A stretch of DNA of 64,000 nucleotides from positions 184-64,183 of the forward strand of contig JARKNX010000025.1 in NCBI GenBank assembly GCA_029976025.1. The letters run 5' to 3'. The notes below the pieces were generated by a model, which had not been told where the DNA came from, did no database searches, and was given only the letters and a program-made list of their open reading frames with translations. Position 1 is the stretch's first letter; each line of letters opens with the position of its first letter. Source of the DNA: Aggregatilineales bacterium (GTDB lineage Bacteria > Chloroflexota > Anaerolineae > Aggregatilineales > Ch27). Made by a program: the position numbers and the translations under genes. This document shows, piece after piece, positions 1 to 64,000 of this stretch.

Positions 1-907
1 TCAGCGTCGGGCGGACAATCGTCGATTCGGGGATGTTATCGAAGCCGATCACAGCCACGTCATCCGGTATCCGGTACCCGGCATCCTGCAGGGTCAGGAT
101 GACGCCGATAGCCATCAGGTCATTGAGCACGAATAACGCCCGGGGCAGCCTTTTGCTGGCCCTGATCAGCGCGCGCGCGGCCTCCTCACCGCCCGGTATC
201 GTGAAGTCGCCCATAACCATGAAACGCGGATCGATGCCCAGCCCCAGCTCATCGAGGGCGCGCTTGAAACCCCGCCAGCGGCGCGGGCCGGGCGGCAGAT
301 CCTCCGGCACGCCGACAAAGCCAAATTCTCTGTAGCCGCGCTCATTCACCATCCAGCGGGCGGCTTCATACATAGCCGCTTCATCATCGCCATAAACGAC
401 ATCGATATTCGGGTGCTGGATATGCTGCCCGAGAACCACGATCGGCGCGTTGGCCAGGGAGAGAAAGCCGTCCAGGTCCTGATCGGTCAGGTGGATAGGG
501 ACGAGGATAGCGCCATCCACCACCCGCTTTGAGAGGACTTCGGCGAAGTGCATTTCCCGGCTATAGATATGGTCGCTGTTGGAGATCAGAACTTCATAGT
601 CGCGCTGGCGGGCCACATCCTGCACGGCGCGCGCTATCACGTGATAAAAGCTGTTGGTAATATCCGCCACCAGCAAGGAGATCATCCCGGTGCGCTGCGT
701 GCGCAGGCTGCGGGCAATGACGTTGGGATGGTAGCCCAGCTCGGCAACCGCGTCCAGGACACGCTGCCGTGTTGCCGCGCTGATCTGCACCGCTGTCTTG
801 TTGTGGTTCAATACACGGGAAACAGTCGGCTGGGAGACACCTGCCAGCTTCGCTACATCATACATTGTTGGCTGTTTAAGCCGCTTCAGAGTCTTTTCTG
901 CGGTCAT
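1..907 (-). CDS. LacI/GalR-family transcriptional regulator (C-terminus runs off the left window edge)
   Basis: Absent from the ORF track because there is no stop in the window. Manual reverse translation from the ATG (complement of 905-907) gives MTAEKTLKRLKQPTMYDVAKLAGVSQPTVSRVLNHNK...RQRVLDAVAELGYHPNVIARSLRTQRTG, a canonical LacI HTH. The frame is still open at position 2 (...IPDDVAVIGFDNIPESTIVRPTL, LacI sugar-binding core). Divergent from the arabinan ABC/GH operon. Confidence 0.9.
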   Translation of the reverse strand, partial: MTAEKTLKRLKQPTMYDVAKLAGVSQPTVSRVLNHNKTAVQISAATRQRVLDAVAELGYHPNVIARSLRTQRTGMISLLVADITNSFYHVIARAVQDVARQRDYEVLISNSDHIYSREMHFAEVLSKRVVDGAILVPIHLTDQDLDGFLSLANAPIVVLGQHIQHPNIDVVYGDDEAAMYEAARWMVNERGYREFGFVGVPEDLPPGPRRWRGFKRALDELGLGIDPRFMVMGDFTIPGGEEAARALIRASKRLPRALFVLNDLMAIGVILTLQDAGYRIPDDVAVIGFDNIPESTIVRPTL

Positions 908-943
908 CGGGTGCTTCTTTGCCCTCTATACTGTCTTGAGCAT

Positions 944-959
944 ATCAAACCGGTGTTAT
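944..959. promoter_or_regulatory. Candidate LacI-type operator (imperfect palindrome ATCAAACCGGTGTTAT)
   Basis: Six of 8 positions pair across a central CCGG. It lies between the LacI start (907) and the -35 of the divergent promoter. This is a weak call made by eye. Confidence 0.25.
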
Positions 960-981
960 GTGTATAAATTCAACAAAATGC

Positions 982-1012
982 TTGACAGAACCGCAAAGTT
1001 ATGTTGTATAAT
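982..1012 (+). promoter_or_regulatory. Sigma70-like promoter of the arabinan ABC/GH operon
   Basis: TTGACA at 982-987 and TATAAT at 1007-1012, preceded by TG. The spacer is 19 nt, slightly long. The promoter sits in an AT-rich intergenic region and implies a leader of about 300 nt before the SBP gene. Confidence 0.5.
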
Positions 1013-1319
1013 GATGTAGTGCATACGAATACATGATTTCGATTGCATCAAACTCATTATACACGCTTTTTGTCTGCCGCAACTGTCGAGTCACAACATG
1101 ACTCCAATCCTACACATGAAATCATCAGAATACCCTGTGTTATCGGGAAAGGAGGTGAAGATAGCCAGAAGCTACTGGGATATCTGGCAAAGCGCGCGCC
1201 AGGTCGGTCCGCCTTCTCTGTCTTTTCACGGCAGAGAACTTTTAAGAAGTTTCAACCCCTCGGCAGTAAGAAGTTTCACCCATCGATCTGAATCTACTTT
1301 TTGAATGAGGAGCCTATCA

Positions 1320-2684
1320 ATGTTCAAGCGTTCGTCTATCGCTTTGACCGCAATCCTGGTCGTCGTCCTGATGGTGATGATGTCATTCGCCCTCACGGTT
1401 CAGGCCCAGGATGGCGGAGACACACCGCCTACCGAGACCCCCTCCGTGGTTGGCGCCGGTGGCACCCAGATCACCTTCTGGAACGGCCTGACCGGTTCTG
1501 ACGGCGTCACGCTGATCGAAATGCTGAACGGATTTGCTGAAGACAACCCGGACATCCAGGTCATCGTTGAAATGATCGCCTGGGGCCCGCTCTATCAGAA
1601 GCTCCAGACAGCGTTCGTGGCCGGGACCTACCCGGACGTGTTCATGCTCCATGCGTCGGAAGTCCCCCAGTACGCCAGCTACGGCGTCCTGCGCGATCTG
1701 ACCGACCAGTACACCTCTGGCGGCGGCTGGCTCCCCAATGACGACATTTCTGCCATCACCATGAGCGGTATGATGTGGGGCGATGGCCCTGAAATCTGGG
1801 GTATTCCGCTGGATAACCACGGCCGTGGCCTGTGGATCAACGAAGATATGTTCGAAGCGGCCGGTATCTCCACCGATCCCGACAGCGCGCCGACCACCTA
1901 CGAAGGCTGGGTGGAACTGTTCCAGAAGCTGACGCTCGACGCCAACGGCAACAACGCCCTGTCGCCCGACTTCGATCCTGAAAACGTTGTGCAGTGGGGT
2001 TATACCGTCGGCGAATGGCCGAACGTCAACTTCATCGGCGCCCTTTACCAGCATGGCGGGTCATTCCTGAGCGACGACGGCCTGACCGTTACTGTTAACT
2101 CTGAGGCCGGTATCACGGCGCTGCAGCAGACCGTCGATCTGGTCTACAAGTACCATGTCTCCCCGCCCTCGGCCGGCTTCGACACCTGGCAGGCTTTCGG
2201 GGCCGGCACGGTCGCCGTGCTCCCCACCGGCACCTGGTACCGCAACCAGTCCCTGCTGCAGACCGATATCCACAGCCGGGCCTGGCGCAACGTGCAGTGG
2301 GGCCCCCACCCGGCAACCTGGATTGGCATCCACACCTGGATGGTTCCCGCTGGCCTGGAAGACCCGGAGAAACTTGACGCCATCTTCCGCATGATCGAAT
2401 GGGTCAGCAACAATCAGGTGCTCTGGGCCGCCTCCGGCCAGGTGCCCGCTCGCCTGTCCGCACAGGCCGCTCTCGACCCGGAGAACTACCCGTCCAACAT
2501 CCTGCTGGGCCAGTCCTTCTCCGAATACGGCGTGCAGGACCCCAAGACGACCGTAACGCAGGAAATCCTCGGTTATCTGGACGCCGAGCTGCAGAACGCG
2601 CTGAACGGCCTCAAAGACCCTGAGACGGCGCTGAACGACGCTGCGGAGTTGATGCAGGAAGCGCTGGATCGTTCCCAGATGTAG
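1320..2684 (+). CDS. ABC transporter substrate-binding protein (family 1, CUT1 type)
   Basis: ORF 1305-2684. Start moved to ATG 1320, which has GAGGAG about 7 nt upstream. Hydrophobic leader MFKRSSIALTAILVVVLMVMMSFALTVQAQ. It is the first gene of an SBP-permease-permease unit. Confidence 0.9.
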   Translation: MFKRSSIALTAILVVVLMVMMSFALTVQAQDGGDTPPTETPSVVGAGGTQITFWNGLTGSDGVTLIEMLNGFAEDNPDIQVIVEMIAWGPLYQKLQTAFVAGTYPDVFMLHASEVPQYASYGVLRDLTDQYTSGGGWLPNDDISAITMSGMMWGDGPEIWGIPLDNHGRGLWINEDMFEAAGISTDPDSAPTTYEGWVELFQKLTLDANGNNALSPDFDPENVVQWGYTVGEWPNVNFIGALYQHGGSFLSDDGLTVTVNSEAGITALQQTVDLVYKYHVSPPSAGFDTWQAFGAGTVAVLPTGTWYRNQSLLQTDIHSRAWRNVQWGPHPATWIGIHTWMVPAGLEDPEKLDAIFRMIEWVSNNQVLWAASGQVPARLSAQAALDPENYPSNILLGQSFSEYGVQDPKTTVTQEILGYLDAELQNALNGLKDPETALNDAAELMQEALDRSQM

Positions 2685-2702
2685 GCTTCAAAAAGTAAAC
2701 GC

Positions 2703-2729
2703 GGGGTGGGTCAGCTACTGACCCACCCC
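2703..2729 (+). promoter_or_regulatory. Intercistronic GC stem-loop after the SBP gene
   Basis: GGGGTGGGTCAG-cta-CTGACCCACCCC forms a perfect 12-bp stem 19 nt after the SBP stop. No clear U-tract follows, and the permease gene starts at 2857. Confidence 0.6.
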
Positions 2730-2856
2730 CTGTCCTTATACCGCCATGCGAATGGCGTGGCCTCCCCCTGAAATGATTTGCCAGATTAACACCCTTCCTC
2801 ATATGATAAAGACTGTCGCGCGTTTTCTTGAGACGCATGTGTGGAGGACATAGCAT

Positions 2857-3792
2857 ATGGCCAGTATCGCCCAGAAACGAGGTACAAAGCCTACAGGGTT
2901 TCGCCGGCTTCTCTCACCCGATCTGAAGACCCGCGAAGTCATCGCCGCCTATATCTTCCTGTCGCCCTTCCTGATCTTCTTCACGATCTTCTTCATCCGC
3001 GCCACTATCGCATCGGTCGGCTACAGCTTTCTGGACTGGCGCCTGCTACGCCCCTCCCCCCCCTATATCGGTCTCGAAAATTACGCCGAGCTATTCAACG
3101 ATCATATCTGGTGGGATTCGGTCTGGCATACGTTCTACTTCGCTATCATGACCGTGCTTGGGACCACCATCGTGGGGCTGGCGGCGGCCCTGGCCGTGAC
3201 CAGGCCGGTTCGCGGCGCGGGCTTCATGCGCGTCTTCCTGTACATCCCGCAGATTCTGTCGGCAGGCGCCATGGGCCTGATCTGGAACTGGCTGCTGAGC
3301 GGTCAGTTCGGCGTCATCAACTATGTCCTGAGCTTTGTAGGCATCCGCCCGGTCAACTGGCTGGGGGATCCCAATCTGGTCATCCCTGCGCTCAGCCTGG
3401 CGACGATCTGGTGGACCTTCGGCTTCCCGATGCTGATCTTCATCGCCGGCTTACAGGGTATCCCGGGGCATCTGTACGAAGCAGCCAAGATCGATGGTGC
3501 AAACGGCTGGCAAGCGTTTCGCTATATCACCCTCCCGCTGCTGCGCCCCACCATTCTATTCATTATGGTGACCGGGGTGATCGCCCACTTTCAGGTATTC
3601 GGGCAGCCGTACCTCATCTCAGGCGGCGGGCCGGGACGATCGTCATGGACGGCCGTCATCTACCTGTACAACCAGGCCTGGGTCGCCTTCCGCATGGGGT
3701 ATGGCGCTGCCGTAGCGATGACCATTGCCATCATCATGGCAGTCATCACCGCCTTTCAGTTCCTCGTTATCAGCCGGCGTGTTGAGTACTAA
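2857..3792 (+). CDS. ABC sugar permease (MalF/UgpA type)
   Basis: 311 aa and polytopic. EAA-loop region YEAAKIDGANGWQAFRYITLPLL. GGAGGA RBS at 2843-2848. Confidence 0.92.
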   Translation: MASIAQKRGTKPTGFRRLLSPDLKTREVIAAYIFLSPFLIFFTIFFIRATIASVGYSFLDWRLLRPSPPYIGLENYAELFNDHIWWDSVWHTFYFAIMTVLGTTIVGLAAALAVTRPVRGAGFMRVFLYIPQILSAGAMGLIWNWLLSGQFGVINYVLSFVGIRPVNWLGDPNLVIPALSLATIWWTFGFPMLIFIAGLQGIPGHLYEAAKIDGANGWQAFRYITLPLLRPTILFIMVTGVIAHFQVFGQPYLISGGGPGRSSWTAVIYLYNQAWVAFRMGYGAAVAMTIAIIMAVITAFQFLVISRRVEY

Positions 3793-3804
3793 AGGGGATA
3801 CGCG

Positions 3805-4650
3805 ATGAGCCTCGGAAAAATCTCACTCCCCAACTACCTGGGTACATACATATTCCTGATCGCGATCGGGATTCTGGTTCTCTTCCCGCTGTCCATTGCC
3901 GTCTCGCAGTCCTTCATGACCAATCAGGAAGTCAACCGCTGGCCGCCTAAGATCATCCCTACTGAGCCTACGATTGAGTCCTACCGCGCTCTGTTCACGC
4001 AGCAGGATATCCGGCTGGACCTGTGGCTACGAAACAGCCTGATCGCGACGATCGGCCATACCGCCGCCGTGCTGGTCATCTGCACGCCCGCGGCCTATGC
4101 CTTCGCCCGGCTCCAGTTCCCCGGCAATAAAATCCTGTTTTCCCTCCTGCTGGTGACAATCATGATTCCGGGGCAGGTGACGCTGATCCCCAACTACATG
4201 CTGATGCGCGATCTGAAGTGGCTGGACTCGTACAACGCGCTGATATTCCCCGGCGCGGCCAACGTGTTCGGCGTCTTCCTCCTGCGCCAGTTCTTTATGC
4301 AGGTCCCGCGCGAGCTGGAGGAGGCGGCGGTCCTCGACGGCTGCGGCTACCTCGGGCGGTTCTGGCACGTGATCCTGCCACTTTCCACCAACGCGGTTAC
4401 GGCGCTGGGCATCTTCGTCTTTCTGGGCCACTTCAACGATCTATTCTGGCCGATCATCGTCACCAGCACGCTGGCTACGCGCACCCTGCCGGTGGGCCTC
4501 TCAATCATGCAGTCATCTTATGCCGGCCAGTATCGCCCGATGATTCTGGCGGGCGCGGTCGTCTCAACGCTCCCGGTGCTGATCGTCTACATCATCTTCC
4601 AGCGCCGGATTATCCAGGGCGTCACGCTGACGGGAATGGGAGGAAGATAG
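3805..4650 (+). CDS. ABC sugar permease (MalG/UgpE type)
   Basis: 281 aa. EAA loop LEEAAVLDGCGYLGRFWHVILPL. Starts 12 nt after the preceding stop. Confidence 0.92.
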   Translation: MSLGKISLPNYLGTYIFLIAIGILVLFPLSIAVSQSFMTNQEVNRWPPKIIPTEPTIESYRALFTQQDIRLDLWLRNSLIATIGHTAAVLVICTPAAYAFARLQFPGNKILFSLLLVTIMIPGQVTLIPNYMLMRDLKWLDSYNALIFPGAANVFGVFLLRQFFMQVPRELEEAAVLDGCGYLGRFWHVILPLSTNAVTALGIFVFLGHFNDLFWPIIVTSTLATRTLPVGLSIMQSSYAGQYRPMILAGAVVSTLPVLIVYIIFQRRIIQGVTLTGMGGR

Positions 4651-4797
4651 GGTCAGGGCACCATGCAGTTGTAATCGCCATCTTCGTACAGGCTCGCTAC
4701 AACCAGTTTATCCTTACGCTCGGTGGAGGGCAGCGCTGGCTGCCCCCAGGCGAAGCGTCGACTGTTCCGGGTTTGCTCAGTGAGGTGAGAAACGACA

Positions 4798-6300
4798 ATG
4801 TCTGCTCCTGCCCGTATCTATCTTGACACCAACCGTGTCATCAGCCCGATTTCGCCGCTCCTGTTCAGCGGCTTCGCCGAGCACATGGGACGCGCCATTT
4901 ACGAAGGCATCTACGAGCCGGCGTCGCCCCACGCTGACGAAAGCGGCCTGCGCAAGGATGTGCTGGCTGCGCTGCGCGAGCTTAACTTCCGCGCCATGCG
5001 CTACCCCGGCGGCAACTTCCTGAGCGGCTACCGCTGGCTGGATGGCGTCGGCCCGCGCGATCAGCGCCCCCGCCGCCGCGATCTGGCCTGGCAGTCAATC
5101 GAAACTAACCAGTTCGGCACTAACGAGTTCATTGAATTCTGCAAAAAAGTTAACACCGAGCCAATGCTGGCCGTGAATATGGGCACCGGGACCATCCAGG
5201 ATGCGGCCAACCTGGTCGAATACTGCAACGCGCCCGTCGGGACCCAGTACGCCGACCTGCGCGCCGCGCACGGCTACCAGGCCCCGCACGGAGTCAAGTA
5301 CTGGTGCATCGGCAACGAGATGGATGGGCCGTGGCAGATCGGCCATCTGGAAGCGGACGCCTACGGAGCCAAGGCGCGCGAAGCGGCCAAGATGATGCGC
5401 TGGCACGATCAGTCGATCAAGCTGGTCCTGTGCGGCTCTTCTTCCATCAATATGCCGACCTTCCCCAAGTGGGACCGGGTGGCGCTGGAGCGGTGCTGGG
5501 ATGTGGTGGACTATCACTCCCTGCACTATTACGCCGAAAACGTCGAGGACGACACACCCAGCTACCTGGCCAGCAGCGCCGCATTTGAGAGCTACCTGGA
5601 TACGCTGACGGGCGTCCTGCGCTATGTGAAGGCCAGGCAGCGCTCCAACCACGACGTGTATCTCTCCTGGGACGAATGGAACGTGTGGTACAAGGCCCGC
5701 GCCCATTCCGATATGCAGGGCGGCTGGACCGAAGCGCCGCATCTGATCGAGGAAGTCTACAATCTGGAAGATGCTCTCGTCGTCGCCCAGTGGATGAACG
5801 TGTTCCTGCGCAAATCGGACGTGCTGAAGATCGCCTGCCTGGCCCAGGTCGTGAACGTGATCGCCCCGATTCTGACCACGCGCGATGCGCTCCTCAAGCA
5901 GTCGATTTACTACCCGTTCATGCTGTTCAGCCGGCTGGCCTCAGGCGCCGCGCTGGATGTGGCCGTCAAAGCGCCCCTGTACCAGACGACGAAGTACGGC
6001 GAGATGCCGCTGCTGGATGTCTCGGCCTCCTATGATGAAGCCACCGGCGCCAGCGCCGTCTTCATCGTCAACCGCAGCCAGACGGAGAGCCTGCCGGTGG
6101 AACTGGTCTGGCAGGACCGCGCGCCGAAGAGCATCCGCGCCGCCCACCAGTTGAGCGGCACCGATCCCAAAGCGGCCAACAGCTTCGCCAACCCCAACCA
6201 GGTCGTCGCCGTCAAGATCGCCGAGCCAGCAACCAGCGGCAACACCACCTCGCTGGTCGTGCCGCCGCTGTCGTTCACCGCGCTTGAGGTCGCTCTGTAG
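4798..6300 (+). CDS. abfA: Alpha-L-arabinofuranosidase, GH51
   Basis: 500 aa with no signal peptide. Motifs [28 protein letters not shown] and [15 protein letters not shown] are typical of GH51 AbfA. GAGGTGAG RBS. Confidence 0.93.
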
Positions 6301-6414
6301 GTTTTTCCATATCTTTCGGGGGGCGGGGCCAGCCCGCTCCCCTGCGGAATCCCTCACCGGCTTGCCGGATCACCCCTCCCCTGTGCAGGTAATAGAGACT
6401 GGCCGGAGACACTC

Positions 6415-7920
6415 ATGAACAAAGGTATTCGGGCAAAGTCGTGGATCGGCATTTCTTTCGCGGCGCTTATCCTGGTCCTGATCGCGGGCGTCGCGCATGG
6501 CCAGGATGGCGGAGGCACACTCCGTAACCCGCTGAATTATACGGGGGCTGACCCCTGGCTGACCTACTACGATGGCAACTACTATCTGGCGGCCACAACC
6601 TGGTCCTCCGAGTGGACGATGCGCCGGTCGCCGACGCTGGCCGGGTTGAAGGAAGCCGAGCCGGTACGCATCTACTTCGAGACGGATCCCTCTCGCTGCT
6701 GCAATATGTGGGCGCCGGAGTTCTACCTGCTGGACGGTCCCAATGGGCCGCGCTGGTACTTCTACTACACAGCGGGCACGCCGTTCGGCAACTACGACCG
6801 GCAGCGCAGCTACGTGCTGGAGAGCGCAGGGACCGACCCGATGGGGCCATACACTTTCAAGGGACAGCTCGCGCCGCCCGGCCAGGAGGGCACATGGTCA
6901 ATCGACGGCAGCGTGCTGCAATTGAACGGGAGGCTGTACTTCCTGTATTCGGCTTTCAGCCCGATGCAGTCGGTCTTCATCGCGCCGATGAGCAACCCCT
7001 GGACGGTCAGCGGCCCCGGCGTCCTGATCACGGAGCCGGAATACCCCTGGGAGATGAGCGGCGGGACGGTCAACGAAGGGCCGGTTGCGCTGCAACATGA
7101 CGGCCAGACATTCCTCATCTATTCCGCCAGCGCCTGTATCACTGGCGACTACAAGCTGGGGATGCTGACCTACAATGGCGGCAACCCGCTGAGCCGGGCG
7201 TCGTGGATCAAATCCCCTGAACCTGTTTTCCAGCGCTCCGATGAAAACGGCGTCTACGGCCCCGGCCATAACGGCTTTTTCCGCTCGCCGGACGGGACCG
7301 AGGACTGGATCGTCTACCACGCCGTTGATTTCCCGGAGGGTGCCTGCGACGGCCGCCGGACGACGCGCGTGCAGCGCATCAACTGGAACGAAGACGGCAC
7401 GCCCGACTTCGGTGTGCCGGTCTCAACCAGCGAAGCCATCCCCGCCCCTTCCGGCGATACGGGCGTTGACCCGCTGCCAGAGCTTCCGGAACGGGTGATT
7501 TCCCGCTTCCGCGCTTACCCGTCCAACACCGCTTATCTGCGCCACGCCGCCTTCATGGCCCGGCTTGATTCCAACCCGGTGCCGCGAGCCGATTCGGAAT
7601 TCGTCATCCGGCCCGGCCTGGCCGATCCGGAGGCGGTCTCTATCGAGTCGCTCAACTTCCCCGGCTTCTTCCTGCGCCAGCAGAACAACGCCATCTACGT
7701 CCTGCCTGACGACGGCTCGGCAGACTATGCCGCCGACGCGACGTGGTGGATCCGGCCCGGCATTGTGGACGAGACCGGAATCTCGCTGGAGTCGTACAGC
7801 CGGCCCGGGACCTTCATCGGGCGGGCTATGGGGATTGTCGCGCTGACGCCGGTGACCGGGTCCAGCCCGGTCCGGGCGCAGGAGGATGCTACCTTCTTCC
7901 TGGAGGAAGCCGTACGGTAG
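6415..7920 (+). CDS. Secreted GH43 glycosidase with C-terminal AbfB/CBM42-like arabinose-binding domain
   Basis: Signal peptide MNKGIRAKSWIGISFAALILVLIAGVAHGQ. GH43 propeller motifs NPLNYTGADPWLTYYDGNYYLAATTW, MWAPEF and GPGHNGFF. C-terminal repeats YLRHAAFMARL, FPGFFLRQQNNAIYV and SYSRPGTFIGR. Confidence 0.85.
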   Translation: MNKGIRAKSWIGISFAALILVLIAGVAHGQDGGGTLRNPLNYTGADPWLTYYDGNYYLAATTWSSEWTMRRSPTLAGLKEAEPVRIYFETDPSRCCNMWAPEFYLLDGPNGPRWYFYYTAGTPFGNYDRQRSYVLESAGTDPMGPYTFKGQLAPPGQEGTWSIDGSVLQLNGRLYFLYSAFSPMQSVFIAPMSNPWTVSGPGVLITEPEYPWEMSGGTVNEGPVALQHDGQTFLIYSASACITGDYKLGMLTYNGGNPLSRASWIKSPEPVFQRSDENGVYGPGHNGFFRSPDGTEDWIVYHAVDFPEGACDGRRTTRVQRINWNEDGTPDFGVPVSTSEAIPAPSGDTGVDPLPELPERVISRFRAYPSNTAYLRHAAFMARLDSNPVPRADSEFVIRPGLADPEAVSIESLNFPGFFLRQQNNAIYVLPDDGSADYAADATWWIRPGIVDETGISLESYSRPGTFIGRAMGIVALTPVTGSSPVRAQEDATFFLEEAVR

Positions 7921-7949
7921 GCCGGGCGAGCGCGGCTGCTGAATCGCGA

Positions 7950-7996
7950 GGAGGATTCTGCACCTGTCTCACAAGGTGCGGAATCCTCCCTGTTTC
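7950..7996. terminator. Bidirectional terminator between convergent GH43 genes
   Basis: GGAGGATTCTGCACC (7950-7964) pairs with GGTGCGGAATCCTCC (7975-7989). This gives a 15-bp stem with one G-U and a 10-nt loop, followed by CTGTTTC. Confidence 0.6.
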
Positions 7997-8028
7997 ATCC
8001 AGCGCAGGGCAAGATCGGGCTTGCCGCG

Positions 8029-9099
8029 TTACTCCGCCCCGCCGGGGTAGACTGGCAGCGGCCAGCCGTCATCATCCCACACCAGCGTGTTGATGTGCAG
8101 GTAGGAATTTTCCAGCCTGTCGGCGGCATCGTAAGCGTGGTAGACGATGTAATCCACTCCGTCGTCGTCCAGGAGTATCCCGTTATGGCCGGGGCCGCGC
8201 CAGCGCTCAGTGGGAAAGGTGACCTGTGTCCCGCCGCCTCGCAGCATGGGGACGCCGTCGCGGTCCACATACGGCCCGGTGATCGCCTCCGAACGCCCGA
8301 CCATGACCAGGTAATCGCTCGCAGCGCCACGACAGCAAGCGCCAAAAGACACGAACAGGTAGTAGTAATCGCCCTTGCGGACAATAAACGGCGCTTCGAC
8401 CGCCCCGTTGTCCTCGAATCGCCGGGCCAGCGAATACAGCGTCTCATCCTCGGTGGAGAGCTTGCGGGTCTCCGGGTCCAGGCGGCGCATCTTGATGCCG
8501 CTCCAGAAGCTGCCGAACACCAGCCACGGCGCGCCCTCCTCATCCAGCACGAAATTCGGATCGATGCAGTTATAATCATCCGTCAGATGCGATTCGATCA
8601 CGATACCTTCATCGACCCACCGGAAGGCGTCATCGGTCACCTTGAGGGTTTCGTTGGTGGCCAGGCCGATGGCCGAGCGATTGCTGCCAAAGGTGGAGGC
8701 GGAGAAATACAACTGATATTTGCCGTTGTAGTAGGAAATATCCGGCGCCCAGATACTGCCCTCGCTCCCCGGGATCGCCCGCTGAGCCTCCGTGATGACG
8801 CCGGTGAAAGGGATGGCCGGCAGGAAGAGCTTCCAGTCCAGCCTGTCCAGGGATCGCCGCGCCGGGATGCCCGCTCCGGTGCAGTACACCCAGTAAACGC
8901 CATCCGACTTGATAATTACCGGGTCGTGGGCTGTCCGGGTGAAGCCGGTGAGCGGGAGACTCATGGAAGTGTCATCCTCCGGCGTGCTGGTGGGGGAAGG
9001 CCCCTGCATCCGGGCCAGGCGCGGCAGGCCCAGCCCCAGGGCGGCGCCCAGGACAAGGCCGGCGCGAATAAAACGGCGGCGTGTAAACCCTGCTGGCAT
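8029..9099 (-). CDS. Endo-1,5-alpha-L-arabinanase, GH43, Tat-exported
   Basis: ORF 8029-9153. Start placed at ATG 9099, preceded by GGAAGGAGAG. Twin-arginine leader MPAGFTRRRFIRAGLVLGAALG. Motifs HDPVIIKSDGVYWVYCTG, IWAPDISYYNGKYQLYFSASTFGSNRSAIGLATN and GPGHNG. Confidence 0.88.
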   Translation of the reverse strand: MPAGFTRRRFIRAGLVLGAALGLGLPRLARMQGPSPTSTPEDDTSMSLPLTGFTRTAHDPVIIKSDGVYWVYCTGAGIPARRSLDRLDWKLFLPAIPFTGVITEAQRAIPGSEGSIWAPDISYYNGKYQLYFSASTFGSNRSAIGLATNETLKVTDDAFRWVDEGIVIESHLTDDYNCIDPNFVLDEEGAPWLVFGSFWSGIKMRRLDPETRKLSTEDETLYSLARRFEDNGAVEAPFIVRKGDYYYLFVSFGACCRGAASDYLVMVGRSEAITGPYVDRDGVPMLRGGGTQVTFPTERWRGPGHNGILLDDDGVDYIVYHAYDAADRLENSYLHINTLVWDDDGWPLPVYPGGAE

Positions 9100-9339
9100 A
9101 AGCTGCTCTCCTTCCGGGCACAGAGGTGGGGCCTGACTCTTGCTACTCGACATGCCCGTAATCGGCTACAGGCGTTCGTGCTTCAGTCTATGATTACCCC
9201 GGGAAATTGTCAATTGAGGTCGCATGACACAGACGCCTGATCGCGGCAACCGGGGAGGAGCGCGGCAACTCACGGCTGCAGAAAGCCCGGCCAACTGGAT
9301 ATACTTCAGGCAGGTGCCGCGCCAATCGGAGACTGGCTT

Positions 9340-10161
9340 ATGATGAATGGATTCAGGTTGATCATCAAACCGGATGAAGAGGAAGCCGAAGCGGCCGAGG
9401 TTTACGTCGAAGGCCGGATCGGCGGTCATCCGCGCCAGTTTCTGCTGGATACGGGCGCCGCGCGGACGGCCGTGCTCCGGGATGACTACACTGCCACATT
9501 CGCCGCCGCCGGGCAGAGCAGTTCCTCCGGGGTGTTCGCCCGGAGCAACGACGACCTGATCACGGTTCCCGACATCGAGGTCGGCCCGATCGCAAAGAAG
9601 CAGTTCACTCTGACGCGCACGGCAGGCACAGGTCCGCCCAACAGAGATCTGATCGGAATGGACCTGCTCAAAGAGTGGCGCCTGCACTTCCGCTTCGATC
9701 AAAGCTGGGTCGTGGTCGAGCCGGCTGGTGAAGCGGACGCCAGTTACACCTTTTACGATCTGTTTCTGGATAGCAAGGCCCATCCCTACGTGGACGTGCG
9801 GTTTCCGGATGGGGCGGCCCGGGCGGTCTGGGATACCGGCGCGAGCATCACAGTCGTCGATATGGGTTTCGTCCAGAGGCATCCCGCCTGTTTCAAAGAA
9901 ACCGGCCACTCATCAGGCGTCGATTCCACCGGCGCGACGCAGGAAACGCCGATGTACGTGATGGCAGGGGTGAGCATCGGCGGGGCGGCATTCCCGCCGC
10001 ACCGGGTGGCCGGAGTCGATCTCTCCCCTGTGAACGCGACTATCGATGTGCCGATGGACCTGATTCTGGGATACAGCACCCTGAGTCAGACCAACTGGCT
10101 GATGGATTTCCCACGCCAGCGATGGGCTATCGCGAAGGGACCCGTGCCGCCGCGCGGCTGA
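9340..10161 (+). CDS. Retropepsin-like (clan AA) aspartic protease with two DTGA domains
   Basis: 273 aa. FLLDTGAARTAV (D37, nt 9448-9450) and AVWDTGASITVVD (D165, nt 9832-9834). No signal peptide is visible. Confidence 0.75.
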   Translation: MMNGFRLIIKPDEEEAEAAEVYVEGRIGGHPRQFLLDTGAARTAVLRDDYTATFAAAGQSSSSGVFARSNDDLITVPDIEVGPIAKKQFTLTRTAGTGPPNRDLIGMDLLKEWRLHFRFDQSWVVVEPAGEADASYTFYDLFLDSKAHPYVDVRFPDGAARAVWDTGASITVVDMGFVQRHPACFKETGHSSGVDSTGATQETPMYVMAGVSIGGAAFPPHRVAGVDLSPVNATIDVPMDLILGYSTLSQTNWLMDFPRQRWAIAKGPVPPRG

Positions 10162-10203
10162 CTGGCCGGAGGAGTTCCCGCGCCCCAAAGGAGCGACGCC
10201 GCT

Positions 10204-11217
10204 ATGACCTACGATTGCCGGGGCGGGCTGACTGCCGGGCTGCCCCGCGTCTCCCTCACCCATCTGCCTACCCCGCTGGTCGAGCTGGCCCGGCTGCGAA
10301 ACGCCCTGCCGGGCTGCCCCCGCCTCCTGATCAAGCGTGACGATCAGACCGGGCTGGCCGGCGGCGGCAACAAGGCCCGCAAGCTGGAATTTCTGATCGC
10401 GGATGCGCTGGAACAGGGCGCGGACACCGTCGTCACTGTCGGCGGGCCACAATCCAACCACTGCCGGCAGACGGCCGCCGCCGCTGTCGCGTTCGGGCTG
10501 CGCTGCACCCTCGTCCTTTCCGGATCGCCGGTCCCACGCCCCGCCTGGAACGGCAATCTGCTGCTGAACAATCTGCTGGGCGCGGAGGTGCGCTGGACCG
10601 GGGAGCAGCCCCGCGACGAAGTTATCGCCGGAGTGCTGGCCGATCTCCGCCGGGGGGGAGCGCGGCCTTACTACATCCCCATCGGCGGCTCCACTCCCCG
10701 GGGCGCCGCCGGGTACGCTGCCGCCGTGGAGGAGCTGGCGGTGCAGCTCCAGGAGCGCGACGAGACAGTTGACCGGATTGTGCTGGTTTCCGGCTCCGGC
10801 GGCACGCACGCCGGCGTCCTGGTCGGCGTCAAAGCTGTAGGCTTCCGGGCGCATGTAGAGGGCATGAACAACTTCGCCGTGTCGGATATCGCCGGGCAGG
10901 TCCGCGTCCTGACGGAAGAGACGGCCGCTTTCCTGCGCCTCGATCTGAGCTTCACTGACGACGACTTCCGCATCCACGACGCCGGAGGGCACGCCTACGG
11001 CGTCATCACCGCCGCTGAGCGCGACGCCATCCGCCTGCTGGCTCGCACCGAAGGCATCCTGCTCGATCCGATCTACACAGCGCGGGCCTTCGTCGGGCTG
11101 CTCGACCTGATCCGCTCCGGCGGCTGCCGTCCGGACGAGACGATCCTCTTCTGGCACACTGGCGGCCTCCCCGGCCTGTTTGGCCGGGCGGGCGATTTGC
11201 TGGAAGGGGCCGGGTGA
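10204..11217 (+). CDS. PLP-dependent D-cysteine desulfhydrase / ACC deaminase family protein
   Basis: 337 aa. Motif [14 protein letters not shown]...[54 protein letters not shown], which includes the PLP-lysine motif NKxRKLEF. AAAGGAG RBS. Confidence 0.88.
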
Positions 11218-11384
11218 TCTGTCCGGCGCAGTACCCCGTGCCCGCGAATCGCCCTATAATCACGGTAGCGAATGCCGCCCGGGCGATTCCTCACGGTTCC
11301 CCGCCGGGCGGCGTATACTATCAGCGGCGCGGGCAAGTCCTCCCCGCCGGTGTGCTGACCTTCGCCCATAAGGAGACAATAAGC

Positions 11385-12401
11385 ATGGCCAAGAAGAAGG
11401 TAGTGCGAGCCGGGATTATCGGCGTCGGCGGGATGGCGCGTCACTACATCCGCCATATCCTCGCCGATCACAATGACGATACACAACTGGCGGCGTTTTG
11501 CGAGCCGTCTGCAGAGATGGTGGAGCGCGCCGCTGAGCTGTTCCAGGAAGCCGGCGTTGAGGTCCCGCCGAACGAGCCTGATCTCAGCCGCTTTCTGGCC
11601 CGATACGCCGGCCAACTGGATGTCGTCTTCATCCTCACGCCCCACGCTTACCACCACGATCAGGCCAAAGCGTGTCTGGAGGCCGGGCTGGATGTCCTGC
11701 TGGAGAAGCCGATGGTCATGACGGCGGAGGAGGCGCGCAGCCTGATTCAGACCCGCGATCGCACCGGCAAGCATCTGGTCGTGGCCTTCCAGGGCAGCCT
11801 GTCACCGCACATCCGAAAGGCGGTAGATATGATTCGCACTGGCGAAATCGGCGAGCTGATCAGCATCAGCGCGACAATCTGGCAGAACTGGGGTCCGGCC
11901 ACAGCCGGATCGTGGCGGCAGCAAATCGCGCTTTCCGGCGGCGGGTTCATGTTCGACACCGGCGCACACATGCTCAATACCGTCGCCGATCTGGCCGGAC
12001 AGAACTTCGCCGGGGTGGCTGCCTGGCTGAATAACCGGAGCGCTCCGGTGGATATCGTCGGCGTGATCATGGGCCGGCTGGAATCGGGGGCGCTGGTGAC
12101 CATGCACGGCTGCGGAGAAACAGTCCAGACGTGCACATCTGACATTCGCGTGTTTGGCTCGGACGCGATTCTGCGCACGGGGGCCTGGGGCGGGTCGCTG
12201 GATATCCAGCGCGACGGCGAGGAAGACTTCAGCCCCGTCCCCGTTGATGCCGGCAGAGGGACCTGGGAGCAGTTCCTGCTCGTCCATCAGGGCAAAATCG
12301 CCAACCCCAGCCCGCCGGAAGTGGGCCTGCGCATGGCGAAGCTGTGGGACGCGATCCGGGAGTCGGCGGCGCAGGGCGGCGTCCCGGTGAAGATAAGTTG
12401 A
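11385..12401 (+). CDS. Gfo/Idh/MocA-family NAD(P) oxidoreductase (ThuB-like)
   Basis: ORF 11214-12401. Start moved to ATG 11385 after AAGGAGA. N-terminus [24 protein letters not shown] (Rossmann fold) and EKPM motif LLEKPMVMT. Confidence 0.85.
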
Positions 12402-12432
12402 GCGGCGGTTACCCGCGAGGAGGAATTCACGC

Positions 12433-13158
12433 ATGACTATTCGTGTGACGGTCTGGAATGAGTATCGACACGAGCATCAGAACGAAAAGGTGCGGGCTAT
12501 CTACCCGGAGGGCATTCACACGACAATCAGCAGCTTTTTGCGCGCCGCCGGGATTGAGGCACGCACAGCCACGCTCGATGAGCCGGAGCACGGCCTGACC
12601 GACACCGTGCTGGCGAATACCGATGTGCTGATCTGGTGGGGGCACATGGCTCATGACGACGTCCGGGATGAGATCGTGGACAAAGTGCAGGAGCGCGTAC
12701 TGGATGGTATGGGGCTGATCGTGCTCCATTCCGGCCATCACTCCAAGATTTTCCGGCGGCTGATGGGGACAAGCGGCAATCTGAAGTGGCGCGAAGCCAA
12801 CGAGCGCGAGCGGGTGTGGGTCATTGAGCCGGGACACCCGATTGCGGAGGGGCTTGGCGAGCACTTCGTCATCCCCCATGAGGAAATGTACGGCGAGCGC
12901 TTCGATATTCCGACGCCGGACGCGCTGGTACTGGTGAGCTGGTTCGAGGGTGGCGATGTCTTCCGCAGCGGCTGCTGCTTCCAGCGGGGGCGGGGGCGCG
13001 TGTTTTACTTCCGCCCGGGCCATGAGACCTGCCCCACCTATCACCAGCCGGAAGTGCAGCGCGTGATCACCAACGCGGTCCGCTGGGCCGCGCCGCATAC
13101 CATCGCGTCGGCGCCGGTGGTCAACGTCACGGAACCGCTGGAGAAGATCGGCGGCTGA
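12433..13158 (+). CDS. thuA: ThuA-domain (trehalose-utilisation-like) protein
   Basis: 241 aa. Motifs [29 protein letters not shown] and [24 protein letters not shown]. Starts 31 nt after the oxidoreductase gene. Confidence 0.85.
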
Positions 13159-13183
13159 TCGGAGGCGTAAAGGCTACCCATAC

Positions 13184-13223
13184 GCGGCGTCTTCTGTCAC
13201 AATAGGAGGCGCCGCTTTTATTT
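13184..13223 (+). terminator. Rho-independent terminator after thuA-like gene
   Basis: GCGGCGTC (13184-13191) pairs with GGCGCCGC (13208-13215), followed by TTTTATTT. Confidence 0.65.
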
Positions 13224-13298
13224 GTCGATGAAGGCGGCAGGCATCTTCCTCTTTGTGCCCGTCCCGAGCGTATACGCAGACGTAAAGGTGGCCGTACC

Positions 13299-15704
13299 AT
13301 GACCATATCGCCGGAGAGACTCACCCTGCCCGCCTCATTCCCACGCAGCGACTACACCCCTTTCGGCTACATCGACAATCCCTACCACAGCACGGTGCTC
13401 AACCGCAGCGGCATCCTCCGCACTGTGCCGCCAATGGGCTTTGGCTGGTGGGCGCGCGCGATGCCCTGGCCTTACGGGCTGGACGTGGAGCGCCCGATCA
13501 GCTATCTGTCTTTTCTCCACCTCAGCCTGTGCATCGAAGGGACTGCTGGCAGGGGCCGGGCCGTATTCCACAGCGCCGACGACTTCAAGGCGCGAGGAGT
13601 GTCGCTTGTCTCGCACTACCATACCCACACGCTGATGAGCTACGACTGGTCCTTCGACGGCCTGAATATCAGCGCACGCTACTTCCTGGCTCATGAGAAC
13701 GCCCTGATCTGCCTGCTGGAAGTGGAAAATACCGGCGCTGCCGCACGCCAGATCACCGCCCACGCCACAAATATCTACGGCTATCCGGGGCACCTGTACT
13801 GGGGGCGCGACGGCATCACCTCCTCCTACCGGCCCGGCGATGATATTGGCGTGAGCAAAGGGTGGGCCTACGGAGATGTCATGGCGATTGGCGCTGATCG
13901 GCGCAGCGCCGGTTACAAAGCGACATCGTCGGTTGAGGAATGGAGCGGCTGGATTTACGCCAACGATTGCTCATCCAACGAAGGCGCAGTCGTCCGCTTC
14001 CACGAATCCACCGATCCTCTCTACGCCGTCATGAGCTACCCGGTGGAAGTCGCCGCCGGAGCCACCGAGTTGCTGACGCTCTGCCTGGCGCGCGGAGTCA
14101 ACGAACTGTTCACCGTCCGCCAGTTCACCCGGAGTCTGGAAACTGCCATCCAGGAAGCCACCCGGCAACTGGCAGAGGATGAAGCGTTCTACGCCCGGGC
14201 TCCGCTGCTGGTCGGCGACTGGCCGGCGCACTGGAAGCACGGCTGGGTGTACGATCTGGAGACGCTCCGCATGACGATCCGCCCCCCGCTGGGCATCTAC
14301 AAACACGTCTGGGACGCCATGCAAATCCATTCGCCGCGGGCGGTGCTGGGCGAGACCTGCCTGGATGCGCTGTGCCTGAGCTATGCCGATATCGCGCTGG
14401 CCAAAGAGGTCATCCTGGGGGTCTTCGCCGACGCCCCTACGCCCAATGTCCCGTGCAGCCGCGAAGACGGCAGCATGAACATGATCGGCGAAAGCGGCGC
14501 GGAATGCGGCACAGCGCCGACCTGGGGCTTCCCCTTCCTCGTCATCCAGTCCATCTACCGGCGCGACCGCGACGACGCCTGGATCGCGGCGCTGTATCCG
14601 CACCTCAAGGCATTTATCGAGTGGTGGATTGCCGAGCGAACCGACGACGAAGGCTGGTTCCACGCCGATAATAGCTGGGAATCGGGCCAGGACGGCTCCC
14701 GGCGCTTCCTGCACGGCGACGCCCAGGAAGGCACGCCGGCCCATTTCGTGCGCACGGTGGATATCGAGGCCGGCATGGCTCAGGCCATGCTGTCCATGGT
14801 GACGTATGCCCGCATCGTCGGGGCGGAAAGCGATATCGCGCTGTGGCAGGAGCGGAGTGAAGATCGCGTCGCCCGGACGCGCAGCATGTACGTAGACGGC
14901 TGGTTCCGCGACTGGGATGGGCGGGAAAACCGACCTTTCATGCTGGAGGATTATTACGATGTGATGATGCTGGTTCCGCTGGCCGTCGGCGTCGCTACAC
15001 CCGAACAGATCGAAGGGGTCCGGCCCAAGTTTCAGATATTCCGGGAGAATCCGACCCCATATCTGGAATGGCCCTCCTTCTGGCAGCCATTTTCCGAAGC
15101 CGGATGGAATGTCGGGCTGCGCACTTTTATCGCCGAAGAGCTGGTCAAAGTGGGCAACCGCATCTACGAGCGGACGGACGCTCGCGAAATCCGTCCGGCG
15201 AGCGCCCGATACGACGGGCGGCTGCCGGCCCCCTACGCCTACCGTATCCCCGGCGTCGCCAGCGAGTTCTGGCCGGTGCAACTGGAGGGTCACCCGATCC
15301 TCAATGGCTGCGAAAACTACGGCTGGGGAGCCACCTTCCCCAGCCTGGTAATCCGCAACCTGATCGGCTTCAGAGAGCGCGAGGACTCGGACGGCGATGC
15401 GGGGTTCATCCTGGCTCCGGCGCTGCCCCCTGCACTGTTTGAGATCAGCCAGACGTATGGCATCACCCGCCTCAAAGGGGCCGGATTCAGCGTTGACGTG
15501 TATTGTACGGTGAAAGCAGGCGGCAGGCTGGATGTCCGGTTAAGCCTGTCGCTAGAGACGCCCGACAATGTGCGAATCGAGGATGAGGGCGGGATGCTTA
15601 TCGCGCAGACGAGCGGGCCGGAGAATACCCCGGAAGTTCAGTTCGAGGCGACCAACGGGGCGATCTACCACGTCGTCTGGCAGGCTCCGCCCGGCCTGAG
15701 TTAA
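13299..15704 (+). CDS. Six-hairpin (alpha/alpha)6 glycoside-hydrolase-like protein (GH63/GH37/MGH1-like)
   Basis: 801 aa, cytoplasmic. The motif HADNSWESGQDGSRRF resembles the ESG[WM]D..[RP][FW] catalytic motif of GH63/GH37-type glycosidases. AAAGGTGG RBS. Family assignment is tentative. Confidence 0.7.
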   Translation: MTISPERLTLPASFPRSDYTPFGYIDNPYHSTVLNRSGILRTVPPMGFGWWARAMPWPYGLDVERPISYLSFLHLSLCIEGTAGRGRAVFHSADDFKARGVSLVSHYHTHTLMSYDWSFDGLNISARYFLAHENALICLLEVENTGAAARQITAHATNIYGYPGHLYWGRDGITSSYRPGDDIGVSKGWAYGDVMAIGADRRSAGYKATSSVEEWSGWIYANDCSSNEGAVVRFHESTDPLYAVMSYPVEVAAGATELLTLCLARGVNELFTVRQFTRSLETAIQEATRQLAEDEAFYARAPLLVGDWPAHWKHGWVYDLETLRMTIRPPLGIYKHVWDAMQIHSPRAVLGETCLDALCLSYADIALAKEVILGVFADAPTPNVPCSREDGSMNMIGESGAECGTAPTWGFPFLVIQSIYRRDRDDAWIAALYPHLKAFIEWWIAERTDDEGWFHADNSWESGQDGSRRFLHGDAQEGTPAHFVRTVDIEAGMAQAMLSMVTYARIVGAESDIALWQERSEDRVARTRSMYVDGWFRDWDGRENRPFMLEDYYDVMMLVPLAVGVATPEQIEGVRPKFQIFRENPTPYLEWPSFWQPFSEAGWNVGLRTFIAEELVKVGNRIYERTDAREIRPASARYDGRLPAPYAYRIPGVASEFWPVQLEGHPILNGCENYGWGATFPSLVIRNLIGFREREDSDGDAGFILAPALPPALFEISQTYGITRLKGAGFSVDVYCTVKAGGRLDVRLSLSLETPDNVRIEDEGGMLIAQTSGPENTPEVQFEATNGAIYHVVWQAPPGLS

Positions 15705-15711
15705 CGCAAAC

Positions 15712-15744
15712 GCCCGCCGCGACCGAAACCCGATCGCGGCGGGC
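15712..15744. terminator. Bidirectional terminator between convergent genes
   Basis: GCCCGCCGCGA (15712-15722) pairs with TCGCGGCGGGC (15734-15744). The stem is a perfect 11 bp. Confidence 0.6.
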
Positions 15745-15775
15745 GCATTATCTTCAAGTCAGCAAGCGGGTCGCG

Positions 15776-16627
15776 CTACCCCTTCACGCCGGAAAGCGAA
15801 ATTCCTTCCACAAAATAGCGCTGGGCGAAGATGTAGACAATGAGCACGGGGAGCATCACGACTACAGCCGCGGCCATGACCATCGGCCAGTTGGTCTGGC
15901 GGTAAGCAGTCGTGTTGGCGTTGAAGTAAGCCAGCCCCAGCTCCAGAGTGCGCATCTCCTGATTGCGGGCGATCAGTAGCGGCCACAGCAGATCCGTCCA
16001 TGTCCCCATGAAAGCGAACACCGCCAGCGTAGTGAGCGCGGGGCCGTTGAGCGGCAGGAACACGCGGGTGAAGATCGTCCATTCGCTGGCTCCGTCAATA
16101 CGAGCCGCATCGTGATAATCCTGCGGGACGCCCATAAAAGCCTGTCGCAGCAGGAAGATGCCGAACACGCTGGAGATACCAGGGATAATCAGCCCCTGGT
16201 ACGTGTTGATCCACCCCAGCCCGAACACAATCAGGAACAGAGGGATCAGCGTGATCTGGAACGGGATCATCATTGTAGCCAGATACAGGATGAAGATGAC
16301 ATCCCGGCCCACGAACTTGAGCCGTGAGAAGCCGTAGGCGGCCATCGAGCACACTAACAACTGCCCGGCCACAGTGAACGCAGTGACGAGGGCGGTATTA
16401 AAGAAATATTGCCCGAACGGCACCAGCGTGAACAGGTCCTGATAGTTGGAGAAGTCAAGAGAAGTGGGAAACAACTGCGGTGGATAGCTGAACTCACTCC
16501 CGCGCGGCTTGAGAGACGTTGAAACCATCCAGATGAAGGGTATGACCATAGATAGAGTTACAAGAATCAGGATCGCGTACCCCAGGATGCGGGCCGGGAG
16601 GTCCCACCAGTGTTTGGGCTTTACCAT
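15776..16627 (-). CDS. ABC sugar permease (MalG type)
   Basis: ORF 15776-16834. Start moved to ATG 16627 (MVKPKHWWDLPARILGYAILILV), preceded by GGAGAGGTG. EAA loop DYHDAARIDGASEWTIFTRVFLPL. Confidence 0.9.
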   Translation of the reverse strand: MVKPKHWWDLPARILGYAILILVTLSMVIPFIWMVSTSLKPRGSEFSYPPQLFPTSLDFSNYQDLFTLVPFGQYFFNTALVTAFTVAGQLLVCSMAAYGFSRLKFVGRDVIFILYLATMMIPFQITLIPLFLIVFGLGWINTYQGLIIPGISSVFGIFLLRQAFMGVPQDYHDAARIDGASEWTIFTRVFLPLNGPALTTLAVFAFMGTWTDLLWPLLIARNQEMRTLELGLAYFNANTTAYRQTNWPMVMAAAVVVMLPVLIVYIFAQRYFVEGISLSGVKG

Positions 16628-16682
16628 AACACCTCTCCACTCAACAATAGCAGCTAAACGTACAACATTACCTGCCGCGCAG

Positions 16683-17627
16683 CTAGAACAACGATTCTTC
16701 ACGCGTGCGCATATAAACAACCTGAATGAGCGTAAAAACAAAGATGACGGCGAACAGGATCCAGGCAAGCGCCGAGGCATAGCCCATATCAAAGCTCTCG
16801 AACGCCCGCAAATAGATACGGTGCACCGCCACATCCGTCGCCCCGCGCGGCCCGCCGCCGGTGATCACGTAGACCGACGAAAATACCTGCAGTGACCCGA
16901 TAATGCCCGTGATCAGCAGGAAGAACGTCGTCGGTTTGAGCAGAGGCAATGTGATCCGCCAGAAAGAATGCCAGGCGTTAGCGCCATCAATCGCCGCCGC
17001 CTCTTTAAGTTCGTTAGGTATCGCCTGTAAGCCGGCCAGCCAGATGACCATCTGGAAGCCGGCGCCTTTCCAGATTGTAATCAGGACAAGGCTGGGCATA
17101 GCGGTCGCCGGATCGCCCAGCCAGTTAACGCCCGGCAGCCCGAACAATTGCAGGACGTAATTGAGGATGCCGGCCCGCGGGTCCAGCAGCGTAATCCAGA
17201 TAACGGATACGGCCACCCACGACGAAATAACGGGCATGAAAAATAGAGTGCGGAAGATATTGACGCCGCGCAGGGCCTGGTTCATGACCAGGGCGATCGC
17301 CAGGCTGATAATCATGCCCAGCGGCACTGCCAGCAAGGTGTAATAAGCCGAGTTCCCCATGGCGTTCCACCAGCGCCGGTCGCCAATCATAAATTCGTAG
17401 TTCGCCGTGCCGATGAATGGAGCGCTGTAAAAGTTAGTGCCGCGCCAATCTGTAAAAGAGAGGTAAAAGCTGAAGAGCAGCGGAATAAGTAGAAAAACGA
17501 CCAGGTGAAGCAGGGAAGGCAGGATGAAGAGGTATCCGACTCGCTCGTTGGATCGTCCCCAGAAGCGCTGCCACCAGCGGGGGCCAGAAGTGAATAAGTG
17601 ACGTTCTAGCAACGGCGTGCTCTGCAT
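16683..17627 (-). CDS. ABC sugar permease (MalF type)
   Basis: 314 aa. EAA loop LKEAAAIDGANAWHSFWRITLPLL. GAGGAG RBS. Confidence 0.9.
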   Translation of the reverse strand: MQSTPLLERHLFTSGPRWWQRFWGRSNERVGYLFILPSLLHLVVFLLIPLLFSFYLSFTDWRGTNFYSAPFIGTANYEFMIGDRRWWNAMGNSAYYTLLAVPLGMIISLAIALVMNQALRGVNIFRTLFFMPVISSWVAVSVIWITLLDPRAGILNYVLQLFGLPGVNWLGDPATAMPSLVLITIWKGAGFQMVIWLAGLQAIPNELKEAAAIDGANAWHSFWRITLPLLKPTTFFLLITGIIGSLQVFSSVYVITGGGPRGATDVAVHRIYLRAFESFDMGYASALAWILFAVIFVFTLIQVVYMRTREESLF

Positions 17628-17643
17628 AGCCTAACTCCTCAAA

Positions 17644-17673
17644 GACGGACCGCCCGGCCAGGGGCGGTCCGTC
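17644..17673 (-). promoter_or_regulatory. Intercistronic GC stem-loop after the SBP gene
   Basis: GACGGACCGCCC and GGGCGGTCCGTC form a perfect 12-bp stem with a 6-nt loop. It lies between the SBP stop (17700) and the permease start (17627). Confidence 0.6.
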
Positions 17674-17699
17674 CCCAACTTGAACTGCCAGAGTGAGTT

Positions 17700-19067
17700 T
17701 TACTGGCTGCTGCTGGCGCGCGCCAGCTCGCGGCCAATCTCTTCCACAGCGTTGGCGATTTCTTCGTCAACATCGCCGCCGGCCAGGATATTCTCCATCA
17801 TCCCGTCGAGTGCGCTTTCCACGATCGGCCAGTTGGCGAAGCGGGCGCCGTAAGGAGCGCGACCGTCGTCCGATTCAGCCGTGAACACAGCCTCGATCTC
17901 GGGCCAGGCCGAAGCCTCCACCGCCGCCGCAGCCGACTCAGCGTTGGCCGAAGTTTCCAGCCCGGTCACGACCTTGGTGTCCTGGTAAGCGGTACTGGTC
18001 AGCTCTTCCACGAGCTGGCAGGCCGCCAGCAGTTTGGCCGGATCCTGCTGCACGAGGGCGTTAATCACCCAGCCCGACTCGTAGATGACAGTGGCATCTT
18101 CAACCTTGCTGGGGTTGCCCACCACAGCCACGCGCCCCGGCGTGTAATCCGGGTTAATCGTCAACCCGACCATCTCCCAGTGTCCGCGCGGGAACATCGC
18201 CACTTCGCCGCGCAGGAACGTGCTCAGGAAACCGAACTCCTGCGATATCTGATCCAGCGTGGAAGGCTCCGGCGCCACGCCGTACTTCAGCACCAGATCG
18301 CGCAGGAAGGTGATCGCCTCAACTGCTTCGGGCGAATTCAGGTAGCCATCAACCGTTGAGCCATCGGGGGAGATCACGTCCCCGCCGTTCTGCCAGACCC
18401 AGTAGATCCACTCGAACGTGTACTTGCGGTCGCGATAGCCCCACTGCACAACATGCTCTTCGTCAAAGTCGGGGTCAAGCCGGTTGCGGCCCTGATCATC
18501 GAGGGTCAGTTCCTGGGCAACGGTCAGGAATTCGTCCCAAGTCCAATCGGAGGTGGGCGGCTCGACGCCGGCGCGCTCGAAGGACTCCGGATTGTAATAT
18601 ATCACCATAGGCGTGCCGCCATCAGGCAGGCCCCAGACCTCGCCGGTATCCCGCTGATGCAGGCTGAGGAAACCGGGTGAGAAGCGATCCAGCGTCAGTT
18701 CCGGCACCAGATCAAGGCAGACCCGCATATCGACAACATTGCCGGTGTCCACCAGCCGGGCCAGAGTTGACGCGTCTTGATACCAGACATCGGGGGCCGT
18801 CCCGGCGGCCAGGTCAACCAGAAGCTGGGTATCGAATTCCGGGGGCGCTTCCAGCGACTCGATGGTGACATCCGGGTGCGCTTCGGTAAACCGGGTGATC
18901 ACGGCCTGCTTGGCGATCGCCAGCGGAGTCTCGCGCTCGTCCGGAACAACTTCCAGGCCGATCACACGCAGGGTAACCTGATCGCCACCCTGGGCCAGTG
19001 TGGTCAGCGAAGGCAGCACCAGCGCCAGTACCATGATCAGGGCGAAAATACTGCTTCGTTTCTGCAT
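17700..19067 (-). CDS. ABC transporter substrate-binding protein (family 1)
   Basis: 455 aa. Leader MQKRSSIFALIMVLALVLPSLTTLAQG. AAGGAGA RBS. Confidence 0.9.
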   Translation of the reverse strand: MQKRSSIFALIMVLALVLPSLTTLAQGGDQVTLRVIGLEVVPDERETPLAIAKQAVITRFTEAHPDVTIESLEAPPEFDTQLLVDLAAGTAPDVWYQDASTLARLVDTGNVVDMRVCLDLVPELTLDRFSPGFLSLHQRDTGEVWGLPDGGTPMVIYYNPESFERAGVEPPTSDWTWDEFLTVAQELTLDDQGRNRLDPDFDEEHVVQWGYRDRKYTFEWIYWVWQNGGDVISPDGSTVDGYLNSPEAVEAITFLRDLVLKYGVAPEPSTLDQISQEFGFLSTFLRGEVAMFPRGHWEMVGLTINPDYTPGRVAVVGNPSKVEDATVIYESGWVINALVQQDPAKLLAACQLVEELTSTAYQDTKVVTGLETSANAESAAAAVEASAWPEIEAVFTAESDDGRAPYGARFANWPIVESALDGMMENILAGGDVDEEIANAVEEIGRELARASSSQ

Positions 19068-19360
19068 CTCTCTATCTCCTTCTAATAGATACGATCCGCA
19101 AGGACTTTACTTCTATAGAGCGACAAATCTGAGCGCCTGCCGCTCCCCAACCACTCTGTTATCCAACCCGCACGCTGGAGGTGAGATAGGCCCAGCCCCG
19201 CACACGGGTTGTCCGACAACACCCGTCCTCAAAGCCTTATCCCGCCGGATGCTCCGCTACAAAATGGGAGCACAGAGATGCAAATCCGCGACGCATCTCT
19301 GACAAATGTATGCACAACTCAACAACTATCTGGTGGTCTGTAACCCCAAAAGTTGCTATT

Positions 19361-19370
19361 CATCTATACA
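19361..19370. promoter_or_regulatory. Operator-like box CATCTATACA (8/10 to TGTCTATACA) at the predicted transcription start
   Basis: Lies immediately downstream, in the minus sense, of the -10 at 19376-19381. Confidence 0.35.
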
Positions 19371-19375
19371 ACCTG

Positions 19376-19404
19376 ACTATAGTCCGGAAGTACCAGCCTG
19401 TCAA
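19376..19404 (-). promoter_or_regulatory. Sigma70-like promoter of the minus-strand CUT1 operon
   Basis: On the minus strand: TTGACA (19399-19404), a 17-nt spacer, then TATAGT (19376-19381). This implies a leader of about 300 nt. Confidence 0.55.
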
Positions 19405-19424
19405 GAAATAAGGCGCAGGGAACG

Positions 19425-19434
19425 TGTCTAGACA
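19425..19434. promoter_or_regulatory. Perfect palindrome TGTCTAGACA (9/10 to TGTCTATACA)
   Basis: Sits 20 bp upstream of the -35 of the 19376-19404 promoter. Confidence 0.45.
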
Positions 19435-19507
19435 ATCTGGTTGAAGCGCGCGAAGAGCAGGCCCGCCGTCTGGCAGTTGACTCGCCCATCATATCCGATC
19501 GGGCCGC

Positions 19508-20347
19508 CTAGTTCATGGATTTGCGCAGGCGCGGGTCGGTCAGATCGCGCAGGCCGTCCCCGATGAAGTTGAAAGCCATCACGACCGTGAAGATCGCCAG
19601 GCCGGGAAACGCGCTCAGCCACCACTGGTCAAAGCTATTGACGCCGTCAGCGACCATACGCCCCCACTCCGGTGTAGAAGGGTCCGCACCCAGCCCCAGA
19701 AAACTCAGCCCGGCGAAAAGCAGGATGGCATTGCCGATATCCAGCGTAGCCATGACGATGGCCGAAGCCAGGCAGTTAGGCAGGATGGTGCGAAAGAGGA
19801 TATAGCGATGCGAGGCGCCGATGGCCTGGGCAGCCTCGACGTACTCATTAGATTTGACGCTGACGACCAGCCCGCGCACCATACGGGCATAGTTAGGCCA
19901 CCAGACCAGGACCATCGCCACTACGGCGTTCATGACGCTCGGCCCCAGGGCGGCGGCAATCGCCATAGCCAGGATGATGGTCGGGAAAGCCATGAAGACT
20001 TCAACCAGCCGCATGAGCAACTCATCCGCCAGGCCGCCGGCATATCCGGCCACCGCGCCGATAAGCGTCCCGACAACCAGGGCAACGATAATCACCAGCA
20101 GGCCCGCCGGGAGCGAAATACGCCCGCCGTACATCACCCGCGTCAGCACATCACGGCCGAGCTGATCGGTGCCGAATGTATTCTGGCCGTTGGGGGGCTG
20201 GAGGCGGTTGGTCATATTCTGCTGCATGGGACCGTACGGCGCGAAGGCGTCGGCCCCGATCGAGATGACCACCCATGCAATGCATACCAGCACCCCTACC
20301 ACCATGAGGGGGTTGCGTTTGATCTGAAATCGCAGGGTACGCCACAT
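19508..20347 (-). CDS. ABC peptide/oligosaccharide permease (DppC/OppC type)
   Basis: ORF 19508-20404. Start moved to ATG 20347 (MWRTLRFQIKRNPLMVVG). Typical C-terminus ...GDGLRDLTDPRLR. Confidence 0.88.
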   Translation of the reverse strand: MWRTLRFQIKRNPLMVVGVLVCIAWVVISIGADAFAPYGPMQQNMTNRLQPPNGQNTFGTDQLGRDVLTRVMYGGRISLPAGLLVIIVALVVGTLIGAVAGYAGGLADELLMRLVEVFMAFPTIILAMAIAAALGPSVMNAVVAMVLVWWPNYARMVRGLVVSVKSNEYVEAAQAIGASHRYILFRTILPNCLASAIVMATLDIGNAILLFAGLSFLGLGADPSTPEWGRMVADGVNSFDQWWLSAFPGLAIFTVVMAFNFIGDGLRDLTDPRLRKSMN

Positions 20348-20360
20348 GACTTCTGGCCTT

Positions 20361-21377
20361 CTAGGCGTGAATTCGCGGATCGAGGATATAGTACAGCATG
20401 TCAACGATCAGGTTCGTGATCACGAATACCAGAGCGATTAGCATGCTGACGCCCATGATGGCTGGGAAATCCAGGCTGCGCGCCGAATCGTAAGCAAAGC
20501 GGCCGATCCCTCCCCAGGCGAAAATCGTCTCGGTCAGCACTGCCCCGGTCAGCAAATTCGAATAAGACAGCCCGATAACGGTGACCACCGGCAGCAGCGC
20601 GTTGCGCAGCCCATGCCCGATGATGACAGTGCGCTCAGAAAGGCCTTTGGCCCGCGCCGTCGTCATATACTCCATCGACAGGACATCGAGCATCGAAGAG
20701 CGGGTGATCCGGGTGATCAGCCCGGCGGAGAAAGCGCCCAGCACAATTGCCGGCAGGATCAGGTGGGAAACTGCGTTGCTGAACAGGTCCCATCTTCTGG
20801 CCAGGAGGCTGTCTATCGTATACAGGCCGGTCACATTGGGCGGGGCCGCCAGGACCGCATCCAGACGGCCCGGCCCCGGCAAGATGCGTAGGCGCAGGTA
20901 AAACACCAGCAAAGCCACCAGCGCCAGCCAGAAAACCGGCGCGCTAACCCCTATCAGCGACAGAATGCGCGACACAAAGTCAATCGGGCGGTTGCGCCAG
21001 ACAGCAGAGGCCACCCCCATCGGAATGCCAATTATCAGCGCGACCAGGATGCCGGCGGTCGCCAGCTCAATTGTGGCGGGCATATAACGGAGCAATTCAT
21101 CCAGCACGGGCCGGCGGGTGCGGATGGAGGTGCCCATATCGCCCTGGAGCAGGTTGCGCAGATAAGTGAAATACTGGGCATACAACGGCTCATCCAGCCC
21201 CCAGCGGGCGCGAAAAGCCGCCACAATCTGCGGATCCGCCGCCGCGCGCTCCCCCAGGTTGGCCGCCATTGGATCGGTAGGAACCAGATTGGCGATCAGG
21301 AACGCCACCAGCGAGATGCCAATAACCAGCGGGACAGCCAGAATCAGCCGCCTGAGTAAGTACATCGATAGGGACAT
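20361..21377 (-). CDS. ABC peptide/oligosaccharide permease (DppB/OppB type)
   Basis: ORF 20361-21422. Probable start at ATG 21377 (MSLSMYLLRRLILAVPLVIG), with 21365 as an alternative. C-terminus ...DMLYYILDPRI. Confidence 0.88.
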   Translation of the reverse strand: MSLSMYLLRRLILAVPLVIGISLVAFLIANLVPTDPMAANLGERAAADPQIVAAFRARWGLDEPLYAQYFTYLRNLLQGDMGTSIRTRRPVLDELLRYMPATIELATAGILVALIIGIPMGVASAVWRNRPIDFVSRILSLIGVSAPVFWLALVALLVFYLRLRILPGPGRLDAVLAAPPNVTGLYTIDSLLARRWDLFSNAVSHLILPAIVLGAFSAGLITRITRSSMLDVLSMEYMTTARAKGLSERTVIIGHGLRNALLPVVTVIGLSYSNLLTGAVLTETIFAWGGIGRFAYDSARSLDFPAIMGVSMLIALVFVITNLIVDMLYYILDPRIHA

Positions 21378-21403
21378 GGGAAGTCTCTGTGCTGCGACAG
21401 TCT

Positions 21404-21438
21404 GAGGTGGTGAGAACCACAACGGCTCTCACCACCTC
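21404..21438 (-). promoter_or_regulatory. Intercistronic stem-loop after the SBP gene
   Basis: GAGGTGGTGAGA (21404-21415) pairs with TCTCACCACCTC (21427-21438) in a perfect 12-bp stem. It lies between the SBP stop (21457) and the permease start (21377). Confidence 0.55.
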
Positions 21439-21456
21439 CCGGAAGCCGGTACTGAA

Positions 21457-23028
21457 CTAGTAGCTGAGCAAAGCCAGGTTCACACGCCACTGGCTATTGT
21501 AGTTGAACCCCTGCAGAGCCGAGTCGAAAGCGAAGTGAACGCCCGGCTGGAACAGAGGAGCAAAAGGACCGGACTCCTGCTCGTAGAGCTGAATCTGGCG
21601 GAACAGCTCATTACGCACATCGAGATTGGATTCAACCCGGACAGCGTCGCGCAGAGCCAGAATCTCCGGATCGGCATTTTCATCGGTCCAGTTAGCACGG
21701 TTGCCGACGACACCGGCGGGCAGGAACTCCACATAGTCCAGCGCGTCATGGTAGTCGGGGTTCCACAGCCACTGGCTGAAGCCCTGCTGCCCGGCGCGGT
21801 AGGCATCCAGCGAAGTCTGGAATTCTTCAGGGACCAGGTTAACCGTGATGCCGACTTCGGCCAGATCAGCCTGAACCTTCTGGGCGACCAGCCCGAATTC
21901 CGTGCCAATATAGTTGAAGTCAGGGTAACGCAGGTCGGTAGTGAAGCCGTCCGGATACCCGGCCTCCGCCAGCAGCTCGCGCGCCCGATCCAGGTCGCGG
22001 GTCAGCGCCTCGGCGGGGTCAATCGCCCCGATGAAACCGATCGGCACCATCGCCGCCGGCGTCTCCGTGCCCGTTCCGCTCAGCAGCCGCAGCCCTTCGT
22101 AATCAAGGGCGTAGCGGACGGCCTCCTGAACCCGGGGATTGCTGAGAGGGCCGCCAATTTCCGGGTCCTGATTCATCAGCAGGAAGATCAGGGTGTCGCT
22201 CCGACTGGAGAACACGGTGATGTTGGGGTTCGCTTCGAAGGCGGAAACCTGATCGGGGGCAACATCCATAGAGATGGCGATATCGCCCGCTTCCAGGGCC
22301 AGCTTCTGCGTGGCCGACTCCGGCATGTTCTGGACGATAATCCGGTCAAAGTATGGCGCGTCGCCCCAGTAGTTCGGGTTGCGGACCAGGATAGTCCGGA
22401 CAGTCGGCTCGTAGCTTTCGACTACGTAGGGGCCGGTGCCGGCCGAGTTATCGTTGAACCACAACTCCGCTGTATCCGTCGTGCTGGCATCGGCGGCGTC
22501 AGTGCCGCCGACAGCGCGGACCTGCTCAGCGTTGACGACCGAGAAGGCGTCAAAGATAAGCTTAGCGAGAATAGCTGAGTCGGGCTGGGTGAGGGTCAGC
22601 ACGACTGTATGCTCATCCGCTGCCTCCACGCTGGCGATTGTATCGGCCAGGAAGGAGGGGTTGTCCTTCAGGTTCTTCATACGGTTGAAGCTGAAGACAA
22701 CGTCTTCGGCGGTCAGCGGGTCCCCGTTGGAGAACACCACGTCATCCCGCAGGATGAACGTGTAGATCAGGCCGTCGTCAGAGATAGTCCAACTCGCGGC
22801 CAGATTCGGCAGAATCTCGCTCGCCGAATCGGAGGGGAAGGTCACAAGAGTATCGTAAACAGCCTTGTGAATCAGAGAACCACCCGGCTCGTAAGCCCGC
22901 TGCGGATCAAGACGATGGAAGTCTTCCGACAGGCCCACGACCAGCACTCTCTCCTCCTGGGCGACAGCGCCGCCAAACGCCGTCATAACCAGAAGTGTTA
23001 CAAGAACCAATAGTGTTGCGCGGCGCAT
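21457..23028 (-). CDS. ABC transporter substrate-binding protein, family 5 (Dpp/Opp type)
   Basis: 523 aa. Leader MRRATLLVLVTLLVMTAFGGAVAQE. AAAGGAG RBS. Typical family-5 length and motifs (RLDPQRAYEPGG...). Confidence 0.9.
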   Translation of the reverse strand: MRRATLLVLVTLLVMTAFGGAVAQEERVLVVGLSEDFHRLDPQRAYEPGGSLIHKAVYDTLVTFPSDSASEILPNLAASWTISDDGLIYTFILRDDVVFSNGDPLTAEDVVFSFNRMKNLKDNPSFLADTIASVEAADEHTVVLTLTQPDSAILAKLIFDAFSVVNAEQVRAVGGTDAADASTTDTAELWFNDNSAGTGPYVVESYEPTVRTILVRNPNYWGDAPYFDRIIVQNMPESATQKLALEAGDIAISMDVAPDQVSAFEANPNITVFSSRSDTLIFLLMNQDPEIGGPLSNPRVQEAVRYALDYEGLRLLSGTGTETPAAMVPIGFIGAIDPAEALTRDLDRARELLAEAGYPDGFTTDLRYPDFNYIGTEFGLVAQKVQADLAEVGITVNLVPEEFQTSLDAYRAGQQGFSQWLWNPDYHDALDYVEFLPAGVVGNRANWTDENADPEILALRDAVRVESNLDVRNELFRQIQLYEQESGPFAPLFQPGVHFAFDSALQGFNYNSQWRVNLALLSY

Positions 23029-23045
23029 AGTCTTTTGCTCCTTTT

Positions 23046-23055
23046 TTTATAGACG
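23046..23055. promoter_or_regulatory. Operator-like box (minus sense CGTCTATAAA, 8/10 to TGTCTATACA)
   Basis: Lies between a minus-strand TATAAT (23070-23075) and the RBS of the family-5 SBP gene. Confidence 0.3.
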
Positions 23056-23522
23056 GACGATAACGCTGCATTATACTCCACCGGATAAGCAACCGGTGAC
23101 TTCGACATGATGGGCGAATCTGGCGTCGCTGCCTTCTACCCTGACGGTTATCGCCAGATCTGTTTCAGCGCCGGGATGATCGGCTTATTAAGTATTCAGG
23201 TGCTCTTCTTCGACGAGAGGCTATACGAAGTGCCGCGCCAGCGATGCATGGCCGGGATTATCTGCAGGCTGGCGGAACTGCCGGGCTTAATTCCAGCGCT
23301 AATCTCACCAACCGGCTTTGCCCCCCGGTCACATCATAATCGAGACAGGCCATTCCGACTTTAGGCAAAATGCTGTAAGATATCCGGTCAAACTGCATAT
23401 TCAACTCTTATAACAGCGCCCCGCTGAAATAGATCGCGAGTTGCTCCGATTATCTCCCCGGCAGCGCATTCCAGCCATGCCGTGCCCGCCGCCGCGGCGA
23501 CTCGATCCGCCCCCATCCGGCT

Positions 23523-23930
23523 TCAGCCCTCGTCCGCCACCCAGGCGTCAGCTTCGATCTCGATCAGGTAACCCTCGCCAATCAGGCGGCTGACCTCAAC
23601 CAGCGTGTTGGCCGGACGGACCGTGCCGAACACTTCACCATGGGCGCGCGCCGCTCCTTCCCAGCCGGAGATATCGGTGAGGTAGATTCGCGTGCGTATC
23701 ACATCAGCCATGGACGCCCCGGCCAGGGTCAGCGCCCGCTCAATTTTAGCGAGGATAAACGTCGCCTGGGCGTAGACATCCCCCTCCCCGACTAACCGGC
23801 CTTCGTCATCGGTGGCCGTCGTGCCAGACACCATCACCAAATTCCCGACTCGCACCGCTCGCGAATATCCGGCTATCGCCTCCCAGCGGGTCCCAGAGGA
23901 GATATTCTGACGCTTCACAGGCATCCTCAT
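23523..23930 (-). CDS. ridA: RidA/YjgF/Endoribonuclease L-PSP family protein
   Basis: ORF 23523-24188. Likely start at 23930 or 23924 (MRMPVKRQNISSGTRWEAIAGYSRAVRVGNLVMVSGTTA...RIYLTD...IEIEADA). The longer N-terminal extension is Arg/Pro-rich and implausible. Confidence 0.85.
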   Translation of the reverse strand: MRMPVKRQNISSGTRWEAIAGYSRAVRVGNLVMVSGTTATDDEGRLVGEGDVYAQATFILAKIERALTLAGASMADVIRTRIYLTDISGWEGAARAHGEVFGTVRPANTLVEVSRLIGEGYLIEIEADAWVADEG

Positions 23931-24042
23931 TCCGGAGCGCACAACAGAAACAAAGAGCAGCTTCTCCTCTATTGTAACAGGGCCTGCCAGCCTGGCGATG
24001 CCAGGTCGATCTGATGAAGCGCAAAATCGAAAAGCGCACAGG

Positions 24043-24071
24043 TTGACAACGCGGGAGGAACTCTCTAGATT
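24043..24071 (+). promoter_or_regulatory. Candidate promoter of the SBP-GH4-kinase-GRE operon
   Basis: TTGACA (24043-24048), a 17-nt spacer, then TAGATT (24066-24071). This would give a GC-rich leader of about 265 nt. Confidence 0.4.
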
Positions 24072-24343
24072 GATATATACTGACCGGCTCTGTCCGGGCC
24101 GGGGCGTGATGCGGGGCGGTCTCCGCCGCGCGCGAGCCGGGGGGAGGAGAGCGCCACAAATATGTCTGGGCGGTACGCCCCCGGACAAGATACAATTGGG
24201 GCAGCACGTCAGAAGGGAGCATGAAGAGACGGATCACCGCCGCAAGTGCTTCGCCGCCTTCCACCAATACGCCGGGTGGTACCGCGCACGATCGTGAAGC
24301 CGCGCCCTGACCGCAATACTATAGAGCTTAAAAGGAGATACGC

Positions 24344-25663
24344 ATGTTCAAAAAGCAATCTGTTGTCCTGACCCTTAGCCTGGTGGCGGTGATTGCCCTC
24401 GGGATGTTCGCCGCCCCCCTTGCTGCGCAGGGGAATACCACGCTGGTTGTGTGGGATAACCTGGTCCGCCCCGAAGAAAGCGCCATCATGGACGCGCTCA
24501 TCGCCCGCTTCGAAGAAGCGCACCCCGGCGTCACGGTAGCGCGCACGGCAAAGAGCACGGACGACCTCAAGGCCACCACCGCCCTGGCGCTGAGCAGCCC
24601 CGACGGCCCGGATGTCGCCATGGTCAACCAGGGCCAGTCCGATATGGGGGCGCTGGTAGCGGCCGGCCTGCTGGAGCCGCTGGATGACTACGCCGAACAG
24701 TTCGGGTGGTTTGAGCACTTCCCGGCCGGCCTGGCCAGCCTTCAGCGCTGGACGCCCGACGGGATGCAGATGGGCGAGGGCGACTTCTACGGAATCCCCA
24801 TTCAGGCCGAGCTGGTTGGCGTATACTACCGCACCGACCTCTTCGAACAGTACGGCCTGAGCATCCCCACTACGCTGGCCGAATTTGAGGCGGCAATGGC
24901 TACGCTGGCCGAGGCCGGTGAGACTCCGCTGGTGTTCGGCAATCTGGACGCCTGGCCGGGCATTCACCTGTACAGCGAAATCCAGAATGCCGAGCTGGCG
25001 TCCCGCGAGTGGTACGACCAGTTCATGTTCACCACCGGCGAAGTCGATTTTGACATCCCGGAAAACATCGCCGCAGCGGCCAGACTCCAGGAATGGATCG
25101 CCAACGGCTGGCTGCTGAAAGGCTTCGAAGGTATCGGTTACGATGACGCCTGGCAGCTCTTCTCCGCCGGGACCGGCGCCATGCTGCTGACCGGGAGCTG
25201 GCTGAGCGGTGAGCTGCTGCCCGGCCCGCACGGCGCGGATATCGGCTTCTTCGTGCTGCCGGCGCTGGAAGAAGACGGCTTCAAGCTGACAGTCGGCGGG
25301 ACGGGGTACGACTTCTCCATTCGCGCCGGGTCGCCGAATGTCGATCTTGCCGCGGAATACATCAACTACCTGTACTCTGAAGAGACCGCTCAGGCGCTGC
25401 TGGATGCCGGGTTCCTGCCGGTGTATCCGGTTGATACCTCTACGCTCGAGGACGGCCTGGTGAAGGATATCGTCCTGGGCTGGAATCACCTGAATAGCAC
25501 CGACAGCGTCGGGTACTACATGGACTGGGTCACCCCCACCATGTACGACACCATTACGGCATCGTTACAGGAGCTGATGGCGGGGCGGGTCACGCCGGAG
25601 GAATTCGTCGATGTCGTGAATGCCGATTATGTCGCGTTCCTGCTGGAAAAAGGCGTCCGTTAG
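24344..25663 (+). CDS. ABC transporter substrate-binding protein (family 1, CUT1)
   Basis: 439 aa. Leader MFKKQSVVLTLSLVAVIALGMFAAPLAAQG. AAAAGGAGA RBS. Confidence 0.9.
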   Translation: MFKKQSVVLTLSLVAVIALGMFAAPLAAQGNTTLVVWDNLVRPEESAIMDALIARFEEAHPGVTVARTAKSTDDLKATTALALSSPDGPDVAMVNQGQSDMGALVAAGLLEPLDDYAEQFGWFEHFPAGLASLQRWTPDGMQMGEGDFYGIPIQAELVGVYYRTDLFEQYGLSIPTTLAEFEAAMATLAEAGETPLVFGNLDAWPGIHLYSEIQNAELASREWYDQFMFTTGEVDFDIPENIAAAARLQEWIANGWLLKGFEGIGYDDAWQLFSAGTGAMLLTGSWLSGELLPGPHGADIGFFVLPALEEDGFKLTVGGTGYDFSIRAGSPNVDLAAEYINYLYSEETAQALLDAGFLPVYPVDTSTLEDGLVKDIVLGWNHLNSTDSVGYYMDWVTPTMYDTITASLQELMAGRVTPEEFVDVVNADYVAFLLEKGVR

Positions 25664-25681
25664 CGTCCGCTGCTGATACCC

Positions 25682-25720
25682 GACCGGCAGATTCGCACTG
25701 GCGACGCGGATTTGCCGGTC
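25682..25720 (+). promoter_or_regulatory. Intercistronic stem-loop after the SBP gene (weaker)
   Basis: GACCGGCA (25682-25689) pairs with TGCCGGTC (25713-25720). The loop is 23 nt and contains a small inner stem. Confidence 0.4.
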
Positions 25721-25739
25721 ATCTCTCCAGAAGGGCACT

Positions 25740-26657
25740 ATGATCGATTCATCGCGGGAGATGCAGCGGGGGAACAGGCTCAGGGCGCTCATACCCTACC
25801 TGTTCGTGCTGCCCGCCTTCCTTATTTTCGCCCTCTTTGTCCTGCTCCCGATTCTTGACACGGTCCGCCTGAGCTTCTTCGATTGGACCGGCTTCAGCGC
25901 TCCCAATTTTGCCGGGCTGGCTAACTATATTGAGCTGTGGACGGACAGACTTTTCATAACCGGCCTGGGCAATAATCTGCGCTTCATCCTCTTTTACACT
26001 GTCTTCCCGATCGGGCTGGCGCTGGTGCTGACGGCGGTGATGACCCGGCGCCGGATACGGGGCATGAGCCTGTTTCGGGCTGGCTACTTCATCCCTTATG
26101 TGATGCCGATGGTGGTGGTAGGCGTCGTGTGGCGCTGGATCTATAACCCGGCTTTTGGCCCCCTCAATCAGGCCCTGGGGGCCATCGGCCTGGATGCGCT
26201 GGCCCGGCCCTGGCTGGGGGACTTCGACGCCGCGCTCCCCGCCGTCGGTCTGATCGCCACCTGGGTGCAGTACGGCTTCTGCATGGTCCTGTTCATCGCC
26301 GGCGTCCAGAAGATCGACGAATCGTTGTACGACGCGGCTCAGGTGGACGGAGCCAGCGCAATGCAGCAGCTCCGGCATATCACCATCCCCGGCATCCGCA
26401 CTGAGATTTCGGTCGCCCTGGTGACCACCTTCATCGCCGCCCTGCGCATCTTCGATCTGGTATTCGTCACCACGCGCGGCGGTCCCGGCGATCAGACTAT
26501 GGTCACCTCCCTCTGGCTGTACCGCAACGCCTTCCAGATCAACCGCGTCGGGTATGCCGCCACGATTGCCGTCGCCCAGTCGGTGCTTATCCTGGCGATC
26601 TCGGCTGTTCTGCTGCGGTTTACGCGCACCAGCGATCAGGAGGAGGTGGCTCAATGA
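25740..26657 (+). CDS. ABC sugar permease (MalF type)
   Basis: 305 aa. EAA loop YDAAQVDGASAMQQLRHITIPGI. Confidence 0.9.
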   Translation: MIDSSREMQRGNRLRALIPYLFVLPAFLIFALFVLLPILDTVRLSFFDWTGFSAPNFAGLANYIELWTDRLFITGLGNNLRFILFYTVFPIGLALVLTAVMTRRRIRGMSLFRAGYFIPYVMPMVVVGVVWRWIYNPAFGPLNQALGAIGLDALARPWLGDFDAALPAVGLIATWVQYGFCMVLFIAGVQKIDESLYDAAQVDGASAMQQLRHITIPGIRTEISVALVTTFIAALRIFDLVFVTTRGGPGDQTMVTSLWLYRNAFQINRVGYAATIAVAQSVLILAISAVLLRFTRTSDQEEVAQ

Positions 26658-27544
26658 CATCAGGCGCGGCAGATAGGCCCCTCACGTTGGAAAGCGCCGC
26701 AACGGCTTTCATAGCCTGGCTCAGACGATTATTGCGACGCATACCAATTTATGCTTTCCTGATTTTATTCCTGCTCATCGTGGCTCTGCCTTTCATTTCC
26801 ATCTCCCTCGCCGCCTTCAAAACATCGGCGGAGCTGACCAGAGGAGCCTTCACCCTCCCGGCGGAATGGCGCTGGTCCAACTTCAGCGACGCCTGGACAC
26901 AGGCCCACTTCGACTGGTACTTCCGCAACAGCGCCATTGTGGCCGTCCCGGTCGTCGCCGTCGGCACACTCCTGTCTATCTTCTCCGGCTACGCCTTCGG
27001 GCTGATGCGCTTCCCGCTCAGCCGCCTCCTGTTCGCCCTGTTCCTGCTGGGCATTATGGTCCCCCAGGAAGCCTATATCATCCCGCTGTATTACCTTCTG
27101 CGCGGGATCGGGCTGGTGGATACCTACTGGGCGATGATCCTGCCACAGATTGGGATGAGCGTCTGCTTTGGCAGCTTCTGGATGCGCGGCTTCTTCAGCA
27201 GCTTTCCGGCGGATACGCTCGACGCGGCGCGGGTGGATGGCTGCTCGATCTGGACGGCGCTCTGGCGCGTCCTGCTCCCCAACGCAGGCGCGGCGATCTC
27301 CACTCTGGTCGTCCTGCTGTTCATCTGGACCTGGAATGATTTCCTGATCGCCCTGGTGGTGGTCTCCTCAGATACGCTCCGCACGCTGCCGCTGGGGCTG
27401 GCCTTCTTCCAGGGGCGCTACGCATCCAATGTGCCGCTCATGGCCGCCGGGGCGATTATCGTCTTGCTGCCGACTCTGATCATCTATGTGCTGTTCCAAC
27501 GCCAGTTTATTCAGGGGGTCACTTCCGGCACGCTGCACGGATGA
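26654..27544 (+). CDS. ABC sugar permease (MalG type)
   Basis: 296 aa. ATGA start/stop overlap with the upstream permease. EAA loop LDAARVDGCSIWTALWRVLLP. Confidence 0.9.
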   Translation: MTSGAADRPLTLESAATAFIAWLRRLLRRIPIYAFLILFLLIVALPFISISLAAFKTSAELTRGAFTLPAEWRWSNFSDAWTQAHFDWYFRNSAIVAVPVVAVGTLLSIFSGYAFGLMRFPLSRLLFALFLLGIMVPQEAYIIPLYYLLRGIGLVDTYWAMILPQIGMSVCFGSFWMRGFFSSFPADTLDAARVDGCSIWTALWRVLLPNAGAAISTLVVLLFIWTWNDFLIALVVVSSDTLRTLPLGLAFFQGRYASNVPLMAAGAIIVLLPTLIIYVLFQRQFIQGVTSGTLHG

Positions 27545-27568
27545 CCCCACCCTGCAAAGGAGTTGACG

Positions 27569-28948
27569 ATGAAGCTCACCCTGATCGGCGGCGGCGGTGT
27601 CCGCGCCCCTCTTTTTGTCACTTCCGTGCTGCGGCGCGCGGAACGTATCCATCTTGACGAGCTGTGTCTGATGGATATCGATGAAGCGAAGCTGGCGATC
27701 ATCGGCGAGATCTGCCGGGCTGCGGCGCGCGCCGCCGGCAGCGCGGTCGCCATCACGACTACAACGGACCCCCGCGCGGCTATTCAGGACGCGCGCTACA
27801 TCGTGACCTCGATTCGGGCCGGCGGCGATCGGGGCCGCGTCCTGGACGAGCGCATCGCCCTGCGGCATGGCGTCCTGGGGCAGGAGACCACCGGTCCCGG
27901 CGGCTTCGCTATGGCCCTGCGCAGCATCCCGGCCCTGCTGGGCTACGCCGATCTGATCGCGCAGATCAGCCCCGGCGCGTGGATGTTCAACTTCACCAAT
28001 CCGGCCGGCCTGGTCACCCAGGCGCTCCACGACGCGGGCTTCTCCCACACCGTCGGCATCTGCGACGGGGCTAACCAGGCCCAGCACGCCGTCGCTCGCT
28101 GGCTGGGCGTCAACGCCAGAGACGTGCAGACGGAGGTGTATGGCCTGAACCATCTGTCCTGGGCGCGCCGGGCCTGGGTGGACGGGAAGGATGTGCTGCC
28201 CGACCTGCTGGCCGATCCAGCTTTCCTCAGCGCGAGCGACCTGCGCGTCTTCGAGCCGGACCTGGTGCGGCTGATGGGGGTGTGGCTCAACGAATATCTC
28301 TTCTACTACTACTATGCCGAACAGGCGGTCGCCGCTATCACCGGGGATGGCCGCACGCGCGGCGAGGAGATCGTTGACCTGAACGAGGGCCTGTTCCGGA
28401 CTCTGCGGGCGATCGATGTCCGGGCCGACCCGGCGGAGGCGCTGCGCAAGTATTACGCCTATAACAACCGCCGCGGCGCGACCTACATGCACTACGCCCG
28501 ACCCGACGCCCCCGATATGGCCGAGGCCGACCACACCAGCTATGAAGCGCCGCCCTCCGCCGACGAAGGAGAAGGGTACGCCGGAGTCGCCCTCGACATT
28601 ATCGAGGCCTTCGAGGCGCAGGAGCCGCTTTCCATTGCTCTCAACGTCCCCAACGAGGGGGCGATCGCCTGTATGCGGCCCGGCGATGTGGTCGAGGTGA
28701 GCTGCCGGGTTGATCGCGACGGCATCCACGCGCAGCCGATCGGAGATATCCCGGAGTCTCAGGCGCTGTTGATGCAGAACGTCAAGCACTACGAACGGCT
28801 GACGGTCGAAGCTGTGCGCACCCGTTCCAAAGATGTGGCCGTGCAGGCGTTGATGGCGCACCCGCTGGTGATGTCCTATTCACGGGCCAGAGCGCTGGTG
28901 AACGAATACCTCGAGGCTCATGCACCCTTTATAGGAGAATGGCATTAG
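27569..28948 (+). CDS. GH4-family NAD+/Mn2+-dependent glycosidase
   Basis: ORF from 27563. ATG 27569 follows AAAGGAG. N-terminal Rossmann MKLTLIGGGGVRAPLF. The GH4 signature-like segment PGAWMFNFTNPAGLVTQALHDAGFSHTVGICDGAN includes the conserved Cys. Confidence 0.85.
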   Translation: MKLTLIGGGGVRAPLFVTSVLRRAERIHLDELCLMDIDEAKLAIIGEICRAAARAAGSAVAITTTTDPRAAIQDARYIVTSIRAGGDRGRVLDERIALRHGVLGQETTGPGGFAMALRSIPALLGYADLIAQISPGAWMFNFTNPAGLVTQALHDAGFSHTVGICDGANQAQHAVARWLGVNARDVQTEVYGLNHLSWARRAWVDGKDVLPDLLADPAFLSASDLRVFEPDLVRLMGVWLNEYLFYYYYAEQAVAAITGDGRTRGEEIVDLNEGLFRTLRAIDVRADPAEALRKYYAYNNRRGATYMHYARPDAPDMAEADHTSYEAPPSADEGEGYAGVALDIIEAFEAQEPLSIALNVPNEGAIACMRPGDVVEVSCRVDRDGIHAQPIGDIPESQALLMQNVKHYERLTVEAVRTRSKDVAVQALMAHPLVMSYSRARALVNEYLEAHAPFIGEWH

Positions 28949-28955
28949 CGCCGCT

Positions 28956-29894
28956 ATGGAAGCCACCGCGAATAACCGCCCCTACGATGTCCTGGCCACG
29001 GGGCCTTACTTTGTTGATATGATTTTCAACGGCCTGCCGGAATTCCCCCAACTGGGGAAGGATATCTTCAGCAGCACCTTCGATCTGGTCCCCGGCGGGA
29101 TGTTCTACACCGTGCTGGCCCTGCACCGGCTGGGGGTCAGAACCGGCTGGACGTGCAACCTGGGTACGGACCTGTTCAGCCGGGCCATCCTGGAGGCGGC
29201 GGAAGCGGAAGGGATCGACAACCGCCTGTTTCATCACCACGAGCGCCCGGTGCGCCGGCTGGCGGCGTCGTTCTCTTTCAAGCATGACCGCGGCTTCGTC
29301 AGCTATCTCGATCAGGACGTGGAAGAGCTGATCTCGCTGGCGGAGCTGGAACGGGTTCGCCCACGCTGCCTGATGCTGGCCGGTCTGGACTACGTTTTCC
29401 AGGTGCCACAGACGAGTCGCCTCCCCAACCGGGCCGAGTTTGTCGTCTACCAGGACTGTCAGCATACCGACCTGACGCTGGAGTCATCCGAGCTGACCGC
29501 GGCACTGCGCCATGTGGATATCTTCGCCCCCAACGAGGTCGAAGCTATGCAGCTCACCGGGGCCGATACAGTTGAAGAAGCGCTGGAGCGCCTGGCGGCG
29601 GTCGTGCCGCTGGTGGTGGTCAAGTGTGGGGCGAAAGGCGCCCTGGCCCGGCGGGCGGATGCGGTCTACCGCGCTCCGGCCATTGATGTGAATGTGCAGG
29701 ATACAACGGGGGCCGGGGACTGCTTCAACGCAGGTTTTGTGTTCGGATATTTGCGGGGAGAGCCGCTGGAGAACTGCCTGCGGCTGGGCAACATCGTCGG
29801 CGGACTGTCCACAACCGCGCCGGGGTCGAGCGGCGTACCTGACCGCGCCCGGACGCTGGAGATGCTGGAGCACTACCCGGCGCACTGCCGCTGA
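28956..29894 (+). CDS. PfkB-family carbohydrate kinase
   Basis: 312 aa. PfkB signature DTTGAGDCFNAGFVFGYL. Starts 7 nt after the GH4 stop. Confidence 0.88.
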   Translation: MEATANNRPYDVLATGPYFVDMIFNGLPEFPQLGKDIFSSTFDLVPGGMFYTVLALHRLGVRTGWTCNLGTDLFSRAILEAAEAEGIDNRLFHHHERPVRRLAASFSFKHDRGFVSYLDQDVEELISLAELERVRPRCLMLAGLDYVFQVPQTSRLPNRAEFVVYQDCQHTDLTLESSELTAALRHVDIFAPNEVEAMQLTGADTVEEALERLAAVVPLVVVKCGAKGALARRADAVYRAPAIDVNVQDTTGAGDCFNAGFVFGYLRGEPLENCLRLGNIVGGLSTTAPGSSGVPDRARTLEMLEHYPAHCR

Positions 29895-29949
29895 TCCGCC
29901 CCCGCGTCGCTGGCCGGCAGATGCAGGCGGGCGAATCCTCCGCAGCCGA

Positions 29950-29978
29950 TTGTCAATCTGCTAGCAATCGGGTAGAAT
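29950..29978 (+). promoter_or_regulatory. Internal sigma70-like promoter upstream of the GRE activase
   Basis: TTGTCA (29950-29955), a 17-nt spacer, then TAGAAT (29973-29978). Overlapped by the inverted repeat CCGATTG (29946-29952) / CAATCGG (29965-29971). Confidence 0.55.
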
Positions 29979-30022
29979 TAGTCGCCATCAGGACTGCACC
30001 GCCAGGCAGGGATATTCAGACA

Positions 30023-30928
30023 GTGACCGACGGCCTCCTTTTCGATATTCAGCGATTCGCGCTGCATGACGGCCCCGGCATCCGCACCACTGTGTTCTTC
30101 AAAGGGTGCGGTCTGCGCTGCTGGTGGTGCCACAATCCGGAGAGTCAGCATCCTAAGCAGGAAGTGATGCTCCGCCCGGAGCTGTGTATCCAGTGCGGGG
30201 CGTGCCTGGAAGCATGCCCGGAGGGTGCGATCATCCGCGACGGGGACCGGCTGGTCACCCTGCGCGATCGGTGTACCGGCTGCGGCGCATGTGCCGAAGC
30301 CTGCAACGCCGACGCGCGCCAGATCGTCGGGCGCGCTATGGCGGTGGCCGCGGTGATGGCAGAAGTCATGCGCGACTCCCTCTTTTATGAAGAGTCGGGG
30401 GGCGGCGTCACCTTCTCCGGCGGCGAGCCGCTCCTGCAAGGCGATTTCCTGCTGGCGCTGCTGCGCGCCTGTAAAGCGCAGGACCTGCACACCACGCTCG
30501 ATACATGCGGCCACGCGCCAACCGCCACGCTGGAAGCGGTGCGTCCCTACGTAGACCTGTTCCTGTACGATCTCAAGCTGATGGACGACGCCCGCCACCG
30601 GCAGGTCACCGGCGCGTCGAACAAACTCATCCTGGAACACCTGCATCTGCTGGCGCGGGGAGGACACCGCATCGTCCTGCGCATCCCGCTTATCCCCGGC
30701 ATCAACGACGACGAGGAGAACCTCCGCCAGATAGCTACCCTGGTCCGCACACTGCCGCAGATTGAGCGTGTGGACCTTTTGCCGTATCATCTGATTGGGG
30801 ATCACAAGTACGAACGTCTGAATCGCCCCAATCCAATGCCAGAAACTCTGCCGCCGACTCCGGCGCAGATGGAAAACGCCGTCCGGATCTTCCGGGATGC
30901 AGGGGTGCAGGTCAGCACAGGAGGATGA
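30023..30928 (+). CDS. Glycyl-radical-enzyme activating enzyme (radical SAM, with two ferredoxin-like clusters)
   Basis: The ORF is open from 29921, but that extension covers the internal promoter. GTG 30023 gives VTDGLLFDIQRFALHDGPGIRTTVFFKGCGLRCWWCHNPES, with CX3CX2C at nt 30107-30130. Also CIQCGACLEACPEGA and CTGCGACAEACNADA. The size and layout fit PFL2-clade activases. Confidence 0.9.
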   Translation: MTDGLLFDIQRFALHDGPGIRTTVFFKGCGLRCWWCHNPESQHPKQEVMLRPELCIQCGACLEACPEGAIIRDGDRLVTLRDRCTGCGACAEACNADARQIVGRAMAVAAVMAEVMRDSLFYEESGGGVTFSGGEPLLQGDFLLALLRACKAQDLHTTLDTCGHAPTATLEAVRPYVDLFLYDLKLMDDARHRQVTGASNKLILEHLHLLARGGHRIVLRIPLIPGINDDEENLRQIATLVRTLPQIERVDLLPYHLIGDHKYERLNRPNPMPETLPPTPAQMENAVRIFRDAGVQVSTGG

Positions 30929-30931
30929 GCA

Positions 30932-33301
30932 ATGAAGATGAGTGAGCGTGTCGCCCGGTTGCGGCAGCAAAGCCTGGACGCAACCCCAACATTGTCGCCA
31001 GAACGGGCGCTGCTGATGACCCGGTTCTACCAGCAGCAGACGGCCCGGCAGTCCACACCCGTCGAGCGGGCTAACGCTTTCGCTTACCTGATGGAGCACC
31101 GGACGGTCTGTATCAACGACGGCGAGCTGATCGTCGGCGAGAAAGGCCCCGCTCCCAAGGCCACGCCTACTTACCCGGAACTGTGCTGTCACACCCGGCA
31201 GGACCTGGAGATTCTCAACTCGCGGGAGAAAATCCCCTTCGCTGTCAGCCCGGAAACCTTCCGCCTCTATGAGGAGACGATCATCCCCTTCTGGGGCGGC
31301 AAAACTATGCGGGAGATGATCCTGGGCGAAATGCGCCCGGAATGGCTGGACGCCTACGAAGCCGGCATCTTCACCGAGTTCATGGAGCAGCGATCGCCCG
31401 GCCACACCGTGCTGGATGACAAAATCTACCGCCGCGGGATGCTGGACTTCATCGCCGAGATCGAGGCCCAGTTAGAAGCGCTCGATTATCTGGCCGACCC
31501 GAACGCCTACGCCCGGCAGGAGCAACTCAAGGCTATGCGGATCGCCGCCCGGGCCTTGATCCGCTTCGCCGAACGGCACGCGGAGAAGGCGCGCGAGTTG
31601 ATGAAGCAGGAGGCTGATCCGGATCGCCGGGAAGAGCTGGCGCGCATCGCCGATGTCTGCTCCTATGTCCCGGCGAACGCCCCGCGCGACTTCTGGGACG
31701 CGCTGCAATACTACTGGTTCGTGCATGTGGGCGTCACCTCGGAGCTGAATCCCTGGGACGCTTTCAACCCCGGCCACCTGGATCACCACCTCTATCCCTT
31801 CTACCAGCAGGGGCTGGCGGACGGCACGCTGACCCGCGAAGAGGCGGAAGAGCTTTTGCAGTGCCTGTGGATCAAGTTCAACAATCAGCCGGCCCCGCCC
31901 AAAGTCGGCGTTACGGCGCAGGAAAGCGGCACCTACACGGATTTCGCCCAGATCAATCTCGGCGGGGTGACTGTCGAAGGCGCGGACGCCGTCAATGACG
32001 TGACTTACCTCCTGCTGGACGTGATTGAGACGATGCGCCTGCTCCAGCCCAGTTCTTCCATCCAGGTCAGCAAGAAGAACCCCGACCGCTTCATCAAACG
32101 GGCCGCTCGCATTATTCGCACTGGCTTCGGCCAGCCGTCCGTCTTCAACACCGATGTTGTCGTGCAGGAGATGATCCGGCAGGGCAAGTCGCTGATGGAT
32201 GCCCGGCAGGGCGGCACCAGCGGCTGCGTCGAGACCGGCGCTTTCGGCAAGGAAAACTACAACCTGACCGGCTACTTCAACCTGCCCAAGGTGCTGGAGG
32301 TCACGCTGCATAACGGCCTCGACCCGCGCACAGGGAAGCGGCTCGGCCCCGAGACCGGCGATCCGCGCTCATTTCGCACCTTTGATGACTTCTTCGCCGC
32401 CTTCGAGAAGCAGCTCCACCACTTCCTGGACATCAAGATACGCGGCAACAACGTCATCGAGCGGCTGTATGCCCGCTACCTGCCGGCGCCGTTCCTCTCC
32501 CTGCTGATCGACGACTGCATCGCCACCGGCAAGGACTACCATGACGGCGGCGCCCGCTACAACACCTCGTATATTCAGGGGGTGGGGCTGGGGACAATCA
32601 CCGACGCCCTGACCGCGCTGAAGATTCATGTATTCGAGCAGAAGACCCTGATTATGGAGGAGATGCTGGCCGTCCTGGCCGCCGACTTCGACGGCTATGA
32701 GCGCGAGCGCCTGATGCTGCTCAACCGGACGCCCAAGTACGGCAACGATGACGACCGCGCCGACTCGGTGATGGTGCGCGTGTTCGAGGCTTATTTCGCC
32801 GCTATCGACGGGCGACCGAACACGAAAGGCGGCGTCTACCACATCGATCTGCTGCCCACTACATGCCACGTCTACTTCGGCTCAGTGACCGGGGCTACCC
32901 CGGATGGCCGCCGGGCGTGGACACCGCTCTCCGAAGGCATCTCGCCAGTGCAGGGGGCCGATCGCTGCGGGCCAACCGCGGTCATTCGCTCCGTCGCCAA
33001 GATGGACCATGTCCGCACCGGCGGCACGCTGCTCAACCAGAAGTTCACGCCGGCGGTGCTGGCGGGCGACGAGGGTCTCGACCAGCTCGTCCGTCTCATA
33101 CGGACCTACTTCCGGCTGGACGGCCACCACATCCAGTTCAATGTCGTGGATGCGGATACGCTGCGCGCCGCCCAGAAAAATCCGGAACAGTACCGCGACC
33201 TGATCGTGCGCGTCGCCGGTTACAGCGACTACTTCTGCGACCTCAGCCAGGCGCTCCAGGATGAGATCATCGCTCGCACCGAATACCTCCAGTTTGGCTA
33301 A
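30932..33301 (+). CDS. Glycyl radical enzyme, PFL2/diol-dehydratase-like clade (substrate unknown)
   Basis: 789 aa. Glycyl motif RVAGYS (Gly763, nt 33218-33220). Thiyl loop SGCVETG (Cys432 at nt 32225-32227, Glu434). C-terminal GATPDGR...GPTA...LNQKF...HIQFNVVD...NPEQYRDLIVRVAGYSDYF. GGAGGA RBS. Starts 3 nt after the activase stop. Confidence 0.95.
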   Translation: MKMSERVARLRQQSLDATPTLSPERALLMTRFYQQQTARQSTPVERANAFAYLMEHRTVCINDGELIVGEKGPAPKATPTYPELCCHTRQDLEILNSREKIPFAVSPETFRLYEETIIPFWGGKTMREMILGEMRPEWLDAYEAGIFTEFMEQRSPGHTVLDDKIYRRGMLDFIAEIEAQLEALDYLADPNAYARQEQLKAMRIAARALIRFAERHAEKARELMKQEADPDRREELARIADVCSYVPANAPRDFWDALQYYWFVHVGVTSELNPWDAFNPGHLDHHLYPFYQQGLADGTLTREEAEELLQCLWIKFNNQPAPPKVGVTAQESGTYTDFAQINLGGVTVEGADAVNDVTYLLLDVIETMRLLQPSSSIQVSKKNPDRFIKRAARIIRTGFGQPSVFNTDVVVQEMIRQGKSLMDARQGGTSGCVETGAFGKENYNLTGYFNLPKVLEVTLHNGLDPRTGKRLGPETGDPRSFRTFDDFFAAFEKQLHHFLDIKIRGNNVIERLYARYLPAPFLSLLIDDCIATGKDYHDGGARYNTSYIQGVGLGTITDALTALKIHVFEQKTLIMEEMLAVLAADFDGYERERLMLLNRTPKYGNDDDRADSVMVRVFEAYFAAIDGRPNTKGGVYHIDLLPTTCHVYFGSVTGATPDGRRAWTPLSEGISPVQGADRCGPTAVIRSVAKMDHVRTGGTLLNQKFTPAVLAGDEGLDQLVRLIRTYFRLDGHHIQFNVVDADTLRAAQKNPEQYRDLIVRVAGYSDYFCDLSQALQDEIIARTEYLQFG

Positions 33302-33320
33302 CCCCTGCTGACGCCGCCAG

Positions 33321-33360
33321 ACCGCCCGCCGGATTCGTAAATCGGCGGGCGGTTGCTTTT
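33321..33360 (+). terminator. Rho-independent terminator of the GRE operon
   Basis: ACCGCCCGCCG (33321-33331) pairs with CGGCGGGCGGT (33343-33353), followed by TGCTTTT. Confidence 0.8.
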
Positions 33361-33622
33361 CAAGGGTAACCGCCGCAGCCACCCTCGCTTTGTCACCGCT
33401 GCGCTTCGCTCTGCCAGTGGCAGCGCAGCCGGTCAGGGGCGGGCACGGGCGGCGCCTGAAGTGAAGATCGTGGAACCAGAAGGCCTCTCGCAGCGTCTGT
33501 CATAGAGAAGCAGCGCTGTGCCCTGTACGGCGCTTGTCACGCCCCTGACCGCCTGATACACTCAGCCGCGCAGAGGCGCAGGCTGCTAAATCGACTACGA
33601 AATTACAGGAGCATAAGGACAC

Positions 33623-35506
33623 ATGAAGTACACACGGAGTTGGATTATCGCATTGACAGCTATTACCCTGCTGACTTCTCTCAGCGGGCTGGCTTCCGCA
33701 CAATCAAGCGACAATGTCCTGGCCGGGACAGGCTGGACTCTCACCGCCATCAATGGCCAGCCTCCCCTGGCCGGGACGATGGTCACTCTCAACTTCGATG
33801 CCGAAGGCCGGGTCAACGGGTCGGACGGCTGCAACAGCTACGCGACGAGCTACACCGTGGACGACACCAGCCTGACTTTTGGAGCGCAGATAATTTCGAC
33901 CATGATGGCCTGCCAGGACGCGGTTATGACCCAGGCCGGGACCTACCAGGCCGTCCTGCTGCAGACAGCCTCATTCCATAAGATCGGCGGGCAGCTCTTT
34001 CTGCTGGACGCTGACGGCGCGACCCTGCTGGTGTTCGCCCTGCAGGAAACCGACCTGGTCGGCACGCAGTGGGAAGTTATCAGCTACAACAACGGCCAGC
34101 AGGCTGTCGTCTCCACCCTGAGCGGCACTACGCTGACCGCTAACTTCGGCGCGGACGGCACGCTCTCCGGCATCGCCGGCTGCAACAACTATTTCGCCAG
34201 TTTTGAGAGCGATGGCAAATCGACGATCACGATCGGGCCAGCGGCAACTACACGCATGCTTTGCTCCGAGCCGGGAGGCGTGATGGAGCAGGAGGCCGCA
34301 TATCTGGCGGCGCTGGCGACAGCCGCCACCTACCAGATCACCGGCGACCAGTTGCACATGCGTACCGCCGATGACGCCCTGGCCGTCACCTTTGTCCGCG
34401 CCGCGACACCGGCTGACAATGACCAGCCGGCGGGCATCTTGCTCGATCCGCATGGCCTGGCCGAGACCTGGGAGGCTGTATCCGTTCCGGAGACCCCTTA
34501 CGACGCCAGCATGCCGCCTGGACCGACCGGGCTGCCGGCGCATACTCAGGTCCTGTTCGACATTTTCGATGCGGCTGCATGGCAGCCCGGCATGCCGATC
34601 ATGACGATCATCCCGGTGGACGCCTACCGCTCCATGTGGGATGAGAATAAGGATACCGCCGTCATTGTTGCCATCGGGCAGATTCACAACCTGATAGCGT
34701 CCATGCCATCCTCCGGCCCGATCAGCGGCGTGCCGGCCCTGCCCTACGAAATAACGGGGGGCGGCATCAACGACGCAGCGGCGCAGTTCAGCTTCGTCGC
34801 CGGGGCGGATACGAGCGCCAGCAAGGGCGGCTACCGGTTTGTTGGCCGCTGGACACAGGAACCGACCCCCATGACCAACCAGGGCCTGTTCTACGTCTAC
34901 CAGGGTTTCACCAATGACGGCAAATATCTGGTCTCGTTCTTCTATCCGGTGACCACCACCGCCCTGCCCGATTCTGTCGAACAGGTCTCAGCGGCGGACC
35001 TGGCCGCCGTGGAGGCCGATCCGGGGGCTTACCTCCAGGCGCAGGTTGCGATGCTGAACGCCCTGACGCCGGCGGACTGGACACCCAATCTGGACACGCT
35101 GGACGCGCTGGTCAGCTCGCTGCAGATCGAGGGCATGACCTCCTCCGGTTTGCTCAACCGGGCCTGGGCCTGGCTGGGCACCCGTCCCGGCGATAGCAAA
35201 ACCGTGACCCCGCTGGCCGATCCCCGCCTCTACGAGGTGACTTACAACTCCGACGGCACGCTGACCTTTGTGGCTGACTGCAACCGGGGCAACGGCACCT
35301 TCACGCTTCAGGGCGGCGTGACGGGCAGCCTGACCACTACGCTCGGCGCAACAACCCTGGCTATGTGCAACGATGGCGACCAGGGCCAGCAGTTCATGAA
35401 CGCTCTGGAGGCCGCGCAGAGCTTCCGCGTGCTGCCGGGCGGCAGCGTGCTTGAGCTTGTCCCGCCGGCAGGCGATGATATTCTCGTCTTCGTCAGCGGC
35501 GGCTAA
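33623..35506 (+). CDS. Secreted protein with three META (HslJ-like) domains
   Basis: 627 aa. Signal peptide MKYTRSWIIALTAITLLTSLSGLASAQ. META-like modules: WTLTAINGQP...GSDGCNSYATSY...TMMAC, WEVISYNNG...GIAGCNNYFASF...TRMLC, and C-terminal YEVTYNSDGTLTFVADCNRGNGTF...LAMC. AGGAG RBS. Confidence 0.8.
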   Translation: MKYTRSWIIALTAITLLTSLSGLASAQSSDNVLAGTGWTLTAINGQPPLAGTMVTLNFDAEGRVNGSDGCNSYATSYTVDDTSLTFGAQIISTMMACQDAVMTQAGTYQAVLLQTASFHKIGGQLFLLDADGATLLVFALQETDLVGTQWEVISYNNGQQAVVSTLSGTTLTANFGADGTLSGIAGCNNYFASFESDGKSTITIGPAATTRMLCSEPGGVMEQEAAYLAALATAATYQITGDQLHMRTADDALAVTFVRAATPADNDQPAGILLDPHGLAETWEAVSVPETPYDASMPPGPTGLPAHTQVLFDIFDAAAWQPGMPIMTIIPVDAYRSMWDENKDTAVIVAIGQIHNLIASMPSSGPISGVPALPYEITGGGINDAAAQFSFVAGADTSASKGGYRFVGRWTQEPTPMTNQGLFYVYQGFTNDGKYLVSFFYPVTTTALPDSVEQVSAADLAAVEADPGAYLQAQVAMLNALTPADWTPNLDTLDALVSSLQIEGMTSSGLLNRAWAWLGTRPGDSKTVTPLADPRLYEVTYNSDGTLTFVADCNRGNGTFTLQGGVTGSLTTTLGATTLAMCNDGDQGQQFMNALEAAQSFRVLPGGSVLELVPPAGDDILVFVSGG

Positions 35507-35553
35507 CTGCCGGGCCGGGGCCGGATGGCGCCGCAAAGATGGATGAAACGACA

Positions 35554-35582
35554 GCCGGGGCGGGCAGATAACCCGCCCCGGC
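35554..35582 (+). terminator. GC stem-loop after the META-domain gene
   Basis: GCCGGGGCGGG pairs with CCCGCCCCGGC in an 11-bp stem with a 7-nt loop. There is no strong U-tract. Confidence 0.5.
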
Positions 35583-35610
35583 CCTCATTGATCCCGGCGC
35601 AGCGGTTCGG

Positions 35611-36555
35611 ATGACTGTAAGGAGGCTTATGTCCCGCAGACGTTTTCTTCTGGTCAGCATTCTGGCGCTGGCTGTCACAGCCGCCGTCATCGCGATAGCC
35701 TGGTGGAACGGCAGCATGCACGTTTACGCCGTGGGCCGGCCAATCACCGCCTCGCCCGCTGACTGCCCGGGTGAACTGGTCGTCGCCGTGATCGGCGATT
35801 ACGGCCAGGCCGGGCAGCCAGAAGCCGACGTGGCGGCCCTGGTGGCGAGCTGGGACCCCGATTATGTGCTGACCACCGGCGACAACAATTACGATGCCGG
35901 CGCCGCCGAGACGATCGACGCCAATATCGGGCAGTATTATCACGCCTATATCGCGCCCTACCAGGGCCAGTACGGAACAGGCGCGGCGGAAAATCGCTTC
36001 TTCCCGGCGCTGGGCAACCATGACTGGTATACTGAGGACGCCCGGCCGTATCTGGATTACTTCACCCTGCCGGGGAACGAGCGTTACTACACGGTCGGAC
36101 TGGGGCCGCTGCGCGTCTTCGTGCTCGACAGCGACGCGCAGGAGCCGGATGGCATTACGGCCGATTCGGTTCAGGCGCAGTGGTTGCAGGCCGGGCTGGC
36201 CGATTCCGCCGCTCCCTGGAATCTGGTCGTGATGCACCATACGCCGTACACATCATCCCTGCACCGCAGCTCAGACCCTACCCTCCAGTGGCCTTACGCG
36301 GCATGGGGCGCGGCGGCGGTGATCTCCGGCCACGATCATCTGTATGAGCGTCTGGAGGCGGACGGCATTCCATATCTAGTGAACGGGGCGGGCGGCAAGA
36401 GCCTCTATCCGTTCGGGCCGCCGGAGCCGGAGAGCGTCGTGCGGTATAATCGCGATTACGGCGCCCTGGTCATGCGGGCGACTGGAGATTGTCTCAACAT
36501 CAGTTTCTACTCACGCGCGCATGAGCTGATCGACAGCGTCACGCTGCGCCGGTAG
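35611..36555 (+). CDS. Calcineurin-like metallophosphoesterase (Tat-type leader)
   Basis: Motifs VAVIGDYGQ, TTGDNNYD, ALGNHDW, VVMHHTPYTS and ISGHDHLYER. Leader MSRRRFLLVSILALAV. ATG 35629, just after AAGGAGG, is an alternative start. Confidence 0.85.
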   Translation: MTVRRLMSRRRFLLVSILALAVTAAVIAIAWWNGSMHVYAVGRPITASPADCPGELVVAVIGDYGQAGQPEADVAALVASWDPDYVLTTGDNNYDAGAAETIDANIGQYYHAYIAPYQGQYGTGAAENRFFPALGNHDWYTEDARPYLDYFTLPGNERYYTVGLGPLRVFVLDSDAQEPDGITADSVQAQWLQAGLADSAAPWNLVVMHHTPYTSSLHRSSDPTLQWPYAAWGAAAVISGHDHLYERLEADGIPYLVNGAGGKSLYPFGPPEPESVVRYNRDYGALVMRATGDCLNISFYSRAHELIDSVTLRR

Positions 36556-36616
36556 CGGCTTCCGGGCTGCCCCCGGATAACCTGCCTGCCAGTTCTGGCT
36601 ATCTGATTGTGATGTA

Positions 36617-37096
36617 ATGTTGTATTACGACGAACGATCTGACTCCGGCATCTCCCGGATCACCGACACCCTGTATATCTCGGCATTTCCCGCGGTCGGG
36701 CACATTGAAACGCTCCGCGCCCTGCATGTGCGCCTGATCATCTCCATGACGTTCCAGCGCCCCCCGCGCGAGGTGCGCGCAGCCGTCGCCCGCTGGCTGC
36801 ATCTGCGCACAGTTGACTCGCCCCTGGTGCCGCTGCCGATCTTCCAGCTCTGGCGCGGCGTTGAGGCGGCGCTGCCGGTCATCCGCGAAGGCGGCGGCGT
36901 GCTGACGCACTGCCGGGCCGGGGTGCACCGCAGCGTGGCCATGGCCTGCTGCATCCTGATCGGCGCGGGCTATACGGCTCAGGAGGCGATGGCGCTGGTG
37001 AAGGAGAAGCGGCCAGTCGCTGACCCGGGCGCCTGGTACATTCGCCGCCGCATTTTGAAGTTCGAGCAGGTGTGGCAAGAACGCAGCACAGGATAA
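36617..37096 (+). CDS. Dual-specificity / Cys-based protein phosphatase
   Basis: 159 aa. Active-site loop VLTHCRAGVHRSVAMACCILI (HCxxGxxRS). Confidence 0.85.
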   Translation: MLYYDERSDSGISRITDTLYISAFPAVGHIETLRALHVRLIISMTFQRPPREVRAAVARWLHLRTVDSPLVPLPIFQLWRGVEAALPVIREGGGVLTHCRAGVHRSVAMACCILIGAGYTAQEAMALVKEKRPVADPGAWYIRRRILKFEQVWQERSTG

Positions 37097-37099
37097 CAG

Positions 37100-37141
37100 G
37101 CGGCGGCGTCCGCCCGCCGGTTGGTCGCCGGACGCCGCCGC
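37100..37141 (+). terminator. Strong GC hairpin after the phosphatase gene
   Basis: GCGGCGGCGTCCG (37100-37112) pairs with CGGACGCCGCCGC (37129-37141) in a perfect 13-bp stem. No U-tract follows. Confidence 0.45.
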
Positions 37142-37198
37142 GCCCCAGGGTAGCATGACCGCACCGGTGCTCAGCCCTGACAGGGAGGACGGAGCATC

Positions 37199-38875
37199 AT
37201 GGCAGATAAACAGCGCACGGCAATAATCTTCGCGTGCTGGGCTGCGCTGACCGTCGGAATGGCCGTGCTGGCCGCGCCGCCCGGCGCATCGCATGCGCAG
37301 CCATCCGCCGCCGTCTCCGGCACGGTCAGCGACGCAAACGGGCCGGTGGCCGGGGCGACGGTGCGCGTTCAGGGCACGCTCAACGCCACCCTGACCGATG
37401 AGGAGGGGCATTTCACACTCGCCGGACTGCCAGAGGGGATTGCTGTCACAATCAGCGCCTGGGCGGATAGCTACTACTGCGCCAAAGCGGAGGAGATCAT
37501 CCCGCCTGATGACGCCGTGACCCTCACACTGGTGCGCTACCAGACAGGCGACAACCCCGCCTATGAATGGGTTTCGCCAGTTGGCGATGACGGCTGCGCG
37601 AGCTGCAAGCCGGGCCTGACTCAAATATGGCTGGAGAATGATGCCCACGCCGGGTCCAGCGCCAACCCGCGCTTCCTGACCATGTACAACGGCACGGACA
37701 TACACGGCAATCGAAGCCCGCTGACGCTCTACGGGTACACCGCGGAAGACGGCCGCTTTCCACTGCCGCCCGATCTGTCGCAGCCCTATTACGGCCCGGG
37801 CTACCTGCTGGACTGGCCGCGGACGCGGGGCAACTGCGGCAACTGTCACACACCCGGCGCGGCGCTCGATGGCCCCTCCTACGGCACAGACCCCAATACT
37901 GTGAGCGGCGCTGATGAGTACGGCGTGCACTGCGACTTCTGCCACAAAGTGGCCGACGTTTATCTCGACCCGCGGACCGGCCTGCCTTATCCGGATCGGC
38001 CCGGCGTGCTCTCCATGGACGTCCGGCGCCCCTTCCCCGATGACCCGGACCGTTACCAGTTATTCTTCGGCACTTTCGATGACGACAACGTGCCGGAAGA
38101 GGACACGTACCTGCCGCTGATGTCGGAAAGCCAGTTCTGCGCGCCGTGCCATTACGGCGTATTCTTCAATACCGTCGTTTACAACTCCTTCGGCGAATGG
38201 CTGGGCAGCCCCTATGCCGACCCCGAAGCCGGCCAAACCTGCCAGGACTGCCACATGCCGGCCCCGTCGGTGGTCGATGGCGCGGTCATGACCAACATCG
38301 CCCCGGACGCGGGCGGCATCGAGCGCGACCCTATGACCATCCACGCCCATACCAACCCCGGCGCGGCCAGCGAAGCGCTGCTGCGCGACACGGCGGAGCT
38401 GTCCCTCGCCGCAGCCCGCCAGGGCGACCGGATCGAAGTGACGGTCGCCGTCACCAATACCGGAGCCGGACATCACATCCCGACCGATTCGCCGTTGCGG
38501 CAGATTTTCGCCATCGTCACGCTCACCGATGGCGCGGGTAACCTTCTGCCGCTGGAAGCCGGGCCGATCCTGCCGGACTGGGCGGGCGATCTGGCGGGGG
38601 CGCCGGGCGTGTACTTCGCCCGCATCCTGCAAGAGACCCGGACAGGCATCGCGCCGACCGGTTCCTACTGGAGCCCGACGCGCGTCCTGGAGGATACGCG
38701 GCTGCCGACGCTGGCCACCGCATCGTCGCGGTACACTTTCGCCGCAGCGGATGCCGGTCCGGTCACCGTGGAAGCGCGCCTGCTCTTCCGCCGGGCGTTC
38801 TACGAATTGATGCAGCAGAAAGGCTGGGATGTCCCCGATATCCTGATGGCGAGCGAGACGGTCACTGTGCCGTGA
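37199..38875 (+). CDS. Secreted multihaem c-type cytochrome with N-terminal CarboxypepD_reg-like domain
   Basis: 558 aa with a signal peptide. VSGTVSDANGPVAGATVRVQGTLNATLTDEEGHFTLAGL. Four CXXCH motifs: CGNCH at 37835-37849, CDFCH at 37931-37945, CAPCH at 38138-38152 and CQDCH at 38240-38254. One CXXCK (CASCK, 37595-37609). Confidence 0.8.
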   Translation: MADKQRTAIIFACWAALTVGMAVLAAPPGASHAQPSAAVSGTVSDANGPVAGATVRVQGTLNATLTDEEGHFTLAGLPEGIAVTISAWADSYYCAKAEEIIPPDDAVTLTLVRYQTGDNPAYEWVSPVGDDGCASCKPGLTQIWLENDAHAGSSANPRFLTMYNGTDIHGNRSPLTLYGYTAEDGRFPLPPDLSQPYYGPGYLLDWPRTRGNCGNCHTPGAALDGPSYGTDPNTVSGADEYGVHCDFCHKVADVYLDPRTGLPYPDRPGVLSMDVRRPFPDDPDRYQLFFGTFDDDNVPEEDTYLPLMSESQFCAPCHYGVFFNTVVYNSFGEWLGSPYADPEAGQTCQDCHMPAPSVVDGAVMTNIAPDAGGIERDPMTIHAHTNPGAASEALLRDTAELSLAAARQGDRIEVTVAVTNTGAGHHIPTDSPLRQIFAIVTLTDGAGNLLPLEAGPILPDWAGDLAGAPGVYFARILQETRTGIAPTGSYWSPTRVLEDTRLPTLATASSRYTFAAADAGPVTVEARLLFRRAFYELMQQKGWDVPDILMASETVTVP

Positions 38876-38936
38876 TCGGCCCGCACATCTGAATACATGC
38901 CTGTACATCTGATTCTTCTGTGCCACGACGGGTTCA

Positions 38937-38970
38937 GGCCGCACCGAACGCGCAGCAGATCGGCGCGGCC
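38937..38970. terminator. Stem-loop between convergent genes
   Basis: GGCCGCACCGA pairs with TCGGCGCGGCC, giving an 11-bp stem with one mismatch. Confidence 0.4.
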
Positions 38971-38985
38971 CCGGTGATAGCGGCA

Positions 38986-40062
38986 CTACCCGGCGTAGAA
39001 TCCGTATTCCTGCGCGGTCTCGTACAGCGCCAGGACATTCTCCACCGGCGTCTCGGCCAGGACGTAATCATGGCTGGGGCAGGCCACATAGCCGCCGCCC
39101 GGCATCATCAGATCGAGGATGCGGCGCGTCTCGGCCCGGGCCGCCTCCGGCGTGCCGTCGATGAGCAGCCGGGTATCGATACAGCCCATCAGCAGCAGAT
39201 CGCCCCCGAACCGCCGCTTGAGCGACGCCGGCTCCATATCGCGACAGCTCGGCTGGAGCGCCTGCAGGCCGTCCAGGCCGGCCTCGATCATGGCCGGGAT
39301 GAGCGGGGCGAAGCCGCCGCAGCAGTGCAGCAGCACGCGCAGGCCGTAGCTATGCCCCAGATCGATCAGGCGCTTGAGATGGGGCAGCACAAACCGGCGG
39401 AACTGCGCCTCGCCGATCAGCGGGCCATTAGTGGAGCCGAAGTCGTTGCCGATGAAGAAGATATCGATCAGGTCGGCGGCTTCGTCGAAGATACGCTGGC
39501 TGACGCCGGCGTAATAATCGACCAGATGCTCCAGCACGGCGTCCACCAGCGCCGGGACGTCGAACATCTTGAACATCAGGTTTTCCATGCCCAGCAGGTC
39601 GATGGCGTCATGCCAGAAGGGCGACCAGTCCCCGCCAAGGATGGCGTACTGCCCGCCATACTGTTCCGCCTCAGCCCGAATCTGGCTGACATCCATCCAG
39701 GCCGGGTCGGGCCAGGGGTAGGCTTCTACCTCGGCAACCGTCGTCGCGCCGATCAGCGGGTGCGACACCGGCTGCCCCCCTTCGTAGCCGTGTCGCAGGA
39801 TGCCGAACGGCGAACGAAAAGTTATGCCGGGGGGCAGGTTAGCGTACGGCGCGTATTCCTCCGGCCCGGCATAGACCGCCAGCACCCGCCGGAAGTCATC
39901 CCCCACCAGGCGCGACAGCGCCTCATCATCAGCCAGGCCTAACTGCCGCCGGGCGATCTCCCGGAAGGCCGGAGAAGCCCCCAGCCAGAGGGGGACGTGA
40001 TCCGGCTCCACATGGTTGAACGCCGCCAGCACCCGTTCTCGCGAGGTCATCCGCCTGTCCAC
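38986..40062 (-). CDS. Uroporphyrinogen-decarboxylase (URO-D/MtaA-like) family protein
   Basis: 358 aa. GTG start at 40062 preceded by GAAGGAGG. MTSRERVLAAFNHVEPDHVPLW and LHCCGGFAPLIPAMIEAGLDGLQ are typical of the URO-D fold family. The function in this context is unknown. Confidence 0.8.
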   Translation of the reverse strand: MDRRMTSRERVLAAFNHVEPDHVPLWLGASPAFREIARRQLGLADDEALSRLVGDDFRRVLAVYAGPEEYAPYANLPPGITFRSPFGILRHGYEGGQPVSHPLIGATTVAEVEAYPWPDPAWMDVSQIRAEAEQYGGQYAILGGDWSPFWHDAIDLLGMENLMFKMFDVPALVDAVLEHLVDYYAGVSQRIFDEAADLIDIFFIGNDFGSTNGPLIGEAQFRRFVLPHLKRLIDLGHSYGLRVLLHCCGGFAPLIPAMIEAGLDGLQALQPSCRDMEPASLKRRFGGDLLLMGCIDTRLLIDGTPEAARAETRRILDLMMPGGGYVACPSHDYVLAETPVENVLALYETAQEYGFYAG

Positions 40063-40159
40063 CGCCCACCTCCTTCGATCGCTGCTTTCTGTGTGTACTT
40101 TGACGTCAACACTCTATAATGGGGAGGACTGCCGCCTCAGCCTTCGTCAGGAGAGACGC

Positions 40160-40582
40160 ATGAACCTCTACTTCGCCGCATCCATCCGGGCCGGCCGGGA
40201 GCTTCAGCCGGTCTACACCGCTCTTGTCCGGCACCTGGTACAGGGCGGACACACCGTGCTAACCGAACACGTCGCCTCGCAAAACGTCGAAGCCGACGAA
40301 GGCGACATGACCGACCAGGAAATCTACACCCAGGATGTTGCCTTCCTGGATCGGAGCGATGCCGTCGTCGCCGAGGTGACTGTGCCCTCGCTGGGCGTCG
40401 GATACGAGATCGCCTACGCCCTGCATGTGCGACGCGCCCCGGTGCTGTGTCTGTGCCGGGCCGGCACACCCCTTTCGGCCATGCTGACCGGCAACACACA
40501 TCCCGGGCTGACGCTCGCCTTCTACCAGGATACCGCCGGCGCCCTGGCTGCGGTGGATCGGTTTACGCGCTCCCTGAGCTGA
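40160..40582 (+). CDS. DNPH1/RCL-like 2-deoxynucleoside 5-phosphate N-hydrolase (nucleoside 2-deoxyribosyltransferase fold)
   Basis: ORF 40016-40582. ATG 40160 follows AGGAGAGA. MNLYFAASIRAGRE...VLTEHVA...VVAEVTVPSLGVGYEIAYAL matches the DNPH1 hallmark motifs SIRGGRE, VLTEHVA and PSLGVGYE, recalled from the mammalian enzyme. Confidence 0.85.
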   Translation: MNLYFAASIRAGRELQPVYTALVRHLVQGGHTVLTEHVASQNVEADEGDMTDQEIYTQDVAFLDRSDAVVAEVTVPSLGVGYEIAYALHVRRAPVLCLCRAGTPLSAMLTGNTHPGLTLAFYQDTAGALAAVDRFTRSLS

Positions 40583-40635
40583 TCACACCAGGGAGCGATC
40601 CTTCAGCCCGGCGAAGGCGGCGTCACTCCGCAACA

Positions 40636-40680
40636 GGCAAGGGCTTTGTCCGTTCGAATAAAGGGCTTAAGCCCCTTGCC
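40636..40680. terminator. Bidirectional terminator between convergent genes
   Basis: GGCAAGGGC...GCCCCTTGCC forms the outer stem. The inner hairpin is AAGGGC-TTAA-GCCCCTT. Confidence 0.5.
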
Positions 40681-40724
40681 TCCTGTCCGTGCCAGCCCCC
40701 TGTCTACCCGACATGGGCGCGGCG

Positions 40725-41945
40725 CTAGAACTCGCCCTGGGCCATCTTCTTCTGCATTTTGACCGGAGTGTTTTCCAGCAACCACGCCTCGGTGCGCGCC
40801 CTGATCTCCTCCGGTGTCTCCTGGTAGCCATACGTCTCCAGCAGCACCGGCGTCCACTTTTTGCCCCAGCGAATATGAAAATTCTCGTCGCTCCAGTCAT
40901 AGCTGACGGCGGCGGCGGAAATCTCGTCGTCGATCTGCTCCCAGTGCTCGCGGTTGGCCGCTTTCTCCGGCATGCCGTTCGGCTCGATGACAGTCGTCAG
41001 CAAAGCATACTGATCCACGGCGGGCAGGGTCATCATGACGTTGTAAATCTGGACGACCTGCGGCACGTCAGAAGGCTGGAGGCCGAGCTGCTCCACGCGG
41101 GTCTGACCAAGCTGGCTGTGGCGGATTTCGTCCCACTGATGGCGGGCCACATTGTGCTGGTACTCCCACGGCATCTCCGGCGTCATCCACAGGATGGAAG
41201 CCAGCGTCTCGGCGGCCGTCATCTCGTTGAGGTAGTGCTTGAAGCGCCACAGGCGGTACGCTTCCGGCTCACGCTCGCGGTCGGGCTGAATATCCTCATC
41301 CGGGTTGAAGATCGGCCAGCCGGGCATCCGCTGGCATTCCTTCCACGGCAGCAGCAGCGGGTGGCCTTCCGGACGGGCGGGTGCTTCCTCAGGCGGCGCT
41401 GTCCCGGTGACGCCGCCGTCCGCGGCCAGCAAGCCGGCGATATAGTCCCGCCACGCTTCCCAGCCCGGATAGCGCCCGGATACCTCCGGGAAGAATCCCT
41501 GCGCCCAGGCTACCTGCTTTTCCGTCAGGTCCAGCAGGCGCTCGCGGATGATCTTGACGGTGGGGTTATCGAAATCTTCCCATGTCCTTGTCGCGTGGGC
41601 GCGGTAGGCCTCCAGCAGGGCGGACTTGACGACCAGGTAGACGGTGGCGAGCACCTCGGCGGTATTCTGGGCGTAGTCAAGCTCCTGAATCAGCCGGCTC
41701 AGCCCCGGGCTGGCGTCGCGGTCAGGGTGGTAGGCGCGCAACTCGCGCAGGCGTCCGCGCAGAGCGTCAGAAGCATCGGCGCTCTCCCAGATGTGAAGCC
41801 CGATCAGGTTCTTGGCCTCCCATTCCGGTACGCCGGGCAGCCAGCCGGCCAGCGTGCGCATACAGGCGCGTTCGAGCACAGCATACCGCTTGAGGAGGGC
41901 GGTATTCTGTTCCAGTGTGAGGCGGGAGGCGGTCTTTCTGCTCAT
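40725..41945 (-). CDS. Ferritin-like diiron-carboxylate superfamily protein (function unknown)
   Basis: 406 aa with AGGAGA RBS. The C-terminal half carries E-x26-ExxH (MTAAE...WDEIRH) and E-x32-ExxH (IEP...DENFH) spacing, typical of diiron four-helix bundles. The overlapping plus-strand ORF 40689-41975 is Arg/Gly-rich and is rejected. Confidence 0.65.
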   Translation of the reverse strand: MSRKTASRLTLEQNTALLKRYAVLERACMRTLAGWLPGVPEWEAKNLIGLHIWESADASDALRGRLRELRAYHPDRDASPGLSRLIQELDYAQNTAEVLATVYLVVKSALLEAYRAHATRTWEDFDNPTVKIIRERLLDLTEKQVAWAQGFFPEVSGRYPGWEAWRDYIAGLLAADGGVTGTAPPEEAPARPEGHPLLLPWKECQRMPGWPIFNPDEDIQPDREREPEAYRLWRFKHYLNEMTAAETLASILWMTPEMPWEYQHNVARHQWDEIRHSQLGQTRVEQLGLQPSDVPQVVQIYNVMMTLPAVDQYALLTTVIEPNGMPEKAANREHWEQIDDEISAAAVSYDWSDENFHIRWGKKWTPVLLETYGYQETPEEIRARTEAWLLENTPVKMQKKMAQGEF

Positions 41946-41976
41946 CGGTTATCTCCTGCTAAAATGCTATTCTAAA

Positions 41977-41986
41977 GGTATAGACA
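41977..41986. promoter_or_regulatory. Operator-like box GGTATAGACA (reverse complement TGTCTATACC)
   Basis: Matches TGTATAGACA at 9/10. Lies downstream of the predicted minus-strand promoter and 32 nt upstream of the ferritin-like gene start. Confidence 0.55.
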
Positions 41987-42007
41987 ATTAACGGAATGAT
42001 CACAACA

Positions 42008-42036
42008 ACTGTAGCATATCTGACAATATCTATCAA
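42008..42036 (-). promoter_or_regulatory. Candidate promoter of the ferritin-like gene
   Basis: On the minus strand: TTGATA (42031-42036), a 17-nt spacer, then TACAGT (42008-42013). Confidence 0.45.
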
Positions 42037-42080
42037 CTTATTCTAATGTGAAGCCGCCCATCTGATTTTTAGATTGGACG

Positions 42081-42110
42081 TTGACGAAAGCAGGCAACCT
42101 GGCCCATAAT
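42081..42110 (+). promoter_or_regulatory. Sigma70-like promoter of the URO-D/GH38/ABC operon
   Basis: TTGACG (42081-42086), an 18-nt spacer, then CATAAT (42105-42110). Confidence 0.55.
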
Positions 42111-42115
42111 GAGAA

Positions 42116-42125
42116 TGTCTATACA
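42116..42125. promoter_or_regulatory. Operator box TGTCTATACA (within near-palindrome AATGTCTATACATT)
   Basis: Exact 10-mer located 5 nt downstream of the -10, covering the predicted transcription start. The 14-mer is palindromic at 6 of 7 pairs. Confidence 0.65.
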
Positions 42126-42147
42126 TTTTATGACGCTTCCTTCAGTT

Positions 42148-42158
42148 TGTCTATAACA
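42148..42158. promoter_or_regulatory. Operator-like box TGTCTATAACA
   Basis: A variant with one inserted A, located in the leader of the same operon. Confidence 0.4.
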
Positions 42159-42218
42159 GGGGTGGCGATCACAATAGCAGTCCTGGATCCGGTTTCTGCC
42201 TGACCAGTGGAGCGCCGT

Positions 42219-43373
42219 ATGCCTGACCTGATCGAGATCGCAGTATCAGTGGAAGAACTCGCCGCGCGGGAGGAGCGAGTCGCCAGAACCAAGCGCTTCG
42301 AAGAACCCGATCGCGTCCCCGTCATCCCGGCCATCGCCCACCGCTTCCTGGTTCCCCAGGTCGGGGTTCGCCTCCACGACTACTATGCCGACCCGGAAAC
42401 CATGCTGCGCACCCAGATCCTCGCCCAGAAGTGGCTGATGGAGAACATCCGCACCGACGCCCACAGCATCACCGGGGCCTGGGTCGGCGCGTGGACCGAC
42501 TTTCAGAATACCTTCGAGTCCGGCAGCCTGGGCTGCCGGGTTGTCTTCCCGGAAGACGACATCCCCTGGGTGAGCGAAATAGGATGGGTCAAAACGGATG
42601 AAGACCTGGCCCGGCTGGAGGCGATGGATTTCGTGAATGGCGAGATCAACGCCCGGCAGGTCGCCTACCGGCGAGCTATGATGCGCGTGGCCGAAAAATA
42701 CCCCGTGCGCTTCCTGGGCGGCGAAGTCTTTTACCCGGGCGCTAATCCCAATCTCACCCACACTTCCGACGGCGCCTTCGGCATCGCCGGCGATCTGATG
42801 GGCCAGACGGAGCTGTTCCTGGCCTGTTACGAGCGTCCGGACTTCGTGCGCGAGCTGCTGCGTATCATCACCGATAAGCTGATCGCCTACCTCGATTTCT
42901 GCTGGGAGGAGGAACAGCTCCCCCACCGGGATTTCGCCTGGACCGACGATCTGGCCGTCAATCTCTCCGCTGACATGTACCGCGATCTGGTCCTGGCGGA
43001 AGAAAAACGGCTCCGCTTTCATTTCGACGGCTGGCTATCCCTGCATATGTGCGGCAAGGCCGACCACCTGCTGGAAATCTTCCGCGACGACCTGCGCATT
43101 TGCGAGCTGCAGGGGTTTGGCTACCAGGTCGATCTGGATCACATCGCCGCCGTCATGGGCGGGAAGGTCGTCCTGATTGGGAATATTGATCCGATGCTGA
43201 TCTATAGAGGCACGCCGGAGCAGGTCCGCGAAGCCACGCGGATCGCCATCGAGAAGCTGGCCCCTTACCGGGGCTACATCGTCCAGGACGGCAGCAACAT
43301 CCCGCCGGGGACGCCGGTGGAAAATATCAATGCGCTGACAGAGGCCGCAGAGCTTTACGGCCGCTACCGGTGA
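42219..43373 (+). CDS. Uroporphyrinogen-decarboxylase (URO-D/MtaA-like) family protein, second copy
   Basis: ORF from 42207. ATG 42219 lies 6 nt after GGAG. Motifs RFEEPDRVPVIPAI, LSLHMCGKADHLLEIF and GYIVQDGSNIPPGTPVENI. Confidence 0.8.
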   Translation: MPDLIEIAVSVEELAAREERVARTKRFEEPDRVPVIPAIAHRFLVPQVGVRLHDYYADPETMLRTQILAQKWLMENIRTDAHSITGAWVGAWTDFQNTFESGSLGCRVVFPEDDIPWVSEIGWVKTDEDLARLEAMDFVNGEINARQVAYRRAMMRVAEKYPVRFLGGEVFYPGANPNLTHTSDGAFGIAGDLMGQTELFLACYERPDFVRELLRIITDKLIAYLDFCWEEEQLPHRDFAWTDDLAVNLSADMYRDLVLAEEKRLRFHFDGWLSLHMCGKADHLLEIFRDDLRICELQGFGYQVDLDHIAAVMGGKVVLIGNIDPMLIYRGTPEQVREATRIAIEKLAPYRGYIVQDGSNIPPGTPVENINALTEAAELYGRYR

Positions 43374-43474
43374 TGGGCACTGCGCCCTGACCCGCTGCAA
43401 GACATCACCTGGCCCCGCCTGCCTTGAGGCTCGCCACGTCGCTGGCCTCACCTGAACAGGGAGGAAAAACCGTT

Positions 43475-46249
43475 ATGTCCGTCCGTTATCATGTTACGGT
43501 TGTGCCGCACACTCACTGGGATCGCGCCTGGTATGTCACCTTTCAGGAGTACCGCATCCGCCTGGTGCGTCTGATCGATCGTCTGATCGATCTGCTCGAC
43601 CGCGACCCGGACTATTCTTTTTATATGCTGGATGGGCAGACCTCCCTGCTGGAGGATTACCTCGAAGTGCGCCCGGAACGGGCGGCTGTCTTGCAGGCGC
43701 TGGCGCGCAGCGGGCGGATCAGCGTGGGGCCGTGGTATGTGCTGCCGGACGAATTTCTGGTCAGTCCGGAAGCGCTGATCCGCAATCTGATGCTCGGCCA
43801 CCGGATGGGGGCGGACTACGGCGGGGTGATGAAAGCTGGCTATGTGCCCGACGGCTTCGGCCATATCGCCCAGATCCCGCAAATCTTCAACGGCTTCGGG
43901 ATCGACTCCGCTTTCTTCTGGCGCGGCGTCGGCGCCGAGGCGGACGAGATCGGCACAGATTTCGAGTGGGAGAGCAAGGACGGCTCCCGGGTGCTGGCGA
44001 TCTGGATGCCGTGGGGGTATCACAATCTGTCCAACGTGGGCTTCCCTATTCGGTGGGGCGACACGTCGCAGATGGAGTTCGACTGGGACCTGGCTCTGGA
44101 GCAGATACGCGGCGCGCTGGAAGAGGTGGAAACGCTCTCCAACACCGATGCCCGCCTGCTCATGAACGGCATCGACCACGCCGAGGCGGAGCCGCGCCTG
44201 CCGGAGTTGCTGCGGCGGGCTAACCAGGCCTTCCCGGAAGCGAACTTCCGCATTGGCACGCTTCTCGATCATCTGAAGAACGTCCGCGCCGCGGGCAAAG
44301 CGCTGCCTGTCTTCAGCGGTGAGTTCCGCTGGGGCCGCTACTCCGAAGTTCTGCAAGGGGTTTATTCCACACGGCTCTACCTCAAACAGCGCAATCATCA
44401 GGTTGAGACGCTGCTGGAACGCTACACCGAGCCGCTGACGGCCTTCGCCTGGCTGGCCGGCGGAGACCCCCCTGAAGGCACGCCGGACCTGGTGTGGACG
44501 GCCTGGCGGTGGCTGCTCAAGAATCACCCGCACGACGACATTTATGGCAGCGGCATCGACCAGGTGCATCACGAAATGCTGTACCGCTTCGATCAGGCTG
44601 AGCAGATCGGGCAGTACCTGGTCCGCGATAGCCTGCGCCTGATCGCCCGGCAGGCCGATTTCACCGGGCAGACGGGCACGCCGGTCCTGGTCTACAATCC
44701 GTTGAGCTGGCCGCGGCAGGAAATCGCCACCGGAGAGATCGACTTCGATTTTGACGATCCGACCGCCGAAAATTTCGTGCTGACCGACAGCGCCGGGAAC
44801 GAGCTGCCCTGCCACATTCTGGGCAGCGAAGAACGCACCTGGCTGGAGACGCTGAAGCCCAATCGCAAGCGCGTCGTCACGGTGGCCTTCCCGGTCTCAG
44901 TCCCGGCCTGCGGATACACGACCGTCTACGCCCGCCCGGGCCAGGCTAACCGCGCCCTGACCGGCGCAGGCAGCCTGCTGGTATCCTCCAACGGCGCTGA
45001 AAATGATTACCTGTCCTTCACTATCGCCCCCGATGGCGCGCTGACTGTTACCGACAAGATCACCGGCAGCATCTACCCCGACCTGCACACTTTTGTTGAT
45101 GTGGACGACGCCGGCGACGAATACAGCTCCTGCCCCTGCCCGGCCAGCCAGACGTTCAACTCCAGCGGAGGCGTGGCCGACATCCAACTGCTGACGGCGG
45201 GGCCAGTCCTGGCGCAGTTCCGCGTATCTCTGGCGCTGCAAATCCCGGCCAGCCTGACCGAAGATCGCCAGCGCCGGGCGGAGCAACTGGTCACTTTGCC
45301 GATCGTGTCCACGCTGACACTGTACCGGGGCCAGCCGGGACTTTACATCAGAACCCGGGTTGAAAATACTGCCCGCGACCACAAGCTGACGGTGAGCTTC
45401 CCCACCCCTCTGACGCCCAACTGCGCTCACGTAGACGCGGCCTTTCAGGTCAGCGCCCGCACCATCAGCCTGCCGCCGTCGGACGGCTGGGTGGAAGACC
45501 CGACGCCGCTGATGCACCAGCGCGCCTTCACGGATCTCAGCGATGGCGCGCGCGGGCTGGCTGTGCTCAACCGGGGCCTGCCCTCGGTGGAGGTGGAACA
45601 GATCGACAGCGGCACGCGCATCGCCCTGACTCTGCTGCGCAGCGTCGGCTGGTTGTCGCGCGATGATCTGAGCAACCGGCATGTAGCCGCCGGGCCATTG
45701 CTGGCGGCCCCCGGCGCTCAGTGCCCCGGCCCACATACCTTCGAATACACCATCCTGCCCCACGCCGGGACCTGGGAGCAGGTTTACCGGACAGCCGCGA
45801 ACTACCTGGCCCCGCTGCTCATCGCCCGGGCCGACACGCATGAGGGGATGGAGCTGCGCGAGATGCCCTTCATCGGCGTCGAGCTGGACTGGTACAACCA
45901 GGTGGTCAAACCGCTCGCCTGGCCGCGCGGGGGGCCGAACCCCGATACGCTCAGCTTCCTGACTCTGGAGCCGGAAACGCTGGTGCTCAGCGCGGTGCGG
46001 CGTAGCGCCGATGGAGCGGGGCTGATCGTCCGCTTCTACAACCCGGGCGAGGCAACTGTCCAGGCCCGGCTGCAAAGCTGGCGGCCGCTGAAGGCTGCCT
46101 ACCGCCTCAATCTCAACGAAGAGCGGCAGGGAGAAATCGCTCTGGCAGAATCCGGCCATCAGTCGCCCGGCGGAGGAGCCGCTGGCGTGGTTATCCCGGT
46201 GCGCGGGGGGCAACTGGTGACCGTTGAGCTGCGCCCACAGACTCCCTGA
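43475..46249 (+). CDS. GH38 alpha-mannosidase (cytoplasmic)
   Basis: ORF from 43424. ATG 43475 follows GGGAGGAAAAA. MSVRYHVTVVPHTHWDRAWY and GYVPDGFGH are GH38 N-terminal hallmarks. About 925 aa. Confidence 0.92.
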   Translation: MSVRYHVTVVPHTHWDRAWYVTFQEYRIRLVRLIDRLIDLLDRDPDYSFYMLDGQTSLLEDYLEVRPERAAVLQALARSGRISVGPWYVLPDEFLVSPEALIRNLMLGHRMGADYGGVMKAGYVPDGFGHIAQIPQIFNGFGIDSAFFWRGVGAEADEIGTDFEWESKDGSRVLAIWMPWGYHNLSNVGFPIRWGDTSQMEFDWDLALEQIRGALEEVETLSNTDARLLMNGIDHAEAEPRLPELLRRANQAFPEANFRIGTLLDHLKNVRAAGKALPVFSGEFRWGRYSEVLQGVYSTRLYLKQRNHQVETLLERYTEPLTAFAWLAGGDPPEGTPDLVWTAWRWLLKNHPHDDIYGSGIDQVHHEMLYRFDQAEQIGQYLVRDSLRLIARQADFTGQTGTPVLVYNPLSWPRQEIATGEIDFDFDDPTAENFVLTDSAGNELPCHILGSEERTWLETLKPNRKRVVTVAFPVSVPACGYTTVYARPGQANRALTGAGSLLVSSNGAENDYLSFTIAPDGALTVTDKITGSIYPDLHTFVDVDDAGDEYSSCPCPASQTFNSSGGVADIQLLTAGPVLAQFRVSLALQIPASLTEDRQRRAEQLVTLPIVSTLTLYRGQPGLYIRTRVENTARDHKLTVSFPTPLTPNCAHVDAAFQVSARTISLPPSDGWVEDPTPLMHQRAFTDLSDGARGLAVLNRGLPSVEVEQIDSGTRIALTLLRSVGWLSRDDLSNRHVAAGPLLAAPGAQCPGPHTFEYTILPHAGTWEQVYRTAANYLAPLLIARADTHEGMELREMPFIGVELDWYNQVVKPLAWPRGGPNPDTLSFLTLEPETLVLSAVRRSADGAGLIVRFYNPGEATVQARLQSWRPLKAAYRLNLNEERQGEIALAESGHQSPGGGAAGVVIPVRGGQLVTVELRPQTP

Positions 46250-46361
46250 CAGCGCCGTGGTGTCCGCACGAAAGGAGGTGCGCTCCGACCCTGGCTGGTT
46301 CGTCCGATGAAGCTGTACCCAAGAGGCTGCATAAGAGATCTGTTGCATTGGAGGAGTGAAA

Positions 46362-47621
46362 ATGTCTGAACAAATGTCACGCCGCAATTTCCTGAAGTCG
46401 AGCGCCGCCGCGGCAGCGCTGGCCGCCGCTCCAAAGATGCGGGGGCCGTGGGTGATCAACCGTCGCCGTCAGAATACCGTGGTGCTCAGAATCCAGGCCT
46501 TCGCTCATGAGGCTATCCAGGCGGTGCTGCCCCCCTTCCAGGAGTCAACCGGCCTGACCGTACAGTTGGATACCGGCCCGTCTTCCGGCGTGGAGCATCT
46601 GACCGAAGCGACCACTGCCTACGCCGCCGGCGACAGCCCCTGGGACGTGGTCAGCGATTCGGATGAAGGCGCCCCGGTTGAGGCGCGCGCCGGCTGGCTG
46701 GAGCCGCTTGATGGCGTGATCCCGCAGGAAACCTGGGACGACTTCCCCCAGGGCATGAGGGACGCCTTCCCCGTCTGGTATGGCTACGATGGCGCTATGT
46801 ATCGCGTGCCGCACGAGTTCGCCGTAGGCTACTACTTCTACCGCAAGGACCTGATCGGCGAAGCCCCCAAGACCTGGGAAGAAGTGATTGAGAAGGGTCT
46901 GGAAGTCACTGACTCCGCCAATAACGTCTGGGCGACGGCTGACGGCCTGACCAAGGGCGCGTTGATGTTCGTCTACCTGGCTTACCTGACCAGCCAGACC
47001 GGCGGCGATATCTTCGCCATGGACGATGGCCTGGCCAATGCGGCGCGCCTGCTGTACGAGATGATCAACACGTACAAGATCATGCCGCAGGACGTCATCA
47101 ACATGAACTACGACCAGCAGAACGAGCTGTATATGGACGACAAGGTCATGTTCATGCGCCAGTGGCCGTTCTTCCAGAGCGTGGCCGAAGGCAACGCCGC
47201 CTGGTACAGCCCGGACAAGGTCGCCATCGCCCTGCCGCCGGCTGGCCCGATGGGCGGTGGAAGCTGGTGGGGCGGCTGGGGCTTCACCATCCCCAAACTG
47301 GCCCCCAACATGGACGGCGCCAAGGCCCTGATCGCCTACCTGACCTCTAACGAGGTCGCCCCGCAGTTGGCCGCCGGGCAAAGCTGGTTCGTCATGCCGC
47401 GTACTTCTATCCTGAATGCGATGGCTGGCACCGGCAACCCGATTGTGGATGCGATGGGCATGTACGCCGACGCCGGCGTGATCAGGCCGCGCCCGTTCCA
47501 CCCGCGGGCCGCCGAGGCCCAGATCGCGGTTGAAGACGCGATCTCCCTCTACATCACCAAGCAGGCTACCCTGCAAGAAGCGCTCCAGACCGGCAAGGAC
47601 TTGCTGGCCGCTCTGGAATAG
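46362..47621 (+). CDS. ABC transporter substrate-binding protein (family 1) with Tat-type leader
   Basis: GGAGGAG lies 5 nt upstream of ATG 46362. Leader MSEQMSRRNFLKSSAAAAALAAAP. Confidence 0.88.
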   Translation: MSEQMSRRNFLKSSAAAAALAAAPKMRGPWVINRRRQNTVVLRIQAFAHEAIQAVLPPFQESTGLTVQLDTGPSSGVEHLTEATTAYAAGDSPWDVVSDSDEGAPVEARAGWLEPLDGVIPQETWDDFPQGMRDAFPVWYGYDGAMYRVPHEFAVGYYFYRKDLIGEAPKTWEEVIEKGLEVTDSANNVWATADGLTKGALMFVYLAYLTSQTGGDIFAMDDGLANAARLLYEMINTYKIMPQDVINMNYDQQNELYMDDKVMFMRQWPFFQSVAEGNAAWYSPDKVAIALPPAGPMGGGSWWGGWGFTIPKLAPNMDGAKALIAYLTSNEVAPQLAAGQSWFVMPRTSILNAMAGTGNPIVDAMGMYADAGVIRPRPFHPRAAEAQIAVEDAISLYITKQATLQEALQTGKDLLAALE

Positions 47622-47632
47622 TTTGTTCCATC

Positions 47633-47678
47633 CCCCTCTCCCGGCGCATTCTGCTGCTTCACTGCCCCGGGAGAGGGG
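47633..47678 (+). promoter_or_regulatory. Intercistronic stem-loop after the SBP gene
   Basis: CCCCTCTCCCGG (47633-47644) pairs with CCGGGAGAGGGG (47667-47678) in a perfect 12-bp stem with a 22-nt loop, followed by CTTTCCCTTGTT. Confidence 0.55.
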
Positions 47679-47716
47679 CTTTCCCTTGTTGATCTGCGAT
47701 TCAGAAGGAGTACGGC

Positions 47717-48643
47717 GTGGTCGCCAACGTCAGTCCCCCACAGGCCGTGACACGGGCCAGATCCCCTCAGCTTACCCTGAACCAGCGACGCTACCTGGCG
47801 GCAGCCCTGCTGCTGGCACCGGTCATTCTGCTGCGTCTGTTCACCACCTTATATCCGTTCCTACAGACGATAGTGCTCAGCTTTCATGAATACAACCCCG
47901 CCTTCACCCCCCGCACCTATGTCGGGCTGGAGAACTTTGAGAAGATCGCGGCGGATATCGTGGTCAAGAGCAGTATCGAATTTACGCTGATCTTCGTCTT
48001 CGGTTCGACATTCTTCCAGCTCTTCTTCGGCGTGATGGTCGCTTCCCTGCTGAACAGCCGGCTGCGGATACCGAACTTCATCCGCACCATCAACCTGATT
48101 CCCTGGGCTATCCCCATGGTTGTGGCGGCGGTCGGCTGGCGCTGGATGTTCGACGGCAACTATGGCTGGATCGTCGATCTGCTGCGGCGCATCGGCCTGC
48201 AGATCAACTGGCTGACCGATCCGGCCAGCGCGCGGGTCGCGATCCTGATCGTCGCCATCTGGAAGAGCACGCCTTTCGTCGCCGTGTCCATCCTGGCCGG
48301 CTTGCAGGGCGTCCCGGAGGAATTATACGAAGCGGCCAAGGTGGATGGCGCCAACGCCTGGCAGTCCTTCTGGGGGATCACGCTGCCTCTGATCATGCCC
48401 CTGATGGTGACCATTGGCATGTTCATGCTGGTCTGGCAACTGGCCGTCTTCGACCTGCCCTATACCATGACCGCTGGCGGCCCCGGCTTCGCTACCAGCG
48501 TGCTGGCCTACCAGGTGCAGCAAAAAGTGGTCACGTTGAACTACGGCTACGCTTCAGCAATCAGCGTCATCATGTTCCTGATCGTCGGCCTGATCGGCGC
48601 CCTCGGGCTGGCCGCTTTCCGCCGCGTCCAGGTTTCGATGTAA
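47717..48643 (+). CDS. ABC sugar permease (MalF type)
   Basis: GTG start after GAAGGAG. EAA loop YEAAKVDGANAWQSFWGITLPLI. Confidence 0.9.
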   Translation: MVANVSPPQAVTRARSPQLTLNQRRYLAAALLLAPVILLRLFTTLYPFLQTIVLSFHEYNPAFTPRTYVGLENFEKIAADIVVKSSIEFTLIFVFGSTFFQLFFGVMVASLLNSRLRIPNFIRTINLIPWAIPMVVAAVGWRWMFDGNYGWIVDLLRRIGLQINWLTDPASARVAILIVAIWKSTPFVAVSILAGLQGVPEELYEAAKVDGANAWQSFWGITLPLIMPLMVTIGMFMLVWQLAVFDLPYTMTAGGPGFATSVLAYQVQQKVVTLNYGYASAISVIMFLIVGLIGALGLAAFRRVQVSM

Positions 48644-48662
48644 GCAGGGAGGAAAACACGTT

Positions 48663-49508
48663 ATGCGCGCATTTCTACGACAGCACAACGGGCGAATCAC
48701 GACTTATGTGGGCTTCATCATATTCGCCATCATCGTGCTCTTTCCTTTCTACTTCATCGTCATCTCGTCTGTCACACCGCGCTACCAGATTTTCCAGATC
48801 CCGCCACGCTACTTCCCCGAGACGCTGACGCTGGAAAACTACCCCGCCATGATGAACGCCATACCGTTCTGGCAGTTCTATCTGAACTCCCTGATCTTCG
48901 CCCTGGGCAGCACGATCACATCGGTGCTGTTCAGCGCCATGGCCGGGTACGCCCTGGCGCGGCTGAAGTTCCCCGGCAGCAACCTGGTCTTCCTGGGGTT
49001 GATTCTTTCTATCGCCCTGCCGCAGGTCGCGCTGCTGGTGCCAATCCGGGAGATTTACAACGCTCTGCACCTGAACAACACCTACTTCGGGCTGATCGTC
49101 CTGATGTCCAGCCTGGTCACGCCTTTCACCGTCTGGATCATGGTGTCATTCGTGCACCAGATTCCGGTCGAGATCGAGGAAGCGGCGCTTATTGATGGGG
49201 CGACAATCTGGCAGACGATTCTGCGCATCGTGCTGCCGACGATGCGGCCGGCCATCGCCACGATGCTGATCATCAACTTCATCATTAGCTGGAATGAGCT
49301 GCTCTACCCGCTGATCTTCGCCACTCGCAATGACACCAAGACGCTGAGCGTTGGCCTGATCTCGCTGGGCCGGGAGGCTATGGGGACTTCCCGCCCCTGG
49401 GACCTGATGAGCGCGATGAGCGTGCTGACTATCGTGCCGGTCATCGTCCTCGTCATCTTCGGACAGCGCGCCATCGTCTCCGGCCTGACGCGCGGCGCAG
49501 TCAAATAA
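48663..49508 (+). CDS. ABC sugar permease (MalG type)
   Basis: 281 aa with AGGGAGGAAAA RBS. EAA loop IEEAALIDGATIWQTILRIVLP. Confidence 0.9.
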   Translation: MRAFLRQHNGRITTYVGFIIFAIIVLFPFYFIVISSVTPRYQIFQIPPRYFPETLTLENYPAMMNAIPFWQFYLNSLIFALGSTITSVLFSAMAGYALARLKFPGSNLVFLGLILSIALPQVALLVPIREIYNALHLNNTYFGLIVLMSSLVTPFTVWIMVSFVHQIPVEIEEAALIDGATIWQTILRIVLPTMRPAIATMLIINFIISWNELLYPLIFATRNDTKTLSVGLISLGREAMGTSRPWDLMSAMSVLTIVPVIVLVIFGQRAIVSGLTRGAVK

Positions 49509-49535
49509 GTGACAAATACCGCCGGCCTGGAGAAG

Positions 49536-50669
49536 CTATTCTCCGCTGCCCGGGCGGCCGTTCATCGCCTGGATCGGGCCGCCGCTCGACCGGCGGATGA
49601 CCAGCCGCGTCGGCAGGATGACCCGCTGCCAGTCCGGCGCATCGCCGTTAATGCGGCGCCAGAGCACCTCCACGGCCACCCGGCCAATATCGAAAGTCGG
49701 CTGGGCCACCGTGGTCAGGGGCACATCCAGGTGAGAAGTGAAATCGAGGTTGTCAAAACCGACCAGGGCCAGATCATCCGGGACGTCGATCTTCAACCGT
49801 CGCGCGGCCCGGTAAACGGCCAGTGCGATCTGATCGTTAGCGGCGAAGATGGCCGTAGGGCGCGGCGAGCGGGAGAAGAAGCCGAATAACTGCTCCGGCT
49901 CGACAGAAGGATAAGCCTCCACCTCGAACGCCAGCGACCTGTCATCAGGCAGGCCCGCTTCGATAAGCGCCTGGCGATAACCGGCGAAGCGGTGCTCAAT
50001 GCTGATAGCCGGATCGCGCCAGGACACGAACCCGATCCGGCGGTGCCCCAGGCTGATCAGGTGCTGTGTAGCCTGCAGCGCGCCGCCGAAATGGTCGGAC
50101 ATCACATAATCCGAGGGGACGCCGCGCAGGTAGCGATCGATCAGGACAACCGGATAGCCGGCGCGTGTCAGGTGAACAATGGCGTTCGCATTGATCGAGT
50201 CCACGGGGTAGACGACGATGCCGGCCACGCCGCCCTGAGCGGCCAGAGAATCCAGCACCTCCGTCTGCTGCTGGGGATCATTGTTGACATGCTTGAACGT
50301 GATCGAAAGGCCGCGCTCAGAAGCGCCGCGCTCCACGCCCAGCAAGATCGTGGAGACGAAGGAATCGCGGACATAGGGCACGACAAAGCCGATTTGTCGG
50401 GTTTGCGCCTCCCGGACGGGGGGGCGGATGCCCGTCCAGTCCACAAAGGTCCCCCGGCCGCGCTCCCGCCGGATATAGCCTTCCTGTTCCAGTTTGCTCA
50501 GAGACTGGCGGAGCGTGCCGCGCGCCACGCCGAACTCGCGGCAAAGCTCCGGTTCCGGAGGCAGGCTTTCGCCGGGCTTCCATTCTCCGCTCAGGATGCG
50601 CTGGGTCAGGATAGCGCTGATCTGCACATACAGAGGGACGCCATCGCCATGCTTTAACGAAATGCTCAT
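49536..50669 (-). CDS. AraR-type regulator: GntR winged-HTH fused to a LacI/PBP1 sugar-binding domain
   Basis: 377 aa. N-terminus LPPEPELCREFGVARGTLRQSLSKLEQEGYIRRERGRGTFV (GntR HTH). C-terminal motifs IGFVVPY, GIVVYPVD, VVLIDRY, PTAIFAANDQIALAV and LVGFDN (LacI-type effector domain). Confidence 0.88.
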   Translation of the reverse strand: MSISLKHGDGVPLYVQISAILTQRILSGEWKPGESLPPEPELCREFGVARGTLRQSLSKLEQEGYIRRERGRGTFVDWTGIRPPVREAQTRQIGFVVPYVRDSFVSTILLGVERGASERGLSITFKHVNNDPQQQTEVLDSLAAQGGVAGIVVYPVDSINANAIVHLTRAGYPVVLIDRYLRGVPSDYVMSDHFGGALQATQHLISLGHRRIGFVSWRDPAISIEHRFAGYRQALIEAGLPDDRSLAFEVEAYPSVEPEQLFGFFSRSPRPTAIFAANDQIALAVYRAARRLKIDVPDDLALVGFDNLDFTSHLDVPLTTVAQPTFDIGRVAVEVLWRRINGDAPDWQRVILPTRLVIRRSSGGPIQAMNGRPGSGE

Positions 50670-50716
50670 ACGGGTCTCTATCCGGTGAACTACACGAGCG
50701 AGGCCGCGGCAATAAA

Positions 50717-50726
50717 TGTCTATACA
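50717..50726. promoter_or_regulatory. Operator box TGTCTATACA at the regulator gene promoter
   Basis: Exact 10-mer located 5 nt downstream, in the minus sense, of the predicted -10 of the regulator gene. This is consistent with autoregulation. Confidence 0.65.
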
Positions 50727-50731
50727 AATCG

Positions 50732-50760
50732 ATTATCTAACACTCCTGACCGGAAGTCAA
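50732..50760 (-). promoter_or_regulatory. Candidate promoter of the AraR-type regulator gene
   Basis: On the minus strand: TTGACT (50755-50760), a 17-nt spacer, then GATAAT (50732-50737). Confidence 0.5.
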
Positions 50761-50766
50761 CAGAGC

Positions 50767-50795
50767 TTGACGCGCCTCGGAATACACTTTATAGT
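50767..50795 (+). promoter_or_regulatory. Sigma70-like promoter of the 50922-onward operon
   Basis: TTGACG (50767-50772), a 17-nt spacer, then TATAGT (50790-50795). Confidence 0.55.
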
Positions 50796-50809
50796 TAAGT
50801 AACATGCGG

Positions 50810-50819
50810 TGTATAGACA
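50810..50819. promoter_or_regulatory. Operator box TGTATAGACA (reverse complement of TGTCTATACA)
   Basis: Exact 10-mer located 14 nt downstream of the -10 at 50790-50795. Confidence 0.65.
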
Positions 50820-50921
50820 AACATATTCTGCATGTACAGACGAAGTCTGGTGAACACCCTGACGTCGCAAAATCATATTGACCTCGCCCGCCGCACAGGC
50901 CCTCGAGAAGGATAACGAGGA

Positions 50922-52517
50922 ATGCATATCTACAGCTTTGATTTTCGCGACCCGGCATTTATACTCGACAGGTGGAACCTGTCCTTTCAGATCATCACCC
51001 TGGAGAACGTCTACGGTCTGGACCCCGCCCACACCACCGTCGAGGAAAACGCTGGCGGGTGGGACCTGCACTGCACTGCGTTGCGATGGGCCGGGCAGCA
51101 GCGGACAGCGCCGGGCACCTGCGAAGTGCGGGCGCGGCGCGATGGCGAGGGACGCCTGCGGCTGTCCGTCCGTGCGACTGCCCCGCATAAAATCCGGGTG
51201 GTGAAGGTCATCCTGCGCGATCTCCCCCCGCTGGCTATGCTGGACATGCTGGATGAGGCGCACGATATTCCTGCGGAAGGCGTAGTGGAGCTATACCCCA
51301 ACCGCCTGCGCCTGCCAGTGTGTTTTCTGCGCCCGCCCGATGCCGCCACGATCGGCCTGCGCAGCGAGGACCTGTCCTTTCGCAGCAAGCGCTTCGCCAT
51401 CTACCAGGAGCGCTTCGGGCCATTCGCCGATCGGTACGCCGTCGAATGTATCCATGAGGAGGATGCTCGCTGGTTCGACCGGCAGATCGAAGTCCCGGAC
51501 TGGGTGCTGGCGCAGCCGGCGGCTGTTGAGGCCTTCCGGGATGAGCAGCTTGCCTTTTATGAGCACAATGCCGGGCTGGCGCGCTGGGAGGCGCGGCGCG
51601 ATACGCCCGACTGGGCGCGCGATATCCGCCTGTGCCTGATCCTGCACGGGATGCACTGGTCCGGATATACCTTCAATACGTACAGCCGGATGCTGGAGAC
51701 TATCCGCTATGCGGCAGCGCGCATCGACGGGCGCCGTATTCTGGCTTACCTGCCCGGCTGGGAAGGGCGCTACTACTGGCAGTACGGCGACTACCGACCC
51801 GAGCCGATGCTGGGCGGGGAGGAAGGCTTCCGGCAGTTATGCGACGAGGCCAGGGCGCTCGGCGTCCATGTGATGCCGATGTTCGGCGTGAACTGCGTCA
51901 ACGCCTGGGCTCCTAATTTCCACGAATTTGGCCCCTCCTCTTACATGAAATCGGCCACCCGCAATATCTTCCTGGGCAACCAGCCGGACTGGGATATGGC
52001 CCGGGCGGGGGATACCGGCTGGCAGGCCTGGCTCAACCCCGGCGCCCCGGCCTGGCAGACTGAGCTGACGCGCCAGATTCTGACCCTGGTCGATCGTTTT
52101 GGCTTCGACGGGGTCTTTCTGGATACCGCCGAAGTGCGGACTAACGATCCTGACTTCAATGTTCGCGAGGGCCTGCAGCAGATCATGGGCCGGCTGCGGC
52201 AGGATCATCCCGACCTGCTGGTGACGGCGGAGGACTGGTGGGATGGCCTGCTGAGCATCTTCCCCATCTTTCAGCAGACCTCAAAATGGCGGCAGGTGCC
52301 CCCCTGGGTAGGGCGTTACGCGCGCCTGATCGGCCATATCTGCGACGGCGACCCGGGCCGGAACAGCACGGGCGTATTCGAATCCGGCTACAGCCCGTAC
52401 TATCGCCTGCCGGACACAGAAACTTATATTGCCAGCCTGGCTTTTGTAGAAGATACGCTGGAGAAAGCGCAGTCAGAGATAGATGCTGTCATCGCCCTGG
52501 CGGCAGCGCGTTCGTGA
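50922..52517 (+). CDS. Uncharacterised protein, putative (beta/alpha)8 glycoside-hydrolase-like fold
   Basis: 531 aa. I recognise no family signature. The alternating pattern LILHGMHWSGY, LAYLPGWEG, VHVMPMFG, FDGVFLDTAEV and LLVTAEDWWDG resembles strand-end motifs of TIM-barrel glycosidases. First gene downstream of the operator-bearing promoter. Confidence 0.7.
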   Translation: MHIYSFDFRDPAFILDRWNLSFQIITLENVYGLDPAHTTVEENAGGWDLHCTALRWAGQQRTAPGTCEVRARRDGEGRLRLSVRATAPHKIRVVKVILRDLPPLAMLDMLDEAHDIPAEGVVELYPNRLRLPVCFLRPPDAATIGLRSEDLSFRSKRFAIYQERFGPFADRYAVECIHEEDARWFDRQIEVPDWVLAQPAAVEAFRDEQLAFYEHNAGLARWEARRDTPDWARDIRLCLILHGMHWSGYTFNTYSRMLETIRYAAARIDGRRILAYLPGWEGRYYWQYGDYRPEPMLGGEEGFRQLCDEARALGVHVMPMFGVNCVNAWAPNFHEFGPSSYMKSATRNIFLGNQPDWDMARAGDTGWQAWLNPGAPAWQTELTRQILTLVDRFGFDGVFLDTAEVRTNDPDFNVREGLQQIMGRLRQDHPDLLVTAEDWWDGLLSIFPIFQQTSKWRQVPPWVGRYARLIGHICDGDPGRNSTGVFESGYSPYYRLPDTETYIASLAFVEDTLEKAQSEIDAVIALAAARS

Positions 52518-52649
52518 TAGACAGGGAAGAAACAGCAAGAAAGGAGAGGGCCAGACACCTTTGAAGGCACGTTTCAGCAGATCGTCACGCAGATGTCTCG
52601 CTGACGAACATACCCGTATAGTTACTTAGAACTCCTTTCAGGAGGAACC

Positions 52650-54029
52650 ATGAAAACGCGCAAATGGTCAATGGTCTACTTGAGCGCCCTGACGGTGCTG
52701 GGCATGCTGATTGTGCTCGGCTGGGCCGGGCTTAGCCCGCGTCCGGTTGCAGCGCAGGGTCAGGTCACGGTCACCCTGGGTTCCTGGGACGATGAGAATG
52801 GCAATATCCGTCACCAGGCCGCCATTAATGACTTCATGGCGGTTTACCCGGATATCACCGTGGAGATTCTGCCGAATCCTGGCGGCGACTGGCATACCCG
52901 CATCCTGACGCAGATCGCAGCCGGCGACCTGCCTGATGTCTATATGGCGGACTCCAGCTTCGTCCCGCTCTATGTCGAGTCTGGCGGTCTGGTTGATCTG
53001 CGGCCTTACATCGAGAATCCCGATCCGGCAATAGGCTTCGACCCCTACGAAATCTTCTACCCCGCTGTTTACGAGAATGGTTTCTACCAGGGCGATCCCT
53101 ACGTGCTGGCCAAGGACTACAGCACGGTTGCCATCTACGCCAACAAGGCGCTGTTTGATGCCGCTGGTATCGCGCTGCCTGAAGAAGGCTGGACCTACGA
53201 CGACCTGCTGGATGTCGCCCAGCAGCTCACGGTAGATGCCAACGGCAACAACGCCGCCAGCCCGGACTTCGATCCGGAGAATATCGTCCAGTACGGCATG
53301 GATCATCGCGGCGACTGGTGGCGCGGCTTCCAGACTACGATCTACTCGTTCGGCTCGCACACCATCAGCGATGATGGCACCACTCTGGACGGCTACATCA
53401 ACAGCCCGGAGACAATCGCGGCACTGGAGTGGATGCGCGATGCTGTGCACGAATATCACGTGGCGCCGAGCACTAACTGGATTTCGGCGCTGCCCGGCGG
53501 CGTGATGCCGCTCTTCCTGGACGGCCAGATTGCCATGATCTTCGGCATGGGCCCGTGGTTCCTGAGCATGCTGGAAGAACAACCCGCTTTCCAGTATGCC
53601 ATTCTGCCGATGCCGACCGGCCCCGGCGGCCACCATGGCGCCGTCTGCTGGGCGGGCTTTGGCCTGTCACCGAACAGCGAGCATCCGGACGAAGCCTGGC
53701 TGCTCCTGCGCGCTCTGGGGACCGAGATCGGCCAGCGCCACTATGGCGAGCACGCTCTGTCTTCGATGCCGATAATCATGGAAGACAAGACCGATCACCC
53801 GTTCTGGGGCACCTTCATCCGGGAAGCCGAATTCCTGGCTCCGCTGGATGACCTGACAAATCCCTACTACGGGCAGTGCGTCGGCACGCCGGCAGGCCAG
53901 CAGATCACGGCTGTCCTCTTCGGCGATGAGGGCGCAGATATGGATGTTGCGGAACTGGTCAACCAGGTGACGCCGGAGTTTCAGGCCTGCCTGGATAACC
54001 AGGGCGAAATGCCGGAATCCGGTAGCTAG
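52650..54029 (+). CDS. ABC transporter substrate-binding protein (family 1)
   Basis: 459 aa. Leader MKTRKWSMVYLSALTVLGMLIVLGWAGL. CAGGAGGAA RBS. Confidence 0.9.
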   Translation: MKTRKWSMVYLSALTVLGMLIVLGWAGLSPRPVAAQGQVTVTLGSWDDENGNIRHQAAINDFMAVYPDITVEILPNPGGDWHTRILTQIAAGDLPDVYMADSSFVPLYVESGGLVDLRPYIENPDPAIGFDPYEIFYPAVYENGFYQGDPYVLAKDYSTVAIYANKALFDAAGIALPEEGWTYDDLLDVAQQLTVDANGNNAASPDFDPENIVQYGMDHRGDWWRGFQTTIYSFGSHTISDDGTTLDGYINSPETIAALEWMRDAVHEYHVAPSTNWISALPGGVMPLFLDGQIAMIFGMGPWFLSMLEEQPAFQYAILPMPTGPGGHHGAVCWAGFGLSPNSEHPDEAWLLLRALGTEIGQRHYGEHALSSMPIIMEDKTDHPFWGTFIREAEFLAPLDDLTNPYYGQCVGTPAGQQITAVLFGDEGADMDVAELVNQVTPEFQACLDNQGEMPESGS

Positions 54030-54065
54030 CGTTACGCGGCTGGCGGACAGCCAGCAACAAGTGCA

Positions 54066-54091
54066 GCCAGGGATGGCGAACCATCCCTGGC
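54066..54091 (+). promoter_or_regulatory. Intercistronic stem-loop after the SBP gene
   Basis: GCCAGGGATGG-cgaa-CCATCCCTGGC forms a perfect 11-bp stem with a GNRA-like loop, followed by TTGCCGCTTTC. Confidence 0.6.
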
Positions 54092-54121
54092 TTGCCGCTT
54101 TCAACAGGAGAAGGAACGCCC

Positions 54122-55045
54122 ATGAGCAACATCCGCACCAGGATTCCTATCCTGAATCTGAATCCACGCGCCCGGCGAGAGGCGCTCGTCTTTTACCTGA
54201 TGATCTCGCCCTGGCTGATCGGCCTCGTCCTGTTCATTGTTTATCCGATGGCCCGATCGCTGTATCTATCCTTCACGCGTTACCAGATCGGCCACGAACC
54301 AATCGTGACCGGGCTGGGCAACTTCAACCGCCTGCTCGAAGATGGCGACTTCTGGCGGTCGCTCCGGGTGACGCTGCTCTATGTCCTCGGCAGCGTGCCT
54401 GGCCAGACCGCGATCGCTATCGGCATCGCCCTGCTGCTGGCCCAGAAAATACGTGGGGTGAACTTCTGGCGCACCATTTATTTTTTGCCTTCCGTCGTCA
54501 GCGCGGTGGCAATCGCCGTGCTGTGGTTTTACGTGTTCAACCCGCAGTACGGCCTGGTCAACACCCTGCTGGCCGCGATTGGCATCAAAGGCCCGGGCTG
54601 GGTGTTCGACGAAAACTGGGCTTTGCCATCGCTGATTCTGATGAGCTGGTGGACGGTCGGCGCTCAGGTCGTCATCTACCTGGCCGGCATCAAAGCCATC
54701 CCCCAGGTTTTGTACGAAGCCGTCGAGATCGACGGCGGCGGGAGCTGGGCCAGGTTCCGCCACGTCACGCTGCCAATGCTCAGCCCGGTGATCTTCTTCA
54801 ACCTGATTCTGGGACTGATCAACGCCTTTCAGGTATTTGACGGCCCGATGGTGCTGACCAACGGCGGCCCTAATAAAGCCACGCTGACTTATATGCTCAA
54901 TCTCTACAAGCAGGCCTTCGACTTCGGCAACCTGGGGTACGCTTCCACCCTGGCCTGGGTGCTGTTCCTCATCATCATGGGGCTTACGGCGCTGGTCCTC
55001 CGTTCTTCGGCCCTGTGGGTCTATTACGAATCGGAGCAGCGATAA
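54122..55045 (+). CDS. ABC sugar permease (MalF type)
   Basis: ORF from 54092. ATG 54122 follows AGGAGAAGGA. EAA loop YEAVEIDGGGSWARFRHVTLPML. Confidence 0.9.
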   Translation: MSNIRTRIPILNLNPRARREALVFYLMISPWLIGLVLFIVYPMARSLYLSFTRYQIGHEPIVTGLGNFNRLLEDGDFWRSLRVTLLYVLGSVPGQTAIAIGIALLLAQKIRGVNFWRTIYFLPSVVSAVAIAVLWFYVFNPQYGLVNTLLAAIGIKGPGWVFDENWALPSLILMSWWTVGAQVVIYLAGIKAIPQVLYEAVEIDGGGSWARFRHVTLPMLSPVIFFNLILGLINAFQVFDGPMVLTNGGPNKATLTYMLNLYKQAFDFGNLGYASTLAWVLFLIIMGLTALVLRSSALWVYYESEQR

Positions 55046-57009
55046 TGTCTACCATCGACGAGACCCGGCGATCCGCCGCACAGAACACCCTGCTGAATCG
55101 CCCCGGCGGGCTGCACCTTTCCCAGTCCACCGGGCGGTTTATCGGCAAGGTTTTCACCTACACACTGCTAACCATCGGGGCAGCGGTCATGTTCTTCCCG
55201 ATGTTCTGGATGCTGACCGCCAGCCTGAAGCCGGAATGGCAGATTCTCACCGAGCCAATCTCGATTCCATCCGAATGGGTGCACGTCCAGGCCGGCAATA
55301 CCGTCCAGGAACTCCCGCTGTGGAACACGACCAACCCCGCCGGTGAACAAGAAGAAGTCATCACTATCGGCACACGCCGCTACACCACCGTCATTGATCT
55401 GAACCAGCTCACGGAGGACATGCTGATCTCCGCCCCTGCTGATGCGCTTGGCGAGACGCAGCCGACCGAAGTGGGGAATGTGGTGCTGAACGTGCGAACC
55501 CTGACGCGGGAGGATGGCAGCCAGATTCCGGTCGCCTCGCTGGCCCGCGACGGCGGCAATATCCTCGTCGCGCCAGTGGAGGCGCTGACCGCTGTGGCGT
55601 CCCGCATGGCCCTGGCCGAAGTCAACGCCGGGGAGCGGGTCACGGTCGAGGTGGGCGATGCCAGCTTCAAAGGCCGGCAGGTATCGGACGGCCCTGCTGT
55701 GCTGGCGCTTGGCCCGGAGTCTGAGCTGACGATTGTAGGCCCAAAGGCGATTGCAGAGCAGGCGATCCTCGTCCCGGCCGAAGTCCCGGTCGGGGAAAGC
55801 CTGGTCCCGATCGGCAATACGGAGCTATTACATTACTCGCTGCAAGGCTACCCTGCGGATGAGTACTATGTCCAGTTAAGCTCAGAAACCTGGCAGCCGG
55901 TGATTGACCTGTCGGACGTAAACGCCAGCGCCTTTGCTGTGGAGAATGCGCGGCTTTCTGAAGAAGTCACGACCCGCACTTTCAATCTGGCAGCTATGCC
56001 AGTCCGCACCCTGACCGGGGAAGACGGAAGCCAGGCCGAGGTCGTAGTCCTGATCCGGACTGCGGCGACGTCGCTGGTAATCCCGGTGGAGGACGCCGGG
56101 TCGATCCGCCTGTCGCCGATCTCCAGGCTGGCCGAGCCGTTTGTGCTCAACATCGGCGGGATACCGGTCCGCTACCGCGACGACTATGTTGAGCATGGCG
56201 AGGAACAGAGCGTCGCCATTGTCGGGGAGCGGCTGAACATGTCCCTGGTCGCGCCGCAAACGGCAATTACAGAAGCCTTCGATGTGGCGTCCAATTCACT
56301 CACGCGTGTGACCCGGCTGCGCCTGTACTACGAGAACTATATAGAGGCTCTTTCGAAGGACCTGGGCGGGGCGACTTTCTTCACCTTCTTCGGCAATTCA
56401 ACCCTGCTGGTGATTCTGAACTGGCTCGGCCATTTCTTTTCGGTCACGGTCGTCGCCTATGCCTTCGCCCGTCTGCGCGCGCCGGGCAAGAATATCCTGT
56501 TCATTATCCTGCTCTCAACCATGATGCTGCCCTGGCCGGTCATGCTCATCCCCCAGTACGAGATATTCAGCAGGCTGAAGATGATCAACACGCTGTGGCC
56601 ATTGTTCATCCGCTCCTTCTTCGGCAACGCCTTCCTGATCTTTTTGCTGCGCCAGTTCTTCATGGGCATCCCGCAGGAACTGGAGGATGCGGCGCGCATT
56701 GACGGGGCCAATACGTTACAGGTCCTGTGGAATGTCATGCTGCCCTTGAGCAAGCCCGCTCTGGCGACCATCGCTATCTTCACCTTCTGGTGGACCTGGA
56801 ACTCGTTCTTTGAACCCTATATCTACCTGAGCAGCCCCAAAAACTACACGGTCTCGCTGGGCCTGGGCTTCTTCAAGAGCCAGTACCGGTATACGTTCCA
56901 CCTGCTGATGTCCGCCTCTGTGGTGGCCATCCTGCCGATCATTCTGATTTTCTTCTTCGCTCAGCGCTACTTCATCGAAGGCATTCAGCTCACCGGCCTG
57001 AAGGGGTAG
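55045..57009 (+). CDS. ABC sugar permease (MalG type) with a roughly 370-aa extracytoplasmic insertion
   Basis: TAATG stop/start overlap at 55043-55047. TM1 is FTYTLLTIGAAVMFFPMFWMLTASLKP, followed by about 370 non-hydrophobic residues. The normal MalG core then resumes (FGNSTLLVILNWLGHFF...; EAA loop LEDAARIDGANTLQVLWNVMLPL). Confidence 0.88.
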   Translation: MSTIDETRRSAAQNTLLNRPGGLHLSQSTGRFIGKVFTYTLLTIGAAVMFFPMFWMLTASLKPEWQILTEPISIPSEWVHVQAGNTVQELPLWNTTNPAGEQEEVITIGTRRYTTVIDLNQLTEDMLISAPADALGETQPTEVGNVVLNVRTLTREDGSQIPVASLARDGGNILVAPVEALTAVASRMALAEVNAGERVTVEVGDASFKGRQVSDGPAVLALGPESELTIVGPKAIAEQAILVPAEVPVGESLVPIGNTELLHYSLQGYPADEYYVQLSSETWQPVIDLSDVNASAFAVENARLSEEVTTRTFNLAAMPVRTLTGEDGSQAEVVVLIRTAATSLVIPVEDAGSIRLSPISRLAEPFVLNIGGIPVRYRDDYVEHGEEQSVAIVGERLNMSLVAPQTAITEAFDVASNSLTRVTRLRLYYENYIEALSKDLGGATFFTFFGNSTLLVILNWLGHFFSVTVVAYAFARLRAPGKNILFIILLSTMMLPWPVMLIPQYEIFSRLKMINTLWPLFIRSFFGNAFLIFLLRQFFMGIPQELEDAARIDGANTLQVLWNVMLPLSKPALATIAIFTFWWTWNSFFEPYIYLSSPKNYTVSLGLGFFKSQYRYTFHLLMSASVVAILPIILIFFFAQRYFIEGIQLTGLKG

Positions 57010-57081
57010 CGCGCATTGTCGTACTATAGCAGGCCGGCAGAGGGGCCGTCGCTCCGCCGCGCATAGACAGGTGAGACACGT

Positions 57082-59400
57082 ATGACAAACGCCCGGCAGG
57101 GGCTATCCAACGGACAAATGCGAGGGGCGCTGGTCGTTATCTTCGCCCTGTCGGGGGTCGGGCTGGCTTATGAGGTGGCCCTCACCCGGCTGTTTTCGCT
57201 CATCTTTCAGTATCACTACGTCTTCCTGATTGTGTCGCTGGCGGTCGCCGGGCTGGGCATTGGCGCTGCCCTGGCTACTCTGGCCGTGCGCGGCGAGAAC
57301 AGAGGCCCCGGGTGGGCGGACCTGGCCAATGTCGCCGCCCTGCTGACCCTGCTGCTGCTGGGAAACGCCGCCCTGCTGGCCCTGCTGCGCTCGGCCATGC
57401 TGCTTGTAGTCTTCGCGGCGGCGCTGCTGCCGTTCATCGCTATCGGTTTCCTGAACGCGGCGCTGTTCAGCCGTTTCGCTCGCAGGAGCGGCATCCTGTA
57501 CGCTGCGGACCTGATCGGCGGCGTAGTAGGTCTGGCCGCCATCCTGGTTTTGCTGGGCTGGATCGGCGCGTTTGACGGCGTCATTCTCCTGGCCGCTCTG
57601 TGCGCTTTCGTCGCCGTCCTGCTGGCCCGGATGGGTCAGGATCGGGCGCTGCAAAAACGGCTGGTCGCGCTGGCGGTCATCCCGCTCGCCATCCTCATCC
57701 TCAGCCGGCTGACCGGCCTGATCGCCTTTCAACCGGCCAACATCGCCGACGCCCCGCCGGATAAAACGCTGATGCAGACGCTTCAGGACCCGGAGGCGAC
57801 GTTACTGGAGACGCGGTGGGACCCATTCGCCCGCCTGGATGTGGTGGCGACCGGGGATGAGGCCGTGCGTTACGTATTCACTGACGCCGGGGCCGGCAGC
57901 ACCATGGTCCGCTACAGCGGAGATGACCGGGCGGTTCGCTGGCTTCAGCGGGAAGTCGCCTATCTGCCTTTCACCCCGGGCGCAGGGCAAACAGACAGCG
58001 TGCTGATCCTGGGCGCCGGGGCCGGCAAAGACGTGCTGATGGCCTACCTGGCCGGGGCGCAAACTATCACGGCAGTCGAGATCAACCCCACCCTGATCGA
58101 TCTGACCCGCGACGCCGCTGACTATAACGGCGGCGTGCTGGACCTGCCCGGCGTCGAGACCTTCGTCATGGATGGGCGCAACTATATCGAGCGGACAGAC
58201 CGCCTGTACGATCTGATCTACGCCAACATCGTCTACAGTCAGGCCGCCCCGCCAGCCAGCTCCGCGCTGGCGGAAAACTATATCTTCACGCAGGAGGCGC
58301 TGCACGCCTACTGGAGCCACCTGACCGAAGACGGCCGTATCGCTTTCGTCACCCATCACGGCATCGAGGGCGTGCGGCTGCTGCTGGCCGCCCTGACTAT
58401 GCTGCGGGACGAAGGCATGACGCTCCAGGAGGCGCTGGGGCATGTGGCGCTGGCCACACTGCGCGGCGGCGATCCGCAGACGCGCACCTCCGTCGTCCTG
58501 ATCACCCGCCAGCCGTGGACCATTGACAGCGCCAACGCCTTCGCCGGGACAGCCCATGCCATCAATGTCGGTCTGTTATATCTGCCCGGGTTTCAGGAGC
58601 TGGCCCTCTCCGGCCTGCTCTCCGGCTTCACCACCCTGAACGAGTACATCGCCGCCAACTCCGATTACAATTACACCCCCACCACTGACGACAGCCCGTT
58701 CTTCTACCAGTTCACTCCCGGCCTGCCGGGCGGGCTGTCCGACCTGCTGCTGTTGAGCGCAATGCTGATCTTTGCCTACTTCTCCTGGCTATCCTTCTTC
58801 TTTGTGCGGCAGGATGGCAGCCAGTGGACGCGGATCGGCCTGGCCCCCTATTTCGGCCTGCTGGGGGCGGCCTTCATGCTGATCGAAATCCCTTTGATAC
58901 AGCGCTTCGGCCTGCTGCTGGGGCAGCCGATTCTGGCGCTGGTTGTCGTGGTGGGCGCGCTGCTGCTCGGCGGCGGGCTGGGGAGCCTGTTCAGCAGCCT
59001 CGTGCCCACGGAGCGCATGCCGCGCCTGGCCGGCGCTTTCGCGATGCTGGTCGGCGCGACGGCGCTGCTTTCGCTGGCCCTTTACCCGGCCCTGATACGC
59101 TGGGCGCTGCCCTTTGAGCTGCCCGCCCGGGTGGCGGTCACCATCGCCGCCCTGCTGCCGGCCGGCTTCCTGATGGGCGTGTGCTTCCCCGGCGGCCTGC
59201 GCGTCGCTCACCAGGTGGACCCGCGAGCCATACCCGCCTTCTACGGCAGCAATGCCGTGACATCTGTGCTCGGCTCAGCCCTGGCGATGGCGCTGGCGAT
59301 CAGCATCGGCTTTTCGGCGGCTCTGGTCCTGGGCGCAGTATTTTACGGCCTGGCCGCCGCTCTGGCTTTCCTGACCTGGCCCCGTATGCTTGCGAGGTAA
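57082..59400 (+). CDS. Polytopic membrane protein fused to a spermidine-synthase-like (class I SAM-fold) domain
   Basis: 772 aa. About 7 N-terminal and about 6 C-terminal hydrophobic spans flank a soluble domain with VLILGAGAGKDVLMAYLAGAQTITAVEINPTLIDLTRD...FVMDGRNYI...YDLIY. Confidence 0.8.
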   Translation: MTNARQGLSNGQMRGALVVIFALSGVGLAYEVALTRLFSLIFQYHYVFLIVSLAVAGLGIGAALATLAVRGENRGPGWADLANVAALLTLLLLGNAALLALLRSAMLLVVFAAALLPFIAIGFLNAALFSRFARRSGILYAADLIGGVVGLAAILVLLGWIGAFDGVILLAALCAFVAVLLARMGQDRALQKRLVALAVIPLAILILSRLTGLIAFQPANIADAPPDKTLMQTLQDPEATLLETRWDPFARLDVVATGDEAVRYVFTDAGAGSTMVRYSGDDRAVRWLQREVAYLPFTPGAGQTDSVLILGAGAGKDVLMAYLAGAQTITAVEINPTLIDLTRDAADYNGGVLDLPGVETFVMDGRNYIERTDRLYDLIYANIVYSQAAPPASSALAENYIFTQEALHAYWSHLTEDGRIAFVTHHGIEGVRLLLAALTMLRDEGMTLQEALGHVALATLRGGDPQTRTSVVLITRQPWTIDSANAFAGTAHAINVGLLYLPGFQELALSGLLSGFTTLNEYIAANSDYNYTPTTDDSPFFYQFTPGLPGGLSDLLLLSAMLIFAYFSWLSFFFVRQDGSQWTRIGLAPYFGLLGAAFMLIEIPLIQRFGLLLGQPILALVVVVGALLLGGGLGSLFSSLVPTERMPRLAGAFAMLVGATALLSLALYPALIRWALPFELPARVAVTIAALLPAGFLMGVCFPGGLRVAHQVDPRAIPAFYGSNAVTSVLGSALAMALAISIGFSAALVLGAVFYGLAAALAFLTWPRMLAR

Positions 59401-59403
59401 TTT

Positions 59404-62073
59404 ATGAATCAGTGGCACAACGACCTGGCCGATACGCTCCCGCTGGATGGCCCGTGGCAGCTCACCCTGGCCGGGCAGGATGCAATCGCGCAGGTTCCCG
59501 GCTCCTGGGAAGCGCAGGGCTACCCCCGGCGCGTGGACGGCCCGGCCGTCTACCGGCGGCGGATCGCCATCCCGGCGGGCTGGATGGGCCGGCACGTCCA
59601 GTTGCAATGTGATGCGGCCAGCTATCACACCGAGGTGCGGGTCAACGGCGCCGTCGTTGGAGAGCACACCGGCTCGTGGTCGCCCTTCGCCATCGACATC
59701 ACCGCCGCCCTCCGCCCCGGCGTCGAAAACGACTTTGAGCTGACTCTTTACAAGCAGGGGGAGCGTTACCCGCTCCGCGAGTCGCTGGCCGGCTTCCTGC
59801 CGGACGTGGCTATGATGTTCGGCGGCCTGTGGCAGTCCGTGCGTCTGGTCGCATTTGACGGCCCGGCCCTGAGCGATATCACCGTGCTGGCCGACGCTGC
59901 AGCGGGGGCGCTGACTGTGACCGCCAGGATACAGGGCGTCAATGGGCCTGCTCTGGCGACAGTCCGCGTGAAAGCTCCCGATGGTGAGGTGGTGGCCGTC
60001 TGGGGCGCTGAGCAGACCGGCAGCCTGCGGGCGACGCTGACCATCGATCAACCCGCTTTATGGAGTCCAGACCATCCGGCCCTCTACACGGTCGAAGTCA
60101 CGGTGCGGGACGGCGACGGACAGCAGGCCCGCGTCCGGCGCCAGGCGGGCTTCCGCGCCCTGACGCACGATGGCGATCAGCTCCTGTTCAACAATACGCC
60201 CGTCTGCCTGCGCGGCGTGCTGAACTGGGGCTGGTATCCGGACGTGCTATGCCCGGCGCCTGACGAAGCCACTATCCGGGCGGAGTTTGCGCGGGTGCGC
60301 CGGCTGGGCTTCAACCTGATCAAGCTGTGCCTGTACGTGCCCTCGGCGCGCTATCTGGAGCTTGCCGATGAGGAGGGCATGTTCCTCTGGCTGGAGCTGC
60401 CGATGTGGCTGCCGGAAGTCACGCCCCGCCTCCGCCAGCAGGCGCCGGCGGAGTACGCCGAAATCCTGTCCGCCGTCCACCACCACCCTTCCATCATCCT
60501 GTACAGCCTGGGCTGCGAACTCTCCCACGCGGTGGATGCCGAAATGATCGAGCAGCTTGACACGATTGTGCGGGGGGGGACAGTCGGCGCGCTGCACTGC
60601 GACAACAGCGGCTCCGGCGAAGCCTACGGCGGGCTGTCCTTCGATTTCGCCGACTTCAACGACTACCACTTCTACTGCGACCTCCAGTACTTCGAGCCGC
60701 TGGTGGATCACTTCAGCCGCGACTGGCGGCCGCCGCGCCCCTGGATATTCGGCGAATTCTGCGACGCCGACGACTACCGCGACCTGGCGGAGATCGCCGC
60801 CGCCCGCGGCGGGGAGCTTCCCTGGTGGCTGACCGAGTGGAATCCGCTGCACTCGCAGGCGTTCGTCGGCTATCCGGCGCAGCAGGAGCGTATGCGGGCG
60901 CTTGATCTCGGCGGGCTGGACGATTCGGCGCTCCAGCGTCTCTCCCGCCAGCAGTCCTTCGTCATCCGCAAGACCATTCTGGAGAAAGTGCGGGCGCGGG
61001 CGGGGATGGGCGGCTACGTGGTGACCGGCATCCGCGACACGCCGCTTTCCACCTCCGCCATTTTCGACGATCTGAGCCGGGAGAAGTACCCCCCGCAGGA
61101 CTTCCGCCAGTTCAACGCCGATACGGTGCTCCTGCTGGGGCGCGGACGGCGACGGCTGTGGACGCACGGCGGCGATCGCCCGGTCCCCGCGGAGCCGTAC
61201 AGCTTTCTGGCCGGCCAGCCGGTGGCGCTGGATATCATCCTGGCCCACGCCGGCGCGCCGTTGCCGGGCGGAAGCCTGACCTGGGAAGTGCGCGACCAGG
61301 CGGGTCAGGCGCTGGCGCATGGCGGATGGGAGGTCCCGGGGCCGCTGCCGGGCGGCGCGCCGCGCGCCATTGGCCGCCTGACCTTCGCCGCCCCGGCGGA
61401 GGCTCCGGCTGCCCTGCGGCTGGACGTCAGCCTGCAAGCGGAAAGCGCGGCGCCGATTCGCAATGCCTGGCCGCTGTGGGTCTTCCCGGCGGTGGAAGTG
61501 TGGCCGGAGGGACTCGGCCTGCTTGACCCGGCGGGGACTCTGTTCGGGCTGGACGATCTGCGGAACGCCTCCGCTGAGGTTATCGGCGAAATATCCGGGG
61601 TCGAGGTCCTGATCACAAACACGCTGGACGGGGCTGTCCGCGCGTACCTGTCCGGCGGCGGGAAGGTGCTGCTCATCCAGAGCGGCCCGCGCCCGCTGCC
61701 CGCCCTGGGCCAGCCCTTCTGGCGGGAAGCGATCAAGCTGGTCGGCGACCACCCGATCATGAACGCACTCTCCCATGAGGGCGTCGTTGATTTGCAGTTT
61801 TACGGCCTGGCAACCGACTGGGCCTTCGATACCTCCCGGCTGGAGGAGGCGCTGCCAGAAGCGACCGGAGTTCGCGCGCTGCTGCGGCGGCTGGACGCGC
61901 GCCAGTTCCGGCTGACTGACTACCTGCTGGATATGCAGGTCGGGCGCGGACGCCTGATCGCCACCACGCTGCGCTTCGCCGGCGGCCAGGGTGACCAGCC
62001 GCCCAGTCTGCGGGGGCAGCTTGCCGGGCGCTGGCTGCTGCGCCAGTTGCTGGCCGATCTGCTGTCCTCCTGA
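59404..62073 (+). CDS. GH2-family glycosidase (beta-galactosidase/beta-mannosidase-like)
   Basis: 889 aa. GH2 sugar-binding N-terminus LDGPWQLTL...VPGSWEAQGY...AVYRRRIAIP...EVRVNGAVVGEHTGSWSPFAIDIT. TIM-barrel segment GFNLIKLCLYVP...EGMFLWLELPMW. Starts 3 nt after the previous stop. Confidence 0.85.
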   Translation: MNQWHNDLADTLPLDGPWQLTLAGQDAIAQVPGSWEAQGYPRRVDGPAVYRRRIAIPAGWMGRHVQLQCDAASYHTEVRVNGAVVGEHTGSWSPFAIDITAALRPGVENDFELTLYKQGERYPLRESLAGFLPDVAMMFGGLWQSVRLVAFDGPALSDITVLADAAAGALTVTARIQGVNGPALATVRVKAPDGEVVAVWGAEQTGSLRATLTIDQPALWSPDHPALYTVEVTVRDGDGQQARVRRQAGFRALTHDGDQLLFNNTPVCLRGVLNWGWYPDVLCPAPDEATIRAEFARVRRLGFNLIKLCLYVPSARYLELADEEGMFLWLELPMWLPEVTPRLRQQAPAEYAEILSAVHHHPSIILYSLGCELSHAVDAEMIEQLDTIVRGGTVGALHCDNSGSGEAYGGLSFDFADFNDYHFYCDLQYFEPLVDHFSRDWRPPRPWIFGEFCDADDYRDLAEIAAARGGELPWWLTEWNPLHSQAFVGYPAQQERMRALDLGGLDDSALQRLSRQQSFVIRKTILEKVRARAGMGGYVVTGIRDTPLSTSAIFDDLSREKYPPQDFRQFNADTVLLLGRGRRRLWTHGGDRPVPAEPYSFLAGQPVALDIILAHAGAPLPGGSLTWEVRDQAGQALAHGGWEVPGPLPGGAPRAIGRLTFAAPAEAPAALRLDVSLQAESAAPIRNAWPLWVFPAVEVWPEGLGLLDPAGTLFGLDDLRNASAEVIGEISGVEVLITNTLDGAVRAYLSGGGKVLLIQSGPRPLPALGQPFWREAIKLVGDHPIMNALSHEGVVDLQFYGLATDWAFDTSRLEEALPEATGVRALLRRLDARQFRLTDYLLDMQVGRGRLIATTLRFAGGQGDQPPSLRGQLAGRWLLRQLLADLLSS

Positions 62074-62115
62074 CGGCAGCCAGCCCACAACGAGAAAGGG
62101 ATCGGGGGCATCAAT

Positions 62116-64000
62116 ATGCCGGCGGTGCGAATTGAGCAAAAACGAGTCTGGATCGATCAGACGCCTTATCCCCTGTTGAGCGGCGAAGTGCACTTCTGGC
62201 GGCTGCACCCGGCCTCCTGGCAGGCGGTGCTGCGCCAGGTCCGGGCTATGGGGCTGGATATCGTCGCCAGCTATGTGTGCTGGGAGTACCACGAGATCGC
62301 CCCCGGCCGCTTCGACTTCACCGGGGAGACCGATTCGCGGCGCGACCTGATCGGCTTTATTCGCCTGGTCGCCGAGGAAGGCCTCAAGCTGATCATCCGG
62401 CCCGGCCCCTATATCTACAGCGAGTGGGCTAACGGCGGCATCCCGGCCCGCTGCGTGCCCTACCACCGGCTGCACCCGGAATTCAAGCGCGAAGCTGCGC
62501 TCTACATGGCTGCTGTGACCGGGGCGCTCCTGCCCCACCTGGCCACCCGCGGCGGCCCGATCCTCTTGCTTCAGGCGGAGAATGAGCCGCACCCCTGGCC
62601 GCATATTTACGAAGGCCAGCTTGGCCTGGGGGAGGAGCCGGGGCCGTTCCAGACCTTCCTGGCGGAGCGCTACGGATCGATCGAGGCGCTGAATGACGCC
62701 TGGGAGGTGGAGCTGGCCGGGTTTGAGTCCGCCCGCGCCGTCACCCGGCCGGGCATCCCGGAACGGGCGTATCTCAACCGCTATCTGGATTACATCCGAT
62801 TTCAGCACGCCTATACAGCAGAAGCCGTCCGGTGGACGGCTGACCAGTATCGTGAGCTGGGGGTGGATATCCCCATCCTGGCCAATGTATATGTGGGAGA
62901 AGGCATCCAGAACTGGCGAGAGCTGGAAGAAGCCTGCGATCTGGTCGGGCCGGACCTCTACCCGACCGCCGGTTTCCGCGCCGGGCCGGAGGAGCACTTC
63001 CGGCACTTCCTGCTGCCGTTACGTTACGCCCGCGCCTGTTCCGCCCTGCCCTGGATTCCGGAATTTCAGGCCGGCATCTGGCACGGCGGCCACTACGATA
63101 CCGGCCCCCTCCCGGCCAACCATGTCCTGATGACCTGTTGTTCGGCCCTGCTGGCCGGGGTCGCCGGCTGGAACTGGTACATGCTGGTCAACCGCGACAA
63201 CTGGCAGATGAGTCCGATCAACGAATGGGGGCAGCCGCAGCAGGACCTGGCGACGGCCTTCCGCCAGTGCGTCCGCCTGTTCCACGAAGCCAGCCCGCCC
63301 GATCTGGAAAAGCTGACGGCAACGGCGGTCACGGTGGACCCGCTGCACCAGACGGCCCGCCTGCCGGACCAGAGCGTCGCCCTGCTGCGGGCGCTGTACG
63401 AGGCGGATATTGACTACGAGAGCTTCGATCTGGCAACCGGGCGGATAGCGTGTCCGCTGCTTTTCTACGGCGGGGGGGCGTGGCTGGGCCGCGCGGGGCA
63501 GGAACGCCTGAAAGCCTATGTGGAAGGCGGCGGGACGCTGATCTGCTTTCAGGAGACGCCCCACTTCGACGACGCCTTCGCGCCGCTGAACCTGCTCGAC
63601 ATCCCGCGGCCTGCGCGTATCCTGGGCGCCTCGTCTCCCCAGCAGGTGGCGATACACCTCGGTCCGGAAACTGTGCTGACCAGCCCGGGTGCCTTCTTTG
63701 TTTACGATAGCGCGCCATCTGGCGCGCCCGGGGAGCCGATCCGCGCCGAACGCGCGCCGGACGCCGCCGCCGAAGACAGCACTCTGCGCGGCCATATCGC
63801 CCTCCCGGTCGGGGCGACCTACACCATTGGCTATCGTCTGCCGCGCGGGGAAGGGCAGATTGTCTGCCTGGGGGTTCCGCCAACCCCGGCCCTGGTGTCG
63901 GCGCTGCATCGCTGGCTGGGCTTCCCTATCTTTTCACAGGCTGCTGCCCCCGGCGTGAGCACGGCGCTCTTCCGGCAGAGCGACGCCCGCGCCTGGCTGG
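62116..64000 (+). CDS. GH35-like beta-galactosidase (C-terminus beyond the right window edge)
   Basis: Not in the ORF track because there is no stop in the window. Manual translation gives MPAVRIEQKRVWIDQTPYPLLSGEVHFWRLHP...VCWEYHE...LIIRPGPYIYSEWANGGIP...LLQAENEP...PWIPEFQAGIWHGG...WNWYMLVNRDNW. Confidence 0.85.
   Translation, partial: MPAVRIEQKRVWIDQTPYPLLSGEVHFWRLHPASWQAVLRQVRAMGLDIVASYVCWEYHEIAPGRFDFTGETDSRRDLIGFIRLVAEEGLKLIIRPGPYIYSEWANGGIPARCVPYHRLHPEFKREAALYMAAVTGALLPHLATRGGPILLLQAENEPHPWPHIYEGQLGLGEEPGPFQTFLAERYGSIEALNDAWEVELAGFESARAVTRPGIPERAYLNRYLDYIRFQHAYTAEAVRWTADQYRELGVDIPILANVYVGEGIQNWRELEEACDLVGPDLYPTAGFRAGPEEHFRHFLLPLRYARACSALPWIPEFQAGIWHGGHYDTGPLPANHVLMTCCSALLAGVAGWNWYMLVNRDNWQMSPINEWGQPQQDLATAFRQCVRLFHEASPPDLEKLTATAVTVDPLHQTARLPDQSVALLRALYEADIDYESFDLATGRIACPLLFYGGGAWLGRAGQERLKAYVEGGGTLICFQETPHFDDAFAPLNLLDIPRPARILGASSPQQVAIHLGPETVLTSPGAFFVYDSAPSGAPGEPIRAERAPDAAAEDSTLRGHIALPVGATYTIGYRLPRGEGQIVCLGVPPTPALVSALHRWLGFPIFSQAAAPGVSTALFRQSDARAWL

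Follow-up and report, generated by a model that had tools for sequence, protein, structure and literature searches.

The analysed window is a stretch of 64,000 nucleotides from the genome of an Aggregatilineales bacterium. It contains a pair of adjacent genes predicted to encode a glycyl radical enzyme (GRE) and its radical SAM activase, both on the plus strand. The genes and candidate signals of this part of the window are as follows:

24344-27544 (+), a sugar-binding protein and two permeases, upstream of the activase
27563-28948 (+), a GH4 glycosidase resembling alpha-galactosidases, with a score of 218 bits that falls short of the cut-off
28956-29894 (+), a PfkB kinase, directly upstream of the activase
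29950..29978 (+), a sigma-70-like promoter candidate, TTGTCA-17-TAGAAT, matching 10/12 consensus positions, from a consensus scan only
30023..30928 (+), a putative HypD-activating enzyme of 301 aa that starts with GTG, a radical SAM GRE activase assigned with NF043069 and TIGR02494
30932..33301 (+), a predicted trans-4-hydroxy-L-proline dehydratase HypD (GRE), assigned with NF043068, the match to 6VXC and the pocket residues
33320..33360 (+), a terminator-like GC-rich hairpin followed by the U-rich UUGCUUUUC, with a minimum free energy (MFE) of -27.4 kcal/mol
33623-35506 (+), a protein of 627 aa containing three META domains, immediately 3' of HypD
37199-38875 (+), a CarboxypepD_reg-domain protein of 558 aa, also with weak matches of the multihaem cytochrome c7 type

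The GRE open reading frame is intact and codes for a protein of 789 aa, a full-length GRE homologue (E = 0), which excludes a chance pattern. An identical but unnamed protein is present in NCBI and Logan, and the GC and GC3 contents of the gene pair match those of adjacent genes. The motifs described in the initial annotation were all recovered from the translated frame: the glycyl radical motif RVAGYS at residue 760, with Gly763 as the radical site; the CXE loop GCVE at 431, with the thiyl residue Cys432 and the CXE glutamate Glu434; SPGHTVLD at 155, containing His158; NPWDAFNPGH at 273; and, after the Cys loop, the segment GAFGKENYNLTGYFNL at 436. Its placement of the protein among the eliminase-type GREs with a CXE loop, and not with pyruvate formate-lyase (PFL), also stands. 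The loop GCVE holds no Cys-Cys pair, and the PFL model TIGR01255 scores 127 bits against a cut-off of 994, so a PFL identity was rejected.

Among the curated NCBIfam equivalogs for GREs, only that for trans-4-hydroxy-L-proline dehydratase (NF043068) is exceeded by the query (1310.1 bits, cut-off 1100), with a match that spans residues 5-784 of the protein and positions 2-781 of the 784 in the profile. All other GRE equivalogs remain far under their own cut-offs, namely HpsG (568 bits vs 1000), CutC (TIGR04394, 512 vs 1050), HpfG (509 vs 1000) and indoleacetate decarboxylase (419 vs 1100), as well as PFL. The top match among all PDB sequences is HypD of Clostridioides difficile (6VXC/6VXE, 1079 bits), followed by glycerol dehydratase (569 bits), propanediol dehydratase (9RCO, 514), HpzG (8IOF, 492), HpyG (8ID1, 464) and HplG (7VUA, 431). 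The query and C. difficile HypD have the same length and align without gaps over 781 residues with 56.5% identity, the query numbering being that of C. difficile HypD minus 2. Their Gly loop (RVAGYS) and Cys loop (GCVE) are identical, whereas the ∼44% of residues that differ lie outside the pocket. Judged by these profiles, the protein belongs to a known family that is recognised by routine annotation models, and the gene pair is a standard HypD with its activase. Some close relatives of the query (78% identity) already carry the name trans-4-hydroxy-L-proline dehydratase at NCBI or JGI.

The substrate pocket was compared at 15 test positions, the catalytic and substrate-contact residues defined by crystallography and mutagenesis of C. 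difficile HypD (PMC7077986). In that enzyme, the CXE loop consists of Cys434, Val435 and Glu436, and the radical site is Gly765; His160, Asp278 and Asp339 are acid/base or network residues that are essential by mutagenesis, the two aspartates not being conserved in other eliminases (PMC7077986). [quoted passage not shown] In the gapless alignment all 15 residues are identical in the query (F150, R154, H158, W275, D276, K324, S332, D337, F338, C432, V433, E434, Y448, T643 and G763). The query thus keeps both the essential acid/base set (His158, Asp276 and Asp337) and the Hyp-binding set (Ser332, Tyr448, Thr643, Phe338, Phe150, Trp275, Arg154 and Lys324). The same 15 residues are invariant in the C. 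difficile enzyme and in 77 HypD relatives from one-genome-per-species contigs of Chloroflexota, Gemmatimonadota, Acidobacteriota, Aminicenantes, Bacillota and archaeal metagenome-assembled genomes (MAGs), while only 109 of 789 alignment columns are invariant overall. The initial annotation had regarded the pocket as apparently non-canonical. Neither this view nor an undefined specificity is supported, because the contact residues proved to be those of a known GRE, an outcome that the initial annotation had itself named as counter-evidence, and the cut-off of NF043068 is exceeded; by residue identity, the apparently odd pocket is the canonical HypD pocket.

Glycerol dehydratase of C. butyricum (1R8W/1R9D) and propanediol dehydratase (5I2A, 9RCO) are ∼35% identical to the query. 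They share with it the GRE eliminase fold, the CXE loop and a conserved His (GD His164 corresponds to His158), and, like HypD, they remove water in a radical 1,2-elimination (PMC13450708). The two GD segments given in the initial annotation were correct, as both appear in the HMMER alignment to 1R8W: the GD segment tEGWHDSAFFNL lies opposite ENYNLTGYFNL of the query, so that GD Asp447 corresponds to Leu445, and ESNG-HSISPA (with His281 and Ser282) lies opposite ELNPWDAFNPG. When the glycerol ligands His164, Ser282 and Asp447 were tested together with Cys433 and Glu435, only the His, the Cys and the Glu were found to be retained, Ser282 being replaced by Ala277 and Asp447 by Leu445. Both GD and PD differ from the query at 10 of the 15 pocket positions, among them D276 (His), S332 (Phe), D337 (Met/Val), Y448 (Phe) and F150 (Gly); GD Phe333 thereby corresponds to the HypD-specific Ser332. 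Since the pocket differs from that of GD and the glycerol ligands Ser282 and Asp447 are lost, the substrate is not glycerol, as had been proposed from the first reading, and a GD identity was rejected. CutC, which differs from the query at H158, D276, K324, S332 and D337, was rejected on these differences and on its profile score. The HypD-specific positions D276, S332, D337, K324 and Y448 are those that set the query apart from GD, PD, CutC and HpyG, and at the two aspartates (276 and 337) all four of these enzymes have other residues.

These comparisons leave a negligible probability for the reading of the query as a B12-independent glycerol or 1,2-propanediol dehydratase, a choline TMA-lyase or a PFL. 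What it has in its favour is common to the GREs concerned (a shared fold with a TM score of ∼0.85 to all, the CXE loop and the GH histidine), and it is contradicted by the lost glycerol ligands, the dissimilar pocket positions, the CutC and PFL scores and the missing Cys-Cys pair. A HypD-like enzyme with a shifted specificity, acting on another hydroxyproline stereoisomer or on an N-methylated form as HpyG, HpzG and HplG do, is less remote but still unlikely. HpyG and HpzG are N-methyl-cis-4-hydroxyproline dehydratases and HplG is a trans-4-hydroxy-D-proline C-N lyase; all three act, like HypD, on hydroxyproline-type rings, with H abstraction by the loop Cys and the CXE glutamate on the hydroxyl, and the existence of such GREs (PMC13450708) speaks for this reading. 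So do the identity of only 56% to a characterised HypD and the scope of the comparison, which covers first-shell residues. The evidence on the other side is that these three enzymes score far lower than HypD (431-492 bits, ∼30-32% identity) and that HpyG differs at 5 of 11 aligned pocket positions (D276 is Ala, K324 is Gln, D337 is Met, Y448 is Asp and W275 is absent), whereas the first shell of the query equals that of HypD throughout. An HpyG or HpzG identity was rejected on these scores and on the HpyG pocket mismatches. Moreover, a probable HpyG orthologue, described below, looks quite different. A specificity shift behind an identical first shell is without support.

The AlphaFold2 model of the query has a mean pLDDT of 70 and a pTM of 0.79, its quality being limited because the underlying alignment is shallow (29 sequences). 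Foldseek with this model returned 6VXC as the top match (E 2e-66, TM 0.88). In the active-site segments 149-161, 273-280, 333-339, 430-447, 639-698 and 761-765, the pLDDT falls below 50, and the pocket geometry is therefore drawn from sequence homology alone. The predicted model supports the global fold only; neither pocket geometry nor docking can be based on it.

We consider it highly probable (roughly 93%) that the locus is a two-gene unit in which the activase gene 30023-30928 is followed by a gene, 30932-33301, for a HypD that acts as in C. difficile. The mechanism described here is transferred by homology from the C. difficile enzyme. Under anoxic conditions, the activase would reductively cleave S-adenosylmethionine and take a hydrogen atom from Gly763, and the resulting radical would be handed on to Cys432. 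Ser332, Tyr448 and Thr643 would bind the carboxylate of Hyp, near Arg154 and Lys324; the ring would stack on Phe338, and the amine and hydroxyl would contact Asp276, a water-bridged Asp337, His158 and Glu434. The Cys432 thiyl radical would then remove a hydrogen from C5, water would be lost from C4 with Asp276 as the acid/base residue, backed by His158, Glu434 and the water-bridged Asp337, and the return of hydrogen to C4 would yield (S)-delta-1-pyrroline-5-carboxylate (P5C). Enzymes from other parts of the genome may then channel P5C into proline or glutamate metabolism. The probable host, an anaerobic and saccharolytic member of the Anaerolineae (Chloroflexota), could use Hyp from peptides as a source of carbon or nitrogen or as an electron sink.

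The activase gene ends 4 bp before the HypD frame. Its best NCBIfam model is NF043069 (T4HPD_activ_SAM), with 380 bits under a cut-off of 425, and it passes the GRE activase model TIGR02494 (362 bits vs 174). The protein contains the CX3CX2C motif of the SAM cluster at residues 29-36 and CX2CX2CX3C ferredoxin motifs at 55-65 and 84-94. A longer, 335-aa frame starting from the ATG at 29921 was also considered; its profile match begins only at residue 39 and public gene calls give 301 aa, so this start is probably wrong and the GTG at 30023 is preferred. In 61-63 of about 80 related loci, the activase lies directly upstream of HypD. The promoter candidate is located in the gap of 128 bp that separates the PfkB stop (29894) from the start of the activase; the consensus scan of the region found 7 sites where 3.2 were expected, which makes it weak evidence for this particular site. 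The hairpin begins ∼20 nt past the HypD stop and is more stable than its shuffles (z = -3.1); as it was not listed by the consensus scan, we infer its terminator role. Both candidates, which are matches to consensus or energy only, are consistent with a self-contained bicistronic unit. Long antisense frames, such as 29978-31405 (-), overlap the activase and HypD genes and have equivalents in ∼67 related loci, where they cluster as 'conserved'. This apparent conservation results from the high GC content and the conserved gene on the sense strand, and the frames are an artefact, not evidence of a gene.

The wider neighbourhood is rich in glycan-degradation genes, for example at 4798-7920 (+), 11214-15704 (+) and 43424-46249 (+). 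Among them are a protein with an alpha-L-arabinofuranosidase C-terminal domain, a GH43 protein with an AbfB domain, a GFO/IDH/MocA oxidoreductase beside ThuA, an MGH1-like glycoside hydrolase and a GH38 mannosidase, and the window contains at least five sets of sugar ABC transporter genes. Further upstream of HypD, the opposite strand encodes a protein of the RidA family as well as an ABC transporter of the peptide or nickel type; downstream, the META-domain protein is accompanied by a metallophosphoesterase. Two URO-D paralogues flank two genes, one for a DUF455 protein and one whose product has a nucleoside 2-deoxyribosyltransferase-like domain (38986-40062 (-), 40725-41945 (-) and 42207-43373 (+)). 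Outside haem biosynthesis, URO-D paralogues are often methyltransferases.

Comparison with the related loci by tblastn and clustering of open reading frames assigned none of these flanking genes to a conserved context: none of the window genes that flank the activase-HypD pair recurs in the 80 loci, and the META-domain and CarboxypepD_reg genes do not recur beside HypD in its relatives. A larger conserved operon, whether with the sugar ABC, GH4 and PfkB genes or with the divergently oriented genes for RidA and the peptide ABC transporter, was rejected because the activase is the only conserved neighbour of HypD in the 80 loci. The close spacing of the sugar ABC, GH4, PfkB, activase and HypD genes on one strand, together with the arabinofuranosidase-type enzymes encoded at 4798-7920, could be taken to mean that HypD belongs to a catabolic locus with the upstream genes and uses the Hyp of O-glycosylated plant or algal hydroxyproline-rich glycoproteins. 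If true, such a coupling of HypD to glycan use would be an undescribed anaerobic route for the breakdown of extensin or arabinogalactan proteins. However, its sole support is adjacency in one genome, and the sugar genes are absent near HypD in the related loci, while the gap with the promoter-like site separates PfkB from the activase. Genes for glycan utilisation are so frequent throughout the window that adjacency to some of them is expected by chance. We find no support for a functional link between HypD and the adjacent sugar genes, and consider it at least as unlikely as the shift in specificity discussed above.

Returning to the two-gene HypD unit, a scan of the open reading frames with Pfam and NCBIfam found none of proC (P5C reductase), P5C dehydrogenase, proline racemase or epimerase in the window. 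An adjacent proC is typical of Clostridiales and does not define HypD, and its absence, as in the window, is typical for HypD. The setting is unlike that of C. difficile, a gut Clostridium: the query probably comes from an environmental Anaerolineae bacterium, and the window has neither an adjacent proC nor any indication that proline is reduced in a Stickland reaction. P5C therefore probably has another fate than in C. difficile.

The nearest relatives of the query (74-82% identity) are overwhelmingly MAGs of Anaerolineae/Chloroflexota, and those at 65-82% identity come from Chloroflexota, Gemmatimonadota, Acidobacteriota, Aminicenantes and archaeal MAGs. A HypD with its activase is an already known kind of system, and the query is one more case of the widespread occurrence of HypD in uncultured environmental anaerobes. 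The features that make its GRE pocket look unusual mark a characterised enzyme, HypD, and the value of the result lies mainly in correct annotation. A literature search on HypD in Chloroflexi returned no matching paper. According to a published view, anaerobic use of Hyp extends well beyond gut Stickland fermenters (PMC6219649), and both the wide distribution of HypD and the absence of proC beside it support this view.

Three archaeal MAGs (L053, L065 and L077, of Bathyarchaeia and Thermoplasmata) encode HypD homologues of 66-68% identity with an adjacent activase, in agreement with the reported presence of HypD in archaea. In 8 of the 77 related loci, an M24 Xaa-Pro aminopeptidase/prolidase gene lies directly 3' of HypD (median +71 bp; for example 12460-13851 (+) in L079), and in 9 loci a LivF-like amino-acid ABC ATPase gene lies upstream; neither gene is found in the query window. 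These neighbours hint that some lineages obtain their Hyp from peptides.

The locus of Desulfosporosinus sp. FKB (L043, NZ_NADJ01000026.1) contains a second GRE gene at 5266-7659 (+), ∼2.3 kb upstream of its HypD gene (10001-12361). Its product matches HpyG (8ID1) with 1244 bits and is 37% identical to the query HypD. It was rejected as a divergent HypD, since it differs at 12 of the 15 pocket sites and is a separate, HpyG-type paralogue. NCBIfam seems to be without a model for the HpyG family, and by sequence comparison the second GRE of this locus is a probable HpyG orthologue clustered with HypD.

Follow-up and report, generated by a model that had tools for sequence, protein, structure and literature searches.

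In E. coli, the repressor once named FarR and since renamed MngR belongs to the GntR/HutC group and controls mngAB, which includes the gene for the GH38 alpha-mannosidase MngB. The MngR/FarR operators are direct repeats, TGTATTAWTT (PMC4494728). In the AraR subfamily, an N-terminal GntR winged helix is joined to a C-terminal sugar-binding domain of the GalR/LacI type (PMC1950556, PMC4494728), and the ara box that is recognised by AraR of Bacillus subtilis at ORA1/ORA2, ORE1/ORE2 and ORR3 has a 16 bp consensus, ATTTGTACGTACAAAT, with a central CG and an essential G9 (PMC1950556). More generally, GntR operators follow the consensus NyGTNxACNy, of which the HutC form is GTMTAKAC, and auxiliary half-boxes beside the palindromes have been described for GntR factors (PMC4494728).

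In this paper we analyse boxes of the GntR type in a 64,000 nt stretch of DNA from an Aggregatilineales bacterium (the window). The nearest homologues likewise point to a member of the Anaerolineae (Chloroflexota). An earlier note on this DNA had described three copies of one motif between a ferritin-like gene and an operon of URO-D, GH38 and ABC genes, had pointed out their GntR-operator outline and had proposed them as candidate operators of a regulator encoded at 49536-50669. This proposal is supported in silico by boxes in the regulator's own promoter, by some 15 orthologous loci, by the spacing to predicted -10 hexamers and by the GntR signature. We consider it likely that the boxes are operators through which the regulator would repress its own gene and the adjacent units.

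The candidate regulator (49536..50669, minus strand) has 377 aa and AraR-subfamily architecture, with a GntR winged helix at residues 13-76 (PF00392) and a LacI-type periplasmic-binding-protein sugar domain, as in AraR, at residues 91-362 (PF00532, PF13377; Peripla_BP_1/3/4). It is, as had been claimed, the sole GntR-type regulator of the window, and indeed no other transcription factor could be recognised in any of its called genes. Residues E39, R50, T52, R54, G71 and G73, which align with E30, R41, T43, R45, G62 and G64 of AraR, the first five of them contact residues (PMC3592433), are invariant in 25 homologues, and R48 and G69 of NagR align with R50 and G71 (PMC4333415). The conserved arginine, its Glu/Arg support and the wing glycine point to a GntR winged-helix DNA reading head. 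Unlike in AraR, however, H42, which reads the centre of the box, is replaced by Gly51, Q61 by Arg70 and K4 by Leu13. The N-terminal domain is 45% identical to NagR versus 35% to AraR, and NagR is also its best winged-helix match in the PDB (54 bits, 1e-13, versus 37 bits, 3e-8, for AraR). For the C-terminal domain, LacI-like structures score 148 bits versus 101 bits for AraR 3TB6, the best matches being the cores of LacI, RbsR and CcpA. B. subtilis AraR thus does not appear to be an orthologue, that is, the closest characterised relative in both domains. The protein also appears to fall outside the HutC subfamily, as its effector domain is of the LacI type and not of the UTRA/chorismate-lyase fold found in HutC proteins. 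The label "arabinose operon repressor" that homologues carry is likely a mis-annotation; these homologues track GH38, DUF455 and URO-D genes.

The region between the DUF455 (ferritin-like) gene and the URO-D start codon (ATG 42219) extends from 41946 to 42218. It is AT-rich, as the earlier note had it (42.9% GC versus 62.7% GC for the window), and measures 273 bp rather than 260 bp. Five promoter-like sites are seen in it versus 0.5 expected, and a sigma-70-like promoter for the URO-D/GH38/ABC operon, TTGACG-18-CATAAT, lies at 42081..42110 (plus strand; 10/12 match). Box O1, an exact TGTCTATACA inside AATGTCTATACATT (42116..42125, plus strand), begins 5 nt past the -10 hexamer of this promoter and so covers the predicted transcription start. 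At 19.9 bits it is the best-scoring match of the window to a weight matrix that was trained only on orthologous loci of other Anaerolineae genomes (19 foreign sites; palindromised counts M = A18/C18, K = G18/T18), from which all bit scores given here are taken. Box O-D, TGTCTATACC, is a 9/10 copy of the same sequence on the minus strand (41977..41986; 14.4 bits; the plus strand reads GGTATAGACA). The start codon of DUF455 (41945) follows 31 nt after it, and weak minus-strand promoter candidates, of which the DUF455 promoter is a 9/12 match, lie upstream of it. DUF455 homologues of four related loci (L005, L009, L011, L015) are likewise preceded by a box. The third copy, O2' (42148..42158, plus strand), is an 11-nt variant, TGTCTATAACA, with a perfect left half-site and a right half that is displaced by 1 nt; its ungapped score is just 2.0 bits, and its centre is 32.5 bp away from that of O1. 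All three copies, and the promoter that ends 5 nt before the exact one, were found where they had been reported, and a repeat finder independently returned the direct repeat TGTCTATA at 42116/42148 and the inverted repeat AAAGGTATAGACA/TGTCTATACATTT. O2' probably serves as an auxiliary box or a box of low affinity. An 11-nt variant is plausible because a changed distance between half-sites is tolerated by AraR at ORR3; the reverse complement of the 11-mer, TGTTATAGACA, is found 21 bp from the primary box in L011, and the URO-D homologue of L002 is preceded by two full boxes at a distance of 34 bp.

The count of three proved too low, as two further exact copies and a palindrome at 19425-34 had been overlooked. 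Box O-R, an exact TGTCTATACA (50717..50726, plus strand; 19.6 bits), lies 47 nt upstream of the regulator ATG and 5 nt downstream of the predicted -10 of the regulator promoter, found by promoter scan as TTGACT-17-GATAAT (50732..50760, minus strand), a placement that suggests autoregulation. Box O-2a, the other exact copy (50810..50819, minus strand), has poor flanks and scores 9.1 bits; the operon-2 promoter TTGACG-17-TATAGT (50767..50795, plus strand; promoter scan) has its -10 14 nt before this box. A weak box, CGTCTGTACA (50833..50842, minus strand; 4.0 bits), lies 23 bp from O-2a and is a candidate auxiliary; L001, L002 and L005 have analogous ATAGACA half-boxes at 20-22 bp from their primary boxes, and secondary half-boxes lie 20-23 bp away in four loci.

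The palindrome, TGTCTAGACA (19425..19434; 16.9 bits), is perfect; the promoter of a third ABC operon, here called the SBP3 operon, has its -35 a further 21 bp downstream. A weak box, TGTATAGATG (19361..19370, minus strand; 7.3 bits), is placed 5 nt past the -10 of TTGACA-17-TATAGT (19404->19376), and another, TGTATGCACA (19307..19316, plus strand; 9.2 bits), lies in the SBP3 leader. In the SBP3 orthologue of L088, TGTATAGATC lies 6 nt past the -10 and the equivalent of the 19307-16 box reads TGTACAAACA; L089 and L090 have similar boxes. The SBP3 region is a probable third target region and would contain the fifth repressed unit.

Repeats of this kind might arise by chance in AT-rich intergenic DNA, or might be a general feature of transcription starts in this organism without a dedicated binding protein. 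The box regions are indeed AT-rich (43-53% GC versus 62.7%), and the window contains several unrelated AT-poor 10-mers in three copies as well. Matches to TGTCTATACA with at most one mismatch, however, number 6 in the window versus 0.77 expected, a count reached in 0 of 100 shuffles. With the matrix, four sites of at least 14 bits are found in the 5.2 kb of intergenic DNA of the window, where composition-matched simulations give an expectation of about 0.009, and none in its 58.6 kb of coding DNA. The top four matches over the 64 kb scanned (42116, 50717, 19425 and 41977) are all intergenic. These palindromic boxes are found in either orientation and are kept at orthologous promoters despite diverged flanks, and other strong promoters of the window, such as that of the arabinan operon at about 983-1016, are without a box. 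Both explanations are, in our judgment, extremely improbable. Exact 10-mer counts over the window were set aside as uninformative alone, since many GC-poor coding 10-mers are also present three times. Some further matches were not taken as sites: TGTCTGAACA at 46363-72 (12.8 bits), which overlaps the SBP1 start codon and has a poor centre (G at an invariant A); the half-sites ATAGACA at 52517-23 and 57063-69, which lie in operon-internal gaps without a partner or conservation evidence; and TGCCTGTACA at 38898, between convergent genes.

The placement of the boxes relative to promoters bears on the direction of control. The -10 ends 4-6 nt before the box at 17 of 46 sites versus 0.6% of intergenic positions, and this geometry recurs in L001, L003, L004, L005 and others. 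A start 4-6 nt after a sigma-70-like -10 is the position expected for a repressor. Centre-to-centre distances between boxes in the window are 32.5, 139, 93 and 23 bp. It has to be considered that the local regulator binds the boxes as an activator or dual regulator, as the 19425 box, upstream of a -35, is in a position compatible with activation, or that the 42148 variant is chiefly the -35 of a minus-strand promoter, TAGACA-17-TAAAAT (42153->42125); the half-site TAGACA agrees with the -35 consensus TTGACA at 5/6 positions, and the promoter scan builds a 10/12 minus-strand promoter from O2'. We regard these readings as very unlikely. Most strong boxes lie 4-6 nt past the -10 or in the leader, which is typical of repressors, and repression is the mode of action of the characterised relatives of the AraR and HutC types (PMC1950556, PMC4333415). 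No RNA family was returned when the window was scanned in full with Rfam, so the leaders are not known riboswitches.

Binding by the local protein is also favoured by the recurrence of the box in other genomes. It stands directly upstream of orthologous regulators and of homologues of the same targets in about 15 other Anaerolineae/Chloroflexota loci, and stays with the regulator of AraR architecture although the order of the genes is shuffled. Of the 37 matches that reach 11 bits in 19 related loci, 31 are placed no more than 350 nt upstream of regulator, GH38, SBP, DUF455, URO-D or DUF6259 homologues, a count that includes part of the matrix training set. These upstream zones make up 9.9% of the sequence, which gives a binomial p of about 1e-25 over the 19 loci, a value that ignores kinship and therefore overstates the evidence. 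Four of the six remaining matches also precede a regulator or GH38 copy that was overlooked by the filter. Box sequence, non-random placement, conservation and linkage to the regulator are thus all directly observed.

The operators could nevertheless belong to a different GntR regulator of the HutC type whose gene lies beyond the window, such as a global regulator akin to NagR/DasR that has a dre-like motif; the local AraR-type protein would then bind something else. The box agrees with the generic HutC consensus GTMTAKAC (PMC4494728), more distant loci show the dre-like GGTCTAGACC (PMC4494728, PMC4333415), and the sequence covered here is 64 kb of the genome, beyond which further regulon members may also lie. 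The box, however, tracks the AraR-architecture regulator and is present in its promoter, and the winged helix of the local regulator is itself HutC-like, so that recognition of a motif of this type would be expected of it. These promoter regions showed no further conserved palindrome, and the outer base of the box changes with a residue of the local regulator. We therefore hold a second HutC-type regulator to be improbable. The co-variation concerns the residue that follows the invariant Glu. In the autoregulatory half-sites of the clade with Pro at this position, G is found at the outer position in 0 of 22, whereas in those of the clade with Lys it is found in 10 of 12 (GGT...ACC). Non-autoregulatory boxes of the Lys clade mostly have T. 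The co-variation thus appears partial and confined to autoregulatory boxes, and we treat it as a lead and not as a result.

Compared with the described operators, all full boxes read (A/T)(T/G)GT-N4-AC(A/C)(A/T), in agreement with the consensus NyGTNxACNy and with the GntR signature GT-N4-AC. The HutC core GTMTAKAC is exact in each of them, as GTCTATAC (42117, 50718), GTATAGAC (41978, 50811) and GTCTAGAC (19426). As in AraR, the boxes are A/T-flanked palindromes of 16 bp with TGT...ACA arms, there are 6 bp between the recognised G and C, as in ORA1 (PMC3592433), and several boxes per promoter are spaced at two to three helical turns, an arrangement that in AraR leads to cooperative binding and looping; AraR is also autoregulated, as is predicted here from box position. 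Unlike in AraR, the central 4 bp are CTAT, ATAG, CTAG or ATAT instead of ACGT, the crucial G9 is absent, and no box in the window has a central CG. Arms and spacing thus agree with the ara box, but with (C/A)TA(T/G) at the centre these do not appear to be ara boxes. The targets also differ: AraR controls the use of arabinose or arabinan and has L-arabinose as its inducer, whereas the conserved targets here are GH38, DUF455, URO-D and ABC genes and not arabinose genes; the promoter of the arabinan operon of the window (1305-9153; GH51, GH43) has no box of at least 5 bits. The likeness to AraR holds for the domain architecture, whereas winged helix and box are HutC/NagR-like and the central CG is absent (PMC4494728, PMC1950556). 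The boxes resemble the NagR/DasR dre sites (core GGTCTAGACC), as the half-sites of NagR lie 6 nt apart and its native sites are imperfect palindromes (PMC4333415). In dre sites, however, GGT is read by two arginines, and the second of these in NagR, R38, which reads the outer G, is replaced here by Pro40. All half-sites but one (41977) have TGT, and GGT...ACC is found only in the Lys40 clade. The system resembles that of E. coli MngR in that a GntR-family protein would control a GH38 enzyme, but the MngR/FarR operators are not palindromes, MngR has a HutC-type effector domain, and uptake there is by a PTS whereas ABC transporters are found here.

The candidate targets lie on both sides of the regulator gene. 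Operon 1 (42219..49508, plus strand), which shows synteny with regulator homologues, encodes a URO-D/MtaA-like protein (42219-43373), a GH38 alpha-mannosidase (43424-46249), a solute-binding protein with a TAT signal (46362-47621) and two ABC permeases (47717-49508). The divergent DUF455 gene (40725..41945, minus strand; PF04305, 40.5 bits) has homologues that are 73-78% identical and linked to the regulator in 11 loci. In some genomes a ferredoxin accompanies DUF455. Operon 2 (50922..63999, plus strand) encodes a DUF6259/GHL10 protein, a solute-binding protein, two permeases, one of 664 aa, a 772-aa protein, GH2 and a GH35 that extends beyond the end of the window; its homologues adjoin the regulator in L001, L002, L011 and L014. 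A search of NCBIfam profiles gave no equivalog for any regulon protein. For the GH38 of the window, the MngB model is the closest among NCBIfam families (515 bits, under the cut-off of 1138). In sequence searches of the PDB, DUF455 had no match and the 772-aa protein had weak spermidine-synthase-like matches only. Nothing relevant was found in the literature on DUF455, on GH38 with URO-D or on Chloroflexi GntR regulons.

The mechanism that we infer, in its binding, repression, cooperativity between boxes and effector, would run as follows. The regulator is, by prediction, a dimer. The boxes are quasi-palindromes with the consensus (A/T)TGT(C/A)TA(T/G)ACA(A/T), and each GT/AC half-site would be read by one winged helix. 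The guanine would be contacted by Arg50, as judged from homology with AraR R41 and NagR R48, and the wing with Gly71 would lie in the A/T-rich flank. When no sugar is bound, the regulator would occupy boxes at the transcription start or shortly past it, and would thereby repress its own gene via 50717-26, the URO-D/GH38/ABC operon via 42116-25 with help from the variant (42148-58), the divergent DUF455 gene via 41977-86, the DUF6259...GH2/GH35 operon via 50810-19 plus 50833-42, and probably the SBP3 operon via 19425-34, 19361-70 and 19307-16. Binding of a sugar to the C-terminal domain would lower the affinity for DNA and induce the regulon; the effector is probably mannose or a mannoside that the regulon releases or imports.

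As a mechanism this is a standard local repressor-operator system, an ordinary kind of bacterial gene switch. More tentatively, and with less than even confidence, we suggest that the boxes mark a Chloroflexota regulator clade in which a HutC-like reading head is fused to a LacI-type sensor, perhaps independently of Firmicute AraR, that the regulon serves an undescribed non-arabinose sugar pathway with a GH38 mannosidase, the very highly conserved ferritin-like DUF455 and an MtaA-like URO-D, and that Pro or Lys after the invariant Glu acts as a switch between T and G at the outer base. Such a pathway might, for instance, take up a modified mannoside and process it by oxidation or demethylation, and the sensor domain would then have a new effector. 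The occurrence of Pro or Lys at the position of NagR R38, set against that of T or G in the box, amounts to a simple natural experiment on the specificity of GntR proteins. The analysis yields a testable regulon for one uncultured lineage of the Anaerolineae, made up of a single regulator, an operator consensus of 16 bp, four or five promoters in which the boxes are located, and the genes controlled. It also flags a conserved set of unknown enzymes as a single functional unit under predicted sugar control, which is the usual first step towards assigning their function.

A Pfam scan of every called gene in the window placed a ferritin-like DUF455 gene (minus strand, with its start codon at 41945) divergent from operon 1 (42219-49508), which encodes a URO-D/MtaA-like protein, a GH38 alpha-mannosidase, a TAT-signal solute-binding protein (SBP1) and two permeases. 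The gap between the DUF455 start codon and the URO-D-like ATG at 42219 is 273 bp long, not the 260 bp of the earlier note, and is indeed low in GC (42.9% versus 62.7% for the window). Read directly from the sequence, it carries TGTCTATACA at 42116-42125 on the plus strand, a 9/10 copy, TGTCTATACC, at 41977-41986 on the minus strand, and an 11-nt variant, TGTCTATAACA, at 42148-42158 on the plus strand; all three boxes lie where the note had placed them, and a repeat finder to which the motif was not supplied returned the same three copies (41977, 42116, 42148). A promoter scan also recovered the proposed sigma-70-like promoter, TTGACG-18-CATAAT (42081-42110, plus strand), with 5 nt between its end and the exact box. 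When a single mismatch is allowed, the window has 6 occurrences of the 10-mer against 0.77 expected, a count reached in none of 100 shuffles.

Two further exact copies of TGTCTATACA, missed in the earlier note, lie at 50717-50726 (plus strand) and 50810-50819 (minus strand), both in the 252-bp gap that separates the minus-strand gene of the candidate regulator (49536-50669) from the divergent operon 2. This operon starts at 50922, extends past 63999 and encodes DUF6259/GHL10, the binding protein SBP2, two permeases, an unknown protein of 772 aa, GH2 and GH35. The regulator promoter, TTGACT-17-GATAAT (50760 to 50732, minus strand), ends 5 nt before box 50717-50726, a geometry identical to that at 42116, and the operon-2 promoter, TTGACG-17-TATAGT (50767-50795, plus strand), ends 14 nt before box 50810-50819. 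The regulator (377 aa) joins a GntR winged helix (residues 13-76) to a LacI-type periplasmic-binding-protein domain (91-362) and, according to the Pfam scan, is the sole recognisable transcription factor in the window; the earlier note had called it the only GntR-type regulator there. The box consensus, (A/T)TGT(C/A)TA(T/G)ACA(A/T), satisfies the GntR signature NyGTNxACNy, the outline anticipated in the note, and is an exact fit to the HutC-subfamily form GTMTAKAC (PMC4494728).

Regulator-homologue loci (L numbers) were collected from other genomes, one genome per species; the close homologues (47-66% identity) all come from Anaerolineae or other Chloroflexota MAGs. A palindromised 18-bp matrix built from 19 boxes at six of these foreign loci, with window sequence excluded, gave its top four window scores at 42116 (19.9 bits), 50717 (19.6), 19425 (16.9) and 41977 (14.4), all of them intergenic. 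At 14 bits or more, the 5.2 kb of intergenic DNA thus holds 4 matches versus 0.009 expected from first-order Markov simulation of each intergenic segment, and the 58.6 kb of coding DNA in the window holds none, so that within the window the motif is not equally frequent in coding DNA.

Linkage between the regulator and the same set of genes recurs in many genomes, with gene order and orientation shuffled; the set comprises homologues of GH38, DUF455, URO-D, DUF6259, GH2, the 772-aa protein, and SBP1 and SBP2, each with its permeases. Nineteen linked loci (331 kb) contain 37 sites of at least 11 bits, and 31 of these fall within 350 nt upstream of homologues of the regulator or its linked genes, zones that make up 9.9% of the sequence; the count takes in phylogenetically related loci and part of the matrix training set, and p-values are indicative only. 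Four of the remaining six also precede a copy of the regulator or of GH38 dropped by the identity or coverage filter. In L001, L002, L005, L007, L008, L009, L014, L015, L016, L022, L082 and L084 the regulator orthologue has a box immediately upstream. The closest relative, L082 (69% identity), has the gene order of the window, with one box abutting the -10 element of the regulator promoter and two upstream of the URO-D gene.

A box over the transcription start is the classical position for a repressor. The window and 17 loci together contain 46 sites that score at least 9 bits, and at 17 of these the -10 element of a sigma-70-like promoter ends 4-6 nt before the box, against only 0.6% of intergenic positions; when the distance is relaxed to 0-15 nt the figures are 27/46 and 3.1%. 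AraR and NagR are characterised relatives that act as repressors at such positions (PMC1950556, PMC4333415). Autoregulatory boxes, matrix, footprinting and geometry together support the boxes as GntR-type operators of the 49536-50669 protein; the operator call of the earlier note appears correct, and the case for it is now strong for in-silico evidence.

The third-ranking match, also missed earlier, is a perfect palindrome, TGTCTAGACA (19425-19434), which precedes a third ABC-transporter operon (binding protein SBP3). The promoter of this operon, TTGACA-17-TATAGT (19404 to 19376; 11/12), has a weak box, TGTATAGATG, 5 nt beyond it. Metagenomic SBP3 orthologues (67-78% identity) retain TGTATAGA(T/C)N boxes upstream, and in one such locus, L088, a box lies 6 nt past a TTGACC-17-TATAGT promoter with a second about 55 bp beyond, an arrangement like that of the window. 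For these reasons the SBP3 operon is probably a regulon member, though a paralogue that recognises a related motif could control it instead. The SBP3 leader (19068-19404) runs about 300 nt from the predicted promoter to the start codon at 19067 and contains a perfect 9-bp hairpin (19273-19281/19293-19301); it has no Rfam match.

In the variant at 42148-42158 the left half-site is perfect and the right one is displaced by one base, and the ungapped matrix gives it only 2 bits. A minus-strand promoter, TAGACA-17-TAAAAT (42125-42153), made up of this variant and the box at 42116, was reported by the scan, and its TAGACA matches the -35 consensus at 5/6 positions; operators of this family can mimic -35 elements. 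That the variant is simply such a -35 element is nevertheless unlikely, and we read it as an auxiliary, low-affinity box. It does not look like noise, because the URO-D homologue in L002 has two full boxes spaced 34 bp apart (32.5 bp for the window counterpart), the reverse complement of the 11-mer occurs in L011, 21 bp from a primary box, L001, L002, L005 and the window (at 50833) have ATAGACA half-boxes at a distance of 20-23 bp from a primary box, and both auxiliary half-boxes and variable half-site spacing are documented for GntR factors and for ORR3 of AraR (PMC4494728, PMC3592433).

The combination of a GntR winged helix with a LacI-type domain defines the AraR subfamily (PMC1950556, PMC4494728). 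The boxes resemble the B. subtilis ara box, ATTTGTACGTACAAAT (PMC1950556), in their TGT/ACA arms and A/T flanks, and as with AraR 6 bp separate the recognised G and C (PMC3592433). AraR residues E30, R41, T43, R45 and G62, which contact bases or backbone, correspond to E39, R50, T52, R54 and G71, invariant across 25 homologues of the regulator. The centre of the box, however, is (C/A)TA(T/G) rather than ACGT with its essential G9, and AraR H42, which contacts the central G via water (PMC3592433), is replaced by Gly51. The winged helix is closer to NagR/YvoA (PDB E 1e-13; 45% identity to NagR) than to AraR (3e-8; 35%), the identities being to AraR and NagR N-terminal sequences that fit the residue numbering of the cited papers, and the sensor domain is a better match to LacI, RbsR and CcpA cores than to the C-terminal domain of AraR. 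On this comparison, the predicted system has AraR architecture and would work like AraR, yet is no AraR orthologue and has no ara box.

The JGI label of the regulator homologues, "arabinose operon repressor", is probably wrong for this clade, because the arabinan operon of the window (930-9153) lacks a TGTCTATACA-type box although its promoter (TTGACA...TATAAT, about 983-1016) is close to consensus; nor is there a regulator gene nearby. This operon comprises GH51, GH43-AbfB and a convergent GH43 in addition to a binding protein and permeases. Elsewhere among the sugar operons are a retroviral-type aspartyl-protease-domain protein (gag-asp_proteas) and a three-META-domain protein (9340-10161 and 33623-35506). 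A plus-strand sugar operon (24344-33301; binding protein, two permeases, GH4 hydrolase, PfkB kinase) also encodes a radical-SAM activase and a PFL-like glycyl radical enzyme (Pfam E = 4.5e-228), unusual partners for a carbohydrate locus.

NagR Arg38 reads the outer guanine of GGT (PMC4333415). Its equivalent is Pro40 in the window regulator, with proline also in the closest relatives of that protein (L001-L004, L014, L082, L084 and L086), and lysine in a sister clade (L006, L007, L009-L012, L015, L022). Autoregulatory half-sites carry an outer G in 0/22 cases in the Pro clade and 10/12 in the Lys clade (for example GGTATAGACC and GGTCTAGACC). Because the non-autoregulatory boxes of the Lys clade mostly retain the outer T, the correlation is partial; it is also confounded by phylogeny, and may serve as a specificity lead.

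The closest model to the GH38 protein is mannosylglycerate hydrolase (MngB), with a score far under the cut-off, and a mannoside-type effector is inferred from the presence of GH38 only. The URO-D proteins are closest to MtaA/CmuA methyltransferases, below cut-off, and a sequence comparison of DUF455 with the PDB found no relative. Across Anaerolineae (window 40725-43373; L001, L002, L005-L011, L022, L084), genes for DUF455 and URO-D/MtaA-like proteins show tight linkage to GH38 and the regulator, and no protein of the cluster is better conserved than DUF455 (73-78% identity). In L084 a single operon (5209-10624) contains two copies of DUF455 and two of URO-D along with a 2Fe-2S ferredoxin gene. 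This linkage suggests that a mannoside pathway includes a redox or demethylation reaction. The window has two URO-D/MtaA-like paralogues within 4 kb (38986-40062 and 42219-43373); the former is grouped with a nucleoside 2-deoxyribosyltransferase-like gene (40016-40582), and a homologue of it adjoins DUF455 in L002. The ABC permease at 55015-57009 (664 aa) has its transporter domain at residues 481-653 after an N-terminal extension of about 470 aa, and L001, L002, L011, L013, L014, L084 and L086 have homologues of comparable length (about 660 aa). No family matches the 772-aa protein (57082-59400) significantly; it has only a weak resemblance to a spermidine-synthase/SAM-methyltransferase core (about residues 290-430), and next to GH2 it is conserved at 59-62% identity in L001, L002 and L014.

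Sugar repressors that act locally, control their own genes and have palindromic operators at the transcription start are textbook material, and both GntR box signatures and AraR-type chimeras are already well described. Full-text literature searches uncovered no account of this clade, of its box or of its regulon. The interest of the system is modest, and stems chiefly from the uncharacterised, conserved enzyme set under its predicted control and from the pairing of a HutC-like head with a LacI-type body.

Follow-up and report, generated by a model that had tools for sequence, protein, structure and literature searches.

Near-palindromic boxes as predicted operators of a GntR/LacI-type regulator and its neighbouring glycan operons in Aggregatilineales

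Introduction

In the window studied here (the whole analysed stretch of DNA, 64 kb), the gene of an AraR-type regulator is located between two glycan operons, and one short box is repeated in the promoter regions on both sides of this gene. This raises the question of whether the boxes are the operators of the adjacent regulator and how far the regulon controlled through them would extend. The reading favoured below, with a probability of about 0.85, is that the boxes containing TGTCTATACA serve as operators of the regulator encoded at 49536-50669, which would act as a sugar-released repressor of its own gene and of the glycan operons.

The best-described system of similar build is AraR of B. 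subtilis, which combines a GntR wHTH with a LacI/GalR-type sensor and recognizes the 16-bp palindrome ATTTGTACGTACAAAT (PMC1950556, PMC3592433). AraR has a single box at araR and at abnA; at the catabolic promoters, two boxes in phase with each other are bound cooperatively (PMC1950556, PMC3592433). The operator signature of the GntR regulators has been given as (N)GT-Nx-AC(N) (PMC1950556). No description of the regulon considered here was found in the literature on AraR, Chloroflexi, GH38/mannosidase or GntR-LacI chimeras.

The box and its copies in the window

An exact search of the window returned three copies of TGTCTATACA, at 42116-42125 and 50717-50726 on the forward strand and at 50810-50819 on the reverse strand, which are the three that the initial annotation had listed. 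In dinucleotide-preserving shuffles, the mean number of matches was 0.01, and three copies were reached in 0 of 100. The earlier expectation of about 0.1 per 64 kb was right as to the rarity of the motif but too high as a figure, because the box is A+T-rich while the G+C content of the window is 62.7%. The copies at 50717 and 50810 do lie on opposite strands, as had been stated; this orientation carries little meaning, however, since the box is quasi-palindromic (TGTMTAKACA) and nearly symmetric. The inverted repeat formed by these two copies is exactly 10 nt long, and the flanks add nothing to it. A longer inverted repeat or the end of a mobile element was therefore rejected as the source of the pair. 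A direct 10-mer repeat (TCCGGTGAAC and TCTGGTGAAC, at 50681-50690 and 50846-50855) is also present on either side of the box region and is probably due to chance.

The 10-mer forms the middle of a near-palindrome of 16 bp, whose symmetrised ortholog consensus with flanks is AATTGTATATACAATT. The core consensus is TGT[A/C]TA[T/G]ACA, with GT..TA..AC being invariant in 21 ortholog sites. The box, a palindrome of about 16 bp, matches the GntR operator signature GT-N-AC and also contains the core of HutC-type operators, GT-n-TA-n-AC.

A search tolerating mismatches added copies at 41977 (one mismatch), 42148 and 50833 as well as a cluster at 19307/19361/19425. Furthermore, a 16-bp PWM was trained on the regulator-ortholog sites of other genomes with the window left out. 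It returned eight window sites of at least 10 bits against 0.4 in shuffles, seven of which fall within promoter regions of the operons described below. The top score in the window belongs to the site at 50714 (26.8 bits), followed by 42113 (23.5 bits), 41974 (20.2 bits), 19422 (18.3 bits), 46360 (15.7 bits), 50807 (15.0 bits), 19304 (13.2 bits) and 19358 (11.5 bits). The earlier list of three exact copies was thus correct but incomplete, since sites at 50833, 41977, 42148, 19304, 19358, 19422 and possibly 46360 have to be added to it.

The regulator gene and its promoter

The regulator gene (49536..50669, reverse strand) encodes a protein of 377 aa with a GntR wHTH and a sensor of the LacI/periplasmic-binding-protein type. 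The N-terminus matches Pfam GntR (PF00392) at residues 13-76 with 3.7e-21, and the sensor matches Peripla_BP_3 with 9.6e-37, the models Peripla_BP_3/1/4 together covering residues ~90-362. Among PDB sequences, the DNA-binding domain is matched by NagR/YvoA (9e-14) and AraR (2.7e-8). The matches of the sensor are to RbsR (3e-42), CcpA (2e-31) and the AraR sensor (6e-28), those to the LacI family ranging from 3e-42 to 1e-30. The same combination of GntR wHTH and LacI-type sensor is common to all listed homologs. The homologs also assign the window to Chloroflexota, class Anaerolineae, close to Aggregatilineales. Judged by architecture, the predicted protein is a member of the AraR subfamily, and the label "AraR-type regulator" given to the gene earlier is borne out by its Pfam GntR and Peripla_BP domains.

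Closer assignments were rejected. Orthology with the arabinose repressor was dismissed, since the neighbouring box-bearing genes include no ara genes; the AraR model was absent among the best 25 of 43 NCBIfam matches. Strict membership of GntR/HutC does not hold, as the C-terminal domain is of the LacI/periplasmic-binding type and not UTRA. Nor does the protein belong to the LacI family in the strict sense, since its N-terminus matches GntR and not the LacI HTH with hinge.

The predicted promoter of the regulator gene (TTGACT-17-GATAAT, 50760..50732, reverse strand) and that of the 50922 operon (TTGACG-17-TATAGT, 50767..50795, forward strand) are divergent, with their -35 hexamers placed back to back and 6 bp between them. 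Both are sigma-70-like with 10/12 matches and were found as earlier described. The predicted operator of the regulator gene, O-R (50714..50729, AAATGTCTATACAAAT), carries the exact 10-mer as its core (50717-50726) and matches the conserved box of 16 aligned orthologs. It overlaps the predicted transcription start of the gene. O-R is regarded as a predicted autoregulatory site that is well supported in silico.

The right-hand operon

The operon to the right of the regulator gene, divergent from it, spans 50922..62073 on the forward strand. It encodes a DUF6259/GHL10-like protein (50922-52517), an ABC solute-binding protein (52650-54029), permeases (54092-55045 and 55015-57009), a 772-aa protein without family (57082-59400) and a GH2 enzyme (59404-62073, Pfam/NCBIfam). 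No informative PDB relative was found for the DUF6259/GHL10-like product of the first gene, and no strong internal promoter or terminator was detected within 50922-62073 beyond chance. The GH2 gene had been announced for this side by the initial annotation together with a GH35, but the search with Pfam/NCBIfam revealed no GH35 domain in the operon. The 772-aa protein may be what the earlier reader meant; this label is unsupported, as the protein matches no family and shows a faint spermidine-synthase/methyltransferase-like stretch alone, at residues ~300-420. Its homolog of 67% identity adjoins GH2 in locus L002. In the second permease (55015-57009, 664 aa), the MalG/UgpE-type domain is confined to the last ~240 residues, and the N-terminal extension of ~400 aa matches no family. 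The full length of this permease is kept in orthologous loci, e.g. L040 (9690-11618) and L067 (9819-11810).

Two predicted operators lie in tandem downstream of the 50922 promoter. O-D1 (50807..50822, TGTATAGACA on the forward strand) has the exact 10-mer on the reverse strand at 50810-50819, corresponding to about +8 to +17 of the transcript, and aligns with the first box of the orthologs. O-D2 (50830..50845, core 50833-50842, TGTACAGACG) begins 23 bp downstream of O-D1, has two mismatches and falls below the PWM threshold; it aligns with the second tandem box of the DUF6259 orthologs. The box first recognized at this promoter, O-D1, is thus correct, but the promoter has two boxes and not one.

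The left-hand operon and the DUF455 gene

The operon to the left (42207..49508, forward strand) is convergent with the regulator gene. Its first gene encodes a URO-D/MtaA-like protein (42207-43373) and the second a GH38 alpha-mannosidase (43424-46249), which is mannosylglycerate-hydrolase-like with 2e-154 but under the equivalog cut-off. A GH38 had been expected on this side of the regulator and was found there. An ABC solute-binding protein (46363-47621) and permeases (47717-48643 and 48663-49508) follow on the same strand. Between the solute-binding-protein gene and the permeases, a G+C-rich hairpin with a T-rich tract behind it is present at 47664-47685 on the forward strand. Attenuation or stabilisation within the operon would be a possible role for it; the count of terminator-like structures in the region is not above chance.

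The predicted promoter of this operon (TTGACG-18-CATAAT, 42081..42110, forward strand, 10/12 matches) is followed by O-U1 (42113..42128), whose core at 42116-42125 is an exact 10-mer that begins 5 nt past the -10 hexamer. O-U1 is followed 32 bp further on by a weak box, O-U2 (42145..42160, TGTCTATAAC, two mismatches, 6.9 bits); in L005, the UROD ortholog likewise has two boxes, 34 bp apart. Both second boxes, at 42148 and at 50833, score low in the window and are predicted mainly from the ortholog alignment. One more candidate within the operon, at 46360..46375 (AAATGTCTGAACAAAT, 15.7 bits, core off at two positions), overlaps the start codon of the solute-binding-protein gene (ATG 46363). It may be either an internal operator or a coincidence.

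The DUF455 gene (40725..41945, reverse strand) is divergent from the 42207 operon. A box with one mismatch (41974..41989, GGTATAGACA on the forward strand) lies 31 nt upstream of its start codon, and among its orthologs upstream boxes were found in eight loci (nine sites). The DUF455 gene is probably a target of the regulon, judging from these sequences. Together with DUF455 (40725-41945, reverse strand), two MtaA/CmuA-like genes with the URO-D fold, at 38986-40062 (reverse strand) and 42207-43373 (forward strand), are conserved neighbours of GH38 and of the regulator across Anaerolineae, where the box lies upstream of them. Such genes are not usually seen beside a mannosidase, and they may point to a pathway step not yet described.

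The third locus

A further target is predicted far from the regulator gene. An ABC-transporter operon (15776..19067, reverse strand), which comprises a solute-binding protein (17700-19067) and permeases (16683-17627 and 15776-16834), is preceded by a predicted promoter (TTGACA-17-TATAGT, 19404..19376, reverse strand, 11/12). Three boxes surround this promoter: 19304-19319 (13.2 bits), 19358-19373 (11.5 bits), which begins 5 nt past the -10 hexamer, and 19422-19437 (18.3 bits), whose core at 19425, TGTCTAGACA, is a perfect palindrome. Their centres are 54 and 64 bp apart. Boxes were also found at the orthologs of the 17700-19067 gene in L051, L068 and L069, and the operon is syntenic with regulator orthologs in L051, L057, L060, L068 and L069. 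The regulon proposed by the initial annotation, namely the operons flanking the regulator on both sides, was correct in these two members but too small, and the DUF455 gene and the 15776-19067 operon should be added to it.

A leader of ~300 nt (19068-19369, reverse strand) separates the promoter from the start codon of the solute-binding-protein gene at 19067. It holds a perfect 8-bp hairpin, AGAGATGC...GCATCTCT, at 19299-19273. In the orthologs, the boxes are nearer to the solute-binding-protein gene (43-177 nt).

Conservation across Anaerolineae

The conservation of the boxes was analysed in 78 loci encoding relatives of the regulator (871 kb), 76 of them from Anaerolineae and two with Armatimonadetes homologs of 31-32% identity. 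In most of the close orthologs (57-69% identity), TGTATAGACA, TGTATATACA or TGTCTAGACA is present 27-130 bp upstream of the regulator start codon. When 17 regulator upstream regions were aligned, the mean identity was 40%, and conservation was limited to three islands, namely TTGACA, GACAAT at a distance of 17-18 nt and, a few bases further, the box. The alignment is a textbook phylogenetic footprint of a predicted promoter with an overlapping putative operator. A box directly upstream of the regulator gene was not found in the close orthologs of L006, L009, L011, L018 and L020; autoregulation is therefore not universal. The DUF6259 orthologs of L005, L007, L011 and L018 have TTGACG and TATAGT upstream and, behind these hexamers, a tandem pair of boxes with a spacing of 22-24 bp; tandem boxes at a spacing of 21-24 bp recur at other targets.

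The 78 loci contained 122 sites of at least 12 bits. Thirty-six of these are located solely upstream of the regulator gene, where matches are circular since the PWM was trained on such sites; the non-regulator matches are free of this circularity. Of the latter, 71 out of 86, contributed by 43 loci, fall in the 350 bp preceding a homolog of a gene from the window cluster. This zone accounts for 9.7% of the sequence (binomial p of about 7e-57, a statistic somewhat inflated by the fact that intergenic DNA is A+T-richer than the genes in a genome with 63% G+C). Only three of the sites of at least 12 bits are inside mapped genes. The box was found upstream of orthologs of the GH38, DUF6259, URO-D/MtaA-like, DUF455, GH2 and ABC-transporter genes. 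The initial annotation had named conservation upstream of orthologous operons as the test of its reading, and the boxes were found to be conserved at the regulator gene and at both flanking operons. The autoregulation and the co-regulation of the GH38-side and GH2-side operons, which it had deduced from the three copies, are well supported in silico by this conservation.

These data bear on whether the boxes could instead serve another transcription factor encoded elsewhere, such as a GntR/HutC-family protein or a global carbon regulator, with the adjacent regulator binding other DNA. Cores of the form GT-n-TA-n-AC are common to many HutC-type regulators. Moreover, the loci were picked for containing the regulator, so that the linkage between box and regulator is partly built into the sample. 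However, most close orthologs have the box immediately behind the -10 hexamer of the regulator gene, where an autoregulatory site is classically found. It also stays with the regulator through many gene orders, in which the regulator orthologs are syntenic with GH38, both sets of solute-binding protein and permeases, URO-D-like, DUF455, DUF6259, GH2 and the 17700 solute-binding protein. The box was not found near the two Armatimonadetes homologs of 31-32% identity, and its variant at the regulator gene changes along with the clade of the regulator. Control by another factor is thus considered unlikely, and the adjacent regulator is retained as the predicted owner of the boxes.

The change of variant is seen in the clade of ~50% identity (loci L023-L076), where the regulator gene is preceded, at a distance of ~40 bp, by the box GGTATAGACC. 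The regulator has Lys at residue 40 where the box at its gene is GGT..ACC, and Pro/Ala/His where this box is TGT..ACA; the association is strong in the Fisher test. Residue 40 as the determinant of specificity is nevertheless taken as a lead only, because phylogeny confounds the association and the GH38-side sites of the Lys40 clade are still TGT-type. In the same clade, a conserved element, TTGTACAAGTT, follows the GGTATAGACC box, and the TGT-type sites between the GH38 and solute-binding-protein genes are followed by another conserved element, AAATATATAGTCAAC.

Position of the boxes relative to the promoters

All three exact copies of the 10-mer had been assigned to promoters, and each of them was indeed found 5-14 nt downstream of a -10 hexamer: the gap between the hexamer and the start of the box is 5 nt at 50717, 5 nt at 42116 and 14 nt at 50810. 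In a 20-kb scan, four promoter matches of 10/12 were obtained, three of which are the box-associated promoters. The fourth (42153..42125, reverse strand) is made of box sequence and is probably spurious. The strongest boxes are all located between the -10 hexamer and about +40; a repressor bound there would therefore block RNA polymerase or early elongation.

The regulator could also bind the boxes as an activator, or as a dual regulator at some of the promoters. The candidate site for such a role is the box at 19422-19437, which is located ~20 bp upstream of the -35 hexamer, and the imperfect promoter hexamers (10/12) would fit activation too. The strongest boxes, in turn, are placed as repressor sites usually are, the near-consensus promoters require no activator, and AraR and NagR, which are characterised relatives, act as repressors (PMC1950556, PMC4333415). 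Activation is for these reasons held to be very unlikely, and repression is the direction adopted for the adjacent regulator.

Boxes located downstream of promoters are all transcribed, and their placement relative to the -10 hexamer is conserved, as would be expected of an initiator, a discriminator, a 5'-UTR structure or another promoter-proximal or RNA-level element. Such a role is highly improbable, given that the boxes are palindromic, occur in both orientations and at variable distances, and in one case (19422) lie upstream of the -35 hexamer. In addition, no Rfam family was matched in the window at gathering thresholds, and the 5'-UTR folds are no stabler than shuffles (z-scores of -0.93 and +1.09). 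Finally, a chance origin of the three identical 10-mers, which has nothing in its favour except the small size of the motif, is practically negligible in view of the shuffles (0 of 100 with three copies, 0.01 expected) and the conservation of the box in dozens of genomes.

Comparison with AraR, NagR/DasR and LacI-family systems

As in the present system, the AraR boxes (ORA1/2, ORE1/2, ORX1/2, ORR3, ORB1) are 16-bp palindromes with TGT...ACA arms. The site AAATGTCTATACAAAT at 50714-50729 is identical to ATTTGTACGTACAAAT at 11 of 16 positions, with the mismatches being mainly central. The layout is also the same: a single box for the regulator gene and a pair for the catabolic promoters. On the other hand, the identity of the DNA-binding domains is only 35% in an alignment with an AraR N-terminal sequence that agrees with the residue numbers of PMC3592433. 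In this alignment, six of nine DNA contacts of AraR were found to be kept (Y5/Y14, E30/E39, R41/R50, T43/T52, R45/R54 and G62/G71; roles from PMC3592433), and three were changed (K4 to L13, H42 to G51 and Q61 to R70). Residues E39, R50, T52, R54 and G71 are conserved across the Anaerolineae orthologs; Y14 is His in many distant ones. In AraR, His42 reads the central G through water (PMC3592433). The centre of the AraR palindrome is CG, whereas here it is TA (or C-TA-G), and Gly51 in place of His42 is consistent with such a TA centre. The two systems further differ in that the tandem boxes here are ~22 bp apart and the regulon comprises GH38, GH2, DUF6259 and MtaA-like genes without arabinose genes. 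AraR belongs to Firmicutes, whereas the present regulator belongs to Chloroflexota, and its sensor is nearer to RbsR, CcpA and LacI than to the AraR sensor domain.

For the DNA-binding domain, the closest PDB sequence match is NagR (YvoA), ahead of AraR. The dre consensus of the HutC/NagR-DasR sites, GGTCTAGACC, has a core of the form GT-n-TA-n-AC, and this form is shared by TGTCTAGACA (19425) and TGTCTATACA. In NagR, Arg38 reads the outer G of the operator (PMC4333415). This residue corresponds to Pro40 here, matching the T found instead of G at the outer base, while Arg48 and Gly69 of NagR correspond to the conserved Arg50 and Gly71 (PMC4333415). Unlike the present regulator with its LacI-type sensor, NagR/DasR have an effector domain of the UTRA/chorismate-lyase fold, and their regulon, that of GlcNAc/chitin, is not the one found here.

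The LacI-family repressors RbsR, CcpA and PurR have a sensor domain homologous to that of the regulator, and they follow the logic proposed for the present system, sugar-released repression of glycoside hydrolase and ABC-transporter operons. They differ in using the LacI HTH with hinge and a CG-centred palindrome, whereas a GntR winged helix and another operator are found here.

Proposed mechanism

In the mechanism that we infer from the observed sequences, conservation and positions of the boxes, and which includes binding, direction of repression, cooperativity and effector, a dimer of the regulator would bind each 16-bp near-palindrome. By homology with AraR and NagR, the G in each of the TGT half-sites would be read by Arg50 of the recognition helix, and Gly71 of the wing would be placed in the minor groove. 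Repression would extend to at least four promoters, namely those of the regulator's own gene, the 50922 operon, the 42207 operon and the 17700 ABC-transporter operon, with the DUF455 gene as a probable fifth target. The regulator's own gene would be repressed through a single box, and the catabolic promoters through a strong box and a second box two or three helical turns away. The tandem spacing of 21-24 bp, about two turns, suggests that two dimers bind cooperatively at the catabolic promoters. The repressor would be released when its LacI-type domain binds a sugar, presumably a mannoside-derived product of the enzymes of the regulon.

Significance

A sugar-released, palindrome-binding repressor with autoregulation is a textbook mechanism and would be no surprise to specialists; here it is met in the little-studied Anaerolineae. 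For uncultured Anaerolineae/Aggregatilineales, the analysis provides a testable and well-supported regulon, with one predicted repressor, a 16-bp operator and at least four promoters in the window, and the same regulatory wiring is found in dozens of metagenome-assembled genomes. It also gives a lead to the function of genes that would be linked to GH38-dependent glycan use: DUF6259, DUF455, the two MtaA-like genes, the 772-aa protein and the permease with the 400-aa extension.

A broader reading joins two propositions. The first is that the regulator represents a Chloroflexota lineage of proteins with GntR wHTH and LacI-type sensor, in which the DNA-binding domain and the operator are of the NagR/HutC type and the fusion is distinct from AraR of Firmicutes. 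The second is that the conserved Anaerolineae regulon, where GH38 would always be accompanied by MtaA/CmuA-like proteins and DUF455, possibly serves an undescribed catabolic route. Taken together, the two are a tentative and rather doubtful proposal; if they hold true, the route may be one for, e.g., modified or methylated mannosides.
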